Part shown: positions 1 to 61,968 of the stretch, in pieces
Position numbering within the stretch: position 1 is the stretch's first letter
How the letters are laid out: every line of letters begins with the position of its first letter
NCBI GenBank assembly: GCA_023136245.1
Contig: JAGLRO010000003.1
Span: forward strand, 1 to 61,968
Reading direction: 5' to 3'
DNA from: Candidatus Heimdallarchaeota archaeon
Lineage (GTDB): Archaea > Asgardarchaeota > Heimdallarchaeia > Heimdallarchaeales > Heimdallarchaeaceae
Length of the DNA: 61,968 bases
Made by a program: the position numbers and the translations under genes
The notes under the pieces: generated by a model
Told to the model about the DNA's origin: nothing
Databases searched by the model: none
Seen by the model: the letters and a program-made list of their open reading frames with translations, nothing else

Positions 1-315
1 GCGGATGGATTACTTCAACTTAAAGAGAGTCTAACTATAAGTGGATCTTTCAATGGTGATAAAATTGAAGCAGAAGAAATTACTATTTCAGGATCTTTGA
101 GTTGCGATGAAGCTAAAAGTGTAACAATTACGGTTGAAAGCAATTCACGTGTCAATGCAACACTAATTGCTGAGAAGGTGATTGTAGAAGAAGAAGCACG
201 AGTTGATAATATTATTGCAGATGAAGTAGAACTTGGTGCTCGTGCACGTGTTCTTAAAGTCCAAGCTAAGGAATTGAACGCTGATCCTACAGCTAAATAT
301 AAATTAGCAGAATAA
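1..315 (+). CDS. bactofilin-like (polymer-forming, beta-helix repeat) protein, C-terminal part; 5' end lies outside the window
   Basis: Frame 1 is open from base 1 to the TAA at 313-315. The translation (ADGLLQLKESLTISGSFNGDKIEAEEITISGSLSCDEAKSVTITVESNSRVNATLIAEKVIVEEEARVDNIIADEVELGARARV) shows the short periodic repeats typical of bactofilin/DUF583 proteins. It resembles 48318..49220. Confidence 0.5.
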   Translation, partial: ADGLLQLKESLTISGSFNGDKIEAEEITISGSLSCDEAKSVTITVESNSRVNATLIAEKVIVEEEARVDNIIADEVELGARARVLKVQAKELNADPTAKYKLAE

Positions 316-401
316 ATCACAAAGAGAGAATATTGGGTCACACATTTTCTGAGACTCAACCCTTTTATTTTATATAGGAAATAGTAATTTGGTTGCTAAA
401 A

Positions 402-722
402 ATGCCCGCTATTAATAGAACAAGATATGATATTTATGCAGACATACTATCCGTTTTGGATTTTTATGTTGAAGCTGGAATCTCACAAATAGCTAGAAGA
501 GCCAACTTACCTGTAGATCGTGCTAAAGGTCTAGTCCAGTTTATGTTATCACGTGGTTTAATTGTTAAATATCCAAATCCGAAAAAACGTCCGGTTTATA
601 TATATAGAGCAACCAACAGAGGATCACAATATCTAAAATTGTACAAAGAAATATCACATTTAGTAGTAGAAATAACTGAAGATGAAATAGATATCTTACC
701 TGAATTTAGTGTCGAGTTATGA
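402..722 (+). CDS. small winged-helix DNA-binding protein
   Basis: ATG at 402; the track start at 393 is TTG in the same frame. RTRYDIYADILSVL...ISQIARRANLPVDRAKGLVQFMLSRGLIV...YRATNRGSQYL fits the HTH-plus-wing pattern of small archaeal wHTH proteins. Confidence 0.55.
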   Translation: MPAINRTRYDIYADILSVLDFYVEAGISQIARRANLPVDRAKGLVQFMLSRGLIVKYPNPKKRPVYIYRATNRGSQYLKLYKEISHLVVEITEDEIDILPEFSVEL

Positions 723-877
723 AATTATACTCGCAAAATAATGGTCATTTGACGAACAATTAGACTTCAGAGCACATTTCAGAAGAATGAATGGTCAAGA
801 TTGGAGTAGGTTTACAAAATTACTACCAGAAATTATTTTTTTTGACTTTATAAAGGATTATTGAGATTTTATATTAG

Positions 878-1150
878 ATGCAAGAAGAAAAGAAAATACA
901 ATCTGGAGTTTCTGAAGTTATTGCTGACAAATATCCAGGGTATAAATATGCAGTTCATTTCATAGAACATGAGGACATTATACAAAGAAAAGTAGGTTAT
1001 TCGCTCCTTGCTCCTCTCTTTAGATTATTACCGAATGAATTGCAAGAATACATCAGATATGTTTGGCAGTTTGACACTGAAAAAAGCAAAATGCCATATT
1101 CATTTGTAAAATGTTATGAAACTATTTTTATGGATAATGAAAAAAGCTGA
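878..1150 (+). CDS. hypothetical protein
   Basis: 90-aa ORF in an otherwise empty interval. I recognise no motif. Confidence 0.3.
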   Translation: MQEEKKIQSGVSEVIADKYPGYKYAVHFIEHEDIIQRKVGYSLLAPLFRLLPNELQEYIRYVWQFDTEKSKMPYSFVKCYETIFMDNEKS

Positions 1151-1164
1151 AAAATAAATCTAAA

Positions 1165-1395
1165 TCATCCACCTGTTAACTTGCGACGCATATACATATA
1201 TTGTTCTGTTGCTTGTTGATCGTCTGCCATTCTCTCATAAATTGTTCTGTACTTTCTTTTACGAATAGATAAAAGATTCTTCTGTTTTAGTCCTCTAACT
1301 ACTCTAATTATGAAATAAGAAACAAAAACGGAACTAATCAGTAGAAGAACAGCAAACACAATTAAAAAAACTTGTCTCAACAACATTTTTCTCAA
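1165..1395 (-). CDS. small single-pass membrane protein (hypothetical)
   Basis: 76-aa ORF with one hydrophobic helix (VFLIVFAVLLLISSVFVSYFII) followed by a basic tail. Confidence 0.3.
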   Translation of the reverse strand: MRKMLLRQVFLIVFAVLLLISSVFVSYFIIRVVRGLKQKNLLSIRKRKYRTIYERMADDQQATEQYMYMRRKLTGG

Positions 1396-1500
1396 AGGAT
1401 ACTTAGTATTAAAGAAATATTAGTGTTTTGTAAAAAATACATAATCAGAAATTACAAAGTATTTCTGCCAAAGGTAGAAAAAGTGGTGGGGACTGGGTGA

Positions 1501-1539
1501 GATTCATGTTGTAAGGTATTTTTTTTTCCTCGCAAACAT
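1501..1539 (-). other. tRNA-Trp intron 2 (39 nt, non-canonical T-loop position 59/60)
   Basis: Strict hBHBh' motif. The T stem GGGTG/CACCC is the outer helix. Then come the 3-nt bulge TC|T, the 4-bp helix TTCA/TGAA, the 3-nt bulge AA|A and the inner helix TGTT/AACA. Cutting after the second bulge nucleotide restores the T loop TTCAAAT. Confidence 0.7.
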
Positions 1540-1561
1540 TTTGAACACCCGACCAATTGGT

Positions 1562-1646
1562 ATCTTCGTTTGCACGTGCTCATCGCTCCAATGAGTAATC
1601 ATAAGATTTTCATTCTACCAATGCTATTCATTTACACGTGCATTCA
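1562..1646 (-). other. tRNA-Trp intron 1 (85 nt, canonical position 37/38)
   Basis: It lies between G37 and A38. The inner helix is TGCACGTG/CACGTGCA. The central helix CTCC/GAAG has one mismatch, so the bulge-helix-bulge motif is relaxed. Confidence 0.7.
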
Positions 1647-1761
1647 CTGGAGCCAACCACTCTACCGGACTGAGCCAAGTCCCCATTCTGGTCATTCTTT
1701 TCTCTTCTTCTCTTCTTTTAAGGTTTTCTTTATCTTTTTGTTTGAGATTATTTTTTATTTC

Positions 1762-2868
1762 CTACTCTATGTAGTAGTTTTTTTCTTCAATAAGAAATCC
1801 TTTGATATTTTCACCAACACCCTTATTTCTAGGTACTCTTTCCAAATTGTCATCAATATTCTCGTAATTATCCATAGCCATTATTATTACCGTTTGTCCC
1901 TCAACTGAAACAAGCATGTATTCCCTCTCTATTATCTCATTATTTCTTCTGCTAGCTTGGCTTTCAACTCTTTTTCTGTCAATTTTCTTGATTTCATGTG
2001 TTTCTAAAGATTCCATTTTGATTAGTGCATCACTAACATTTTTGACTACCCACAAAATTCTTTCATACTCTACTATATCTCCCTTAGCAAATTCTGGAAG
2101 TTTCACTAGATATGTATTGGTGTATACCTCTGCTCCATCCTTTGAAGTTGTTTTGTGTTCATACGCAGTTGTTAGTTTTCCAGAGGTGAAATTCTTAATT
2201 TCTCGCGCTAAGGTTTCAGCAAGAAATTTCGTACTAACTTGTGCAGTAATCCCATCTTGATCCACTTCGAAATCTAAAATATATGCTAATCTTGCATCTT
2301 CGTATTGCTTCATTTTATTTTCTATCTGCTGTTCAATTTCTTCCTCTTCTTTTTCTGTGAGTTTCCTATTGTCTCCACGAACCTGCAAAATGGCTTCAAA
2401 ATATCCTGATTTGTACTTAGAACAATCATCACAGATTGATCGTAGCATTTTCAATCTTGTTCTAAATTCTTCTTCAAACTCACTAAACTCCTCATAAGGT
2501 TTTGTCACAATTCTAGTATTTATTTCAAATTCCTTTACTCCATAGTTCATGATCTTACTTTCTTCAATGTTATCAGTAAAATCATATTGAAAAGTAGAAT
2601 CAAGATCAATGTTTTCTAAAATAGCTCTTCTAGCTACTTCTCTTATTACTTCTTCCAATCCTTCTTCTCTATTCTGAGTATCAGTATGAGCACCAAGTAT
2701 TCTAAGTGATCCACAAGTTGAACATATTTCAACCTTCAAAGAATCAACTTTCTTCATTTCCAGGGGATTTTCTTTTTTATAACATTTTTCACAAAGGTTA
2801 TCTAAAAATGGACCTCCTGCCGAACCACATACTGCACAAAATCTTCCCCTTTGCGAAATAATATTCAC
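1762..2868 (-). CDS. nmd3: NMD3-family ribosomal large-subunit export/biogenesis factor homolog
   Basis: N-terminal CxxC pairs (CAVCGS...CEKCY, CSTCGS) and a later CDDC, followed by the NMD3-type body. Size and layout are typical of archaeal NMD3. Confidence 0.8.
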   Translation of the reverse strand: MNIISQRGRFCAVCGSAGGPFLDNLCEKCYKKENPLEMKKVDSLKVEICSTCGSLRILGAHTDTQNREEGLEEVIREVARRAILENIDLDSTFQYDFTDNIEESKIMNYGVKEFEINTRIVTKPYEEFSEFEEEFRTRLKMLRSICDDCSKYKSGYFEAILQVRGDNRKLTEKEEEEIEQQIENKMKQYEDARLAYILDFEVDQDGITAQVSTKFLAETLAREIKNFTSGKLTTAYEHKTTSKDGAEVYTNTYLVKLPEFAKGDIVEYERILWVVKNVSDALIKMESLETHEIKKIDRKRVESQASRRNNEIIEREYMLVSVEGQTVIIMAMDNYENIDDNLERVPRNKGVGENIKGFLIEEKNYYIE

Positions 2869-2915
2869 CTACTTCAGATTTTCCTCCCCATTAAAGCAAA
2901 TAAGCCTTTTCTTGT

Positions 2916-3233
2916 TTATCTTATTAGAATTGCATGACCTATTTTTTTCCCTTTTCCACCTGGTTGTTCCATCCAAAGAATTGCGTCTTTGTGAATCATT
3001 CTATTTTCAATCAAAACATCTATGATTCTTGTACCAATAATGTTCGCAGAAGTACAATTTTTTATGGCATCCAAAAGCTCTTTTTCATTGACTAGTTCTT
3101 CTCCATAGAATATTTGATTTACTTTAATTTTCACCCCATGGCCATCTAGTTCCATATCTACAACTTCTTTGTCACATGCAGCTACTAATCTTTCACCTGG
3201 CTGCTTAATAATTTTCATGAAAAAAGTTGGCAT
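2916..3233 (-). CDS. DUF424-family protein
   Basis: VAACDKEVVDMEL...FYGEELVNEKELLDAIKNCTSANIIG matches the archaeal DUF424 pattern. The gene has the usual neighbour, aIF2-beta. Confidence 0.65.
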   Translation of the reverse strand: MPTFFMKIIKQPGERLVAACDKEVVDMELDGHGVKIKVNQIFYGEELVNEKELLDAIKNCTSANIIGTRIIDVLIENRMIHKDAILWMEQPGGKGKKIGHAILIR

Positions 3234-3252
3234 AGATTTTCACACTAATTTT

Positions 3253-3663
3253 TTATTTTCTTAATGGTTTTACTGCAATGGAAGCTCCACAAGCATCACA
3301 TCGCTTCCACATAATACGTGTTTCTGTGATAAGTCTAGTATCTGGCTTACCACATTCTCCACAAATCACATAATCTTTTACATATCTTTCTAAGAGAGTT
3401 TGTAATGAAACTTTCGCGTGCTTTCCAGCAAAAACAGCTCTATTTCCTTCCATAGTAACAGAAGTTGCTAGCTCACCGGCCATAAACTTAAGAAAATGAT
3501 TTTCATCCCTATTAATCCTTTCTAGAACGTCTCGAATGTTGACAATGAAAGTCTTATTTCCTTCAATTACAGAGCTTATAGTTGGTATCTCAAATCTAGA
3601 TTTTTCAAATACTTTCTCTGGGAGCTGTTTTCTTGCTCTTTCATATAAGTCTTTATAGTCCAT
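3253..3663 (-). CDS. eif2b: translation initiation factor 2 subunit beta (aIF2-beta)
   Basis: MDYKDLYERARKQLPE... N-terminus, central NRDENHFLKFMAGELATS segment and a C-terminal zinc ribbon (CGECGKPDT...CDACG). Confidence 0.9.
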   Translation of the reverse strand: MDYKDLYERARKQLPEKVFEKSRFEIPTISSVIEGNKTFIVNIRDVLERINRDENHFLKFMAGELATSVTMEGNRAVFAGKHAKVSLQTLLERYVKDYVICGECGKPDTRLITETRIMWKRCDACGASIAVKPLRK

Positions 3664-3796
3664 TTTCGAACCTCAACTCATTTTTACTTCTATCCTTTTT
3701 GTTTGTTTCGTTTCAAACCTCTTTCTTCCTTTCTTTGTTTTCAATGAAGCAAAAGATATTTTAAGACATAGCATATCCCTAATTTGAGGTTAGTAT

Positions 3797-4171
3797 TTGA
3801 GTAAAAGAAAAAGACCTACAAAACCAAGAAAAAAACAAAAAAAGGGTCCTGGTGCCGCAGCTTGGATTACGGCAGATTCAGACGCCATAAGAGCACAACT
3901 GCCAAAAGAAGGAGAAGTTTTTGGAATTGTGTTGCAAATATTAGGAGCTAGTATTTTGCTAGTAAAATGCTTAGATGGGTTTACAAGACAAATTCGTATT
4001 CCAGGCAAATATAGAAAACGAATGTGGTGTAGAATTGGGGATGTTGTCATAATTATGCCACTATACGGCATGAACCCTGATGAAAAAGGAGAATTAGTTC
4101 ATCGATTCAGAAAGAATGAGGTTAGATGGTTAATTAATAATAAACACATACCTGATGATTTTGTTAATTAA
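3797..4171 (+). CDS. eif1a: translation initiation factor 1A (aIF1A), TTG start, with a basic N-terminal tail
   Basis: S1/OB core LPKEGEVFGIVLQILGASILLVKCLDGFTRQIRIPGKYRKRMWCRIGDVVII. An in-frame TAG sits at 3791. TTG at 3797 is the only plausible start upstream of the conserved core, and GAGGT lies 7 nt before it. Confidence 0.85.
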   Translation: MSKRKRPTKPRKKQKKGPGAAAWITADSDAIRAQLPKEGEVFGIVLQILGASILLVKCLDGFTRQIRIPGKYRKRMWCRIGDVVIIMPLYGMNPDEKGELVHRFRKNEVRWLINNKHIPDDFVN

Positions 4172-4370
4172 GATTTTAGCTGTTATCAACTTTTTATGTT
4201 TCAATGTTATGAATTCTGTTTTGAGCTTCAACAATAGTTTTATTTATTTCCTACTTGCTTTCTAATTAGAGAAAGCTTGAGCTTTATCATTCATCGCCCC
4301 CATTAGTTGATTTCCCTCGTTTGATAGAACTCGTACTCAATCACACATAAGCAAAAGGATTGTGATAGTC

Positions 4371-5171
4371 ATGTCAGATAAAGAAATTCGTGACATCGAT
4401 AAACGCATAGACAAAGAAAGAATTAGAGAAAAGGATATTGATACCCTTAAAGTGATTGAGAGCGTATTTGATTATCAAACCAGTATGTTTGTTGTAAAAC
4501 TAATGAATAAGGGGATTATAAATGAAATAGGTTTTTGTGTTTCAACAGGAAAAGAAGCTAATGTATACCATTGTTATGGTCCTGATAATACAGAATTGGC
4601 GATGAAAATTTATAGAACAACAACTGCTGAGTTCAAAAGAAATTGGATGTACGTTGAAGGAGATCCTCGTTTTAAAAGCTACAAAAAAGGAACTTATTCC
4701 TTTATTTACACATGGGCTAGAAAAGAATTCAAAAACCTAAAAAGAATGAAAGAAGCAGATGTTAGAGTTCCAGAACCTGTATTTGTTTTGAAAAATATCT
4801 TGGTAATGGAATTTATTGGAAAAAACCAAGATGCAGCTCCACTATTGAGAGAGGTTAAATTAAGAAAACCCAATAAAGTATATTCGGAAATTTTAGAATA
4901 TTTAACAAAATTATATGAAAGGGGCAGAATGGTACATGCGGATTTAAGTGAATACAATATTCTTTATTTCAAAAAACAACCTATCATTATTGATGTCTCA
5001 CAAGCTGTTCTTTTAGACCATCCTCATGCCGCAGTATTTCTATATAGAGACATTCATAATATTAATCGCTACTTTACATCTTTGAGGGTAGAAACTCTCA
5101 CAGATGAAGAGCTTTATGAACAAATAACAGATTCCCCACCTAGCCCTAAAGTCAAAGCTATAGAGTTTTAA
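4371..5171 (+). CDS. rio1: RIO-type serine/threonine protein kinase (Rio1-like)
   Basis: STGKEANVY nucleotide-binding loop, HADLSEYNIL catalytic loop and IIDVSQAV metal-binding loop. ATG at 4371; the track GTG is at 4362. Confidence 0.9.
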   Translation: MSDKEIRDIDKRIDKERIREKDIDTLKVIESVFDYQTSMFVVKLMNKGIINEIGFCVSTGKEANVYHCYGPDNTELAMKIYRTTTAEFKRNWMYVEGDPRFKSYKKGTYSFIYTWARKEFKNLKRMKEADVRVPEPVFVLKNILVMEFIGKNQDAAPLLREVKLRKPNKVYSEILEYLTKLYERGRMVHADLSEYNILYFKKQPIIIDVSQAVLLDHPHAAVFLYRDIHNINRYFTSLRVETLTDEELYEQITDSPPSPKVKAIEF

Positions 5172-5184
5172 TTGGTGTTATCAG

Positions 5185-5850
5185 ATGTCAAGTGAATTTT
5201 TAGTTAGGATCCCACTTGAAAGAGTTGCGGTATTGATAGGTCCGAAGGGTAGCACAAAGAAGAAGATAGAACAATTAACTGAATGCAATCTAAACATTGA
5301 CAGTAAAAGTGGAGATGTGATAATAACTGCTGAAGAAGATTTAGAAGATCCCATCAGTTTGTGGAAAGCAAGAGATATGATTAAAGCAATAGGAAGAGGA
5401 TTCAGCCCTCCGAAAGCATATCAAATCAATAATGCAGGTTATGGATTTGAATTAATTCAGCTAAGAGACTTTGTTGGAAATTCACAAAACGCATTAAGAG
5501 AAGTAAAATCAAGACTTATAGGTAAAAATGGGAGAACTCGTCACATCATAGAACAAACTACTGCATCCCATATATCTGTTTATGGAAATACCGTTTGTAT
5601 AATATCAGAATTTAGTAAATTACAAATTCTTCGAGAAGGAATTATAAGATTAATAAACGGTGCAAAACAAAGTAGTGTCTACAAATATCTAGAGCAACAG
5701 ATAAGAGAATTAAAGGGAAAAAAAGACAAAATTTGGGTTAAAAAAGAAGAAGAAGAAGATTTAGTAGGTATCACCGATTTAGATGAGCTTGAAAGATTGA
5801 TTTTTGAAACAGATGAAGAAGAGGAGAATTCTGAATCAAATGACAAATAA
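5185..5850 (+). CDS. KH-domain RNA-binding protein (archaeal Dim2/Pno1-like)
   Basis: Two KH GxxG loops (IGPKGSTKKKIE and IGKNGRTRHIIE). It follows aIF1A and Rio1, the conserved archaeal order. Acidic C-terminal tail. Confidence 0.8.
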   Translation: MSSEFLVRIPLERVAVLIGPKGSTKKKIEQLTECNLNIDSKSGDVIITAEEDLEDPISLWKARDMIKAIGRGFSPPKAYQINNAGYGFELIQLRDFVGNSQNALREVKSRLIGKNGRTRHIIEQTTASHISVYGNTVCIISEFSKLQILREGIIRLINGAKQSSVYKYLEQQIRELKGKKDKIWVKKEEEEDLVGITDLDELERLIFETDEEEENSESNDK

Positions 5851-6499
5851 AGATTTTCAAATTTCAAACAACTGCTTTGATCTACATGTTCATAGTCATT
5901 ATTCTAATGATTGCAAAAGTCAACCAAAAGATATTCTGAAAATGGCAAAAAAAATAAAACTCTCAGGAGTTGCTATAACGGATCATAACACTGCAAAATT
6001 CCATCGCGAAAAATGGAAAAACAAAGAGCTACTTATTATTCCAGGTGTTGAAATTTCTACTAATAGGGGACATGTAATAGGATTAGGAATAAGTGACACC
6101 ATCAAGAAAAAAATCTCTGTTGAAGAAACAATAGAGAAAATAATAGAGCTAGGGGGATTAACTATCATACCTCATCCCTTCGATTTTACTAGAAAAGGCA
6201 TAGGAAGAAAAATCAAGAAGTTAGACAGAGTTGTTGTTGAAACTCTGAATGGTTCATGTCCCTTGAGGAGGTTCAATGAAAAAGCGAAAATGTGGGCAAA
6301 AATAAACAACCTCTCTGAAACAGGGGGAAGTGATGCCCATAGGATAAGAGATATTGGCATGGCTCACACAGTTTTTGATAATAAATTAGAAACAGTAGAT
6401 GAATTAATAGAAGAAATAAGAAAAGGGAGAACAAAGATAAGAGGAACCAACCTATCAATTGCTGAGAAAATCGTAAGAACATTTCAGATACATTTCTAA
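5840..6499 (+). CDS. PHP-domain metal-dependent phosphoesterase
   Basis: DLHVHSHYSNDC, AITDHN, GVEIS, IPHPF and GGSDAHR form the PHP metal-ligand series. The likely start is ATG 5840, which overlaps the stop of the previous gene. Confidence 0.8.
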   Translation: MTNKDFQISNNCFDLHVHSHYSNDCKSQPKDILKMAKKIKLSGVAITDHNTAKFHREKWKNKELLIIPGVEISTNRGHVIGLGISDTIKKKISVEETIEKIIELGGLTIIPHPFDFTRKGIGRKIKKLDRVVVETLNGSCPLRRFNEKAKMWAKINNLSETGGSDAHRIRDIGMAHTVFDNKLETVDELIEEIRKGRTKIRGTNLSIAEKIVRTFQIHF

Positions 6500-6587
6500 G
6501 AATGAACGAAAAAGTTTATTTTTTTTACTAAAATATAAAATAACATTTAAAGTGATAAAAAGAAGGAAAGAAGAATAGAAGTGGAGA

Positions 6588-6743
6588 TCAAAAAGCGTTG
6601 TTCTTATTCCACATTTCATCTTTAAGCAAATCTCGAATAGCGACTCTTATGCATTCACTTCTATTTGGATATCTTTTCAATCTTACTAATTCATCTAAAT
6701 CATGAAGAAACTCATCTGGGAGATGAACGGTAACTAGTTTCAT
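6588..6743 (-). CDS. ribbon-helix-helix (CopG/MetJ-type) DNA-binding protein, 51 aa, absent from the ORF track
   Basis: The minus strand translates as MKLVTVHLPDEFLHDLDELVRLKRYPNRSECIRVAIRDLLKDEMWNKNNAF. That is a beta strand, helix A and helix B with the NRSE/IR signature. It is a paralog of 21286..21495. Confidence 0.7.
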   Translation of the reverse strand: MKLVTVHLPDEFLHDLDELVRLKRYPNRSECIRVAIRDLLKDEMWNKNNAF

Positions 6744-6789
6744 TCTTATTACACCTCTAATTTCACTTCTTGTTTTTTATTTAAAGGAA

Positions 6790-6800
6790 ATGTAATATTA
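6790..6800. promoter_or_regulatory. candidate RHH operator half-palindrome ATGTAATATTA
   Basis: It lies 47-57 nt upstream of the RHH start at 6743. The motif and spacing match the palindrome upstream of the paralog at 21543..21556. Confidence 0.3.
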
Positions 6801-6955
6801 GGAAAATATACTTCTCTATTTTCGCATAGGTTTCTGATATGTACTTTTCTATAAAAAATTATACAATAATTCTACTTAAAGCGCGTGTAGCACCATTTAT
6901 CTCAAGTTTAGAAGATAATACAATTACGACTAGTTTGGTAGGAGGTCCATTTTTT

Positions 6956-7282
6956 TCATTTTATATCTGTTCCAGGAGGAACTTTCCTGTCAAGATTTAG
7001 TAGAATTGGTTCCCCATCAATATCAGCTGCTAATAGCATACCATCTGATTTTTCACCCATTAAAGTTGCTGGTTTAAGATTTGTAACTACTACTATTTGT
7101 CGTCCAATCAAATCTTCTGGATTGTAATATTTCTTAATTCCTGCCAGTATTTGTCTTTGTTCTTCTCCTAAGTCTATATTCAGCTTTATTAGATTTTTAC
7201 TTTTCTCAATTGATTCTGCATTGACTATTGTAGCGACTTTCAATTCAACTTTCTTGAATTCATCATAGCTTATTTCGTCCAT
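6956..7282 (-). CDS. tRNA-binding domain protein (Trbp111/CsaA-like; stand-alone MetRS C-terminal domain)
   Basis: FKKVELKVATIVNAE...KLNIDLGEE.RQILAGI...LIGRQIVVVTNLKPATLMGEKSDGMLLAA is the OB-fold tRNA-binding domain that is normally fused to the MetRS C-terminus. It sits 12 nt downstream of metG. Confidence 0.8.
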   Translation of the reverse strand: MDEISYDEFKKVELKVATIVNAESIEKSKNLIKLNIDLGEEQRQILAGIKKYYNPEDLIGRQIVVVTNLKPATLMGEKSDGMLLAADIDGEPILLNLDRKVPPGTDIK

Positions 7283-7294
7283 CTTTTCAACCTC

Positions 7295-9001
7295 TTATTG
7301 TTCTTTAGCATTTTCTCTAGTTTTGTCTAGATTCTTTTTTACATCTTCTGACTTGATTTTTGTAAACACTGGTTTGATTTTTGAAACTCGTTGTCCTGAG
7401 TGTGATAAATTTACGTTTATTTCATCAATTCCTTTGTCTAGAGGACTTTTCTGAAAACCAAGAGCAGTCCAGATTTTTTCGGAAGTTGATGGAATAATAG
7501 GCCATAATAATATCGATAGAATTTCAGATATTTTTGCTGATATATTAAGAACTGTAGCAGTTCCATTCTTATCTTTCTTGATTAGATGCCATGGTTCAGC
7601 TGTTGAAAAATACTGATTTCCAAGTCTTGCTAAGTTTATTGAGATAGATGCTGCATCTTTCAACTTGAAATTATCCATAGCTTCATTATATGACTGAATG
7701 CTCTTCTCAATTTGACCTAATATTTCTTTGTCTTCTTTGCTGAGTTCCCCTCTTTCAGGTATTTCTCCATTAAAGTGCTGAGAAATGAATGTAATAGTTC
7801 GGTGAATAAAATTACCTGTAACATCATTAAGATCAACATTAATTGTGATGCCAAATTCTTTCCAATCAAAATAGAAGTCTTTTTGCTCAGGTCTAGTAGC
7901 AATTAAAAAGTATCTCCAGTAATCTGCAGGAAGTGCTTCTACTGCCTCATCACCCCAGATTCCGATACCTAATGATTTCGAGAATGGTCCTTCTTTAAAC
8001 ATAAGGAAATTAGTTGTAGCTACAGCATGTGGTAAAGGATATGAATCTTTTGTTGCTATTAACATTGCTGGGAAAAGAAGAGCGTGAAAAATAATATTGT
8101 CTTTCCCTATACAGAAAACGGTTTTAGTATTTTTATCTAACCAAAATTCTTCAAACCGCTCGGGTTTCTTTTGTTCTTCTGCTAATAACTTAACCGTGCT
8201 GATATATCCTAAAACATTTTCAAACCACACATATAGAACTTTATCAGCATATTCATCACCAAAAATTGGGGCTATAGAAATTCCCCAACTCATATCTCTT
8301 GAGATTGGTCGTTCAATCAATCCTTCATTTATCATGCTTAGAACCTTTTGTTTAGCAAAAGAAGGAATGTGTGGATTTTCTTCTGTAAATTTTCGAAGTT
8401 CTTTTGATAATTTAGGTAAATCAAAATACCAATGTTCTGTTTTTCTTAGTACTGGTGTTTTTTGACATGTAGAACAATACGGATCAATCAAATCTATTGG
8501 TTTTAGAACTGCACCACATTCATGATTTGTACACAAGTCTCCTCTTGCTCCTTTTGATCCACATACAGGACATGTTCCTTCTACAAAACGATCAGGGAGG
8601 AAGCGTTTATCATGTTTACAATAATACTGTTCAGATTCTTTCAGATTATAATAACCATTTTTGTATATCTTCTTATGAAAACCTTGTACAAAAGAAATAT
8701 GTGTTTCATTGATAGTTATGCTATATCTGTCAAATTCAATGTTCCATTTCTCTAATAACCTCAAAATACTTTCATGGTATTTAAGCGCTAGTTCTTTTGG
8801 TTTGATACCTTCTGCTTCAGCTGCAACCACGATGGGAGTTCCATGTGCATCTGAACCACTAACATAAACAACATCATGCTTTCTTAATTTGTGATATCGA
8901 GTAATCACATCCCCACTCAATAATTGTAACATTGTACCTAAGTGAGGAATTGTGTTTACATAAGGCCATGCAGCAGTTACTACCCATTTCTCTTCAGTCA
9001 T
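7295..9001 (-). CDS. metG: methionine--tRNA ligase, catalytic chain
   Basis: HIGH-type motif (PYVNTIPHLGT), zinc knuckles (CPVCGS...C...C, CSTC) and a KMSKS-type motif (PFSKSLG). At 568 aa it ends before the tRNA-binding domain. Confidence 0.9.
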   Translation of the reverse strand: MTEEKWVVTAAWPYVNTIPHLGTMLQLLSGDVITRYHKLRKHDVVYVSGSDAHGTPIVVAAEAEGIKPKELALKYHESILRLLEKWNIEFDRYSITINETHISFVQGFHKKIYKNGYYNLKESEQYYCKHDKRFLPDRFVEGTCPVCGSKGARGDLCTNHECGAVLKPIDLIDPYCSTCQKTPVLRKTEHWYFDLPKLSKELRKFTEENPHIPSFAKQKVLSMINEGLIERPISRDMSWGISIAPIFGDEYADKVLYVWFENVLGYISTVKLLAEEQKKPERFEEFWLDKNTKTVFCIGKDNIIFHALLFPAMLIATKDSYPLPHAVATTNFLMFKEGPFSKSLGIGIWGDEAVEALPADYWRYFLIATRPEQKDFYFDWKEFGITINVDLNDVTGNFIHRTITFISQHFNGEIPERGELSKEDKEILGQIEKSIQSYNEAMDNFKLKDAASISINLARLGNQYFSTAEPWHLIKKDKNGTATVLNISAKISEILSILLWPIIPSTSEKIWTALGFQKSPLDKGIDEINVNLSHSGQRVSKIKPVFTKIKSEDVKKNLDKTRENAKEQ

Positions 9002-9278
9002 GATTGTTCACTCCTTTTTTGTAGCTGTTTAAATCTATATTCTTACATCCATATAGCAAAAAAAAATAAGCCTTATGTGTTTTTTGGGGAGAAAGATTTA
9101 TGGTAAATGATTTTTGATACTCGTCACTAATAGATCTTCTAAAAAAGATTTCAAGATCCTTCTCGGTGAAGCATTTCATTATCCCTCGACTTAACCACTT
9201 AACCACCTAAATAACACAAAACCTTAATGTTTAAAAATCTACTGGAAAAAATAAGCTAGTAGTGAAAACGACTTAATT

Positions 9279-10424
9279 TTATCTATTTGCTAAATCGTAG
9301 TAAATCTGTTCAATTTGGTCAGTTACGCTTTGGAAAGAAAATTCTGACCTTATTTTCTTCCTTGCTTTTAGAGCAATGGAAACTTTATACTCATAATCTT
9401 TCATAACAGTAAGTATAGCTTTTTCCAATGATTCGCTTTTTCCAACATCAAATAGAGTCCCTGTCTTTCCTTTGTTTAGAAGTCTTGAAATATCACCAAT
9501 ATTTGAAGCAATGACTGGAACACCCATCGCCATAGCTTCTATTATAGTTGTAGGAGATCCTTCCCAATAACTAGGAAGAACTAAGATATTAGATTTTGCT
9601 AAGACTTCTGGAATTTTTAAGTGGTCAATAGAACCATAAAGTTTAACTCTTTTCTCATTCCTGAATTTTCTTTCTAACATTGGAAGAAGTGAACCATTGC
9701 CAATAAACCAAAATGTGATATTTTTTTTCGTTTTCAATAATTTTTGAATCACTTGAGAATAATATACTATTCCTTTCCAAGGTTCAAGGTCTCCAACATA
9801 AGTAACAATGAATTGTTCATTAAAACTTGGACTAATTTCTGGAAATAATTTAATATCAATTGCATTATTTACAATCATTAAACGTTCAGTTCCAGATCGC
9901 ATTATAGGTTTTAATAATTCTATATCAAATTTACTCACAGATGCTACCATATCAGCTTGAGAAAGAACAAATCTTCCTAAAGTTAAGTCATAGAAAAGTT
10001 TTGCAAACTCTTTCAAGAAACCTGTTTTATAAGGAGGTCGTCCTACTCCACCGTGAATATGAAGAAGAAAAGGAATGCTTCTGAATAACTTAGTTATCGC
10101 TGCTTGAATTGTTGTAAAATAAATATAAGAATGAACATGAAAAACATCCACATCATGAACTTTCATCAATTTATGTAACATTATACATGCTGGGTTTATC
10201 CCAAAAACATCCCATGGGCTAAAAAAGCGATGAACTGTCATGTTTTTGTAATAGCTTTGATAAGGAATTTTCGTTGATTTTTTTGTAGTGAAAACATCTA
10301 TATAATGACCACGATTAGCTAATTCTCTTGATAAATAGCTAACATATCTTTCTGTTCCACCGTAGCTTTTGGATTCAAAGAAAGGAGTTACTTGTACAAT
10401 TTTCAGTGGTTCCATTTTAAACAC
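9279..10424 (-). CDS. glycosyltransferase family 4 (GT-B)
   Basis: The N-terminal GG(T/V)ERYV motif and the C-terminal EGSPTTIIEAMAMGVPVIASNIG (EX7E region) are typical of GT4. Confidence 0.8.
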   Translation of the reverse strand: MFKMEPLKIVQVTPFFESKSYGGTERYVSYLSRELANRGHYIDVFTTKKSTKIPYQSYYKNMTVHRFFSPWDVFGINPACIMLHKLMKVHDVDVFHVHSYIYFTTIQAAITKLFRSIPFLLHIHGGVGRPPYKTGFLKEFAKLFYDLTLGRFVLSQADMVASVSKFDIELLKPIMRSGTERLMIVNNAIDIKLFPEISPSFNEQFIVTYVGDLEPWKGIVYYSQVIQKLLKTKKNITFWFIGNGSLLPMLERKFRNEKRVKLYGSIDHLKIPEVLAKSNILVLPSYWEGSPTTIIEAMAMGVPVIASNIGDISRLLNKGKTGTLFDVGKSESLEKAILTVMKDYEYKVSIALKARKKIRSEFSFQSVTDQIEQIYYDLANR

Positions 10425-12080
10425 CTAGAAATGGTAAAGCAGAAAGTTCTTGCTGTTACTCATTACAACATGAAATGTGGGTCTGGTTCCAATAAGCAAT
10501 CCAAGATAATAAGTAATTTCCGATTGTGAAAGATAAATTGGAGTGCCTAACCATTGATCCATAACATTCCCAATAACTATGTAGTACAAAGATGTCCACC
10601 TAAGTCTATTAGCATTCTCTGCTAGAGATGAGTTTGAATCTATTAACAAAGGCAGCCCATAGATATTAATTCCATCAATGAATTTAGAAATAGAGAATGG
10701 GATACTTATCCTACTACTATATAGGGTCAAATTAACATAACCTTCTATATTATTAGCAAATGTCAAATTTTGGTAATCGTTTGTCAGATTATAACCAGGA
10801 AGATACTGTTCTCCCATATAAGCAAAACTAAGATAAGAATTAAAGAGAAGTGTGGCAATAATCAGTGTTTTCCACTTTTTACTTAACCATCCAAATAATC
10901 CTGATATTGCTAAGTATCCCAAAAGACTCACAAAAATGATTGTGAATACAAATGTTCTTGGTGCAACCCAAGAAAGTTCGTGCTCAGCGGAACTAAACGC
11001 TAGAGAAAAAACTACTGTAAAGCCATAAAAACTGAAACCTAGAGCGAATAACGCATATTTCACACTATCTGGGAATAATAAAGCAACACCACTCAAAATA
11101 AAAATAATAACTAGTTCTACTGATATATACCAAGACTGTAAATTTGCTGTATAAATAAATAATCCAATTACTTCAGCTATTAGAATTATACCTACTAAAG
11201 ATAGGATAGATAGTTTAGCTACTTTGTGAGTAGAAAAAAAAGCTGATATTCTTTTACCATACCTTCTTCGGATTAGATATCCAATCATTGTTATTATAAG
11301 CCACAATACTAGAAGAGAGAAGGTGTTTTTGATGAAAACGTTGTACAATGTTGCATAAACTTCATTCCTACTGAAATATAAGTTTACTATGTTAAACTCT
11401 CGCGAGTTAAGTATTGTTCTAACAATTAATACAGCAGGAACCGTATAAACTAAAGATAATATTGCTTTGTAGTTTATTGCAAAAAATATACTTGTAAAGA
11501 AAATCACAGGTAATAGAAATATAGCAGATAAATGGTGAACTTTCATTGTTGCAATGGCAAGAAAACCTGCTAATATTTGCGCTCTAAATCTCTCTGGTTT
11601 GCACAAATATAGGTACAAACATAAGCTGAACAAACCGATTCCAAGAGAATTTGGTCTTCCAATAAACATTTGTATCCCAATGATTGCTGGATACAATAAA
11701 ACAACTGCTAGATATTGTAGGTTAAAATCATTAGTAATATATCCTCTTCTTTTCTTTTCCACATGCCGTATAAAAGCAATAACTGAAAGATCAAATAATA
11801 ATATTGGAATTACAATACTCACAAATTCATAAATTATTTCAGTCTTTAAACCAGTTAATAATGTGATTGCAGAGGAGAGTACATGTAACCCCACAAAGTC
11901 ATAATACGATGCAGCAATATCTATTTCTACAATTTCACCATTTTCTATTATTGAATCAACATATTGTAGATGAATATAGGAATCAAATCCAAACATACCA
12001 ACATTGAAATAAAGAATCAAAAAAATCAATGCTATTTTACCTAATATTACAGCTGGTATGAATAAGGATTTTCTCAACAC
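10425..12080 (-). CDS. large polytopic membrane protein, possibly a GT-C-fold glycosyltransferase or polymerase
   Basis: More than 12 predicted TM helices. The first external loop, GFDSYIHLQYVDSIIENGEI, resembles the acidic D-x-x-Y-x-H first-loop motif of STT3/ArnT-type enzymes. There is no WWDYG motif. Its start abuts the stop of the GT4 gene. Confidence 0.4.
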   Translation of the reverse strand: MLRKSLFIPAVILGKIALIFLILYFNVGMFGFDSYIHLQYVDSIIENGEIVEIDIAASYYDFVGLHVLSSAITLLTGLKTEIIYEFVSIVIPILLFDLSVIAFIRHVEKKRRGYITNDFNLQYLAVVLLYPAIIGIQMFIGRPNSLGIGLFSLCLYLYLCKPERFRAQILAGFLAIATMKVHHLSAIFLLPVIFFTSIFFAINYKAILSLVYTVPAVLIVRTILNSREFNIVNLYFSRNEVYATLYNVFIKNTFSLLVLWLIITMIGYLIRRRYGKRISAFFSTHKVAKLSILSLVGIILIAEVIGLFIYTANLQSWYISVELVIIFILSGVALLFPDSVKYALFALGFSFYGFTVVFSLAFSSAEHELSWVAPRTFVFTIIFVSLLGYLAISGLFGWLSKKWKTLIIATLLFNSYLSFAYMGEQYLPGYNLTNDYQNLTFANNIEGYVNLTLYSSRISIPFSISKFIDGINIYGLPLLIDSNSSLAENANRLRWTSLYYIVIGNVMDQWLGTPIYLSQSEITYYLGLLIGTRPTFHVVMSNSKNFLLYHF

Positions 12081-12088
12081 ATCTACCC

Positions 12089-12763
12089 CTAACTATATTC
12101 TTCTAAATAAGTTTTTATTGCTTCGCTTGGATTCAGAATAGGTTTGCCATGACCTGGTAATATCACGCTTGGTTTTGATAATTGAAACATCTGTTTAGAT
12201 GCTTTCAATGCCTGTTCATAGTCCAGAGCAAATGTTTTACTCGGTGGTAGTATTTTACTACCTTTTTGATTTGTGTTTATTATATCACCACAAAAAAGAG
12301 CACGTGTTTGAATATCTTCAAAGGCAATTGTACCAGGAGTGTGTCCCGGAAGATGATAAACTTTCAATTCAAAAGCAACTTCACGATCAGTTACAATTTG
12401 ATCCACAGTATAACCAGAAGATGGGGAAAGAAATTGAAACATTCTTAACATGATTCCAACTAATCCTTCTATTGCTGGTAATTTTCGAATATTCATTATG
12501 TAATCTCTTTCTTCTTTATGAGATACTACTTCAGCTCCGTAAAGTTGTCCTAGTGTTTCTAATCCTGCAATATGATCTTGATGAGCATGGGTTATCATAA
12601 TGCCTTTCAATGGTTTATCGGGGCAGTAGGTTTTGATGGTCTTAATTATTTTTTTAGCACTTTTTGACATACCTGTATCGATTAGTACACAGTATGCCTC
12701 TCGTTCAATTAAATAAGTATTAACAGAACTAGGTATGAGGTAAATATTCTCAAGAACCTTCAT
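12089..12763 (-). CDS. MBL-fold metallo-hydrolase
   Basis: THAHQDH (HxHxDH) motif, a later HLPGHTPG and a C-terminal LPGHG. Confidence 0.8.
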   Translation of the reverse strand: MKVLENIYLIPSSVNTYLIEREAYCVLIDTGMSKSAKKIIKTIKTYCPDKPLKGIMITHAHQDHIAGLETLGQLYGAEVVSHKEERDYIMNIRKLPAIEGLVGIMLRMFQFLSPSSGYTVDQIVTDREVAFELKVYHLPGHTPGTIAFEDIQTRALFCGDIINTNQKGSKILPPSKTFALDYEQALKASKQMFQLSKPSVILPGHGKPILNPSEAIKTYLEEYS

Positions 12764-12794
12764 TATACATTATTAGTTTAGTTAATGTTTTAAA

Positions 12795-13958
12795 TTATTC
12801 TATGCTTCTTTCCGACATTTTTCGGAATTTATTATGATGGCAGAATGGGCAACTATTTTTTTTCAGTTGTTCTATAGTAACAAAAGTTTTCCCCTTTCCT
12901 ACTTCAATTTCCTTGGAACAGTGAATGCATAGATAATTGCGAATTTTTTTTACTATATCACCTGTATAAATATAATTTTCATACAGACCCTCAATAGTTG
13001 GATGAAAGGGAGGAATCGCTTCTAGACGATAGAGAGTTGATACTCCACCAAGTTTTTGTGCACCAACATATTTGTTAAATCTTCTATTAATATCAGTTAT
13101 CAAGCATCCCATTTTGAGTAAATCAGACTCAATTCCTTTCATTTCCTTTGGTGGTTTATTTGTAAAAGAAAGATAAATAACACCATTACTCTGTTTAGAA
13201 AGCAATTCGATTCCACGACTAATAAATAAATTACAACCATTTCTTGTATAAGGTGGATCAGTTAGTATGCACTCAAAGTTATCATGATATTCAATTGGTA
13301 TTGGATTCCTTAAATCATGCTCAACAAATTGGATTTTTAAATTACATTCTTCGTTAACTAAATTGATTATTTCCCCAATTCGTGTATCAATATCAAATAC
13401 AACAATTCTTGATGATTCATGTGCAAATAATGCAAGCGCGATGCTAGTTAGATCACTATCTCCGATAAAAGCATAATTTTTTCTAAATAAATCGAATTTG
13501 TGGCTAAGGAAAAGCACACGGGCAAGATTTGTTTCAGTTGTTGCATATGATTGATCGATTTGAGTGTTGGGTACTCCTCTCATTTCACAATACTTAGTAA
13601 TTATTGCTAATGAATCTTCAAATCTTTTGAAAGGAAAAACAACACCCATACCAAAACAATTTTCACATTGAAAATCTTCATTTAAACCTCCCAACGTATC
13701 AAGTGCTTCATTTCCTTCTGAAGTTAATTTTGCACCTTTTGATGTCTTATGAACCCAATTCACTTTTTCGAATTCATTTCGAATCGCTACACAAATAGGA
13801 ACTGGTATTTCACTCTCTTGTGAAATCTTTTTAATTGATTTATCCTGAAAACGCGATACTGTCGCTAACACACGAAGAAGACCACTAACTCCTTCCTTTA
13901 GCTCCACCCTATTTTGTATGTCATCTAATGTTTTCGTGAATGTTTGATTATTCATCAA
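12795..13958 (-). CDS. DUF43/BpsA-like aminopropyltransferase-family protein with an N-terminal wHTH and a C-terminal zinc ribbon
   Basis: FIGDSDLTSIALAL, VVFDIDTRI and TDPPYT match what I recall of branched-chain polyamine synthase BpsA (DUF43). The C-terminus carries CIHCS...CPFCHH. Confidence 0.6.
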   Translation of the reverse strand: MMNNQTFTKTLDDIQNRVELKEGVSGLLRVLATVSRFQDKSIKKISQESEIPVPICVAIRNEFEKVNWVHKTSKGAKLTSEGNEALDTLGGLNEDFQCENCFGMGVVFPFKRFEDSLAIITKYCEMRGVPNTQIDQSYATTETNLARVLFLSHKFDLFRKNYAFIGDSDLTSIALALFAHESSRIVVFDIDTRIGEIINLVNEECNLKIQFVEHDLRNPIPIEYHDNFECILTDPPYTRNGCNLFISRGIELLSKQSNGVIYLSFTNKPPKEMKGIESDLLKMGCLITDINRRFNKYVGAQKLGGVSTLYRLEAIPPFHPTIEGLYENYIYTGDIVKKIRNYLCIHCSKEIEVGKGKTFVTIEQLKKNSCPFCHHNKFRKMSERSIE

Positions 13959-14050
13959 TTCCTTAGGAAATTATTCAAATTAATACTTTTTCAATATGAA
14001 GACAAAACTTTTCAATTTCGGTAAAAAGAGTTATTTAAGAGTGTTATAAA

Positions 14051-15331
14051 ATGGAAAAATTCGATTTCTTACAGTTTTACTCTTATCTTAGTTACAAAAG
14101 CAATAAACTTCATGTTAATGGTTTTTCAATCGATGAGCTCTCATGCAAAGAAGAAACTCCATTCTTTCTCTTTCTACTTAATCGCTTTCAACAGAACTAT
14201 GAAAAAATGAATGCAGAAATTAGCAAACATATTCCAAATATTCTCATTTCGTATGCTGTGAAAGCTAATTATCTAGGGAGAATATTAGATGCTGCTAATC
14301 ATGTTGGGATGGGATTGGAAGTAATGTCCCTCTTTGAATTAAAACTAGCAGAAAAAGCAAAATTCCAAGCAAATAAAATAATATTTAATGGACCAGCTAA
14401 ATCAGAAAAAGAATTGGAATATGCTATTGCATTTGGAATCACAAAAATCAATGTAGATTCTTTGAGTGAATTGATTAACATAGAAAAAATTGCAAAGGAT
14501 AAAGGAATCATTCAACCTATAACTATAAGGATACACCCAAAATTAACTGAAGATACAGAAAAGAAATTATTGATCAGAAAAAACAGTAAACTTGGAATTG
14601 ATTACTCTAGAGGAGTTAAGCTTTTTGAATATTCTAAAAAAAGTCCTAATCTCAATCCAATTGGAATTCATGTTCATGTTGGTACAAATCTAACTACTCA
14701 TGACTTTTTTGAAGAATTGTTAGTTTTTCTGAGTAATTATATTACTGAACTAGAAGATAAACTTCAAGTAAACATCAAAGAAATAAATCTTGGGGGAGGA
14801 TTGGCAAGTAATTCTACACTAGAAGCGAATGGATTTAGTTTTGATAGATTTGGTGAACAAATATCAAATCATATTAAAGAAATTGAGAACAAACTAATTA
14901 TTTTCGAACCGGGAAGATATTTGATAGAAGATAGTTTTATAGCACTAACGAAAGTTATACGTACAAAGAAATCTTGGGGGAGAAAATGGGCTTTTACTGA
15001 TATTGGTGCAAATTCGTTGATACCAATGCGGTATACTCATTATAAAATCTTACCAGCAAATAACAAGGGTAAAGATCAATATACGAATATTGGAGGACCA
15101 CTGTGCCTTCCTGTAGATGTGTTAACGAATGAAGCAGTTGACTTTATTATAGAAGAGAAGGACTTTCTAGCTGTTCTAAACTGTGGAGCTTACACTATCT
15201 CCATGAGTGAACAATTTGGTTATCCACGTCCAGCGATTTATGAATTGACAGAAAATGGGACATTAAAATTACTCAAAGCAGAAGATAAATTGGATCAAAT
15301 GATTGAAGCAGAATTTAATTATAGGAAATAA
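14051..15331 (+). CDS. PLP-dependent decarboxylase of the Orn/DAP/Arg (group IV) family
   Basis: YAVKAN PLP-lysine motif, GGGL, EPGRYL and CGAYTISMSEQF motifs. The substrate (DAP, ornithine, arginine or carboxyspermidine) cannot be read from the sequence alone. Confidence 0.75.
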   Translation: MEKFDFLQFYSYLSYKSNKLHVNGFSIDELSCKEETPFFLFLLNRFQQNYEKMNAEISKHIPNILISYAVKANYLGRILDAANHVGMGLEVMSLFELKLAEKAKFQANKIIFNGPAKSEKELEYAIAFGITKINVDSLSELINIEKIAKDKGIIQPITIRIHPKLTEDTEKKLLIRKNSKLGIDYSRGVKLFEYSKKSPNLNPIGIHVHVGTNLTTHDFFEELLVFLSNYITELEDKLQVNIKEINLGGGLASNSTLEANGFSFDRFGEQISNHIKEIENKLIIFEPGRYLIEDSFIALTKVIRTKKSWGRKWAFTDIGANSLIPMRYTHYKILPANNKGKDQYTNIGGPLCLPVDVLTNEAVDFIIEEKDFLAVLNCGAYTISMSEQFGYPRPAIYELTENGTLKLLKAEDKLDQMIEAEFNYRK

Positions 15332-15345
15332 AGAAGGCTGTTATC

Positions 15346-15864
15346 ATGGATAAAAAGGTGAGTGGAACTGAAATCTGTTCTATTCATTGTGGAAGTAAGT
15401 GTTGTAAAAGCACTCGTCCTGCATTAACATCAAGAGATATTGAAAGAATAAATAATTTTACTGATTTGAAGAATTGGTTCATCAAAATTGGAATAAATTC
15501 TGATAAGGCTTATGTAATTTCAAAAAAGGAAAACTCCAATGATTGTATCTTCCTTTCTGAAAAGAATTTATGTGTGATATACGAAAATCGACCTTTTGAT
15601 TGTCGTCTTTTTCCTTTGTTTATACAAATCAAAGAAGAAAACGAAACCACTTTTGTAGCAAAATGGTTAGTTTGGTACTGTCCATTAACTGATGCAAAAG
15701 GTATAGAAAAACTAAGAATAGAAAGTAAATCTCATGTGGAAAACATCCTTTCGAAGAGCATGGAAGAAATCTTTGAATACCAAAAAGCTATGGTTCTTTC
15801 CAATGGATATAAGAAAAAGCATTTTCTTATGGAAGAACGTTTAAAGATGATAAAAGAGGATTAA
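15346..15864 (+). CDS. YkgJ/UPF0153 cysteine-cluster (CxxCxxCC) protein
   Basis: CSIHCGSKCCKS near the N-terminus and a second Cys group (CVIYENRPFDCRLFP). Confidence 0.65.
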   Translation: MDKKVSGTEICSIHCGSKCCKSTRPALTSRDIERINNFTDLKNWFIKIGINSDKAYVISKKENSNDCIFLSEKNLCVIYENRPFDCRLFPLFIQIKEENETTFVAKWLVWYCPLTDAKGIEKLRIESKSHVENILSKSMEEIFEYQKAMVLSNGYKKKHFLMEERLKMIKED

Positions 15865-15866
15865 TC

Positions 15867-16859
15867 ATGATGAGTTCTATTTCTCTGATTATCCCAACTT
15901 TTAACAGTGCTTCAACTTTGAAAGCATGTTTAGAATCTATCAAAAAACAAACATTACAACCAGATGAAATCATAATTGCAGATGGTCATTCTACTGACGA
16001 AACTATAGAAATAGCAAAGAATTTCAATTGTATTGTTGTTTTAGAAGAGGGAGGAACAAGAGCTGCTGCCTGTAATGTCGCATTGGGAATAGCTAAAGGT
16101 AACATTATTGCTTTTACTGATTCTGATGTTATTACTAAGGAAGATTGGCTCGCAAAACTAGTTGAAGGTTTTAGTAATCAGCATCCTGTGGAAATAGCGT
16201 GTGTAACTGGGCCAAATATAGAGTATCCAAATGAAAGTTTATTTGGAAAAGCTGTTAGTGGAGTATATAACACATTTTTGGGTGGAAGCTGGTCAGAACA
16301 GTTGAAGAGTATTTTCAAAAAAGAAGAGCGATATGTTCAGAGTGCAGCAGGATGCAATGTAGCTTACAAAAGAGAAATATTAGATGAAGTCCTTCCATTT
16401 AACGAAAGTCTGCTGACAGCTGAAGATACAGATATAAATTTCAAATTGATTCAAAAAGGATACTATCTCTATTTTACTCCTGAAGCTATAGTATATCATC
16501 AAAGACCGCAAACGCACAGATCTTTTAGAAAAAAATCAGAAAAATATGCAATTGGGAAAATTCAATTCTTTCGAATTCATAAAACAGGAATAGAATTGTG
16601 GCATATGCTTCCACCCCTTTATTTCATAACAGGAATTTTCATTGGTCTTGCACTATTTGCAAATGTTTGGATAGGATTAGGACTAGCAGGTTACTTTGGC
16701 TTATATCTATTTACAATACTCTTAGCATCTGTTATTCAAACGATTCGGTTCAGACAATGGAAGTTTCTAATCCTACTACCTATTATGTTCATAGAAGGTC
16801 ATATATCCTGGAGTAAAGGAATTTTCAAAGGAATTTTCTACAATAAGAAAAGTAAGTGA
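15867..16859 (+). CDS. glycosyltransferase family 2 with C-terminal membrane helices
   Basis: SLIIPTFNS, ADGHSTDET, FTDSDV (DxD) and TAEDTD motifs, then two or three TM helices. The layout resembles polyprenyl-phosphate sugar transferases. Confidence 0.8.
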   Translation: MMSSISLIIPTFNSASTLKACLESIKKQTLQPDEIIIADGHSTDETIEIAKNFNCIVVLEEGGTRAAACNVALGIAKGNIIAFTDSDVITKEDWLAKLVEGFSNQHPVEIACVTGPNIEYPNESLFGKAVSGVYNTFLGGSWSEQLKSIFKKEERYVQSAAGCNVAYKREILDEVLPFNESLLTAEDTDINFKLIQKGYYLYFTPEAIVYHQRPQTHRSFRKKSEKYAIGKIQFFRIHKTGIELWHMLPPLYFITGIFIGLALFANVWIGLGLAGYFGLYLFTILLASVIQTIRFRQWKFLILLPIMFIEGHISWSKGIFKGIFYNKKSK

Positions 16860-16865
16860 TAGATA

Positions 16866-18098
16866 ATGCCATTAAACATCGCAATGTTATTCGAACTTGG
16901 ACCTGATGATAATGGTAGTATAGGTGGAGGAGTAGAACTTCACGCAATTAATCTATCAAAAGAGCTTGTCAAACAAGGACATGAAGTTACTTTCATAACT
17001 GGAGCAATTCCTGAATGTAAAGAGAAATACAATATAGATGGTGTTGAAATTAGGAGACTTGAACTCTGTTCGTTAATCAAGAGTTCCTACAACCCTCAGA
17101 AACTTAATTTCTCCAGACAAGCATTCTTCTTAATGAAAGCATTATTATCGAGACAGAAGAAAATTATTGAAAACGAAAGCTTTGATATATTTCATGGTCA
17201 TGTTTATTCAGCAGGTATAGCAGCCTACATACTAGCAAAAAAACAAAGTGCAAAATTCATAAACACCATTCATGGGTCATATTACAAGCATTGGAAGCAA
17301 ATTACAAAGAATAGAGCTTCTTCCTTTTTTTATAGAAGAATGGAAAGGAGTATTGCGCCATATCTCGCAAAAAAAAGTGATTTTCAAATTCATACAGATT
17401 ATGACTTTGCTGATACTGTGAAAAAATGGTGTAAATTAGAAACTCAGAATAAAATTGTTACAGTTCTAAATGGAGTTGACATAAAAAAATTCAGTCCAGA
17501 CATCAAACCAGACCCAATGTTTGATCAGAAAAAAGGACCTAAAATTATAGCTACAAGGAGATTAGTTGCAAAAAATGGAGTTATTTTTTTAGTTAGAAGT
17601 TTCAAAGAAATATTAAAGAAATTTCCTTCTGCTGAATTATTCATCATAGGTGATGGCCCAGAAAAGCAACGTTTGGAAACAGAATCGAAGTTACTAGGTA
17701 TTCACAGGCAGACTCATTTTATTGGAATGGTTCCAAATGATCGCATTCCTTCGTTTTTAGCTGCTGCAGATATTGTAGTAGTTCCCAGTATAGTAGAAGC
17801 ATCAAGTATTAGTGTCTTAGAAGCCATGTCCATGAAAAAACCGATTGTTGCATCCAACATCCCTGGAATAAGAGAAATATCAGATTATGGAAAAAACTGT
17901 GAATTGGTATCACCTATGAACTGGGAAGATTTAGCTAAAGGTATCACTAAACTACTCAATGATGAAGAAAAAGCAGAAGATTTAGCTCGTTTGGGTTTCG
18001 AGGAGAGCACAAAGAATTTTACTTGGGAGAAGAAAGCTAAAGAAATAGAACAATTATATTATAGGACACAAGAAAATAACTCACAACAACTTCATTGA
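16866..18098 (+). CDS. glycosyltransferase family 4
   Basis: GGGVELH near the N-terminus and EASSISVLEAMSMKKPIVASNIPG (EX7E region). Confidence 0.8.
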   Translation: MPLNIAMLFELGPDDNGSIGGGVELHAINLSKELVKQGHEVTFITGAIPECKEKYNIDGVEIRRLELCSLIKSSYNPQKLNFSRQAFFLMKALLSRQKKIIENESFDIFHGHVYSAGIAAYILAKKQSAKFINTIHGSYYKHWKQITKNRASSFFYRRMERSIAPYLAKKSDFQIHTDYDFADTVKKWCKLETQNKIVTVLNGVDIKKFSPDIKPDPMFDQKKGPKIIATRRLVAKNGVIFLVRSFKEILKKFPSAELFIIGDGPEKQRLETESKLLGIHRQTHFIGMVPNDRIPSFLAAADIVVVPSIVEASSISVLEAMSMKKPIVASNIPGIREISDYGKNCELVSPMNWEDLAKGITKLLNDEEKAEDLARLGFEESTKNFTWEKKAKEIEQLYYRTQENNSQQLH

Positions 18099-18104
18099 GA
18101 TAAA

Positions 18105-18965
18105 ATGAATACTGAAACACATTTCTGTTTAAGAGTTGATGTAGACACCTTTGAAGGATTAAAAAAGGGAATCCCCAAATGCATCAAATTTGCTGAAAAA
18201 ACTGGTTGTCCTATAACTATGTATCTTAGTTTAGGTAAATATGTAACAGGAAGAAATATCTTCAGAATAATTAGAGATAGGGAGAAAATTAAAATCACAA
18301 TACCTCCTTGGAAAAGAAGTTCAATAAGGAGTATTTTTCGAGGGATACTCCTTCCTCCTGCTAAGATTGGTGATAAAGAAAAATATCTACTACAACAATA
18401 TAATCAATCAGAAAACATAGAAATTCAACCTCATGGATTTAATCATGTTAAATGGTCTTCGCATTTTGCAAGTTTCTCTGAGGAAAAAACGCATGAATAT
18501 GTAGATGCATTTATAGAAGAATATGAATCAATTTTCAGTACTAAACCTATAGCAAATGCTGCACCCAATTTTCAAGTAAATGATTATTATTTTCAACTTT
18601 TATCAAATAAAGAGTTTAAATTTTCTTCAGATTTTCAATATTCTCATCCCTTCAATCTACAACCTTACAATATTATTCAATTACCAATAACAGAACCCAC
18701 AATAGAAGAGTTTCTACATCAAAGAAAAACTCCAAAACAAATATTAGAAGTATTCAGAAAGCGATTTGAAAGTTTAAAAAATGAAAAAACCAATTATGTC
18801 TGTTTTTATGTCCATGCTATTTTTGAACCTTTTAAACTAGAAAAGTTATTAGAAGATATATGTAAAATGGTTTATAGATACGATCTGAAACCCACATTTC
18901 AAAGTAATTACTATAATGTTGTTGATGAGTATCCTCAATTGAAATTTTCTCAAATACAAAAATGA
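18105..18965 (+). CDS. ArnD-like polysaccharide deacetylase/deformylase (CE4-related)
   Basis: CLRVDVDTFEGLKKGIPKCIKFA lines up with my recollection of E. coli ArnD ([22 protein letters not shown]). HGFNHVKW matches HAWDHHAW, and FYVHAIFEP matches YTIHAEVEG. Confidence 0.65.
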   Translation: MNTETHFCLRVDVDTFEGLKKGIPKCIKFAEKTGCPITMYLSLGKYVTGRNIFRIIRDREKIKITIPPWKRSSIRSIFRGILLPPAKIGDKEKYLLQQYNQSENIEIQPHGFNHVKWSSHFASFSEEKTHEYVDAFIEEYESIFSTKPIANAAPNFQVNDYYFQLLSNKEFKFSSDFQYSHPFNLQPYNIIQLPITEPTIEEFLHQRKTPKQILEVFRKRFESLKNEKTNYVCFYVHAIFEPFKLEKLLEDICKMVYRYDLKPTFQSNYYNVVDEYPQLKFSQIQK

Positions 18966-18974
18966 GTTGGTTAT

Positions 18975-20126
18975 ATGAATAAGAAATCTGTATGTCTTCT
19001 TACGCAAGAATTCAGAAAAGGAGCTACTTGGGTTTATTGTTCGAATATCGCTGCTGAAATTAGAAATGATGGAGATTGGGAACCATACATTGTGGCAGCA
19101 AGCCAAAAGGAAACAGAAGAATCTGGAGGAGAGGAAAGATTCTCTTTAAAATTGATAAAAACATCCTCATCAAAGTTCTTTTATTCTCGTGATTTTTGGA
19201 AAAAATCCTTATATGAAGTAAAAAAAATCAATCCAACTTTTGTTCATGGTAATATGAATTTGCTTTCTTCATATGGGATAAAAAACCATTATCCAATAAT
19301 CGAAACAGTACATACAACATTTAGTAGAGAAAAACGAGGAGCTAAAGAAGAATCTTTTAGTTCCTTAAGTTGGGTTGAGAAAAGAGCTTTACTTCTTTAT
19401 CCAGTCTTAAGGAGAATTGAAGCAAAGTTATTACACAGAGCCAAACATATAATAGCTGTTAGCGATACAATCAGAAGTGAATTAGAATCTAATTATTCGA
19501 TAGATGAAAACAAAATTTCTGTGATCCCAAATGGGGTAGATACAAAAATCCATCAATATTCAGAGAAAAGAATCTATGAAAAAGAAGAAAATGAATTGGT
19601 TTTAGGGTTTCTGGGAAGAATGACTGCAAGCAAAGGAGGAAAGATTCTTTTTCCTATTTTAGAAAAAGTTAAAGAAAAAATCCCTAAAGTAAAATTGCTT
19701 ATTGCTGGAGATGATTTAGGATCAAGAAAAGAAATCATTAATTTAATCTCGAAATATAATCTGAAGAACAACATAGTAGATTATGGATACATTTACGACA
19801 ACGAAAAAAAGAATTCATTCTTTAGCTCCCTAGATCTCTTCTTACTTCCATCTAGTCATGAAGGTATGAATCTAACACTATTGGAGGCATTAGCTTGTCA
19901 AACACCAGTATTAGCTACTCCAGGTGCTGTTACATTTGATCATGATGGAGTAATTGCAATAACCTCGAGAAATATCAGCGATTTTGTGGAGAAAATAATT
20001 GAGTTTTATGAAAATCCTAAACTCTCAGAAAATTTCAAGAAGAAATCTATAGAAGTTTCTAGTCGATATTCTTGGAAAAGAGCGGCTAAATTGGTGCAAA
20101 CTGTTTATGAAGAAAATCTTCCCTAG
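18975..20126 (+). CDS. glycosyltransferase family 4
   Basis: C-terminal HEGMNLTLLEALACQTPVLATPG (EX7E region) and GT-B length. Confidence 0.75.
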   Translation: MNKKSVCLLTQEFRKGATWVYCSNIAAEIRNDGDWEPYIVAASQKETEESGGEERFSLKLIKTSSSKFFYSRDFWKKSLYEVKKINPTFVHGNMNLLSSYGIKNHYPIIETVHTTFSREKRGAKEESFSSLSWVEKRALLLYPVLRRIEAKLLHRAKHIIAVSDTIRSELESNYSIDENKISVIPNGVDTKIHQYSEKRIYEKEENELVLGFLGRMTASKGGKILFPILEKVKEKIPKVKLLIAGDDLGSRKEIINLISKYNLKNNIVDYGYIYDNEKKNSFFSSLDLFLLPSSHEGMNLTLLEALACQTPVLATPGAVTFDHDGVIAITSRNISDFVEKIIEFYENPKLSENFKKKSIEVSSRYSWKRAAKLVQTVYEENLP

Positions 20127-20176
20127 CACCAATTAACAGGTAAAAATGTTGAGTGTATCTGGATTTGCTATTTATT

Positions 20177-21103
20177 TCAATTAGTCTTTTTTTCGCTTTT
20201 TGGAAGTACAAATAACCAGAATATGGGGACCCACATAATTAAGAATACATAACCTAAGTAGTCGTGAACTGGACCAGCAACAGACCAATCTCGAAAATAA
20301 AAGATGAAGATTATTACAATAACTCTAAGAATGTTTATCAAATAGGTACCAAGTATTCCTACTAGAGTTACAACAGCGGTTTTAAAATCAAATTTAAGTC
20401 TCTTACGTGCTTCGAATAACATTAAAAGGAATATTGCAAAAAAGATTGTAAGAGAATGAATACCACTGCAGCGCGCATCAATTGCTATGCTTTTCAGCCC
20501 ATCTGGTCCATTAAACGTAAGAAGAGTCATTCCAGTGTTGACATTCCAAACTGAATCTACGATATTCAAACCAAAAACACGTAATAATGCAGTAGTTACA
20601 ACACCTGTAATTTTTGTAAGCCATTCCGCAATCGAAAGACGAAATAGATATTCATCAACCCCAGAATAAATCAGTGTGTAGAAAATCGCTGTCAGAAAAA
20701 TCATATATAATGCAGGAGATCGATATTTTCCAAAAAACTGATCATTCCAAGTAAGTAATAATGATGCAATAAATGCAAAAACTATTCCTATTGGAACTAA
20801 TAGCCTAGTAGGGTAATCAAAAAACAATATCCTCACCATCTCTTCGCTTCTATGACCTTCAAACATGATGTAGAAATAAACAACAAAAGCTAGAAGTATC
20901 AAGGAAAAAGTATAACGGAATATTCTTGTCTTGAAAGGAGAGAAGATTGGATTCATTTTATCTCCCAAGGTTTTTAGATGATCTTTGAATCCGGAAATAA
21001 ATTTGGATAATTTAGTTTTTGCTTTCATTATTATGGAAAGTGAATCTTGTTTGCTATCAACTTCTACCTTTGCAGAACTTTCAAAATCTTGAGATTCATC
21101 CAT
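20177..21103 (-). CDS. archaeosortase/exosortase-family transpeptidase
   Basis: About 8 TM helices, with the catalytic-type motif IDARCSGIHSL and the downstream NILRVIV...GPVHDYLGYVF (Arg/His) signature of the exosortase/archaeosortase family. Confidence 0.75.
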   Translation of the reverse strand: MDESQDFESSAKVEVDSKQDSLSIIMKAKTKLSKFISGFKDHLKTLGDKMNPIFSPFKTRIFRYTFSLILLAFVVYFYIMFEGHRSEEMVRILFFDYPTRLLVPIGIVFAFIASLLLTWNDQFFGKYRSPALYMIFLTAIFYTLIYSGVDEYLFRLSIAEWLTKITGVVTTALLRVFGLNIVDSVWNVNTGMTLLTFNGPDGLKSIAIDARCSGIHSLTIFFAIFLLMLFEARKRLKFDFKTAVVTLVGILGTYLINILRVIVIIFIFYFRDWSVAGPVHDYLGYVFLIMWVPIFWLFVLPKSEKKTN

Positions 21104-21285
21104 ATAGTTATTCTCCTAAATATCCAGCTTTGTTTTGTATTTGTTGCTATATTTTTTTGATATATTAGTTTCTCGTTGAGAAATAAATTATGTTTTTCAA
21201 TGTTGTTTATAATATTCTTTTTTCTCTATCTGTTAAACATAACGTTTATTCAACAAACAAGAAAAATTAGAAGAGACTGGATAAC

Positions 21286-21495
21286 TTAGTCATCTTCAAA
21301 AATTACATTGCTATATGCAAATTCCACATTAGGAAAGCGGAAATCTGTTGACTGTTTTGTTGCATAATGCTCCTTGTAAAAATCACGTAAAGCTAATCTT
21401 ATTGCTTCAGACCTTGAAGCATATTTTCCCTGCAGAACCATTTCATCCAGAATTTCTACAAACTCACTCGGCAACCTTATAGATATGAGATTCAT
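21286..21495 (-). CDS. ribbon-helix-helix (CopG-type) DNA-binding protein
   Basis: MNLISIRLPSEFVEILDEMVLQGKYASRSEAIRLALRDFY is a canonical RHH N-terminus. It is a paralog of 6588..6743. Confidence 0.75.
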   Translation of the reverse strand: MNLISIRLPSEFVEILDEMVLQGKYASRSEAIRLALRDFYKEHYATKQSTDFRFPNVEFAYSNVIFEDD

Positions 21496-21542
21496 TTGTT
21501 CACCCCAAGAGACTTAATCCTATTCGAATCAATTAAAATTAT

Positions 21543-21556
21543 ATGTAATGTTACAT
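21543..21556. promoter_or_regulatory. palindrome ATGTAA-TG-TTACAT, candidate RHH operator next to AT-rich TATA-like sequence
   Basis: A perfect 6+6 inverted repeat lies 48-61 nt upstream of the RHH start at 21495. A further TGTAACA copy sits at 21566-21572. Confidence 0.35.
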
Positions 21557-21689
21557 TTATATTTTTGTAACACAGATGCGTACATAGGATTGAGTGATGT
21601 ACCTCGAATCAAGATGTTATTTAAGGTTTGTCACAGTCTTTGTTGATCTACTAAAAAGTTAGAGGATTTTCTTATTTTTATAGAATGTT

Positions 21690-22259
21690 TTATAGATTAA
21701 TTTCTTCATTACATTCATCACATCTTAATGTTGTACCTTCTTCTAAGGGTTCTTTTGCTTTCATCAAAACCTGACCACAATAACAGACATATCCTTGCAG
21801 TTTTGCTGGATTACCAAACACTAGAGTGAATGGTTTTACATCTCTTGTTACAACACTCCCTGCACCTATCATTGCATATTCACCTAATGTATTCCCACAA
21901 ATTATTGTAGAGTTAGCTCCAACTGAAACTCCTTTTTTCACCAAAGTTTTGACTAATGTCCAATCTGGGTTTGTTGCTCTTGGAAGAAAATCATTAGTAA
22001 AACAAACATGAGGACCTATAAAGACATCATCCTCAATTGTAACTCCATGATAAACTGAAACAAGGTTTTGAATCTTGACATTATCTCCAATTGAGACTTC
22101 ATAATCAATGAATACAGATTTCCCTAGGATGCAATTTTGTCCAATCTTTGCACCAGTTCTGACCTGTACCAGACGCCAAATTTTAGTATTTTTACCTATT
22201 GCAACATTTTCTTCTATAAATGCAGAAGGATGAACAAAGAACTTCTTTTTTTCACTCAT
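21690..22259 (-). CDS. left-handed beta-helix sugar N-acetyltransferase (WbpD/WlbB-like) with a C-terminal zinc ribbon
   Basis: FVHPSAFIEENVAIGKNTKIW...KIQNLVSVYHGVTIEDDVFIGPHVCFTND resembles the WbpD hexapeptide core as I recall it. The tail carries CYCG...CDEC. Confidence 0.7.
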   Translation of the reverse strand: MSEKKKFFVHPSAFIEENVAIGKNTKIWRLVQVRTGAKIGQNCILGKSVFIDYEVSIGDNVKIQNLVSVYHGVTIEDDVFIGPHVCFTNDFLPRATNPDWTLVKTLVKKGVSVGANSTIICGNTLGEYAMIGAGSVVTRDVKPFTLVFGNPAKLQGYVCYCGQVLMKAKEPLEEGTTLRCDECNEEINL

Positions 22260-22309
22260 AATTTTCTGAAGGAGAATAGAAATAAAAAAGTTTACATCAG
22301 TTTATTCTT

Positions 22310-23374
22310 CTAAATCCCTTTAACTCTTAATTTAATTTTAACAAAAGGTCTTTTCATCATCCCTTTCACTACCCTCCAGAAGATTGTTCTATCGATAAGA
22401 CCCGATTGAAGAGTAAGGTATTGTCCTTGTTTAAGTACAAGGAAACCTGCTGCTACATCTGACAAAAAATTAGCTCTACCTTGCTTCTTTTTAGATTGCT
22501 TGTATGATTTTCTAAGTATTCTAAATCCCCATCTTCTAATGATGAAAGAATACCAAGGTGTTTGTGCAAACCTATAATTATGAATTTCACCTTTAACTTC
22601 ATATTTAAGTTGGCTAAATCCTTCTCTCTTTGCAGCTTTAATAACAGGAACTGACAAAGGTTTTATCCCCATAGTTTTTGCAGCAACACAATCAGTTGCA
22701 AAAGGATCATCACCTATTATTAATAATTCTGTTTCCATTCGTTCACCATCTGAAGGTCCTGATCCCTCCATCGAAGTTGTTCCATCAATTATTGATAGAG
22801 TAGGTGGAAAAAGCTCAATCAAATCTAGGATAACTTCATTCAGAAATGGATGATATCTTTTCTTTGAACGTCTAGCTATTAGTCCAAATTGATTTTTCAA
22901 AACACATGTAATTCTATGTTGAGTGTGAGTTTTGAGTTTTGCCACATTAATATATTTGGTCATCCTTAGTAAAGTGTCTGAAACTGTAAGTTCATTAAAA
23001 TATAAACCATCTACATGTATTCGATGTTTAGAATCAGCTGATAGGTTTACCAATTCAATATTGTCATATTTATCTTTAATAGTAGCATAACCCATTCTTT
23101 CGAATTCTTCATCTGCTGTAGCTAAAGAATGATCACTTTCTACTATAGCAATTGGACATGTGGAGTTTCTTCTTATAGATTTTATTAGAGCTTCAACAAT
23201 CAAAGGATTAGTTGTACCGCCTTGCTCAGGAGGACGAAAATCACCGAGATTTGGTTTTATGACTACTAAATCATTGTCGCATACTGTGAACTTCAATGAA
23301 TCTAAAGATTCAAAAACCACCTTGTCAATGTCAGTAGACTTTACATTATTTGAGACAATTGTAACAGGAAACAT
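22310..23374 (-). CDS. DUF362-domain protein with a basic C-terminal extension
   Basis: VVIKPNLGDF near the N-terminus, KTH in the middle and IIDGTTSMEGSGP are typical of DUF362. Confidence 0.6.
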   Translation of the reverse strand: MFPVTIVSNNVKSTDIDKVVFESLDSLKFTVCDNDLVVIKPNLGDFRPPEQGGTTNPLIVEALIKSIRRNSTCPIAIVESDHSLATADEEFERMGYATIKDKYDNIELVNLSADSKHRIHVDGLYFNELTVSDTLLRMTKYINVAKLKTHTQHRITCVLKNQFGLIARRSKKRYHPFLNEVILDLIELFPPTLSIIDGTTSMEGSGPSDGERMETELLIIGDDPFATDCVAAKTMGIKPLSVPVIKAAKREGFSQLKYEVKGEIHNYRFAQTPWYSFIIRRWGFRILRKSYKQSKKKQGRANFLSDVAAGFLVLKQGQYLTLQSGLIDRTIFWRVVKGMMKRPFVKIKLRVKGI

Positions 23375-23375
23375 T

Positions 23376-24380
23376 TCAATCCTCCAAAGAAACTACTTTA
23401 GATGTGTTGTTTTGTAAGTATGCGTTTTCTATTATTCTTGAATTTTGAAGTATTTCTCTCTCTTTAGTGATAGGGTTTGTTTTTCCTTGCACAATTTCAT
23501 AAAAGTGAAGTAGTTCATCTTGAAATGGGGAAATTGAACGATTTGGTTTTATCAATATTGGGGGTTGCGCAAGAAAATCTTTTGCATGGTATTGAATCTT
23601 CTTATTATCTGAAATAGCTCTAGCATATCCTTCTGTTCCAAAAACTGTGAAAGAATTAACAGTTAATTTGTTCCATCCGATATGTAAGGATACTTGTACA
23701 TCATTTTCAAATTCTATTGATAAATATGCAATATCATCAACAGCTAATTTTCTATCTTTAGTCAATACATAGGATTGTAAAGATATAGCTTTTCCAAAAA
23801 ACCAAGAAGAAAGATCAACAAAATGCATCATCTCAAACAAAGCTCCACCTCCTCTTTTCTTATCTTGTTGGAATTTTGTTATACTCGGCCATTTGAAGGC
23901 ATTAGCAAAATGTAATCCATGTCCTCCGATCATTCGACCAAACATTTTTTTCTTTATCATTTCATATATTTTTGAGTACTTTCCATCAAATCTCATTTGA
24001 TATCCTACAAGTAATTGAACATTATTCTCTTTGCAGTTTTCAATTATTTCGACAGTCTCATCGACATTCATTGCTAAGGGTTTTTCACAGAAAATATGTT
24101 TTTTCTTAAGTGCAGACTGAATGATAAGATCTTTGTGAAAAGTAGGAGGAGATAATATTAACACTGCTTCTACTCTTTCATCTTCCAGTGCTGAATTGAG
24201 AGTTGATTCAGTAATTGCATCTAATCTGAACAAATTCTTAAGATGCTTAGCTCTATCTTTTTGAGGATCAATCAAGTATTTAATTTTGAATTCTGGCATT
24301 CGCTGCAAAACAGGTAAGTGATAATATTCTGCGACAGCTCCGCATCCTACTATAGCGATTTCAATTTTCTTCTTCATCAC
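23376..24380 (-). CDS. Gfo/Idh/MocA-family NAD(P)-dependent oxidoreductase (WbpB-like)
   Basis: Rossmann start IAIVGCGAVAEYYHLP, the EKPLA motif and a C-terminal alpha/beta domain. It is adjacent to sugar-modifying genes. Confidence 0.75.
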   Translation of the reverse strand: MMKKKIEIAIVGCGAVAEYYHLPVLQRMPEFKIKYLIDPQKDRAKHLKNLFRLDAITESTLNSALEDERVEAVLILSPPTFHKDLIIQSALKKKHIFCEKPLAMNVDETVEIIENCKENNVQLLVGYQMRFDGKYSKIYEMIKKKMFGRMIGGHGLHFANAFKWPSITKFQQDKKRGGGALFEMMHFVDLSSWFFGKAISLQSYVLTKDRKLAVDDIAYLSIEFENDVQVSLHIGWNKLTVNSFTVFGTEGYARAISDNKKIQYHAKDFLAQPPILIKPNRSISPFQDELLHFYEIVQGKTNPITKEREILQNSRIIENAYLQNNTSKVVSLED

Positions 24381-24429
24381 AATATGTACTTATTGTCCAT
24401 GCTTTAAGTATTGTCTCAATTGAATCTAA

Positions 24430-25110
24430 CTAAATTAAATAGTAAAAGATCATTGAAGCAACAAAAGCCATAATGCTGGCTATAACACCTATAAGTACTG
24501 GTACTTTATGCTCAGTACTCAACCCTACTCCTGCTATTATGCTTGAATAAAAAGATGTTATTGGGTAAAGAATATTATTTGCTAAATTGTATCCAGAAAA
24601 TGTAGTATTAAAAGATGTGAATATTTCTTCTACTAGTATTGAAGTAGAAATTGTTGCTTCTGGTTGAGCAATCCCAATAAATATCAGAATTATCAATCCT
24701 AAAACAATAGGAATCTGAGCAATACTAAATATTGAAACAGATCGGAGAAATTTACCTTTTCCACCCATCAATATCATTAGACCATAAATTAAAACAGACC
24801 ACACTAAAATTTGGGGAACTGCAGTTAGTGAAATCCCCAAGTAATAACTCTCCTTGAATGAGTTTACTTGCTCTTCCACAAAAGGTACAAAATCACTTTT
24901 ACTTAGCAATACTGCAAAAACACCTAATCTTAATGACATAAGCAGTATTAAAACAATGATTGGGACACAAATATAGTAGAATTTGGAAATATTCAGAAAA
25001 CTTGAAGAATCTAATAAATGATGACCCATAATCCGTTTTAGAGGTGTTGAATGATATGTATCATCTTGTATTTCGTCAATCTGAGCAGTACCTGCATCCA
25101 TTAAACTCAA
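24430..25110 (-). CDS. Yip1-domain multi-pass membrane protein
   Basis: Five TM helices, with the GGKGKFLRSVSIFSIAQIPIVLG segment typical of prokaryotic Yip1-domain proteins. Confidence 0.5.
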   Translation of the reverse strand: MSLMDAGTAQIDEIQDDTYHSTPLKRIMGHHLLDSSSFLNISKFYYICVPIIVLILLMSLRLGVFAVLLSKSDFVPFVEEQVNSFKESYYLGISLTAVPQILVWSVLIYGLMILMGGKGKFLRSVSIFSIAQIPIVLGLIILIFIGIAQPEATISTSILVEEIFTSFNTTFSGYNLANNILYPITSFYSSIIAGVGLSTEHKVPVLIGVIASIMAFVASMIFYYLI

Positions 25111-25194
25111 TTATCGACAGAATCATTGGTTTTTAAACAATGTTTTTCAGCCAATTTAGAATTAGTGAATAATTAATTTGTAATTAATTTGTAT

Positions 25195-25947
25195 TTACTT
25201 TGAACATGCATCACAAGTTTCATTCTTCTCTATTTCAAAGGTTTCAAAGGAGTTATACTGAATATCCGCATACAATATTCTGTTTGTTAGAAGTTTTTCT
25301 TTATCACCATAAACAAGGAATTTTACTGCTTCATTAGCTTCTATTATACCAAATAGACCTGCAGTTGTCCCCATAACACCTTCTTCACTTGTTGTAGGAT
25401 AAGTTCCAGGTTCTGGGATTTCCTTGAAGACACATCTATAACAAGGTGTTTCTCCTGGAATAACCGTCATTAATTGTCCTTCATATTGAAAGACACCTCC
25501 AATCACGAAAGGTACCATTAACTTCACGCAAATATCATTAACAAGAAATTTTGTTTCAAAATTGTCACTAGCTTCAATAACAAAGTCATACCCACCTATG
25601 ATATCTTCAATGTTATCAGAAGTTAAGCTAATCGCATACTCCTGAATTCGTATATCAGAATTTAATTTTGATAGCTTATCGTAAGCAGAAGAAGTTTTAG
25701 GCTTGGACACATCGTATTCAGAGTATAAAATCTGTCTATTTAAATTTGATAATTCTACTTTGTCTTTATCTAAGATGCCTATATGACCTACTCCTGCGCT
25801 TACTAAATAAAATAGAGCTCCTGATCCCAAACCTCCCAAGCCGATTACTAATACTTTACCATTTTTTAACTTCATTTGCCCTTCTAAACCAAGATTAGGA
25901 ATGATTATTTGTCGATTATACTTTTCCATTTCGTTTTCGTTAAGCAT
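25195..25947 (-). CDS. ThiF/MoeB/UbaA-family E1-like adenylyltransferase
   Basis: YNRQI, the GLGGLGSG nucleotide loop, DxDxVExSNLNRQ, and CYRC plus C-terminal CDAC zinc ligands. Confidence 0.85.
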   Translation of the reverse strand: MLNENEMEKYNRQIIIPNLGLEGQMKLKNGKVLVIGLGGLGSGALFYLVSAGVGHIGILDKDKVELSNLNRQILYSEYDVSKPKTSSAYDKLSKLNSDIRIQEYAISLTSDNIEDIIGGYDFVIEASDNFETKFLVNDICVKLMVPFVIGGVFQYEGQLMTVIPGETPCYRCVFKEIPEPGTYPTTSEEGVMGTTAGLFGIIEANEAVKFLVYGDKEKLLTNRILYADIQYNSFETFEIEKNETCDACSK

Positions 25948-26026
25948 TTCAACTACCTTTACCAGTTATTGAGAGATGACATACTTTTATTTCTAATTAC
26001 TCATTCAAAATTATTTCTTAGAGACA

Positions 26027-26431
26027 TTAAATACTTGCCACATATTCTTTCTCAATTAGCTTACGAAAATTTTCAATTTTGTTTAAAACTTTCTTTGCTT
26101 CAATTGAAACATTATTTGGAAGTTTTCCAAAACCTAAAGCTTTTTCGTAGCATTTTGAAAAATAGTTTAATTGGAATACAAGTTGAACAATACGAGCATA
26201 CTGAAAAACTTGATCTGGATCAATGACTAATGCAACCTTGAGTGAGATTTCATTCTGTTCTTCTGGAGTTAAATCGATATTTATTTCGTCTCTATTGCAG
26301 AGATCAAATAATCTATTTAACAGAAACCTTCCTTGTTTTAAAACTTGAGCTAACTCTTCTGCCACATCAGCGAGACCAGGAACTTCTCTACTTATGATTT
26401 CAGCATTCTCAGTAACACTTTCAAGATGCAT
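26027..26431 (-). CDS. hypothetical helical protein
   Basis: 134-aa ORF lying co-directionally between the ribophorin-like gene and the E1-like gene. I recognise no motif. Confidence 0.35.
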   Translation of the reverse strand: MHLESVTENAEIISREVPGLADVAEELAQVLKQGRFLLNRLFDLCNRDEINIDLTPEEQNEISLKVALVIDPDQVFQYARIVQLVFQLNYFSKCYEKALGFGKLPNNVSIEAKKVLNKIENFRKLIEKEYVASI

Positions 26432-26549
26432 TGTTTCACTCAGATGGTTTGTAAGAAGAAGTTCTTTAATGTTCTTATAAACATTTTCAGATTAATTGTT
26501 AAATTGGAAAATATACACAGAAATGAAAGGAAAAAGGAACTGAAAAAAA

Positions 26550-28646
26550 TTATGGTTCTAGAAGCATTCTTAATCCAACTAGAATTCCATCAATTTCATT
26601 CTTTAGTTTTTCAATTGTTTGTTGTCTTTCCCTAAACAGTTTTACATAGGATTCTTTTGTCATGCTCTTTTTAACACGATATTCTTGCTGTAAAGCACGT
26701 AGATTTCGTCTTTCTTCGTAGAGCTTTCTTTCAGCTATTTCGATTTTCTGAACCGATTCCTTGAACCTTCCGCCTTTCTTGATAAGATTTTCTTTTGTTA
26801 CCTTCAAAGATACTTCTTCAGCTCGCAAACGTTTTTCCAGTTTTGCTCTCAAATCCTTTCCTTCTTTGGCTTTTAATTTCTTAGCTGAAATCTTTGCTCT
26901 TGTCTCTCTAAGTCTTTCTCTGATCGATAATATTTCCTCATATTGCTTAACAAACTCTTCAATTTCTTCAATTGGGATAAATTCTTTTTCAATCTCAATT
27001 CCAGCAACATCTTTTACAGCTTTTGTGGACCATCTTATCCCTAAGTAAACGACGAAAATAAGACCTACACCAATAACTTGGAGGAAGTAAGTAAGCCATA
27101 AATTGAATCTCGAGTAATTAAATCGAATAATAAGAGGTGCATTATCACTACCAGAAAAATCAACAGAGGAATATTGTAAAACTCTCTTGAAACCTAAACC
27201 GATTAAATCAAATTCTTTCTTATAACCCATCACAATTTCTTGGTAAGGATCAGGATTTCTATAATCAGAAGAGATGTACACAGCACCTTTTGGTAGAACA
27301 ACATCTAATAGAAGTTCATCAATAGTCCAATTTATTACTGAACATGGTTCTAAGCTTAGTTCATATCTTATAGATCCTTGTTCCTTTTTAAGAACAGAAC
27401 CAATAGGTAGTTTATATACGATAGTGAAACTTAACTCATCGCCACCAAACAATGGACTTCGTGGAAAAATGACTAAACCAGGATGATTTGGAAAGATACT
27501 ATCTCGGATATTATATGAACCTCTTTCAAAATGTCCCGATTCATCTTTTTGATAATCTAAGTTTAATGCCCCGATTTCATCATCTAATGATAGAACGGTT
27601 GAATTGGGGGGTAGAACGATAGTGAAAGCATTCAATGAATACAATTTGAAAGTTGACAGTTGGTGATTTGGAGGAGCTTCAGGTCCAAGAAAAACAATAT
27701 CTTGTCTTTCTGTTATCGTTACAAGACCAAGAGGGTCTACCTCGATTCTTCGATGAATTTGTGAAGCTTTAATTAGAATTGTATTGGTAGCTTCTGCTAT
27801 TGCTTCAGTTGTACTTACAGAAGTTGTATACACATTCATTATTAAATCATCAGTATAAGTTTGACTGTTATTGAATGCAATCCTTGTAATGTTAGTCCAT
27901 TTTAAAGTGTCTGATTCAGGTTGTAACAAAAATGTGAGTCCTTCTGTACTATTGTTTGGAGTTATAGGATTTTCTACTGTATCTACAAAATTATCATTTC
28001 CTTGTTTAAGAACAGTTGTTGTACTATTCGCGATTGGAAAGTTATTGATGAGAGGATAGAGTAATTCAGTATAGTATAAAAGTTGTTCATTATCTTGAAG
28101 AGTTGCAGTATATGGTAGGGAAAACTCTAAGTATACACTGATAAAGAAAATATCATCTCTTCCTATACTTCCCAATGTTCTATTGAAAGGTATGACGAAG
28201 GTTGTATAATTTAATGACCTATGAAACAAATAGGTTCTTGTGGAATTTGCTTCTCCCAAATCTTCATAGGAATTATTAGCAACTCGAAAGCTAATGAATC
28301 TTAAATTATCAACATTTATGTTAGGTAATGTATAATTGAAATAAACTATTGATTCATTTCCGATTATTGATATTTTGATAGAATCTATTATTGTAATGGT
28401 ACCATAGTGTTCTAAGGTTATTGTTCTATTCACTTGAGAAGTGGCATTAAATTCATAAGCGTAATCAGTGACATCAGAATAACTAAAATCACCAATTGGA
28501 AGAATAGGGTTATTTCCTATGTTTAGCTGTTCATCTTGTGTAAATGAATTATTTGAGCTTCGAACTATACTGAACATCGTTAAAAATGACAAACAAATAA
28601 TTGCAAGTATAGTTAAAGCAAATATTGATTTTTTAGCTTTTTGCAT
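26550..28646 (-). CDS. ribophorin I / Ost1-like type I membrane protein (oligosaccharyltransferase-subunit homolog)
   Basis: Signal anchor, a luminal domain of about 500 aa, one TM helix (LWLTYFLQVIGVGLIFVVYLGI) and a 161-aa K/E/R coiled-coil tail. IHRRIEVDPLGLVTITE, FPRSPLFGGD and IDELLLDVVLPKGA line up with my recollection of human RPN1 (VIEVSHWGNIAVEE, RPRFPLFGGW, IDSLTVKIILPEGA). Confidence 0.65.
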   Translation of the reverse strand: MQKAKKSIFALTILAIICLSFLTMFSIVRSSNNSFTQDEQLNIGNNPILPIGDFSYSDVTDYAYEFNATSQVNRTITLEHYGTITIIDSIKISIIGNESIVYFNYTLPNINVDNLRFISFRVANNSYEDLGEANSTRTYLFHRSLNYTTFVIPFNRTLGSIGRDDIFFISVYLEFSLPYTATLQDNEQLLYYTELLYPLINNFPIANSTTTVLKQGNDNFVDTVENPITPNNSTEGLTFLLQPESDTLKWTNITRIAFNNSQTYTDDLIMNVYTTSVSTTEAIAEATNTILIKASQIHRRIEVDPLGLVTITERQDIVFLGPEAPPNHQLSTFKLYSLNAFTIVLPPNSTVLSLDDEIGALNLDYQKDESGHFERGSYNIRDSIFPNHPGLVIFPRSPLFGGDELSFTIVYKLPIGSVLKKEQGSIRYELSLEPCSVINWTIDELLLDVVLPKGAVYISSDYRNPDPYQEIVMGYKKEFDLIGLGFKRVLQYSSVDFSGSDNAPLIIRFNYSRFNLWLTYFLQVIGVGLIFVVYLGIRWSTKAVKDVAGIEIEKEFIPIEEIEEFVKQYEEILSIRERLRETRAKISAKKLKAKEGKDLRAKLEKRLRAEEVSLKVTKENLIKKGGRFKESVQKIEIAERKLYEERRNLRALQQEYRVKKSMTKESYVKLFRERQQTIEKLKNEIDGILVGLRMLLEP

Positions 28647-28879
28647 TTATACAAACCTCGTTTAATATAATCTTTGTCCAGAAGAGGAGGAACGATTTTA
28701 AATATTTTGGCTTTTTATACTTTTTATTTTTCAAAAAAACGTTGTTTGCATAAAATTTGTATAAATTCCTCTGAGAATCTCAACATTTTGAGAGAATTTC
28801 TATTACTATTGTGTAAAACAACAAAATTGGAAGAGAAAACATTCGCAATGTTTTTGTATTTTTAATATATCAATATACT

Positions 28880-29698
28880 GTGTATTCCCTACGAATTTCT
28901 CCTGATAAACTAGCTCGTATGATAGATCATACAAATCTAAAACCGATTGCAACAAAAAAAGATATCAACAAATTGTGTCAAGAAGCTTTAGAGTTTAATT
29001 TTGCTGCTGTATGTGTTAATTCGGAACATATTTCATTCTGCAAAGAGATTCTGAAAGGTTCGGAAGTTGAAATTGCCGCAGTTGTTGGTTTTCCACTAGG
29101 AGCATCAACACCAAAAACAAAAGAAACAGAAACACAAGAATCAATAAGCTATGGAGCTGAAGAAATCGATATGGTTATGGATATCGGAAGCTTTCGAGAA
29201 GGTAATTATCATGCAGTTGGGAAGGATATTAGTAAAGTAATTCAAGCTGCTGATGGTGCAATTGTGAAAGTGATACTTGAAACAGGATTCTTGACTGATG
29301 ATCAAATTACCAAAGCATGTCAAATTTCTAAGGGTTCAGGAGCCCACTATGTCAAAACATCAACTGGTTTTGGACCAATGGGGGCATTCATTGATCACAT
29401 TGATCTTATGAGAAAAGCTGTTGGTAAGGATTTAGGTGTGAAAGCAGCTGGAGGAATCAGAACTGCTAGAACTGCAGTTAGATTAGTAAACGCTAGTGCA
29501 GATAGATTGGGTGCTAGTGCAGGAGTAGCTATTGTTAATCAATTAGCTAAGATTATTGATGAAGGAGGATGGTTCTACTCAAGCGAAGATCAACCTGAAG
29601 ATATATACTCATGGGGTGCAGCAGATCCAAAAAAACAACCCAAAGATGTATATGATTTTTATATGAAAAAAAAGGAAGAATATAAGAGAAGAGAGTAG
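28880..29698 (+). CDS. deoC: deoxyribose-phosphate aldolase with a C-terminal extension of about 50 aa
   Basis: IDHTNLKP, AAVCV, VVGFPLG, the KVILE lysine, and the VKTSTGF Schiff-base lysine motif. The track start is GTG 28880; an internal ATG (MIDHT) is also possible. Confidence 0.85.
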   Translation: MYSLRISPDKLARMIDHTNLKPIATKKDINKLCQEALEFNFAAVCVNSEHISFCKEILKGSEVEIAAVVGFPLGASTPKTKETETQESISYGAEEIDMVMDIGSFREGNYHAVGKDISKVIQAADGAIVKVILETGFLTDDQITKACQISKGSGAHYVKTSTGFGPMGAFIDHIDLMRKAVGKDLGVKAAGGIRTARTAVRLVNASADRLGASAGVAIVNQLAKIIDEGGWFYSSEDQPEDIYSWGAADPKKQPKDVYDFYMKKKEEYKRRE

Positions 29699-29703
29699 AA
29701 ATA

Positions 29704-32367
29704 ATGAAGCAATTTGATGATAGGAAGCTTAGACCTAAATTAACCCCTATGATGCAACAATGGCAAGATATCAAGAAACAATATACAGATTACATACTTT
29801 TTTTCAGAGCGGGAGATTTTTACGAATGCTTCAATGAAGATGCAAAAATTGCTTCAAAGGTTCTAAATATAACCTTAACTGCAAGAACACTTGGAGAAAA
29901 GAAATTTCCTTTAGCCGGTGTTCCATATCACGCAGTTGATGCTTATATAGCAAAGATGGTTGAAGGAGGTTATAGGGTTGCAGTAGTTGAGCAACTTGAG
30001 GATCCTAAAGTTGCAAAGAAGATTGTGAAAAGGGGAGTAGTTCAATTAGTAACTAGAGGAACAATTACTCTTCCTGAATCGCTTACTAAAGGAAGGAATA
30101 ATTATTTATCCTCAATTTACAAAGAGGGAGAAATGCTTGGTTTTGCAGCTCTTGATTTATCTACTGGAGAATTCTTAGTTACAGATTTTGAAGGTGATGC
30201 AGCTCAGAATTTATTAGAAGTAGAATTATCCCGTTTAAATACCTCCGAAATTATAGTTCAAGAAGAGTTATGGTCAAAACTAGGTTTTTATCATGATCAA
30301 CAAAAATGTACCATAACATACAGAGAGGATTACTTTTTCAATATTGAACAAGGACAGCAAGATCTATGTAGATTACTTAATGTTCTAAGTTTAGATGGTT
30401 ATGGAGTAAATGAATATAATCCCTCCATAGGTGCTGCTGGGGCAATTTTGAGATATATAAAAGAAACTCAAATGAGAGAGAACTTTCCTAATATTACTAA
30501 AATTAGTCAGATAAAAAGTCAGGATTTCATGATTCTAGATTTTAACACCATAAGAAATCTAGAGCTTATCGAAAATCTAAGAGATAGAACTGAATATGGA
30601 ACATTAAGGCAAGTATTAGATAATACAAAAACACCAGGTGGTTCAAGATTACTAACATCATGGATACTTCGACCAAGTTTTGACTATACAGTAATACAAA
30701 ACAGGATTGATGCTACAGAAGAAATGCTCGACGACACTATTGCTAGAGATGAATTGAGAAACATTTTGAGTAGAATGAGTGATATTGAAAGACTAACTAG
30801 CAGAATATGCCTTGGCAGAAGCAAACCAAGAGACTTGATTGCACTTAGAAATTCCCTAGAGTTAATTCCAGATGTTAAAACAAATTTATTGAAATTCAAA
30901 ACATTACTGCTCAAGGAAATAGAAAATAATCTTGATCCCTTGAAAGAAGTTGTGAACATTATCTGCACTGGAATTCAAGATGAAGTACCCGTAAATATCA
31001 AAGATGGTAATGTTATACGTGATGGATATAATGCAGATTTAGATGAACTTCGTAATATTCAGAGAAGTGGAAAATCATTTCTAACTTCATTGGAAGCAAG
31101 AGAAAAGGTAAAAACAGGGATCAAAACACTCAAAGTACGTTTCAATAAAGTGTTTGGATATTATATCGAGATACCAAAAGCATCTTCTGAAGATGTTCCA
31201 TCAGATTATGAAAGGAAACAAACATTGGTTAATGCAGAACGATTTGTGACTCCAGAACTTAAGGAATATGAAGAAAAGATACTAAATGCTGAGGAAAAAA
31301 TTCTAGTTCTTGAAGAAGAACTGTTTAACAAGATAATGAAAGAAATCGCTCAGTTTGCTACTAATATTCAACAAGATGCATATTATTGTTCTGTAGCAGA
31401 TGTAATCGCTACTTTTGTACAAAATGCTTCATTTTATCACTATTCCAAACCAGAAATATCAGAAGAGAATATAATCGAAATAAAGGATGGAAGACATCCA
31501 GTAGTAGAAAAACTCCTAACCCAAACTTCCTTTATACCAAATGATATTATTATTAAGAAAGACTCTGAAAGAATTCTAATTATAACAGGACCAAACATGG
31601 GTGGGAAGAGTACTCTATTACGACAAGTTGCTTTAATTGTACTAATGGCTCAAATTGGAAGTTTTGTACCAGCAAGTTCAGCTAAGATTGGTTTAACTGA
31701 TAGGATTTTCACAAGAATCGGAGCACACGATGTAATCGTTGAAAATAGATCCAGTTTTTTAGTAGAAATGTATGAATGTGCCAACATCCTCAATAATGCT
31801 ACTGAACAAAGCTTGGTTATTCTTGATGAGGTTGGTAGAGGAACATCCACTTATGATGGTGTAGCTCTTGCCTGGTCAATCATTGAGTATCTCCATGATC
31901 ATATTGGTCAGATTAGTCCAACAACACTTTTTGCTACCCACTATCATAAATTAATAGATTTAGAAAAATTACTTCCTAATGTAAAAAACTATCATGCTTC
32001 TGTTAAGAATGTTAATGGAGATATACATTTCTTATACAAATTAAAAGAGGGAGGAATTAGTGAAAGTTTTGGAATTCATGTAGCATCATTAGCAGGATTA
32101 CCAGAAGATGTCATTGATAAAGCCAATGATATGTTGTCATTATTACAAAAGGAAGATTTGGAAAACGGGATTAGACACATTTCACAAGAAAATGAGTCTC
32201 AGATGAAAGCTCCAGTAAAATCTCAAAAAACTGCTAAAAAAACCGTAGTAGATGAATTAATTTCTAATATTAATGAAGTAAAATTAGATGAAATAACTCC
32301 AATAGAAGCTTTGAATATTCTAAGCGATTTAGTGAAAAAGAGCAAGAAAATTCTAAAAGACAAATAA
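29704..32367 (+). CDS. mutS: DNA mismatch repair protein MutS (bacterial MutS1 type)
   Basis: N-terminal TPMMQQW...FFRAGDFYE mismatch-binding motif, the Walker A motif GPNMGGKST, DEVGRGTSTYDG and a THYH motif. Confidence 0.95.
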   Translation: MKQFDDRKLRPKLTPMMQQWQDIKKQYTDYILFFRAGDFYECFNEDAKIASKVLNITLTARTLGEKKFPLAGVPYHAVDAYIAKMVEGGYRVAVVEQLEDPKVAKKIVKRGVVQLVTRGTITLPESLTKGRNNYLSSIYKEGEMLGFAALDLSTGEFLVTDFEGDAAQNLLEVELSRLNTSEIIVQEELWSKLGFYHDQQKCTITYREDYFFNIEQGQQDLCRLLNVLSLDGYGVNEYNPSIGAAGAILRYIKETQMRENFPNITKISQIKSQDFMILDFNTIRNLELIENLRDRTEYGTLRQVLDNTKTPGGSRLLTSWILRPSFDYTVIQNRIDATEEMLDDTIARDELRNILSRMSDIERLTSRICLGRSKPRDLIALRNSLELIPDVKTNLLKFKTLLLKEIENNLDPLKEVVNIICTGIQDEVPVNIKDGNVIRDGYNADLDELRNIQRSGKSFLTSLEAREKVKTGIKTLKVRFNKVFGYYIEIPKASSEDVPSDYERKQTLVNAERFVTPELKEYEEKILNAEEKILVLEEELFNKIMKEIAQFATNIQQDAYYCSVADVIATFVQNASFYHYSKPEISEENIIEIKDGRHPVVEKLLTQTSFIPNDIIIKKDSERILIITGPNMGGKSTLLRQVALIVLMAQIGSFVPASSAKIGLTDRIFTRIGAHDVIVENRSSFLVEMYECANILNNATEQSLVILDEVGRGTSTYDGVALAWSIIEYLHDHIGQISPTTLFATHYHKLIDLEKLLPNVKNYHASVKNVNGDIHFLYKLKEGGISESFGIHVASLAGLPEDVIDKANDMLSLLQKEDLENGIRHISQENESQMKAPVKSQKTAKKTVVDELISNINEVKLDEITPIEALNILSDLVKKSKKILKDK

Positions 32368-32415
32368 TAATAAGAACTGAAATGCTCTTTCACAAAATAG
32401 TACATCTGTGGTATT

Positions 32416-34236
32416 ATGAATAGGAAGATAATCAAACTTGACACAATTACAATTAACAAAATAGCCGCAGGAGAAGTAATAGGACGCCCTGCATCAGTTG
32501 TTAAAGAACTCTTAGAGAACTCTATTGATGCTAACAGCAGTAAAATTGCAATAAACATACAAGATGGTGGAAAAAAACTAATAGAAATCATCGATAATGG
32601 TTTTGGAATGAATCATGAAGATGTGATTCAAGCTATAAATCGATATACAACAAGTAAAATTAGAAATGCTGATGACCTTTTTTCAATAAGTAGTTTGGGA
32701 TTTCGAGGAGAAGCATTAGCTAGTATCGTCAGTGTAGCTCAAGTAGAGATTATCACAAAGACTGAAGACCACGAACTTGGAACTCATCTAATTGTGGAAG
32801 GAGGAGAATTTCTATCAGATAAACAAATTTCAGCTCCAAACGGAACTCGTATCATTGTAAAGAATCTTTTTTATAATGTCCCTGTACGAAGAAAATTTCT
32901 TAAAACAACATCTACAGAGATTAATCATATAACTGAATTCGTAACAAAACTTGCGCTTGCTTATCCATCAATTTCATTTTCTCTTTCTCATAATGGAAAA
33001 AGCCTAATAACTGCCCCCAAGGGCGATTTAATAAATCAAATTACTTCTATATTTGGTGAGAGTATAGCTAAGGCTTGTATTCCAATAAACAAAAATCAGG
33101 ATAGATACAATGTTAAAGGATACATAACTAAGCCTGAATTTTCCCGAAAATCCAAAGATTATCTATATATTTTTGTTAATTCCAGATCCATTTCCAATAA
33201 AACAATCTCTGATGCAGTTCTCCGAGGATATGGTACATCAGTTCCAAGTAGTAGATTCCCAATAATCTTTCTATATCTCGATTTACCTAAAGATGAAGTT
33301 GATGTGAATGTCCATCCAACAAAGAAAGAGATACGTTTTAGCAATGATTCCAAAGTCTTTACACTAGTTGAAAGTGCAATAAGAGAATCATTGGAAAATA
33401 GTGGTTTAAAAATCTTTGAAAGAATTTCTGAAACAAGATTTAAACCCACAACCCTAAAAAGAGCAGACATAGTGAAAACTGAATCTAAGAGTACTGTTAT
33501 TCAAGATGCTTTTAAGACATATAAAGCAGAAAAACCAGATTTTCTAATAACAAAAAGTAGAGAACAAAGTATAGACAGATTTTTACCCAAAGAATACACG
33601 ACAGATCAACAGATCAGTGGAATAATTTCAAGAAAAAGAACAATTAGAGTGTTAGGAATTATTAAGGATACTTACATTATCGCAGAGTCACAGGAAGGAT
33701 TATTCTTATGCGATCAACATGCTGCTCATGAAAAAATAAATTATGCAAAATATATAGAACAAATTAGAAAAAAGAAAGTGAGTATTCAACAGTTGCTTGC
33801 ACCTGTTTCTGTTTCTCTGAAACCATCGGAATTTAACTTAATAGATGAAATAAAGCAAATTTTGAAGCTGTATGGTTTTGAAATTGATATTTTTGGTAAA
33901 AATGAAGTAGTCATACGATCCATACCCTCTATTATGGGTGTAAATATCGAATATAAAACAGCAAGAGATATAATCGATATCTTCAAGGAAAATGTTTCAG
34001 AAATAAAAGACAGTTTAGAAATAGAAGATCTAAACTTCATTAAGGAAATTGTGTCTATGTTCGCTTGCAGACGATCAATAAAAGCTGGAGATAAAATAAC
34101 GATAGAACAAGCAGAAATACTCTTGAGAAATCTTTTGGAACTTGAAGATCCCTTTTCTTGCCCTCATGGTCGTCCAACAGTTATAATTCTAAACGATGAA
34201 TATATGGAAGAGCTTTTTCAAAGAGATTACAGATAG
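32416..34236 (+). CDS. mutL: DNA mismatch repair protein MutL (endonuclease-type)
   Basis: GHKL ATPase motifs (IAAGEVI, ELLENSIDA, DNGFGM, GFRGEAL). The C-terminal DQHAAHEKINY, ACRRSIKAGD and CPHGRP motifs mark MutH-independent MutL endonucleases. Confidence 0.95.
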   Translation: MNRKIIKLDTITINKIAAGEVIGRPASVVKELLENSIDANSSKIAINIQDGGKKLIEIIDNGFGMNHEDVIQAINRYTTSKIRNADDLFSISSLGFRGEALASIVSVAQVEIITKTEDHELGTHLIVEGGEFLSDKQISAPNGTRIIVKNLFYNVPVRRKFLKTTSTEINHITEFVTKLALAYPSISFSLSHNGKSLITAPKGDLINQITSIFGESIAKACIPINKNQDRYNVKGYITKPEFSRKSKDYLYIFVNSRSISNKTISDAVLRGYGTSVPSSRFPIIFLYLDLPKDEVDVNVHPTKKEIRFSNDSKVFTLVESAIRESLENSGLKIFERISETRFKPTTLKRADIVKTESKSTVIQDAFKTYKAEKPDFLITKSREQSIDRFLPKEYTTDQQISGIISRKRTIRVLGIIKDTYIIAESQEGLFLCDQHAAHEKINYAKYIEQIRKKKVSIQQLLAPVSVSLKPSEFNLIDEIKQILKLYGFEIDIFGKNEVVIRSIPSIMGVNIEYKTARDIIDIFKENVSEIKDSLEIEDLNFIKEIVSMFACRRSIKAGDKITIEQAEILLRNLLELEDPFSCPHGRPTVIILNDEYMEELFQRDYR

Positions 34237-34243
34237 GAGGAAA

Positions 34244-34522
34244 ATGAAAGTGAAACCTAATCCTGAATCTAAAATTAGAACAGAGATACGATTACTGGAT
34301 CAAACATCTGTTATTCAACTCATTATGATTCTTTTAACACTAGTAGTTTATGCTGTCTTTCTTTCCATCCAACAATTTCTATTCGAATTTGAAGATTTCA
34401 GAAATAAAGTCATAATAATTAATGTTCTTCTTTGTGCAGGAATAGGTCTTGAGATAGGATATTTTATTTGGAAAATCTATAAACGAAAACAGAAATACAA
34501 AAAAGTGAAAAACAATTCATAA
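34244..34522 (+). CDS. small two-TM membrane protein (hypothetical)
   Basis: ATG at 34244 is preceded by GGAGG. Two hydrophobic helices and a basic tail. The track start at 34196 overlaps the end of mutL. Confidence 0.4.
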   Translation: MKVKPNPESKIRTEIRLLDQTSVIQLIMILLTLVVYAVFLSIQQFLFEFEDFRNKVIIINVLLCAGIGLEIGYFIWKIYKRKQKYKKVKNNS

Positions 34523-34548
34523 AAACAATAAATATTCATAAAATAAAA

Positions 34549-34938
34549 TTATCGATTACCATATATTTTTTCAATTTGTTCTGGTGTGAGCATTATAGGA
34601 ATACTGTCTTTAATATTGTAGAGATGGGTTTCTTCCTTATTAATGCATTGTAATTTTCCGCTTTTAATTTCTATTTGAAAACAATCTTTACAATCATTAA
34701 GATTGACGACTTTATCTATTTCGTCAGCTGATTTTAATTCTTCTGATCCATCTTCCCCAATGTTTACCAGAGTAAATTGCTTGTAATTACAGTAGTAATT
34801 GCATATTACTTTTGTTAATGTATTTTCTAGAGGTAATGGAACCTCTTCTGATTCTCTTTCTACCTCAATGATTTCTAATTTCAAAGGCCACTCTTTGTCA
34901 ACTGGACACGCTAATAAATCCATCAATCTATGCTTCAT
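34549..34938 (-). CDS. Trm112-family methyltransferase-activator protein, long form with a central insertion
   Basis: N-terminal LMDLLACPVDKEWPL and C-terminal GKLQCINKEETHLYNIKDSIPIML form the Trm112 zinc-knuckle-like halves. About 70 aa are inserted between them. Confidence 0.65.
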   Translation of the reverse strand: MKHRLMDLLACPVDKEWPLKLEIIEVERESEEVPLPLENTLTKVICNYYCNYKQFTLVNIGEDGSEELKSADEIDKVVNLNDCKDCFQIEIKSGKLQCINKEETHLYNIKDSIPIMLTPEQIEKIYGNR

Positions 34939-34994
34939 TAATGTGACGTTTCAAATAACTAATAATAATTTTTCCTTACTACATGGGATGAATA

Positions 34995-35732
34995 CTACTT
35001 TTTCATCAGATTGGTTATTTTTGTATGATCTATTTTTTCATATCTTTCAATAGAACCAATATCTTCCCAGTAGCAATCTTCAGGAGTATATGCCATCATG
35101 TTTCCTTTTTTCACAAATTCAGGAAAAATGTCTCGAGATAAATCAATACTCTCTTTTGGATCATATTTCCTGAGATATTCATATATTATAGGCTCTAGAA
35201 TACTAATTCCAGTATTAACAAGTAGAGGTAAAGTTGGTTTTTCGATAAACTTCGTAACAGTATTTTCTTCATCTGTTTCCGCTGTACCAACGCTAATTTG
35301 CCAACCTTTAGTTACTAAAATGGAAGCCCATTTCCCATGACCAAGATGATAATCCATCATCTCCGAAAAATTTACATTTGTGATGATATCGGAATAATAT
35401 ATAACCATTCTTTTACCTTCTAAATGATTTTCAGCATTCAACAGAGCAGTACCTGTACCTACTGGGCCAGGTTTATCAGGTATATAAGTTAATTTTACTC
35501 CAAATTTTTCCCCATTTCCAAAATATCCTTGAATCTGTTCTTTCTTATAATTGACAAGTAAAACTAAATCATTTATTCCATGTTTTTTAAAATGTCTAAT
35601 AACGTATTCAAGAATAGGTAATTGGTCAGTTCCTAAAGGCATCATCACTTTTTGCATGTAATATGTTAAAGGACGCATACGTGTTCCTTCTCCACCACAA
35701 AAAAGAACTCCAATTGTTTTTGTCATCTTCAA
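34995..35732 (-). CDS. sugar-1-phosphate nucleotidylyltransferase
   Basis: The GVLFCGGEGTRMRPLT signature (GxGTRxxPLT) and the NTP-transferase fold length. Confidence 0.85.
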   Translation of the reverse strand: MKMTKTIGVLFCGGEGTRMRPLTYYMQKVMMPLGTDQLPILEYVIRHFKKHGINDLVLLVNYKKEQIQGYFGNGEKFGVKLTYIPDKPGPVGTGTALLNAENHLEGKRMVIYYSDIITNVNFSEMMDYHLGHGKWASILVTKGWQISVGTAETDEENTVTKFIEKPTLPLLVNTGISILEPIIYEYLRKYDPKESIDLSRDIFPEFVKKGNMMAYTPEDCYWEDIGSIERYEKIDHTKITNLMKK

Positions 35733-35839
35733 TTAAACTATTCGCTGAGCTATTTAATTTTTTATGATGATGCTACTTAGCATTTTTCTCTTTTCATATT
35801 AAGAAATTCTTATTAACATGGAATATAAGAATCATTAAT

Positions 35840-36496
35840 ATGGAACCTATTAAAACCTCCATTCTAGATGAAATTACAGAGAAACTCAAAAGCAATTTAG
35901 ATGCTTCATTTTGGAAAGGCAGGGGGAACAGAGAAATGTTTAGAGAAACTGTAAAAAATCTTGTTGCTTCTGAAATACTCTCGAAAGACGAATATAATTA
36001 TCTTCTGAAGAATGAAAGAAGAGTATTGGTTAAAACACAATTGCTCCATTTGATACCTGAATTACAATCACAAGAAGTAATAGAAAATACTGTAAGACAT
36101 CTTTCAAGTGTAATTTTGGAGAAAAAATACAAGGAGGCAGAAACAAAACGCGAAGACATTGAGAGACAGATTATTAATCAAATCTCTAGTCATCTAAACT
36201 CGACATTTCATCCAAAAATCATTACAGTAAAGGATGCTTTCAGTCATATGGAGCAGTTAATTGATGAGAGTTCTGATGTTTCTAAAGAATTATTAAAGAT
36301 ATCTAATCAATTAATTGTGATAAGAGATAGCCTTCTTGAAAAAGGACACAGCTCCTTGTTATTACATGAAATTGAAAGGCTTTCAACAAAATTAGTTTTT
36401 GCTGCAAAAAGTAACAATCCAGAAGATATTCCTTCTAGAGAAGAAATTTTGAATTGGATCAATGAAGTTAAGAAGAATTCTGGTGTGGTTTTATAA
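35840..36496 (+). CDS. hypothetical helical protein
   Basis: 218-aa ORF with clean intergenic flanks. I recognise no motif. Confidence 0.4.
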   Translation: MEPIKTSILDEITEKLKSNLDASFWKGRGNREMFRETVKNLVASEILSKDEYNYLLKNERRVLVKTQLLHLIPELQSQEVIENTVRHLSSVILEKKYKEAETKREDIERQIINQISSHLNSTFHPKIITVKDAFSHMEQLIDESSDVSKELLKISNQLIVIRDSLLEKGHSSLLLHEIERLSTKLVFAAKSNNPEDIPSREEILNWINEVKKNSGVVL

Positions 36497-36617
36497 TAAG
36501 AATTAAAGTTATGTGATACTTCCATTAACTTTTTTCTGAAAACATTGGAATAGTAATAAATTTATAATCTATTTTAGGTTTATCTGTGAAAAGACTAATT
36601 ATTGGAGAGCTGATTAT

Positions 36618-37787
36618 ATGATTTTACACAAAATTATTGCATCTGAATCAGTAACCGAAGGTCATCCTGATAAAATCTGCGATCAAATTTCTGATGCGAT
36701 TTTAGATGCTATTCTTGAAAAGGATCCTGAAGCACATGTTGCATGTGAATGTTTTGTAACTACTGGGCTTGTTCTCATTGGAGGAGAAATAACAACTACT
36801 AAATTAATCAACATAGATTATGATAAAATAGTTAGAAGTACAATCAAAGAAATAGGTTATGATGACTCAAGAATTGGATTTGATTATAGAGGATGTGCTA
36901 TTATAAATACCATTCACTCGCAATCTACAGACATTGCACAAGGTATAGAAAAAGGTGAAAGAGAGGAGCAAGGAGCAGGTGATCAAGGAATCATGTATGG
37001 TTTTGCTACAAATGAATCACCAGAATTCATGCCCTTACCTATAGTTTTAGCACACAAATTAACAATGAAACTCGCAGAAGTTCGTAAAAAAGGCATTTTA
37101 CCATTTCTTAGACCTGATGGAAAATCTCTAGTAGCAGTAGAGTATAGAGATGAAAAACCATTTCGAATAGAAGCAGTTGTTATTGCAGCTCAGCATAAAA
37201 AAGAAGCAACCAATAGTGAAATAACTGAAGGAATTCGAACTGAAGTTATAAATGCAGTCATTCCCTCGAATCTTGTTGATGAGAATACTAAAATAATTAT
37301 AAATCGAACTGGACGTTTTGTTATAGGTGGACCACATGGAGATGCAGGACTTACAGGAAGAAAAATCATAGTAGACACTTATGGTGGTGTTGATTCTCAT
37401 GGTGGAGGGGCTTTTTCTGGTAAAGACCCATCAAAAGTAGATCGTTCTGCATCCTATGCTGCTCGTTATGCTGCAAAAAATGTCGTTGCTGCAGGATTAG
37501 CTGATAAATGTGAAATACAAGTATCATATGCAATAGGGGAACCAAAACCTCTAGCAGTGAATGTTGAATGTTTTGGAACAGAGAAGTTAGACATTGTAAA
37601 ACTACAAAAAGCAGTACTGCAAGTTTTTGACTTTAGACCTGGTAACATCATAGAATATCTTGATTTAAAAAGACCAATCTATAAGAAAACTTCTTGTTAT
37701 GGACATTTTGGAAGAGAACTACCTGAATTTACATGGGAAAGAATTGATAAAATAGATTCCCTTAGAAAAAAAATCGAAGAATTGTAA
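36618..37787 (+). CDS. metK: S-adenosylmethionine synthetase, bacterial/eukaryotic MetK type
   Basis: [56 protein letters not shown] and [17 protein letters not shown] are the classical MetK signatures. Confidence 0.95.
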
Positions 37788-37848
37788 TCTTTTTTCAACT
37801 CTTTTTCACAAACATTTTTTTAATGCTATTTCAATATTATTTGAAAAT

Positions 37849-38499
37849 ATGTCAAACTATGATAAATCTGAAACCAGAAAAGAAATTCAGAAAATCTTGG
37901 TGGAAGAAAAACCTAAAACAGTTAGAGAACTCGTAAAGAAGACTGTGGTAACTACAGGTAAAGAGAAGGAAGAAATATATCAAATAGTCAAAAAACTGGA
38001 AAAAGAGAGAATAATAAAATTAGGATCACAAAAAGTAGACAGAACCTTACCTACCTCAATTTCCGAATACCTTTTCAAAATTCACTTTTTCTCAATAGAA
38101 TTTTGGAGTATTCTTTTACTGACCTGTATCTTTTTTCCTATTATAATTTTAATTAATCCTGAATCACCATTCCTATTTCTAAGAGTAATTTGGGGATTAC
38201 TTTTCGGATTATTTATACCTGGATGGACTATAACCAATTTGATATTTCCAAAGGTTTTTGAGTTAATTGATCAATTTGAACGAGCGTTGATAGCAATCGG
38301 TGTAAATATTGGAATTTCGATTTTTACTGGTTTAATTCTAAACAACGTATGGATAATAGATTCTATTCCCTTCACAATTACAATTGGGATTCTTACATTT
38401 GTTATATTGATTCTATCGGTAATTTTACGAATCCTTATTGGATCAAATAAAATACAATTCAAAATGCCTAAGATTAAATTGTTCAAGAAAAAAAAGTGA
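37849..38499 (+). CDS. membrane protein with an N-terminal wHTH-like domain (resembles the N-terminal part of DUF1616)
   Basis: A soluble, helical N-terminal domain of about 60 aa (VRELVKK...IYQIVKKLEKERIIKL), followed by 4-5 TM helices. Confidence 0.45.
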   Translation: MSNYDKSETRKEIQKILVEEKPKTVRELVKKTVVTTGKEKEEIYQIVKKLEKERIIKLGSQKVDRTLPTSISEYLFKIHFFSIEFWSILLLTCIFFPIIILINPESPFLFLRVIWGLLFGLFIPGWTITNLIFPKVFELIDQFERALIAIGVNIGISIFTGLILNNVWIIDSIPFTITIGILTFVILILSVILRILIGSNKIQFKMPKIKLFKKKK

Positions 38500-38504
38500 A
38501 GTAA

Positions 38505-39041
38505 ATGCATATAAATCACAAAAGCTGGAAAATAATCCTGAAAATAGCAATTAGTATCTTTCTATTTTTACAAATCTCTACCTCTCTCGCTCAAACTGAA
38601 AATGATGCAATGCTCGCTATTCAACAAGCAGAAGAAAGACTAATTGATGTGATTATATTATTAGAGGGAATATCAGAAACAAGTATTGATACAAGAGATT
38701 TAGTCGTAGAAGCAGATTCATTGCGATTATTAATTTATCAAGCAAATAAAAAACTCGAAGAGGGAGATTACGAACAAGCATATCAAACAGCAAATGATGC
38801 CAAAGAACAACTTGATTCATTACTGAATCTAATAAATCAAAGAATAAGTGGAAATAAGCAAAGATCAAGAGTTCTATATTCAGTTCTGGGATTTCTAGCA
38901 GCAGCTTTTACACTTGCTTTTGTTATTCTATTCTTGAGGAGAATCTATCCCTGGTTTAAAACAAAACAGCTTGAAGAATATGGGAATTTGGAAATAAAGT
39001 ACGAACAAGAAAGTGAGGAGATTACACATGGTAAAAACTAA
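38505..39041 (+). CDS. secreted/anchored coiled-coil protein (hypothetical)
   Basis: Signal peptide (ISIFLFLQISTSLAQ), a helical middle and a C-terminal TM helix (VLGFLAAAFTLAFVILFL) with an acidic tail. Confidence 0.45.
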   Translation: MHINHKSWKIILKIAISIFLFLQISTSLAQTENDAMLAIQQAEERLIDVIILLEGISETSIDTRDLVVEADSLRLLIYQANKKLEEGDYEQAYQTANDAKEQLDSLLNLINQRISGNKQRSRVLYSVLGFLAAAFTLAFVILFLRRIYPWFKTKQLEEYGNLEIKYEQESEEITHGKN

Positions 39042-39042
39042 T

Positions 39043-39669
39043 ATGAAAATCCCACGTGGAAAAAAGAAACGTCAATTTCCCCTAAAAATAAACAAAGAGA
39101 GATTATATGGACCAATTATTATCCTCATCATAGTTGTATCGATTATTACTATAATCTCACTCACATTCTTTCCTTCTTCGCAAGAAGGATTCTCTGAGTT
39201 AACTCTACTAACATATAATTCCAGTGAAGATACTTATGAAGCAGAAAATTATCCATTTTTCATTTATAGACTCAGAAATATTTCTATCCATTTTATTGCA
39301 AAGAATTTTGAAAACAAAGTAACCTATTATCAACTTCAAATTAAAGCTACTAAATTAACTCAAAATCTCAGCACATTATCACCTCTTTCAACTGGTTATT
39401 ATTATTCTATGTATTCAAATAATACTTATGAAAAAATATTATCACCTGCAACAAATACTGAAAAGAAAGAATCTGAAGAAATTGATAGTCATTACATTTG
39501 GAGTCCAACAGTTGTTATACTGTATCTTAATGCTTTTATTGATTTGATGCTGGATGGTGAAAGTGAATTAAAAATTGTATTTGAGTTATGGAAGTTTAAT
39601 ACACAAAGCAATGAATTCCAATATTCTGGTGTGTTCACATTCTTAGAATTAGATATAAGATGGAGCTAA
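39043..39669 (+). CDS. single-TM protein resembling the extracellular C-terminal part of DUF1616
   Basis: ATG at 39043 follows the previous stop directly. After the TM helix, FSELTLLTYNSSEDTYEAENYPF...IAKNFENKVTYYQLQIKA resembles the FTEFY...YP...NHE...Y pattern of DUF1616. Confidence 0.4.
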   Translation: MKIPRGKKKRQFPLKINKERLYGPIIILIIVVSIITIISLTFFPSSQEGFSELTLLTYNSSEDTYEAENYPFFIYRLRNISIHFIAKNFENKVTYYQLQIKATKLTQNLSTLSPLSTGYYYSMYSNNTYEKILSPATNTEKKESEEIDSHYIWSPTVVILYLNAFIDLMLDGESELKIVFELWKFNTQSNEFQYSGVFTFLELDIRWS

Positions 39670-39686
39670 AGTTAATGGAATTAAAA

Positions 39687-40322
39687 ATGCTCGTTATAGC
39701 AGATATCCATAATCAAAAAATTACGTTGAAAAATATTGTTGATACAGTTAACAATTTTGAAGCTCCACCAACTCTGTGCTTAGTGGCAGGAGACATTACT
39801 AATTTTGGTTCAGTTAATGATCTTAATACAATGTTACATATAGTTACAAGTAATTTCCAAAATACTCTGTTTGTGATTGGAAATTGTGATCCTTATTTTG
39901 AGTTAGATGAGTTAACTTCTTCAGCTAAATTCATAGAAGCTAAACCACATAAAACTAGTTTTTTCACAACAATAGGGTTTGGTAGAAATAATCCTCAAAT
40001 CAAAAAAAGAATCTTCAGAAAATTAGAAAAAAAGAATGAAAAAGTATGCTTACTTACACACACACCTCCCTTTGGAACAACAGCTGATAGGGTTTCAATA
40101 GATAAACATGCGGGTTCAAAAGAAATACGAAACACAATTGAGAGATTTTCAAATATATTTATGGCTATTTCAGGTCACGTACATGAATCTTCAACTATTT
40201 CATCATTAAACGGTTGCACTGTTGTGAATCCTGGACCAATAACAAGAGGGAATTTTGCAATATTAAATGTTAAACGAAATTTCCAAGTGGATGGAACAAT
40301 ATATAATATAAACGAAATGTGA
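39687..40322 (+). CDS. metallophosphoesterase (calcineurin-like)
   Basis: VIADIHN, AGDITNFG, GNCD, LTHTPP and GHVHES form the ordered metallophosphoesterase motif set. ATG 39687 gives the typical start. Confidence 0.8.
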   Translation: MLVIADIHNQKITLKNIVDTVNNFEAPPTLCLVAGDITNFGSVNDLNTMLHIVTSNFQNTLFVIGNCDPYFELDELTSSAKFIEAKPHKTSFFTTIGFGRNNPQIKKRIFRKLEKKNEKVCLLTHTPPFGTTADRVSIDKHAGSKEIRNTIERFSNIFMAISGHVHESSTISSLNGCTVVNPGPITRGNFAILNVKRNFQVDGTIYNINEM

Positions 40323-40328
40323 AAATAA

Positions 40329-40994
40329 ATGAAAATTAATAAACAAAATTTAAGGTTTTTTAAAAATCTAACAGATTTCAATCATTTTATCATAAAAGTA
40401 CATGAGTTTGTTAGACAACAATTTCTCCAATATGAAAGCAAGAGCTCCCACTCATTAGAACATACTATTCGAGTTGCGAACTTGTGTTTGGAATTGGGGG
40501 TTCAGCTTGACGCTGCATTAGATGTTGTACTCACAGCTGCCTTGTTTCACGATGTAGGGAGACCTATTGAAGAACTAACAGGAAAATGTCATGCTGAAAT
40601 AAGTGCTGAGATAGCTAGAGAATTTTTAGAACGAGAATTGAGAAGTGAATTAATATCCGATGTAGGTGATGCTATCAATTCTCATCGATTCAGCAAAAAA
40701 ACTGAAGCAACAACCAAGGAAAGTAGAATTCTAAAGGATGCTGATGCAATAGATGCATTAGGTGCTGTGGGTATTTATAGAACAATCAGTTATAGTGCTG
40801 AAAAAGGTTTAAATCTAGAAGAAGCACGAAAGCATTTTGATGCTAAACTACTAAAATTACCATCATTAATGCATTTTCCCATAACAAAAGAAATTGCTGA
40901 AAGAGAATGTGAGATATTGTTGAAATTTGTCGAAGAATTAGACATTGGAATTTATCACTCCAAATTCGAATTATTTCTTGACAAACTAGTATGA
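40329..40994 (+). CDS. HD-domain phosphohydrolase
   Basis: HSLEHTIRV...AALFHDVGRP and a later DADAIDALG. Confidence 0.8.
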   Translation: MKINKQNLRFFKNLTDFNHFIIKVHEFVRQQFLQYESKSSHSLEHTIRVANLCLELGVQLDAALDVVLTAALFHDVGRPIEELTGKCHAEISAEIAREFLERELRSELISDVGDAINSHRFSKKTEATTKESRILKDADAIDALGAVGIYRTISYSAEKGLNLEEARKHFDAKLLKLPSLMHFPITKEIAERECEILLKFVEELDIGIYHSKFELFLDKLV

Positions 40995-41078
40995 AAAAAT
41001 TGTAGTAGAAAAGCAGAATCTTATATACGATAATTTTATTACTTTTTACTTGACAGATATACTGCTAAGGTGATTTGA

Positions 41079-41777
41079 ATGTCTACTCTGCAATCAGGCG
41101 ACATGGTAAATATAAACTACACAGGAAGAACAAAAGAAGACAATAAGGTGTTTGATACGACTTTTGAAGATGTAGCAAAAAAAGAAGATATCTTTGATGA
41201 GAAAGTTATCTATCGACCTTTTACTCTGATAATCGGTAAAAATTGGTTACCTGAGGGACTTGAAGAAGAAATTATTGGAATGAAGGAAGGAGAGAAAAAA
41301 ACTATCGAGTTTGAAGCTAAGAAAGGATTCGGTTTGCGTGATAGATCAAAAATCAGATTGGTTCAACGAAGAGAATTTCAACGCCATCAGATAAAACCAA
41401 AAGAAGATATGAAAGTTGAAATTGGTGGACAAGAGGGCAGAATTCTGAAGGTATCCAGTAGTAGAGTTAAAGTAGATTTTAATCATGATTTAGCTGGATA
41501 TGACCTTAGTTATTATGTTGAAATAGAGAAAAAAATAACTGATATCAAAGAACAATTTATCTGCTTATTGGAAAAAAGGTTACCTGGAGTTGATTTTTCT
41601 TCAACAAAAATTGATTTGAAGGACAAAAGCATAGTTGTTGAATTACCAAATAATACACGTTTCATGGAATATATTCAATTCATCAGAAATGGTGTAACTA
41701 GGGATTTAAGTGAAATAACAACCAAATATGATAATGTAACTTTCATTGAGCATTATAAAATTGAGAAGAAAAAATAA
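41079..41777 (+). CDS. FKBP-type peptidyl-prolyl cis-trans isomerase (long archaeal type)
   Basis: GDMVNINYTGRTKEDNKVFDTT...LIIGKNWLPEGLEEEIIGMKEGEKKTIEF, then an insert-in-flap region and a C-terminal domain. Confidence 0.85.
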   Translation: MSTLQSGDMVNINYTGRTKEDNKVFDTTFEDVAKKEDIFDEKVIYRPFTLIIGKNWLPEGLEEEIIGMKEGEKKTIEFEAKKGFGLRDRSKIRLVQRREFQRHQIKPKEDMKVEIGGQEGRILKVSSSRVKVDFNHDLAGYDLSYYVEIEKKITDIKEQFICLLEKRLPGVDFSSTKIDLKDKSIVVELPNNTRFMEYIQFIRNGVTRDLSEITTKYDNVTFIEHYKIEKKK

Positions 41778-41793
41778 TCGAAATATTTAGAAT

Positions 41794-42234
41794 CTATTTA
41801 TCTGTAATTTTCTTGACTTCAGCTAGAACTAATTCCAAATTTAATGGACAATGAATTTTCCCTTTTAATTCCAAAACTTTAATCTTCGATTCCTTCTGGT
41901 AATTTGGATGAATACAGTATTCATAATTTTTACAAAGAATTTCATCACAATGTATTGGTGCTCTTTTCACAACAATATTTTCTAGAAATTTCTGATTTTC
42001 AACAGAAATAATGTTACCTGTTTCTTCTACATTGCAGACTAGCATTACCTGATTATCGATTAAGCACAAATGTTCAATATTTCTTACTTCAGTTACTACA
42101 TACGAAATATTACTTTCAAGAGAATCAACACAGACTTTATTTAGATTGCAATTTTCACAGACTTTCATTCCACCCAGATGTGTAAATTTATAGCCTACAG
42201 CTGCAATGTTTTTTTCAATTAAAGTAAGAACCAT
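41794..42234 (-). CDS. UPF0179-family cysteine-rich protein
   Basis: The MVLTLIEKNIAAVGYKF start, CENCNLNKVC, VRNIEHLC and CDEILCKNYEYC match the spacing I recall for archaeal UPF0179. Confidence 0.55.
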   Translation of the reverse strand: MVLTLIEKNIAAVGYKFTHLGGMKVCENCNLNKVCVDSLESNISYVVTEVRNIEHLCLIDNQVMLVCNVEETGNIISVENQKFLENIVVKRAPIHCDEILCKNYEYCIHPNYQKESKIKVLELKGKIHCPLNLELVLAEVKKITDK

Positions 42235-42282
42235 TTCGGGAAAATTATATTTACAGGCTTTTTTAATATTAGGAAATATGTC

Positions 42283-43353
42283 TTAGTCTATCACTCCAGT
42301 TTTTTCTGCAACTCTTACAGCAACTTCATGTGATAAACCATCTTTTCCTAATATCGTATACCTTTCAGGTCTTATTGAATGTGCAATTTCAAGTGCTTTT
42401 ATTATTTCATCATCCTTTATATCCAAATCTCTAGCTTTGGTTTTTAGTCCTATTTTTTCCATTGTACTTTTGATTTTTTCCCAATCAAGATCATGAAGAA
42501 AAGCCATTAATATTGAACCTACAGCACATTGTTCTCCATGCAAAGCTGGTTTCTCTGCAATTGAATCTAAAGCATGACTGAACATGTGCTCTGAACCACT
42601 TCCCGGTCTAGATGATCCTGCTACACACATAGCTAATGAGCTTCCTATAAGTGAATTCATAACGATCCTACTATATCCATCAGACTGATTCTTTATCAGA
42701 TCCGCATTTTTCGATACTAATTCCACAGTCATGTTAGCAAGAGCTATGGAAGTTGGTGAAATCATCTCATTCTTTAATCTGTGAGCAAGAAGCCAATCTT
42801 TGATTGAGGTTTTTTTTGCCAAGACATCGCCACAACCCGCACAAGTAAATCTATAAGGAGATTTATCCAAAATCGATGTATCAGCTACAACAGCTATAGG
42901 TGGTCTAGCTTGAATTGAATGTCTTTCATTAATTCCCTTCAAGGATGCTCTCGAACTAGCAATCCCATCATGACTCGCAATAGTGGGGATTGAAATGAAG
43001 CGTTGGTTTGCTTTATAAGAAGTCAATTTTGCTACATCAATTGGTTTTCCACCCCCTAATCCAATAACAAATTCTGCTTTAATTTCGTTTAGAAGATTTA
43101 GCTGTTTATCTACTTCAACTAAGGTACTATCTTCAATGGTAGATAGCTGAATTTCTTTAAAACCAGAATCTAACAAAATTTGTTCCACTTCTTTTGCATA
43201 TTTATCAAATACGAATGTGTCAGTAATAAGTAGACAACTTTTCCCTAAAGATAATTTTTCAATAATTTCAGGTAAACTTTGGAACATATTAGCCCCCAAG
43301 GACAGCATCTGGGGCATTTCTATATGCTTAAATTCATTTATTACATCTGTCAT
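42283..43353 (-). CDS. egsA: sn-glycerol-1-phosphate dehydrogenase (archaeal lipid backbone enzyme)
   Basis: Iron-ADH/DHQS-like fold with GLGGGKPIDVAK, SIPTIASHDGIAS and GSGSEHMFSHALD. The length is typical of EgsA. Confidence 0.8.
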   Translation of the reverse strand: MTDVINEFKHIEMPQMLSLGANMFQSLPEIIEKLSLGKSCLLITDTFVFDKYAKEVEQILLDSGFKEIQLSTIEDSTLVEVDKQLNLLNEIKAEFVIGLGGGKPIDVAKLTSYKANQRFISIPTIASHDGIASSRASLKGINERHSIQARPPIAVVADTSILDKSPYRFTCAGCGDVLAKKTSIKDWLLAHRLKNEMISPTSIALANMTVELVSKNADLIKNQSDGYSRIVMNSLIGSSLAMCVAGSSRPGSGSEHMFSHALDSIAEKPALHGEQCAVGSILMAFLHDLDWEKIKSTMEKIGLKTKARDLDIKDDEIIKALEIAHSIRPERYTILGKDGLSHEVAVRVAEKTGVID

Positions 43354-43541
43354 ATCTAGCTGAAACAGATATAGCTTATATTAAAGGAATTCTTCCTTTT
43401 CTCTTCATATAATTATCATAATGCATTCATACCTTGGTTTCCTAAGAAAAACTAATCTTTTTACTTTCTTTTTTTCAAAAAATCAAAATAAACATATTAA
43501 ACACAAAAATTATTATTTACTCACTTGAAAGCTAAGTAGTG

Positions 43542-44504
43542 ATGGAATCCACAGATAATACTCTTGACGTTTACGAATTAGGTAATAACCTAGGTTATCT
43601 AAATTACATGATTGAGCGTTTTGTGGAGATGATTGGAGAAGAAGAAACTGTAGACCTACTAAAGTACAATGAAAAAAAACTTTCTAAAACCATAAGATTG
43701 AATTCTTTGCGATCTCCATTTGAGAGAACAAAAGCACTGTTGAAGAAGAAAGGTGTTGTCCTAAGAAATATTGAATATTTACCTGAAGGAATTGAAATAA
43801 TCGAAAGTGATATCCCTATTGGAGCTACTCCTGAATATTTGAATGGTTATTATATACTCCAAGGGAAAAACTCTATGTATCCTTCGAAAATCCTGAACCC
43901 AAAAGAGGGAGAAGTTATAGGAGATTTAACTGCTGCTCCTGGTGGAAAAACAACTCACTTAGCTCAATTAATGAATAATAAAGGAAACATTATAGCCTTG
44001 GAAATCAGCGCAAATAGATGTAGAAGTTTGAAATCAAATCTAGCACGAATGGGGGTAATAAATACAATAGTGGTACAGATTGATTTAAGAGATGTTTGCA
44101 ATCTAGAATTAGAATTTGACAAAATTCTATTAGATGCCCCATGTTCTGGTTCAGGAATCATAGCATCTGATCCCACTCGGAAGAATTCTAAAAACTTGAG
44201 TGATATTAATAATCATCACAATTATCAAGTCGAGCTACTGAAAAAATCAGTTAAAGCTTTAAAGGAAAAAGGGGAGATTGTTTATTGTACATGTTCTCTC
44301 GAGCCAGAAGAGAATGAGCAAGTAATTTCAGAGGTTATAAAAGAATCGAACTTAAAACTGGTTGAGATTGGAAAACTAGGAGAACCAGCATTAGAACAAT
44401 TTCTTGATCAGAAGTTTCATCCTGATTTAATTAAAGCAAGAAGACTATATCCACATAAAACTTCAGGAGAAGGATTCTTTATAGCTAAAATGGTGAAGAA
44501 ATAA
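43542..44504 (+). CDS. NOL1/NOP2/Sun-family RNA m5C methyltransferase
   Basis: DLTAAPGGKTTHLAQLM SAM loop, DAPCSGSG and YCTCSLEPEENE catalytic cysteine motifs. Confidence 0.9.
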   Translation: MESTDNTLDVYELGNNLGYLNYMIERFVEMIGEEETVDLLKYNEKKLSKTIRLNSLRSPFERTKALLKKKGVVLRNIEYLPEGIEIIESDIPIGATPEYLNGYYILQGKNSMYPSKILNPKEGEVIGDLTAAPGGKTTHLAQLMNNKGNIIALEISANRCRSLKSNLARMGVINTIVVQIDLRDVCNLELEFDKILLDAPCSGSGIIASDPTRKNSKNLSDINNHHNYQVELLKKSVKALKEKGEIVYCTCSLEPEENEQVISEVIKESNLKLVEIGKLGEPALEQFLDQKFHPDLIKARRLYPHKTSGEGFFIAKMVKK

Positions 44505-45052
44505 TGATAGAAAATAAGCCTACTTTTCGAAAAATAAATGACGAAGAAAAAGAAATCGTTTCATTTTCTATCATGAATTCCTTTTATGATGAAGCTTTTG
44601 GAATATTGCGTAATTATGCTTTTTGGATAAAAGATGGTAAAATTCGTGAAGTGTTTGTCGTTCCTATAACCTCAGATAAAATACTTGAAAAATTACCCAA
44701 AACAGCTTATTTTGCAGGAATTCCTTTTGGTAGTTTATGGAAATCTGATTTTCAGTTAGAAATTGAAGGTTCAAAATTATTGGCTCCATTTTCGAAAAAA
44801 GTAATTCATGTTACAACAGATCAATTCCTTTATGGAAAACCAATCTTTGTTGAAAATATTGGAGAGATTACAGATGAATTTCGAAAAGGAGACACTTTAA
44901 TTGTTTTTGGAAGAAGCAATTTACATTATGGAATAGGACAAGCAGAGATAGATTCAACAGAAATATCTGCAGCAAAATCAAATACAGTTATTATAAAAGG
45001 TCATAAGAAAAGGCCTTTAGACAGAGGATGGTACTTAAGGGAAGGGGATTGA
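44504..45052 (+). CDS. PUA-domain RNA-binding protein, Nip7-like
   Basis: An N-terminal alpha/beta half and a C-terminal PUA-like half (GDTLIVFGRSNLHYGIGQAEI). Its start overlaps the stop of the Nop2/Sun gene. Confidence 0.5.
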   Translation: MIENKPTFRKINDEEKEIVSFSIMNSFYDEAFGILRNYAFWIKDGKIREVFVVPITSDKILEKLPKTAYFAGIPFGSLWKSDFQLEIEGSKLLAPFSKKVIHVTTDQFLYGKPIFVENIGEITDEFRKGDTLIVFGRSNLHYGIGQAEIDSTEISAAKSNTVIIKGHKKRPLDRGWYLREGD

Positions 45053-45209
45053 CAAAATTAATGAAACATTAATCTTTCCCAGTTAAAACGCCAGAAACTG
45101 GAATTTCGCTCTGTAAACAATAATAATCAAAAAGTATTTAAACTAAGTTTTGAGATTTATTTTAGTTTTAACTACTATTGTTTAGTTAAATTAGAACTTA
45201 TTCTAGAAT

Positions 45210-47153
45210 TTGTATTCAATAAATCACGAAGAGTTGGATATCTTGAGTTATAAAGAAGTATTGGAAGAAACATCTCAAAAGATACTTGCAGAACTACCAA
45301 AGAATTCAGAGGTTTCTCTAATAGAATTTGAAGGTCCAGAAGTTGCAGTTTATTCTAAAAATCCTAAAGTTTTAGTTGATGATGAAACTATAGTCAAAGA
45401 ACTTGCAAAGAAATTAAGAAAACGAATAGTTATTCGTTCTGATCCTGGAGTTAGATTAGCTAAGGATGAAACAATCTATATAATAAATGAGCTTGTGGGT
45501 AAGGAAGGGGAGATATCAAAAATTGATTTTGATGAATTAGTTGGTGAAGTTATCATTGAAGCATTGAAACCTGGAATAATTATAGGAAAATCAGGGGAAA
45601 TGTTGAGAACTATTATTTCGAAAACTCTCTGGCGCCCACGCGTCATGAGAACACCACCCATAGAATCAAGAGTCATAAAAACAATTAGACACCTTTATCA
45701 AGAGCACTCTAAAAGGAGGCAACAAATTCTTCGAACAATCGGAAAAAGAATCCATAGACCGATTATATTTAGGGATGATACTATTCGAGTAACAGCTTTG
45801 GGAGGATTTGCAGAAGTTGGTAGAAGCTGTGCTTTGATACAAACAGGAGAAAGCAAAGCAATAGTAGATTGTGGGATAAATGTAGGCAGTAACAGTCCGA
45901 ATAACACATTTCCTCGATTTGACTTACCGGAATTTGATATTGATGAGCTTGATGCTGTTATAATATCCCATGCACATTTAGATCATTCTGGATTCATACC
46001 TTACCTCTTCAAATATGGCTACCAAGGAGCAGTATATGCAACACGTCCAACACGCGATTTAATGACCATGTTGCAAATTGACTATCTCGATGTTGCAAAA
46101 AAAGAAGGAAAAATGCTACCCTATGAACAGAAAGACATTCGAGAATCAGTTCTACATACAATAGTTCTAGATTACGGAGAAGTAACAGATGTATCACCGG
46201 ATATAAGATTAACGTTTCATAATGCTGGTCACATTGTAGGTAGTGCTATTCCCCATTTACATATAGGTGAAGGAGTTTATAATTTAGCATTTGCTCAAGA
46301 TATTAAATTTGCAAAATCAAACCTTCTGGATGCAGCAAATAATCGTTTTCCAAGACTTGAGACACTTTTCATAGAATCAACATATGGAAAACCTCAGGAT
46401 ATATTACCACCTAGACAAGAATGTGAAAAACTACTACGAAACATTATTTATGATACTATTAAGAAAGGAGGAAAAGTTCTAATACCTGTGTTAGCCGTGG
46501 GAAGGGCACAAGAAATACTAGTAGTAATAGAGAATCTTATGAGAAAAGGTGAACTTCCAAATATACCAGTTTATACAGATGGCATGATAAGAGAAGCATC
46601 TGCCATTACGACAGCACACCCAGAATTTCTATCAAAAAATCTAAGAGAAAGGATTTTTCACGCAGGACAAAATCCGTTCCTAGCGGAACAAATTAAACAA
46701 GTAGCTTCGAGTGAAGAAAGAGAATTAATCATTCAAGGAGATCCAGCGATAATTGTAGCAACAAGTGGGATGCTAAATGGGGGACCAAGTGTTCTATATT
46801 TCAAAGAATTATGCAGTGATCCAAATAATGCCCTTGTTTTTGTGAGTTATCAAGGAAAAGGAACGCTAGGAAGTAAAATACAAAAAGGGATTACTGAAAT
46901 ACAAATGGTAGAGAAAAGAAAAACAGTAATGTATCACATAGAAATGGCAGTACATAGTATGACGGGATTTACAGGACATAGTGATAGAAGAGAGCTAGAA
47001 AACTATATAATGAGGGTAACACCAAAACCGGAAAAAATAGTGGTGATTCATGGAGAAGAATCCAAAGCTGTCAAATTTGCTTCTTGGGTTTACAAGACCA
47101 CCAAAAGAGAGACCATGGCTCCTCCCAATGGTACTACTATTAGATTACGATAA
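45210..47153 (+). CDS. aCPSF1 beta-CASP/MBL ribonuclease with N-terminal KH domains
   Basis: VEFEGPEVAVYSKNP-type N-terminus, the KH loop IIGKSGEM, the MBL motif HAHLDHSG, beta-CASP motifs and a C-terminal HGE. The start is apparently TTG. Confidence 0.9.
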   Translation: MYSINHEELDILSYKEVLEETSQKILAELPKNSEVSLIEFEGPEVAVYSKNPKVLVDDETIVKELAKKLRKRIVIRSDPGVRLAKDETIYIINELVGKEGEISKIDFDELVGEVIIEALKPGIIIGKSGEMLRTIISKTLWRPRVMRTPPIESRVIKTIRHLYQEHSKRRQQILRTIGKRIHRPIIFRDDTIRVTALGGFAEVGRSCALIQTGESKAIVDCGINVGSNSPNNTFPRFDLPEFDIDELDAVIISHAHLDHSGFIPYLFKYGYQGAVYATRPTRDLMTMLQIDYLDVAKKEGKMLPYEQKDIRESVLHTIVLDYGEVTDVSPDIRLTFHNAGHIVGSAIPHLHIGEGVYNLAFAQDIKFAKSNLLDAANNRFPRLETLFIESTYGKPQDILPPRQECEKLLRNIIYDTIKKGGKVLIPVLAVGRAQEILVVIENLMRKGELPNIPVYTDGMIREASAITTAHPEFLSKNLRERIFHAGQNPFLAEQIKQVASSEERELIIQGDPAIIVATSGMLNGGPSVLYFKELCSDPNNALVFVSYQGKGTLGSKIQKGITEIQMVEKRKTVMYHIEMAVHSMTGFTGHSDRRELENYIMRVTPKPEKIVVIHGEESKAVKFASWVYKTTKRETMAPPNGTTIRLR

Positions 47154-47157
47154 TAAT

Positions 47158-47649
47158 CTATAGTTTAAAACTCCACACTTTATCCTTCAGATGATGCAAG
47201 AGATTTATTGCTTTTCCTTTCTTTGATTTACTAAAATTCTTTGAATCGATTATTGACACCCCAACACCTATTATCGTGTTTGCTTTCTCTTCTTTTATTA
47301 CAACTTTTGTTCCCTTTTTTATTTCCTTGTCGAAAGCAACAATTCCAGGAAACATAACATCTGCACCATTTGTGATGAATTTAATAGCTCCAATGTCAAC
47401 AATTACTTCAGGCAAATCAAAACCTGTTTCTCGCATAAAGTAGATTGAGGGAAGAATCTTTTCATTAATATAGAAAAACCAAACTTTGCTATTTTTTACT
47501 AGCAAATATCCTTCATCAGTTTTTACTTCTTCTAAAGGAACGGATATTTCGAAGTAAGATGAGATTCTTTCTCCATATTCTTGTTCCAATTCTTCTAAAA
47601 GGAGTTTTTTCTCCTTTTTAGACAAAATTTTTCTCTTCTTTACCAGCAT
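47158..47649 (-). CDS. PUA-domain protein (MCT-1/Tma20-like)
   Basis: A pre-PUA N-terminal part and a PUA core (GADVMFPGIVAFDKEIKKGTKVVIKEE..NTIIGVGVS). Confidence 0.65.
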   Translation of the reverse strand: MLVKKRKILSKKEKKLLLEELEQEYGERISSYFEISVPLEEVKTDEGYLLVKNSKVWFFYINEKILPSIYFMRETGFDLPEVIVDIGAIKFITNGADVMFPGIVAFDKEIKKGTKVVIKEEKANTIIGVGVSIIDSKNFSKSKKGKAINLLHHLKDKVWSFKL

Positions 47650-47675
47650 TTTATTTCTGTCCAGTTAGGAGTTTA

Positions 47676-48110
47676 TTATTTTAGTTTTTCTAGAATAGAA
47701 TTGTAGTCTCCCTTAATTGCTTCAAATCTTTCTTTTGAAGACATTCCAAGTAGAAACTTCTGCTCTTCATTCTCCAATCTTCTTGCGTATTCATCTCTTA
47801 GTGATGTAATAAAATGATCAATCGCATCTTGTACATTTGATAGTAATTCCACACCAGGAGTAGGGATCGTATATATGTATTTTAAAGTAGGATAAGTATC
47901 TGCGCTTCTTTCAATCAAACCGATATCTAACATTTGTTTGAGATGTTTTTCTACAGCAGGTCGAGATATTTTCAATTCATTTGTAAGCTCATCAGCAGTT
48001 AATTTCATGGAGCTTAGAAGTGACAGAATCTTTCTTCTAGTTCCATCTCTGAAAATCGAGTAAATAACATCAATAACCGGAGAAACAGTAGTATTAGAAG
48101 GCATAAGCAA
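47676..48110 (-). CDS. ArsR/TrmB-like winged-helix transcription regulator
   Basis: RRKILSLLSSMKLTADELTNELKISRPAVEKHLKQMLDIGLIE is a canonical wHTH. The C-terminus is helical. Confidence 0.7.
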   Translation of the reverse strand: MLMPSNTTVSPVIDVIYSIFRDGTRRKILSLLSSMKLTADELTNELKISRPAVEKHLKQMLDIGLIERSADTYPTLKYIYTIPTPGVELLSNVQDAIDHFITSLRDEYARRLENEEQKFLLGMSSKERFEAIKGDYNSILEKLK

Positions 48111-48317
48111 TTCTAAAATGGTTTTGCTTCCTTAAATTATTGTCGGTTGAAACTTTATTCTACAGTATTAATTGCATATTTTCTTATTGGGTGGTAAAGT
48201 AGTCATTTGCTTAAACCGATTAGCTAAAGCTTAAAACTAATGAATTAGAGATGTTTCCTTGTTGATTTAAAAAAACATTAAATAAATTGATGTAGAATTA
48301 GAATCATGGTGAAATGA

Positions 48318-49220
48318 ATGACTCAGAATGAAATTCAAATGTATAAGGAGCTTTTAGAACTCTTAGAGAAAAGATATGATAATGGGGAAATTGATAAAGA
48401 GAGTTACAAGGAGCTTAAAGAACGTTACAAAGAAAAATTAGAAGGAGTAAGGGAAGAATTAAGAAGTTTAAAGGATGCTCCTGAAATCAAAGTTTCAGGT
48501 GAAAAAACTCTTACAAAAGATTCTGTAACTGTTTCTGGTTCAGCTAGAATTTCCGGAGGAAAAGTTATGAGAGACATAAGAATTTCAGGATCATGTAGGA
48601 TCAATGGAGATGTTGAGTGTAAAGCATTAAAATGCTCTGGAGCTGTAAAAACTTATGGTAATATCATTGCACACGGAGAAATTAAATGTTCAGGTTCTTT
48701 CAAGAGTGAAGGATACCTTCATGGTGACAATAATGCAACATTTAGTGGAGCAGCTAAAATAGGGGGAGAACTAGTTATTCAAGGAAAATTATCAGCGTCA
48801 GGTTCATATAAAGTAGATGGAAATACTCAAGCAAAACAAGGTGTTGCAATTAGTGGAACATCACAGATCTATGGGAGTATATTGTCTCAAAATACTGTCA
48901 AAATTGGCGGAAAATCCAATGTAGAAAAAGATATTATCTGTGAGAACTTAATAATTGAAGGTAGAAGAACTGTTTTTGAGTCATGGTTCTTTCGAAAACT
49001 GAAAAAATTGGTTCATGTTTATGGGAACATTGTAGCACAAAATGAGATTGATATCCAAGATGTTGTTGTAGAAAAGGATATCAAGGGTCGTTCAGTTAAA
49101 CTAGGGCCAAATACTTTGGTTCTTGGGACTGTCTATTATGTTGAAGATCTGTTTCTTAGTGAAGGAGTGAAACTTGAAAACGAATCAGTCAAAATAGAAC
49201 AAGCTGATTTAAAACTCTAG
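48318..49220 (+). CDS. SHOCT-like helix plus bactofilin-like beta-helix repeat protein
   Basis: The N-terminal LLELLEKRYDNGEIDKESYKELKERY is SHOCT-like. About 200 aa of SG/GG-punctuated repeats follow (VSGSARISGGKV..ISGSCRINGDV..CSGAVKTYGNI..CSGSFKSEG...). Confidence 0.55.
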   Translation: MTQNEIQMYKELLELLEKRYDNGEIDKESYKELKERYKEKLEGVREELRSLKDAPEIKVSGEKTLTKDSVTVSGSARISGGKVMRDIRISGSCRINGDVECKALKCSGAVKTYGNIIAHGEIKCSGSFKSEGYLHGDNNATFSGAAKIGGELVIQGKLSASGSYKVDGNTQAKQGVAISGTSQIYGSILSQNTVKIGGKSNVEKDIICENLIIEGRRTVFESWFFRKLKKLVHVYGNIVAQNEIDIQDVVVEKDIKGRSVKLGPNTLVLGTVYYVEDLFLSEGVKLENESVKIEQADLKL

Positions 49221-49246
49221 TCTTCTCCTCTTTTTACATCAATTTT

Positions 49247-50764
49247 CTAGAGTTGATATATTCTTGAGAATTTCTGTTTGATATAATCAATGAAGTATTC
49301 GGTTGTTAATGGTTTACCAGTAACCCTTTCAATTAATTCAAGTGAATCATATAATCCTCCTTTAGAATGAATGTTATCCCTTAACCATTCTCTTATTGGA
49401 CTGAAAAATCCATTCTGTAAGTTTGTATGCCATTCAGGAATATCCCTTGTCAAAGCCATAGTAATTTGTGAACTCATAATATCTCCAATTGCATATCCAT
49501 GAAAATAACCCCAATATTGAGAGAACCAGTGTAAATCTTGCATAACACCTAAAGTGTCGGTTGGAACATCTACCCCAAGATACTCTTTGTATTTTTCATT
49601 CCATACTTCGGGTAAATCCTTTATCTCTATCTTTCCATCAAAAAGATCTTTTTCAATTTCAAATCTAATAATTATATGCAAAATGTATGTAACTTCATCA
49701 GCTTGAATTCGTATCAATCCAGGATTTACAGCATTTATCCCAAAATAAAAGGAGTTCACACTTATATCATCAAAAATACCTTGTGTTAGTTTCTGAAATC
49801 TTGGATAGTAATATTCCCAGAATTCAATTGAACTGGCAATAAGATTCTCAAAGAATCTAGATTGTGATTCTCCTAAACTTGGAGAATCAAGTCGATAAAT
49901 AGGTTGTCCAATCCATTCGGGATTTGCTTGTAATCCATCAATTGCATGACCACATTCATGTGCCCCTGCAAGAAATGCTGATAAGACATTGTTTTCGTGA
50001 TATTTCACTGTTACACGAACATCTGAAGGACCGCAACCAATGGTCAATGGATGTTCCACTTCATCTATTCTTCCAACACCCTTGTCCTTTGAATAGTCAT
50101 ATTCGAAGTAACTTGCCAAATCTTGAACTAAATCTACTTGTACTGCTCTGGGTATATTCCTAGAGAGAAATGAACGATCAATTTGCATTGAGGATTCCTT
50201 GCATTTCTTTACGAATGGTACAAGAAAGGATTTCACTTCATCAAAAAGCTGTTTTAGTTTGGTTACAGAAAAACCTTTATCTCTTTGATCAATCAAAGCT
50301 TCATAAGGATCGTTGATATTTTTTGATTTCGCTAATAATTCAGCAGCTTCAATATTAAGTGAAAAAAGATTTTCTAAATCTGGAAGAACCATTTGAAAAT
50401 CATTTTCAGCTTTTGCTTTTTTCCAAATCTCAAGTGTCTTGTTTGATTGTGCTGCAATAGAACCAACTAATCTACCAGGAATAACCGTTCTATTATCATA
50501 TTGCCTTCTTAATAGCACCACGTTCCTTCGTTGGAGTTCATCTAATTCATTATTTTTTTCGCTTATTGATATTAAATTAACCATTTCAGTGCTAGTCCAC
50601 AACTTATGAATTCTTTGACTTAAATACTGAAATTGTTTGGTGCGAAATTCCAATCCTGATGGAGGCATGTATGTGTTCATATCCCAATATAAAACATTAC
50701 TAAGTGTTCCTAGTAATTGGATCTCTTTAAATTTCTCAAGTAATTGATCGTATTTAGATGACAT
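49247..50764 (-). CDS. M32 (Taq-type) metallocarboxypeptidase
   Basis: The HECGHA zinc motif (HExxH), the HPF-like EHPLT motif and a length of about 500 aa. Confidence 0.85.
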   Translation of the reverse strand: MSSKYDQLLEKFKEIQLLGTLSNVLYWDMNTYMPPSGLEFRTKQFQYLSQRIHKLWTSTEMVNLISISEKNNELDELQRRNVVLLRRQYDNRTVIPGRLVGSIAAQSNKTLEIWKKAKAENDFQMVLPDLENLFSLNIEAAELLAKSKNINDPYEALIDQRDKGFSVTKLKQLFDEVKSFLVPFVKKCKESSMQIDRSFLSRNIPRAVQVDLVQDLASYFEYDYSKDKGVGRIDEVEHPLTIGCGPSDVRVTVKYHENNVLSAFLAGAHECGHAIDGLQANPEWIGQPIYRLDSPSLGESQSRFFENLIASSIEFWEYYYPRFQKLTQGIFDDISVNSFYFGINAVNPGLIRIQADEVTYILHIIIRFEIEKDLFDGKIEIKDLPEVWNEKYKEYLGVDVPTDTLGVMQDLHWFSQYWGYFHGYAIGDIMSSQITMALTRDIPEWHTNLQNGFFSPIREWLRDNIHSKGGLYDSLELIERVTGKPLTTEYFIDYIKQKFSRIYQL

Positions 50765-50855
50765 ATTGGTTCTATGTATCTTTTCTTATTATATTGAAAA
50801 AGTTAACTAAAAACAGCTATGAACAAGATTTACAAAAAAAATTTGTTGGAACAAA

Positions 50856-52118
50856 TCATTTTGTTCCTTTGAATCTTGCCTTATCTCCCAGTTGTTCTTC
50901 TATTCTTAACAATTGATTATATTTTGATGTACGCTCTCCCCTCGCTGGAGCACCAGTTTTTATTCTTTCAGCATTCATTGCTACAGCTAAATCGGCGATA
51001 AATGTATCTTCTGTATCTCCTGATCTATGCGACATGTTAATACCCCATCCTTCACTTCTCGCCATTTTTGTAGCTTCGAAAGATTCTGTTAGTGTTCCTA
51101 TTTGATTTACTTTAAGTAAAAGATAATTTGTAGCTTTTTCATCAATTGCTATTTGTATTCGTTTAGGATTTGTAACAGTTAAATCATCTCCTACAATTGA
51201 TATATTGGGGAGTTGTTTGAGAAGTTTTGCAAAGGATGCAAAATCATTTTCATCAAAAGGATCTTCAAGAGATATTATAGGATATTCTTTAACTAAGTCA
51301 ATATAATAATCAACTAAATCATTTACATTCATTCTTCTTCCGTTCAAATCATACAAGCCATTTTTATAAAATTCTGATGCTGCTAGATCTAAACCAATGG
51401 ATATCTCTTTGCTTGGTTTGTAATTTGCAGCTTCTATTGCTTCTACTATCATTCGAAGTGCATCTGGAGTAGTATCAACCGGACTTCCAAATCCTCCTTC
51501 ATCCCCCAAATTTATTACAGAAGGTCCAAATTTCCTAAGTTTCTTTTTTAGAATTTGATAAACTTCACATGCAGCTCTTAACGCTTCGTTATATTTCCCA
51601 AAACCATGTGGGATAATCATAAATTCTTGAATTTTTAAATTCCCCCCCGCATGCTTTCCTCCGTTGATGACATTAAGCATTGGTACAGGTAAAGATGTAG
51701 CATTTTTGTTCAAATATGCATAAATGGGTAAGTTTAAGCTATCCGCAGCAGCTTTACACACCGCAAGTGAAACACCTAACATAGCATTTGCACCAAGATT
51801 CGACTTATTTTCTGTACCATCGAGATCTAACATCAGTCGATCAATATCTTCCTGATCTGTAGCATCAACTCCAAGTAACATTGGTTTTATTCTTTCACTA
51901 ACATTATTGACCGCCTTTAAAACACCTCTTCCAAGAAAACGATTTTCTTTGTTGTCTCTTAATTCGAAAGCTTCATGCTCACCAGTTGAAGCTCCTGAAG
52001 GAACTATTGCTCTTCCAAAACCATTAGATGTATAAACATCTACTTCAACTGTGGGATTTCCCCTTGAATCAAGGACTTCTCTAGCTGCTATGTTCTTTAT
52101 CTTAGACATGATATTCAA
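50856..52118 (-). CDS. eno: enolase (phosphopyruvate hydratase)
   Basis: AREVLDSRGNPTVEVDV, SGASTGEHEA, and LLKVNQIGTLTES followed by SHRSGDTED. Confidence 0.95.
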   Translation of the reverse strand: MNIMSKIKNIAAREVLDSRGNPTVEVDVYTSNGFGRAIVPSGASTGEHEAFELRDNKENRFLGRGVLKAVNNVSERIKPMLLGVDATDQEDIDRLMLDLDGTENKSNLGANAMLGVSLAVCKAAADSLNLPIYAYLNKNATSLPVPMLNVINGGKHAGGNLKIQEFMIIPHGFGKYNEALRAACEVYQILKKKLRKFGPSVINLGDEGGFGSPVDTTPDALRMIVEAIEAANYKPSKEISIGLDLAASEFYKNGLYDLNGRRMNVNDLVDYYIDLVKEYPIISLEDPFDENDFASFAKLLKQLPNISIVGDDLTVTNPKRIQIAIDEKATNYLLLKVNQIGTLTESFEATKMARSEGWGINMSHRSGDTEDTFIADLAVAMNAERIKTGAPARGERTSKYNQLLRIEEQLGDKARFKGTK

Positions 52119-52156
52119 GAATTGAAATTATGAATACTTCTTAAGTATTTATGTAT

Positions 52157-53161
52157 TTAGTTGTTGATTCTGAAATGCTCAAATCCATCTTTGGGAAGTT
52201 CATATTTTTCGAATAATTCATCTTTGATTTTTATTTCTTTATGACTGTTATTGAATGAACCTATACAGTATATTGAAAAACCCAGATTCTTTGTGATTTC
52301 TAAAAATTCATCTTTCTTATCGAGAGCAATTGCAAAAATCATCTCAAATTCTTCTCCTCCTGTGAATGCTAGTTCCAACGGATTTATACCTTTAGTTTTG
52401 GAGAAATCTCTTATTGATTCAGAGAGAGGTACATAGGTTACATCTATTCCCATTTGATTTAATTTAGACAAATCTGAAAGAGTTACAAGAAGACCATCTG
52501 AGCTATCCATACATATGATTATAGGAAAGTTCTGTAATAAATGAAGCAGATCAATTCTTGCAATAGGCTCATAAACTGAAAGTAAAGCTTTTTTCTTCAG
52601 TTCAGATGGAACTATCAGATTCTCAAGTAAGATTCTAAAACCCAAGGATGTATATCCAAATAAACCAGTTGAAAAAAGTAAATCTCCGTTTCGAGCACCT
52701 TTTCTAGGTATTATTTTTTTATCTTTACTTACACCGAGAGAAACAACATCCACAACAATATCAGAACTTTCATTCAAATCCCCTCCTAGGTATAAAACAT
52801 TATAATAATCACATTGTTCTCTTATCCCTGTAATCACATCTTTCGCCTTAACAACTTCTGTTTCAGCTGGAAATCCAATACTTGCCAAGCAGACTAATGG
52901 TTGTACTCCTTTTGCTATTATATCACTCACAGCCATTGTTACAGCTTTTTTTCCCATTTGTCTGAAAGTCATTTCAGGTAAAACATCAGTCTTATTGACT
53001 AGCATATCTATATTTATAACAAGTAATTCTCCTGATGACAACTTTATTGCAGAAGCATCGTCATTAAAATCGAGTTCCGATTCATCAACAAAATGAGAAA
53101 TCTGAGATAAAAATTCTCTCTCTCCGATATCTCTCATTTGTTGTTTTGAAGATTTTTTCAT
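52157..53161 (-). CDS. thiL: thiamine-monophosphate kinase (AIR-synthase-related)
   Basis: IGEREFL, DDASAIKL and LGGDL/GGDLN motifs, with a PurM-like N- and C-domain arrangement. Confidence 0.7.
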   Translation of the reverse strand: MKKSSKQQMRDIGEREFLSQISHFVDESELDFNDDASAIKLSSGELLVINIDMLVNKTDVLPEMTFRQMGKKAVTMAVSDIIAKGVQPLVCLASIGFPAETEVVKAKDVITGIREQCDYYNVLYLGGDLNESSDIVVDVVSLGVSKDKKIIPRKGARNGDLLFSTGLFGYTSLGFRILLENLIVPSELKKKALLSVYEPIARIDLLHLLQNFPIIICMDSSDGLLVTLSDLSKLNQMGIDVTYVPLSESIRDFSKTKGINPLELAFTGGEEFEMIFAIALDKKDEFLEITKNLGFSIYCIGSFNNSHKEIKIKDELFEKYELPKDGFEHFRINN

Positions 53162-53257
53162 AATTTATCCTCAAAAGACTTTGATTTCATCTTTCAAATA
53201 GATTTCCCAGAAATTTGAGTGTCTTATAATAAAAAAGGGATAAAAAGTAGTAAGGCG

Positions 53258-54097
53258 CTATATTCCAAACATACCATATACATAGAAGAAGAAAACAAAT
53301 AAACCAATTGGTAAGGCAATTGCTAATGCAGCGGTAATCCATGACATTCTTCCTACAGTTCTCAAACCAATGGTTGCATAAACAATCATGATAATCCACA
53401 TAATTATCATTATAACACTGAATATGGTCATCCATATAGAATCATATAAATTCAGAACATATGTAGCAAATTGTTGAAAATTATCTGGAGATCCAACATT
53501 ACCTGATGGTCCTAGAAGTGTGAAGATTATTCCTAACAATTCACCAATAGCAACAGGAGCAATTGAGTATCCAACAATTGTGCGAAACTGTTTTGTTGAT
53601 GCATCTGAACCTAGCATAGCGGCAATTTTTGAGATTATCCAAGTTCCTAAAGCAAACAGCAATTTATAGATAATCCAAATCATAAGTGGTAGCAATAACA
53701 GTGTTACAAAGAATAAGATTAACCCTATTGTTATATTAATGTGGAATCTTTCAGGGTTTCCTAAAACAATAAGAAAAGAGTATTGTAATCCAGCTTTAAA
53801 CATAACGACATAGAATCTCAATGAGAGGAAAAGAGAGAATATAAGTAGTATTAAGTTACCTCCTTTTGATTCTGTAGCAACACCAAATTCTTCACTTGTT
53901 TTGAATGGATGTCGGAAGAAATTATATAAGCGAATAAATACTTCCTTTAATTTGGGTTTAAAGGCAAATTTCTTTAATTCATATTCTAAAAGTCCAAAGC
54001 CACAGAATGGACAAACAGAATATTCCAAAGGAACTGATTCAGTACAACTGGGACATTTTTGTGTGTTCTCACTCATACTTCTCAAATCATTATACAA
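53258..54097 (-). CDS. Yip1-domain membrane protein with an N-terminal zinc ribbon
   Basis: CPSCTES...CPFCG ribbon, then 5-6 TM helices. The FRTIVGYSIAPVAIG segment is typical of the Yip1 domain. Confidence 0.55.
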   Translation of the reverse strand: MYNDLRSMSENTQKCPSCTESVPLEYSVCPFCGFGLLEYELKKFAFKPKLKEVFIRLYNFFRHPFKTSEEFGVATESKGGNLILLIFSLFLSLRFYVVMFKAGLQYSFLIVLGNPERFHINITIGLILFFVTLLLLPLMIWIIYKLLFALGTWIISKIAAMLGSDASTKQFRTIVGYSIAPVAIGELLGIIFTLLGPSGNVGSPDNFQQFATYVLNLYDSIWMTIFSVIMIIMWIIMIVYATIGLRTVGRMSWITAALAIALPIGLFVFFFYVYGMFGI

Positions 54098-54182
54098 TTT
54101 TAGGTTTAATATTTGTTGTGGCTAGAAGTAAACGAAATTAGATAAAATATCAGTAAGTTTCTGTTATGAATAAATGATATTT

Positions 54183-54938
54183 CTAAGATTCTTTTCTATT
54201 TCGAAGATTTTTTGAGTTCAATACGACGATAATTATTGCAATAAATGGTAAGTAAAACGCAAAATCAATAGAATAAGTACCTTGCTGATCTTTTATCTCA
54301 AGGCTAGTTTTTGACAGAGAAATATTTAATTTATATAATCCAAATGATGTGGATGCTTTGAGTAATATTCCTGTTTTCTTGTGATAATAAAGAAGAGAAT
54401 CTTGCCCATAGTAGTTTGTAACATTAAAAACATTAACTTCCAATTCCTCAACTGTTGTGTTAATATTGTGTTGATATTGATCCATAACATTGAAAGAAGT
54501 GTTTTTGTCTTGTGCTTGTAGAACAATGTTCTCCCAATCTGAAGCATTTGCAAAAAAACCACCATTCCATGGATAAATGCTCAGAATCAATGCAGATGCT
54601 ACATCAATATTCCTAACATTAGTAAAAGTACTACTCCCTAAAACAATAGTACCGTTTATGCTATTTTCATTCACTGAAGTGACATAGAAATGGATTTTTT
54701 CTCCCTCAGATAGGGACCAATTTCCATAATTTGTACCAGGAGGCCAAGCACCATAAAAAGCATTTGTAGTATTGCTGAATTCTATTGTATCATACTCAAA
54801 CCAATCACCAGCGACTAATCCATTTTCCACATCACTAGTAGCTGATAATGTGAAAAGCGAAACGAAAAGAACTAAAAACAAAAAAAAGGTAAATTTTCTG
54901 TAACGTAGTATTCTGATTTTCATATTCAGATAACTCAA
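54183..54938 (-). CDS. secreted, sequon-rich surface protein with a C-terminal TM anchor
   Basis: Signal peptide (FFLFLVLFVSLFTLSATS), at least 8 N-x-S/T sequons, and the C-terminal IDFAFYLPFIAIIIVVL helix plus a basic tail. Confidence 0.55.
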   Translation of the reverse strand: MSYLNMKIRILRYRKFTFFLFLVLFVSLFTLSATSDVENGLVAGDWFEYDTIEFSNTTNAFYGAWPPGTNYGNWSLSEGEKIHFYVTSVNENSINGTIVLGSSTFTNVRNIDVASALILSIYPWNGGFFANASDWENIVLQAQDKNTSFNVMDQYQHNINTTVEELEVNVFNVTNYYGQDSLLYYHKKTGILLKASTSFGLYKLNISLSKTSLEIKDQQGTYSIDFAFYLPFIAIIIVVLNSKNLRNRKES

Positions 54939-54983
54939 AAACTTCTTATCTATAAAGCATTTGATTTCTTATTTGTTTAAAAA

Positions 54984-55078
54984 TGGCGGACCAGGCAGGA
55001 TTTGAACCTGCGACCTCCGACTGTCTTCAGTATATACTTCCGAAGGCCGGTGCCTTATCCATACTAGACTACTGGTCC
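54984..55078 (-). tRNA. tRNA-Arg (anticodon TCG) with a 17-nt canonical intron (55023..55039) and an encoded CCA
   Basis: Acceptor stem GGACCAG/CTGGTCC, D stem GTCT/AGGC, anticodon stem CCGGC/GTCGG, loop CT-TCG-G|intron|A, T arm GCAGG-TTCAAAT-CCTGC. The BHB motif has the central helix CTTC/GAAG with bulges GG|A and AC|A. Confidence 0.85.
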
Positions 55079-55206
55079 ATTATTGTATGTCGTTCTTTTC
55101 CTTTTCATTTTTATTTTTTCTGTTAACAGATAGAGAAATATAACTTTTACTAGCTTGAATAAAAATTTATTAAAAAATCCATCATATTTCTTACATTAAT
55201 CTCTAC

Positions 55207-56433
55207 TTATCTTGGTAATCCATTTTCTATCCAAGAATTTATCAATCTCTCAAACTCTTTCTTTTTTTTCAAGGATTGAGTCTGATAAGCATATATCTGA
55301 GACATCGCTAATCCCCCAAGTTCAATGTAAGCTTCATCCATATCGCATATTGCAGCTACCCTTGCTTTCCAATTTTCATCTGAATCCGCTTGTCCTGCAT
55401 ATGATATAAATAATCTCAGAATTTTCTCAATTTTTGGAGAGACTTCTTTTTCATCTGTTGGTTTCGCATCTACTTTAACTTTCTTTGGTTCTTCAGCAGG
55501 TTCTGGTTCCGGTTGTGCAGCAGGTTTAGGTTCCACTTTTGGTTCTTCTGAAACCACTTCATCTTTGATTTCTTCAGGTTCATCAAAGAGTTTTTCCTTA
55601 ATAACAGGTGTAGAAGATGAAGATGGAGGAGTAGCGATTACAACAGGTGCTTTTCTTTCAATTTCTGTACTAACAGGTTTTGATTCTGAAACTGGAGAGG
55701 AAGTTACGAATTTTACTTGATCTGGTGAGATAGTTTCTGTAACTTTCTCTTCTGCTTGCACAGTTACTTTAGCAGAAGAGGACTCTGATTGGATACTTGT
55801 TGCTATAATTTCCTTTGGAACTGAGAATGTTGTTTCAGTTGGTATCTGTCTAGCATCCATAACTGCAGATAAACTTTTTTCAATATCTTGTACGAGGGAA
55901 CTCAAAGCTGGTGATTCTGAACCAAGTATTGCTATCCTATCTTTAAGTGTTTGACATCCAGCTGTCATTATACTTATTCTCTTCTTTAATTCTTGATTTT
56001 CACTTCCTAGCTGATCTCCCTCTTCTCCTGTTTCTGATTCAATAGTATCTATCGAATCCATTAGAGCATGCATCTGAAGCTTTAACTCTTCACGTTCTGC
56101 ATTAAACAGATCTTGTTGAAGCCTTGTATCTTCAATTTCCTTATCTAACTCTATTTTCTCATTTTGGAGAGCATCTCTCTCTGTTTGCAAATCTTCTACC
56201 ACTTTTGACAAATGATCTAACTCTGAAGTTAATTCTTGTACTTTATCATCTGATTGAGCTTGTTCCATTTTCTCTTGCAATTTTTCAAAAAGTTTAATTC
56301 TTCTCATTGCCAACTGGGGAGAAATATTTTCCTTCTGCATAAAATTCAGAATATACTCTAAATCATGAGGTTGAATATTAAATTCCTTAAAAAGTTCCTC
56401 AATCGAAATAGGTTTTTCTGTCATTACCCTCAT
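55207..56433 (-). CDS. coiled-coil protein with a Pro/Glu/Lys-rich disordered linker and a small C-terminal globular domain (hypothetical)
   Basis: 408-aa ORF. It has about 170 aa of heptad-like E/L/Q-rich sequence, then a Ser/Thr/Pro region ending in EEPKVEPKPAAQPEPEPAEEPKK, then an ordered C-terminus of about 80 aa. Confidence 0.5.
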   Translation of the reverse strand: MRVMTEKPISIEELFKEFNIQPHDLEYILNFMQKENISPQLAMRRIKLFEKLQEKMEQAQSDDKVQELTSELDHLSKVVEDLQTERDALQNEKIELDKEIEDTRLQQDLFNAEREELKLQMHALMDSIDTIESETGEEGDQLGSENQELKKRISIMTAGCQTLKDRIAILGSESPALSSLVQDIEKSLSAVMDARQIPTETTFSVPKEIIATSIQSESSSAKVTVQAEEKVTETISPDQVKFVTSSPVSESKPVSTEIERKAPVVIATPPSSSSTPVIKEKLFDEPEEIKDEVVSEEPKVEPKPAAQPEPEPAEEPKKVKVDAKPTDEKEVSPKIEKILRLFISYAGQADSDENWKARVAAICDMDEAYIELGGLAMSQIYAYQTQSLKKKKEFERLINSWIENGLPR

Positions 56434-56555
56434 CTGTTAATAGACAGATTTGATTTAATAAAGTTTAGTTTGAGTTAAAGGAAAAGAAAAGGTTTTTTTA
56501 ATAGGATGTCCATATTTCGAGCTAGGTGTTATTATTGGTAGAGCTAAGAGGTTTG

Positions 56556-57566
56556 ATGGTTAACAGATTAATAGTTTTACTTCAGATATTCATCTTTCCA
56601 GCTTATTTTTATCTATGGACTTTCTTGGGACCAATGAAAGATATGTCTCTTGCAAAATTCTTTTTCTGGAGAGAATCAGGGACTAGTCCTTTCAGTCCTA
56701 CTGCAGAACTTGTTATTTTAAAAGTTCTAACACCACTTATATTCGCTCTGCCATTTACTTTAGTATCATTAGTAAAAGCTAACCGAATAGCTAATTCTTA
56801 TGAACTTATGTGGAGAGCTTTAGGAAAAGTGCGAATTGATACAAAACTCTTCTATATGGTAAATGCTGTTTTCTGCTTATTCTTCTTTATTTTACCTTTT
56901 GGTTCACCTATTATAGCAGTTTTTGGTGCGTTTTTTGCAGTAAAATTAATACTCTATGCTTTTGGTGTAAAGAAACAAGTTCCAGCGCTCTTGATTGTTA
57001 TACCAGGGCTGTTCTTAGCAGCGATACCTTTAATGGTAACTATTGCATTTTATGCTAGTTACTCAGAGATCATTGTTCAAATTTGGGATAATTGGACTAT
57101 TTATTCTGAGATTTTTTATGGAATAGTACTGTGTCTAGCTTGTGCTATAGCAATAGGGAACTTTTTCATGTTCCTAAGAGAAGGAGCATCTCAAGTATCT
57201 TATGTCAAACCAGTAGAACAGAGAATTGGGTTTATTTTTAAGATAATTTTGTTTGGTGGAATTCTACTGTTATTCTTATTTGTTGCTAGAAAAGATACCT
57301 CACATCTGTCGATTTTCATAATAAATGGAATAGCTGTTGGTTTGAGTGTATTAGAAACAATTATTCGTTGGAGAAAGAAAGCATCTAGAGAAAATGGAGG
57401 AGGAGGAGGAGGAACTCTGATGGTTCCAATTTTCATTGCTGTCAATTTCATAGCTAAATATAGAGAAAGTTTCATAACAGTTGTTGTAGCTTTATCAGCC
57501 TGTATCTTCTTCGTTCTTTTTATTCTAGCCTATCGTTATGCTGAGGATGAAACTCTATTCGAATAG
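56556..57566 (+). CDS. polytopic membrane protein (hypothetical)
   Basis: About 9 TM helices with a cytoplasmic loop RKKASRENGGGGGGT. ATG at 56556 lies inside the track ORF that starts at 56526. Confidence 0.45.
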   Translation: MVNRLIVLLQIFIFPAYFYLWTFLGPMKDMSLAKFFFWRESGTSPFSPTAELVILKVLTPLIFALPFTLVSLVKANRIANSYELMWRALGKVRIDTKLFYMVNAVFCLFFFILPFGSPIIAVFGAFFAVKLILYAFGVKKQVPALLIVIPGLFLAAIPLMVTIAFYASYSEIIVQIWDNWTIYSEIFYGIVLCLACAIAIGNFFMFLREGASQVSYVKPVEQRIGFIFKIILFGGILLLFLFVARKDTSHLSIFIINGIAVGLSVLETIIRWRKKASRENGGGGGGTLMVPIFIAVNFIAKYRESFITVVVALSACIFFVLFILAYRYAEDETLFE

Positions 57567-57662
57567 ATCAAACAACATTTTTTCTTTTTATTTTACATTC
57601 CTAACCATAATTCTTATAAGCCAATTTTTTAAGAACTTCTCAAATTTGCTCACACTTCAGAG

Positions 57663-58307
57663 ATGGAACTAATGAGTGATGAATACTTCAACCCTGAAAT
57701 TATTAACAAAATCGAAGAGAACACTGATAAAATAATAAAGAAAATTCTAGCAGAACAAGAAGAAATAATTGCTAATATTAATAAAGAAACAGAAGAAAAA
57801 ATAAAAGAATCAACAGAAAATATCATCAGTGTTGTAAAAAAAAGTGCAGATGCAGAATTCTTAAGAGAGAAAGCAAAACATGATCTAGATTTGCGACTTA
57901 AAATTACAAAGTTTAGGGATGAATTAGTCGATGATTTTATTAATAAAGCAACCGAGAAGATTAAAACTTTAACAAGTTCTAAAGAATATATTACTAGTTT
58001 GGAAAAAATGATACTCGAAGCAGCAGTAACACTCAAACAACCAAAACTGTTACTTTATCGTAGAAAAGAGGATAAAGACATTTTTTCAAAGCAATTTCTT
58101 GAGAACATTTCTACAAAACTTAAAAACGAAAATAACATAGATGTAAAATTTGACATATCTAATAACTTTATAAACTGCATGGGAGGAACAATCGCAGAAA
58201 CAGCTGATGGAAAAATCAGCATTAATAACACTTATGAGAAACGTATTGAAAGATCTTTAGGAAATTTAAAACGAGAGCTTTCTTTACTGCTCACACAAGA
58301 AGGTTGA
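57663..58307 (+). CDS. A/V-type ATPase subunit E-like protein, located away from any atp operon
   Basis: A long K/E-rich N-terminal helix and a C-terminal globular part. CMGGTIAETADGKISINNTYEKRIE aligns with GGCIIETADGLKSLDNSLEAIF of methanogen AtpE as I recall it. Confidence 0.65.
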   Translation: MELMSDEYFNPEIINKIEENTDKIIKKILAEQEEIIANINKETEEKIKESTENIISVVKKSADAEFLREKAKHDLDLRLKITKFRDELVDDFINKATEKIKTLTSSKEYITSLEKMILEAAVTLKQPKLLLYRRKEDKDIFSKQFLENISTKLKNENNIDVKFDISNNFINCMGGTIAETADGKISINNTYEKRIERSLGNLKRELSLLLTQEG

Positions 58308-58312
58308 ATGAA

Positions 58313-58951
58313 ATGAAGAATAAGCAATGGGGAAAAATTGGATTTATCATTATATTTATGTTATTTATCACTATTCCTATGGTGAATTTCTCTATAGCTC
58401 AAACAAATAATTTAGATCAAAATCTACCTATTTTACAACAAGAATATTCAATTGATGCATTTAATGGGAATATATCAACAACAATTATTGAGAGAGGACA
58501 AATAGTTAATTTCTATGCAACCATAGGAAATTTTGGGGATCTAGTTGTACCTGTAGTATCTTTGAACGCTAATTTCACACATGTAGATGGAAATACAGCT
58601 TTAAATGAAATTTATACAGTTACTTTTGACTTAGACTACAGAGAACTTCAACCGGAAGAAACTTTCACTGCAACTCTCATGGCAGAAATCACCAATCCTG
58701 AAGCAAGATACAATGTCTCCATATTTTTCATGGCAGAAGATGTTTACGGTAGTGATGCTGGACCGATAGAAGGGGCACCAGCTTTTCAATTTTTTGCAGC
58801 AGAAGAAATATCTGTTCATGTTATAGATTTTGGAGGTGCTTCGAACGTAATCGTAGGAATCGGCATAACGTTCGCAGCAGCTGTTGTACTTGTAGTCCTA
58901 TACATATTGTATGGTTGGCTAAAAGAAAGAAGGGCTAAGAGAAAGTATTAG
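58313..58951 (+). CDS. secreted beta-sandwich (CARDB-like?) surface protein with a C-terminal TM anchor
   Basis: Signal peptide (IGFIIIFMLFITIPMVNFSIAQ), beta-rich middle, and the C-terminal IDFGGASNVIVGIGITFAAAVVLVVLYILY helix plus KERRAKRKY. Confidence 0.5.
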   Translation: MKNKQWGKIGFIIIFMLFITIPMVNFSIAQTNNLDQNLPILQQEYSIDAFNGNISTTIIERGQIVNFYATIGNFGDLVVPVVSLNANFTHVDGNTALNEIYTVTFDLDYRELQPEETFTATLMAEITNPEARYNVSIFFMAEDVYGSDAGPIEGAPAFQFFAAEEISVHVIDFGGASNVIVGIGITFAAAVVLVVLYILYGWLKERRAKRKY

Positions 58952-58963
58952 AATTCATGTTCC

Positions 58964-59434
58964 CTAGATTAAATTGATTAACCAACCTTGAGGTTGGTAA
59001 ATTAAACCTTCTTTTTTCAATTGTAAAAGTATTTTTTCCAGTTTTGTCAAAGAGATATCAAAAAGAGTAGAATTTCGTATTAAATCATCAATAGTATTTT
59101 CTTTAAGATTCCTAAGAATAAACAGCACAGTATCAGCTACAGAAGCTGCAGGAATATCAAGAAGAATAGATTTTCTTTCTTCATGTTCAAGAATTATCTC
59201 CGATATTTTACTTGCATCTGAATCAGCAAATTCAAAGAATCTTTCTGCAAGTTTTTTTGTAAGGTATTTTGAATCAATAAATTTCTTATGGATCCCACTA
59301 ATATCACTACATATTATTGCTTCACCAGGTTGATAAGATATTATCTTTTCACACCCTTTGCATATCCTATATCGATAATTTTTGGGTATCTCATTAATTG
59401 ATTCACAATTATAGCACCTTAGAATAATTAGCAC
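58964..59434 (-). CDS. zinc-ribbon plus winged-helix-like protein (hypothetical)
   Basis: CYNCES...CKGCEK ribbon at the N-terminus and a helical C-terminus ending LLQLKKEGLIYQ. Its start overlaps the trmI stop. Confidence 0.45.
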   Translation of the reverse strand: MLIILRCYNCESINEIPKNYRYRICKGCEKIISYQPGEAIICSDISGIHKKFIDSKYLTKKLAERFFEFADSDASKISEIILEHEERKSILLDIPAASVADTVLFILRNLKENTIDDLIRNSTLFDISLTKLEKILLQLKKEGLIYQPQGWLINLI

Positions 59435-60231
59435 TATTCGTCACCTTTTGCTAATTTACGGGCAAAAATTAGAAAACCTGTATGCCCTATAATTCTTGTT
59501 TGGGGACGAATCGCATTTCTCTTCAGTTGTAAATCACGTCGTATTAATTCCAGAGCTTGAATATCACCAAAATTGAATTCTTTCAGTTTTAAATACACTT
59601 TTTCTACTTGATTATAAGTAGGCATAAATACAGTAAGAATACCACTTGGTTTTAATGAATCATAAGCATATGGGATAATCTCGCATGGATCTCCAAGATC
59701 TAAAATTATAGCATCAGCGTCTTCTTCATCAAAACCAGTAGACACATCTTTGAGTTTCAGAGAAACTTGATTTTCTAATCCTAATCGCATTATATTCTTC
59801 TTAGCAGTATTGTGTGCAACTTCTCTATTTTCATATGAGTAAACCTGTCCATTTACGCCAACATATGTAGCTAGAATTAAAGTTAACGCACCACTACCTG
59901 TTCCTGCTTCAAGAATTTTCCCCCCAGGATTTATTCCTCCATTAAGCAAGATTAATCCTGCATCTTTAGGATAAATTATCTGTGAACTGTGAGGAATCTG
60001 TTTTAGAAAATCACTCGTTATTGGTTTGTAAATTGTAAGATAAACAGATTTGTTTGTTTTAACATTTATTCCAAATGGTTTTCCTATAATTTTGTCAAAT
60101 TCGAAAAAACCTTTATGACAATGAAATTGTTTTCCTCCGATTACTTTTGTAAGCCATCTTTTCCTTGTATCTAATACAACAAGTATATCGGATCCATGTG
60201 AGATTATATCTTTTTTTTCTGTATGATTCAT
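59434..60231 (-). CDS. trmI: tRNA (adenine58-N1)-methyltransferase TrmI/Gcd14-like
   Basis: An N-terminal beta domain, the SAM loop ILEAGTGSGALTLILA, and the ILDLGDP motif. Confidence 0.8.
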   Translation of the reverse strand: MNHTEKKDIISHGSDILVVLDTRKRWLTKVIGGKQFHCHKGFFEFDKIIGKPFGINVKTNKSVYLTIYKPITSDFLKQIPHSSQIIYPKDAGLILLNGGINPGGKILEAGTGSGALTLILATYVGVNGQVYSYENREVAHNTAKKNIMRLGLENQVSLKLKDVSTGFDEEDADAIILDLGDPCEIIPYAYDSLKPSGILTVFMPTYNQVEKVYLKLKEFNFGDIQALELIRRDLQLKRNAIRPQTRIIGHTGFLIFARKLAKGDE

Positions 60232-60276
60232 TCAATACCAAAATGAATTGATAATAAATGAATATAAGATTTGTTT

Positions 60277-61101
60277 TTACTCATTTCTTCCGTACATATT
60301 ATACGTACTTCGCCCAATTAGTTTAATTGCTTGTTTTCGAGATAAAATCTTTTGGACAAAAAAACTTGCAATTTTATTGCTAATTCCAGGAATGATACGA
60401 GGTTTCTTTCCTAGATTAGCTAGAGATTTTTTTGCAACGGTTGAAGGTTTCAAAGGTTTTGGAACGAAAATTCCAGGATTATCAGGTTTAGTAGCAATAT
60501 AGTTCGGTGTAGCAGTAGATCCTGTTATACTAACAATAACATCAACACCAAAATTTCTCATTTCATACCATAAACCCTCAGCTAATACTATGTTATACGC
60601 TTTCGTTGCAGCATAATGAACATTAATTGGTGTTCCTTGTAATCCAGCCATTGAACTTATAAGAATTATACCACCCTTTCCCTTTTCAATCATCTTTCTC
60701 CCAAAATAATCAATCAGAATGGTAGGACCTCTGCAATTTACATTTATGACTCTAAATTGTTCCTCTAAATCAGATTTGAAGTATGAACCTATCGGTATGA
60801 TAGCAGCATTATAAACCAACAAGTTTACCTGAATATCGTCTGTAATTTTTCTTATCTCTTCAATAAAATTATCTTCTGCAAGGTCTATTGACAATATTCT
60901 GACTTTGATTTCATATTCTTTCTCAAGCTTATCTGCTAGTTTCTTTAGAAGCTCCTCCCTTCTTGCTATCAATACTAGATTTACTCCTTTTCGTGCTAAT
61001 TCTCTAGCAAAAGCTTCTCCAATACCTTGAGAACCACCAGCTATTAAAGCCCAGGAACCATATCTTCTGATGAACTTTGTACGTTTCATAGATGAAACCA
61101 T
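60277..61101 (-). CDS. short-chain dehydrogenase/reductase (SDR)
   Basis: The ALIAGGSQGIGEAFA glycine motif, NAA, and the SS...YAATKAY catalytic triad. Confidence 0.85.
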   Translation of the reverse strand: MVSSMKRTKFIRRYGSWALIAGGSQGIGEAFARELARKGVNLVLIARREELLKKLADKLEKEYEIKVRILSIDLAEDNFIEEIRKITDDIQVNLLVYNAAIIPIGSYFKSDLEEQFRVINVNCRGPTILIDYFGRKMIEKGKGGIILISSMAGLQGTPINVHYAATKAYNIVLAEGLWYEMRNFGVDVIVSITGSTATPNYIATKPDNPGIFVPKPLKPSTVAKKSLANLGKKPRIIPGISNKIASFFVQKILSRKQAIKLIGRSTYNMYGRNE

Positions 61102-61207
61102 TTTTACAAATAGTTACATAAAAAGATTAAGTAAAAAAATTGTACAAAAAACTGTCAGAGTATTTACAAAATTACATAGGTATAAAAGAAAAACAAAAAG
61201 GGAGGAT

Positions 61208-61968
61208 TTAGAGAAATCCTTTCTCTTTTAAAACATCCTCGAGTTTTGGAAAACCTATTTCTTCAAGTTCGTATCTTACTCGAACAATGGGCTTGTTAAC
61301 TTTAATAAGTCTAGTAATATCAATTGGAGTAGCGGAAACCACAACATCACATTCCGTATTGTTAATTGTATCTTCCAAATCTTTGAGTTGTTGATCAAAG
61401 TAACCCATTGCTGGAAGAAGTGGTCCAATATCAGGATAATGTTCGAAAGTTTCTTTCATGCTTCCCACAAGATAAGGTCTAGGATCAATTAACTCTCTTG
61501 CACCAAACCTTTTAGCAGCTACTATACCCGCACCATATTTCATTTCACCATGAGTCAAAGTGGGGCCATCTTCAATAACTAGAACCCTTTTTCCTTTTAT
61601 TAAATCAGGATTATCTACAAAAATTGGAGATGCAGCTTCAATTATTACTGCTTTTGGGTTTGCAATTCGAATGTTTTCCTCCAGCTTCATAACATTATTG
61701 TAATCTGCTGTAGCGATTTTGTTTACAACTACAACATCTGCTAGATTTAATGTTGTCTCCCCTGGATGGTATCGAAGCTCATGTCCCACTCTGTGTGGAT
61801 CTGCAACAACTATTTGTAAATCGGGCTTATAGAAAGAAAAATCATTGTTCCCACCATCCCATAGTATTATATCTGCCTCTTTTTCGGCTTCTCTCAGGAT
61901 TGCTTCATAATCCACTCCTGAATATATTACTAAACCTCTGTCTATATATGGTTCATATTCTTCTCTTT
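61208..61968 (-). CDS. C-terminal part of a COG2403-like protein ('predicted GTPase' / cyclic 2,3-diphosphoglycerate synthetase family); 5' end lies outside the window
   Basis: The reading frame stays open upstream of the track start (GTG 61915) to the window edge (...REEYEPYIDRGLVIYSGVDYEAIL). ILWDGGNND, VVVNKI and VVVSATPIDITRLI fit my recollection of this family. Confidence 0.4.
   Translation of the reverse strand, partial: REEYEPYIDRGLVIYSGVDYEAILREAEKEADIILWDGGNNDFSFYKPDLQIVVADPHRVGHELRYHPGETTLNLADVVVVNKIATADYNNVMKLEENIRIANPKAVIIEAASPIFVDNPDLIKGKRVLVIEDGPTLTHGEMKYGAGIVAAKRFGARELIDPRPYLVGSMKETFEHYPDIGPLLPAMGYFDQQLKDLEDTINNTECDVVVSATPIDITRLIKVNKPIVRVRYELEEIGFPKLEDVLKEKGFL

Follow-up and report, generated by a model that had tools for sequence, protein, structure and literature searches.

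The question raised by this locus is whether a protein of 698 residues encoded in the genome of a Heimdallarchaeota archaeon is a genuine homologue of ribophorin I (Ost1), a helper subunit of the eukaryotic oligosaccharyltransferase (OST) with a ribosome-docking tail, and, if so, in which process it is likely to be involved. Homologues of ribophorin I form part of the case for the assembly of the endoplasmic reticulum (ER) translocon and the N-glycosylation machinery in the archaeal ancestor of eukaryotes, and the gene described here adds a further clear case, from the class that is thought to be closest to eukaryotes. Knowledge of ribophorin I genes in Asgard archaea goes back to 2017, the year from which the AB_125 MAG dates. 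The original prediction, made from the sequence of the window (the whole stretch of 61,968 nucleotides that was analysed), treated ribophorin I homologues as previously reported Asgard proteins, in agreement with the statement that Ost1/ribophorin I and Ost3 were 'previously reported in Asgard archaea' (PMC10307638, 2023). The same study adds Asgard homologues of Ost2, Ost4, Ost5, Swp1 and Wbp1 and places subcomplex III in Heimdallarchaeia only, and STT3, OST3 and ribophorin have been found across the Asgard phyla (PMC8813620).

The prediction also held that the function and partners of the Asgard proteins were untested, a statement that is outdated because both the structure of the cytoplasmic tail and its capacity to pull down ribosomes have been addressed experimentally. 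The cytoplasmic domain of OST1 from Prometheoarchaeum syntrophicum MK-D1 was crystallised (8WHN) and is a four-helix bundle with the human topology; the tails of the human and MK-D1 proteins, both of which carry signal peptides, retain human ribosomes in pull-down experiments, unlike the extracellular domain (PMC11417166, 2024). There is a discrepancy between this report and another one, in which Ost1 is considered to be absent from the same organism (PMC11284389).

A ribophorin I family member with the RPN1-type architecture

The product of the gene, which is preceded by a GAGGT Shine-Dalgarno-like element 9 nt 5' of the ATG codon, is a bona fide member of the Ribophorin I/Ost1 family. A search with the Pfam profile Ribophorin_I (PF04597), the check that had been suggested for this assignment, yielded a significant, full-length match (E 1.2e-19; 71.2 bits, with a gathering score of 25 bits) in which residues 70-536 of the protein are aligned with positions 4-435 of the 437 positions of the profile. 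A word-indexed search detected 53 clusters of homologues, nearly all of which are 693-702 aa long, with 44-74% full-length identity, and 52 of these clusters have a precomputed match to PF04597. The named sources are almost all Heimdallarchaeota or Heimdallarchaeaceae MAGs, AB_125 (HeimAB125_05010) among them, and the public annotation of these orthologues is 'hypothetical protein' only. The closest orthologue is 74% identical to the protein from the window, and the closest species-representative locus, 61%.

An alignment of 39 of these homologues (hereinafter A1) was the source of a family profile with which the relationships to the eukaryotic proteins become apparent. This profile matches human RPN1 with E 1.3e-11 (residues 284-638 on 217-568), and the alignment includes three motifs, at residues 297, 394 and 442 of the archaeal protein, and continues through the transmembrane (TM) helix into the tail. 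In the original prediction, these motifs had been compared with segments of human RPN1, namely, RVIEVSHWGNIAVEE, RPRFPLFGGW and IDSLTVKIILPEGA, and HMMER aligns each of them with the segment in question. The profile also matches yeast Ost1 (E 1e-4) and the whole tail of MK-D1 OST1 (8WHN; E 2.3e-4, 545-694 versus 7-158); the similarity to this tail is modest in a single-sequence search (E 0.0098). When 1.84 billion representative proteins were searched with the A1 profile, 546 clusters were retrieved at E <= 1e-3, many of them consisting of proteins of approximately 560-620 aa with the match reaching the end of the tail; the named examples include Asgard, Heimdallarchaeota and Bathyarchaeota proteins.

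The architecture of the protein (Table 1) is that of a type I membrane protein, with a predicted signal segment at the N terminus and one TM helix towards the C terminus. Hydropathy analysis delineates exactly two hydrophobic segments (residues ~4-31 and 514-540); the signal segment (residues 1-30) has a KAKK n-region and a hydrophobic core of about 22 residues. An AlphaFold2 model run on A1 (mean pLDDT 78.9, pTM 0.63) contains, in this order, an N-terminal helix (3-25), a linker up to residue ~63, a beta-rich region (68-510) within a luminal part that consists of two halves, 64-285 and 286-512, the TM helix (513-547), and four tail helices (559-587, 593-623, 626-659 and 664-696; pLDDT 80-90). 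Thus, the signal anchor, the large luminal part and the one TM helix of the original prediction all have their counterparts in the hydropathy profile and in the model. The tail, by contrast, had been described as a coiled coil, and in the model it is not an extended coiled coil but a compact bundle as in RPN1. Together with the profile match to 8WHN, the model assigns to the protein the cytosolic four-helix bundle of ~150 aa after the TM helix that is typical of RPN1.

Comparison of the model with the PDB using Foldseek bears out the assignment of the fold. The top 8 matches are exclusively RPN1/Ost1 chains from the cryo-EM structures of human and yeast OST (E 7e-29 to 4e-22), and the next, unrelated fold appears at E 3e-7. 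Those matches that span the luminal and TM parts only have TM-scores of 0.72-0.75 on the target and an rmsd of ~5 A. Neither of the two outcomes named beforehand as refuting the prediction, the lack of a significant Ribophorin_I match and a luminal fold unrelated to Ost1, was observed.

Table 1. Features of the Ost1 gene and its neighbourhood, in positions of the window
Feature	Position	Strand	Evidence or remark
Ost1/ribophorin I homologue, CDS	26550..28646	(-)	ORF with ATG start, 698 aa plus stop
Predicted signal peptide or signal anchor, residues 1-30	28557..28646	(-)	hydropathy; model helix 3-25
Low-confidence, poorly conserved linker, residues 31-63	28458..28556	(-)	pLDDT <50; 23% mean family identity
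Beta-rich extracytoplasmic ('luminal') region, residues 64-512	27111..28457	(-)	AF2 strands, pLDDT 80-94
Single TM helix, residues 513-547	27006..27110	(-)	hydropathy and model helix; aligns with human RPN1 TM helix
Basic cytoplasmic four-helix bundle, predicted ribosome-docking domain, residues 548-698	26553..27005	(-)	model; profile match to 8WHN
T7 tract, archaeal terminator-like, directly after Ost1 stop	26543..26549	(-)	sequence
TTTATAA box, ~45-50 nt 5' of the ATG of the 134-aa gene	26475..26481	(-)	sequence
134-aa orphan protein, soluble, acidic, helical	26027..26431	(-)	usually downstream of Ost1; membership of the Ost1 system uncertain
ThiF-family E1-like gene	25195..25947		co-directional with Ost1
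Yip1-domain gene	24430..25110		co-directional with Ost1; marginal match, 29.2 bits (threshold 28.6)

Conservation of the tail and of the glycosylation sequons

The part of the protein that follows the second hydrophobic segment (residues 538-698) is, as predicted, a Lys/Glu/Arg-rich tail of 161 aa, with 43% K+R+E and a net charge of +12. It is also the most conserved region, with a mean identity of 76% to the protein from the window, compared to 52-56% for the two luminal halves and 23% for the linker, and about a dozen arginines and lysines, among them R578, K585, K590, R606, R608, K618, R640, K641, R657, K660 and R674, are invariant in alignment A1. The high conservation and the invariant basic residues fit a partner that itself evolves very slowly, such as rRNA. 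As far as the protein from the window is concerned, it is this combination of positive charge and conservation in the sequence that points, indirectly, to ribosome docking.

The extracytoplasmic part shows a conspicuous excess of N-x-S/T sequons. We counted 17 of these ('at least 15' had been claimed), all located N-terminal to the TM helix, with 16 in residues 64-512 and one, N32, in the linker; the expectation from 2000 shuffles of the extracytoplasmic region is 6.9 +/- 2.4, and none of the shuffled sequences (0/2000) reached 17. N67, N104, N124, N252, N259 and N439 are among the 17. Within A1, ten of the 17 sequons recur in 36 or more of the 39 members, six of them without exception, and the number per family member ranges from 14 to 21. 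Given the ten conserved sequons and their number throughout the family, Ost1 probably is itself a heavily N-glycosylated substrate, which would make sense for a domain facing the exterior of the cell. If the conserved sequons are indeed glycosylated, the extracellular domain should be a convenient reporter substrate for Asgard N-glycosylation.

Taken with the family assignment, these features lead us to regard the gene, with good although not full confidence, as coding for the Ost1/ribophorin I subunit of a eukaryote-like OST assembly in a Heimdallarchaeia-type Asgard archaeon, with the tail docking the translating ribosome. Under this proposal, Ost1 would be a type I glycoprotein of the cell membrane, in which the N-terminal signal segment directs the export of a heavily N-glycosylated beta-sandwich domain of ~450 residues, the single TM helix anchors the protein beside the catalytic AglB/STT3, encoded elsewhere in the genome, by analogy with the eukaryotic complex, and the conserved basic four-helix bundle contacts the ribosome on the cytoplasmic side. 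Such a contact would couple N-glycosylation to co-translational translocation through the Sec61/SecY channel. The family membership, fold, topology, and the homology and conservation of the tail are direct results of the present analysis. The crystal structure of the four-helix bundle and the ribosome pull-down come from the literature on a distant homologue and are extended to the Heimdallarchaeal tail by analogy; ribosome binding by ribophorin tails has been described for the human and MK-D1 proteins, with human ribosomes (PMC11417166). The association of Ost1 with AglB, the binding of its tail to the archaeon's own ribosome and the glycosylation of the conserved sequons are what we infer.

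The neighbourhood of the Ost1 gene

When practically every ORF of 100 aa or more in the window is annotated using Pfam and NCBIfam, the Ost1 gene is placed at the 5' end of a co-directional block (20177..28646) that includes the E1-like enzyme, the Yip1-domain protein and sugar-modifying genes, so that the co-directionality claimed in the original prediction stands. Downstream of Ost1, on the same strand, are the gene for the 134-aa orphan, a MoeB/UbaA/ThiF-type adenylyltransferase and the marginal Yip1-domain membrane protein, along with a GFO/IDH/MocA sugar dehydrogenase, a DUF362 protein, a NeuD-type acetyltransferase and an archaeosortase-like protein. Past this block, genes for GT2 and GT4 glycosyltransferases form a divergent cluster, and upstream of Ost1, also divergent, are deoC, mutS and mutL. 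By its matches, the 'E1' is a MoeB/UbaA-type adenylyltransferase, of the sulfur-carrier class MoeB/UbaA/ThiF.

The annotated ORFs of the window include no genes for STT3/AglB, Ost3/6 or Sec61. The absence of STT3/AglB, which also had been predicted, is apparent from the ORFs of 500 aa or more, each of which was assigned (MetRS, an orphan membrane protein of 551 aa, Ost1, MutS, MutL, FttA and an M32 peptidase), and the WWDxG motif does not occur in any frame of the window. The polytopic 551-aa protein, which is encoded in the glycan cluster, was considered as a cryptic AglB, but this candidate is unsupported, given that it has no Pfam, NCBIfam or PDB match and lacks WWDxG. Among approximately 32 related loci, none has a Pfam domain of STT3, Ost3/6 or Sec61 adjoining Ost1. 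Hence there is no support from genomic context for an OST complex. Clustering with OST or translocon genes is, however, not a defining requirement because, in P. syntrophicum, the N-glycosylation genes are not clustered near aglB, from which the authors infer that agl genes are dispersed in that genome (PMC11284389).

The context is compatible with a role of the Ost1 fold apart from AglB, i.e., as an exposed, heavily glycosylated surface protein that might chaperone nascent secreted proteins, act as their receptor or form part of the cell envelope. The gene adjoins the glycan-synthesis and archaeosortase cluster, and no AglB is encoded nearby; according to the literature, an OST complex has yet to be isolated from an Asgard archaeon, and the 14-21 sequons per member, ten of them conserved, would befit a surface glycoprotein. 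Eukaryotic RPN1 carries far fewer sequons than the archaeal family. Nevertheless, we consider this role improbable. A conserved TM helix followed by the best-conserved part of the protein, the cytoplasmic bundle, implies a cytoplasmic partner rather than a purely surface role; the adjacency to the glycan cluster is not kept in a distant homologue (L033); and other OST subunits co-occur in the same lineage (PMC10307638).

The juxtaposition of Ost1 with the genes for the E1-like enzyme, the Yip1 protein and sugar modification, from which a link between them had been implied, could also be taken to reflect a single functional module. All these genes are co-directional, many related MAGs share the order Ost1-134aa-ThiF-(Yip1)-Hexapep, and a ThiS/MoaD-like gene precedes the distant Ost1 homologue in L033. 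A contig scan with subfamily-specific peptide patterns, which returned Heimdallarchaeota-type loci only, showed that the block is largely syntenic in 32 related loci, but all of these come from one clade, so that the gene order is expected from shared ancestry. Moreover, several genomes depart from this order: an inversion separates ThiF from Ost1 in five loci (L003, L018, L022, L030 and L032), the gene has been relocated in at least four others (L012, L024, L026 and L029), and Yip1, GFO and DUF362 are missing from many. These rearrangements largely refute the notion of a module. The matches of ThiF are to sulfur-carrier adenylyltransferases, and the L033 locus, the neighbourhood of which is wholly different, contains MoaC/MoaE, which points to molybdopterin synthesis. 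Considering the single clade, the rearranged loci and the differing L033, we attribute the link of Ost1 to the E1, Yip1 and glycan genes to shared ancestry, not to a demonstrated function, and a single module appears highly improbable.

The 134-aa gene is more tightly associated with Ost1. It is located downstream of Ost1 in 30 of the 32 loci examined and, in all 30 loci with both genes, the inversion loci included, it is on the same strand, with a gap of ~95-270 nt. The protein is better conserved than Ost1 (56-84% identity), has a net charge of -5, and is modelled as five helices (pLDDT 91.8). It has no Pfam or NCBIfam match at E up to 1 across 24 members, no sequence match in the PDB, and no Foldseek match below E 0.4. 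The possibility that it is a detached paralogue of the Ost1 tail was rejected (hhalign probability 0.3%). In each of the 30 loci, a run of five or more T occurs no further than 40 nt from the Ost1 stop codon, and 24 of the 30 have a TATA-like motif at -43 to -50 of the ATG of the 134-aa gene; this motif suggests that the 134-aa gene has its own promoter.

Conceivably, the tail of Ost1 binds not the ribosome but another partner, such as the 134-aa protein, and would then be a membrane anchor for a lineage-specific cytoplasmic factor. The persistence of the gene pair in 30 of 32 loci, despite the inversions and the relocation of ThiF, the complementary charges of the two proteins (+12 for the tail and -5 for the neighbour) and the conservation of the 134-aa protein, which exceeds that of Ost1, are in line with such binding. 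However, in L035 and L037, the two most divergent homologues of the 134-aa gene lie 33 nt upstream of ThiF-Yip1, without Ost1, and the gene is absent beside distant Ost1 homologues with the same tail, so that it is not an obligatory partner of Ost1; the promoter-like box and the T-tract separate the two genes; and the homologous Loki-type tail binds ribosomes directly (PMC11417166). We therefore give little credence to a non-ribosomal partner of the tail. It is equally doubtful that the 134-aa protein is a lineage-specific cytoplasmic partner of the basic tail that, as a regulator or adaptor, could gate ribosome docking at the archaeal OST/Sec translocon. A component of this type is not known from eukaryotes.

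Relation to known oligosaccharyltransferase subunits

The identification of the gene as Ost1 is correct, but the family, its distribution in Asgard archaea, the structure of the tail and its binding to ribosomes are already known and published, so no new principle is added. The modestly useful additions are the observations that the tail is the most constrained region of the protein, that a TACK homologue shares it, and that ten extracellular sequons are kept; a further small addition is the orphan 134-aa helical protein that usually follows Ost1. The gene also displays the full RPN1-type architecture, including the predicted ribosome-docking tail, which the solved chain of yeast Ost1 does not show.

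Among the known systems, human RPN1 (6S7O chain E, 8B6L chain O) has the same architecture, i.e., a signal sequence, a luminal domain, a TM helix and a cytosolic helical bundle of ~150 aa, and is the best Foldseek match of the model (E 7e-29), although the sequence identity is only ~15%. The archaeal protein is ~90 aa longer, owing to the N-terminal linker and luminal insertions, and, unlike RPN1, contains 17 sequons and would reside in the cell membrane, exposing its 'luminal' domain to the exterior. In yeast Ost1 (6EZN, 6C26, 7OCI, 8AGB), the luminal fold and the TM helix superpose on the model (TM-score 0.72-0.75, rmsd ~5 A), but the solved chain is 476 aa long and the A1-profile match (384-515) stops in the luminal part, indicating that yeast Ost1 does not possess the long cytosolic four-helix bundle. 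Architecturally, archaeal Ost1 is closer to metazoan RPN1 than to yeast Ost1.

Within archaea, HeimAB125_05010 and the approximately 50 orthologue clusters are direct orthologues, with the same neighbourhood and no substantive difference. OST1 of P. syntrophicum MK-D1 (WP_147663064.1), with its four helices and basic surface, is the experimental precedent for ribosome binding, and its tail is homologous over the whole length, with common GG and Y..K...Y..L motifs; it differs in belonging to another Asgard class, in its length (607 aa versus 698) and in the low sequence similarity. Outside Asgard, the TACK (Bathyarchaeota) protein HDI01309.1, which is Ribophorin-I-like and 609-611 aa long, combines the same tail with a shorter luminal part, and the tail of Ost1 alone is 29% identical to that of the Bathyarchaeota homologue over 129 aa (E 5e-12). 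The presence of the same tail in a TACK homologue implies that the docking domain predates the Asgard/eukaryote lineage.

Gene neighbours of Ost1

The gene for a 134-amino-acid orphan protein is flanked by that of the ribophorin I homologue Ost1 on one side and by that of the MoeB/UbaA-type adenylyltransferase ThiF on the other, and on both sides it borders breakpoints of rearrangement that differ by genome. The orphan was found only in Heimdallarchaeaceae-type metagenome-assembled genomes and gave no family or fold match. The MutS/MutL pair shows synteny with Ost1 across almost all of the related loci.

In the locus of a distant, 725-amino-acid Ost1 homologue (L033), a ThiS/MoaD-like gene lies directly upstream of the homologue, with MoaC and MoaE in the vicinity; in the window, the MoeB/ThiF-type activating enzyme is encoded close to Ost1, so that sulfur-carrier genes recur beside Ost1 in two lineages, a recurrence that may be a coincidence.

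Features discussed, with window coordinates unless marked L033
Feature	Position	Strand	Details
551-aa protein	10425..12080	-	at least 10 TM-like segments; within glycosyltransferase cluster
286-aa ORF	18105..18965		neighbour of 551-aa ORF; weak likeness to ArnD-type deformylase
134-aa orphan	26027..26431	-	acidic, helical; model pLDDT 91.8
MutS + MutL	29704..34236	+	MutS full-length, bacterial-type, domains I-V; pair adjoins deoC
S-adenosylmethionine synthetase	36618..37787	+	bacterial/eukaryotic MetK type; PF00438, PF02772, PF02773
DUF1616 part 1	37849..38499	+	profile 12-123
178-aa ORF	between DUF1616 ORFs		unannotated
DUF1616 part 2	39013..39669	+	profile 151-239
Bactofilin-domain protein	48318..49220	+	
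Second Yip1-domain protein	53258..54097	-	N-terminal zinc-ribbon (UPF0547)
tRNA	54987..55078	-	Rfam, 53.5 bits
408-aa coiled-coil protein	55207..56433	-	weak MAD- and filament-like matches
Region of distant Ost1 homologue and ThiS/MoaD-like gene	5508..8178 (L033)		

Other features of the window

The 551-amino-acid membrane protein, which has no Pfam, NCBIfam or PDB match and lacks the WWDxG motif sought in connection with AglB/STT3, could be a glycan polymerase, a flippase or a GT-C enzyme of a kind not yet classified. The DUF1616 matches fall in two ORFs, each carrying part of the profile; the arrangement reflects a split gene or, alternatively, a small set of paralogues. The Rfam tRNA spans 92 nt versus the 71 positions of the model and may contain an intron; ARAGORN called no tRNA at this position. 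The usual S-adenosylmethionine synthetase of archaea is a distinct, archaeal-type enzyme, and the one encoded here is of the other type.

Ost1 in Prometheoarchaeum syntrophicum

Two papers from 2024 disagree on Ost1 in Prometheoarchaeum syntrophicum: one states that it is absent (PMC11284389), and the other reports crystallisation of the tail of its OST1 (WP_147663064.1; PDB 8WHN; PMC11417166).
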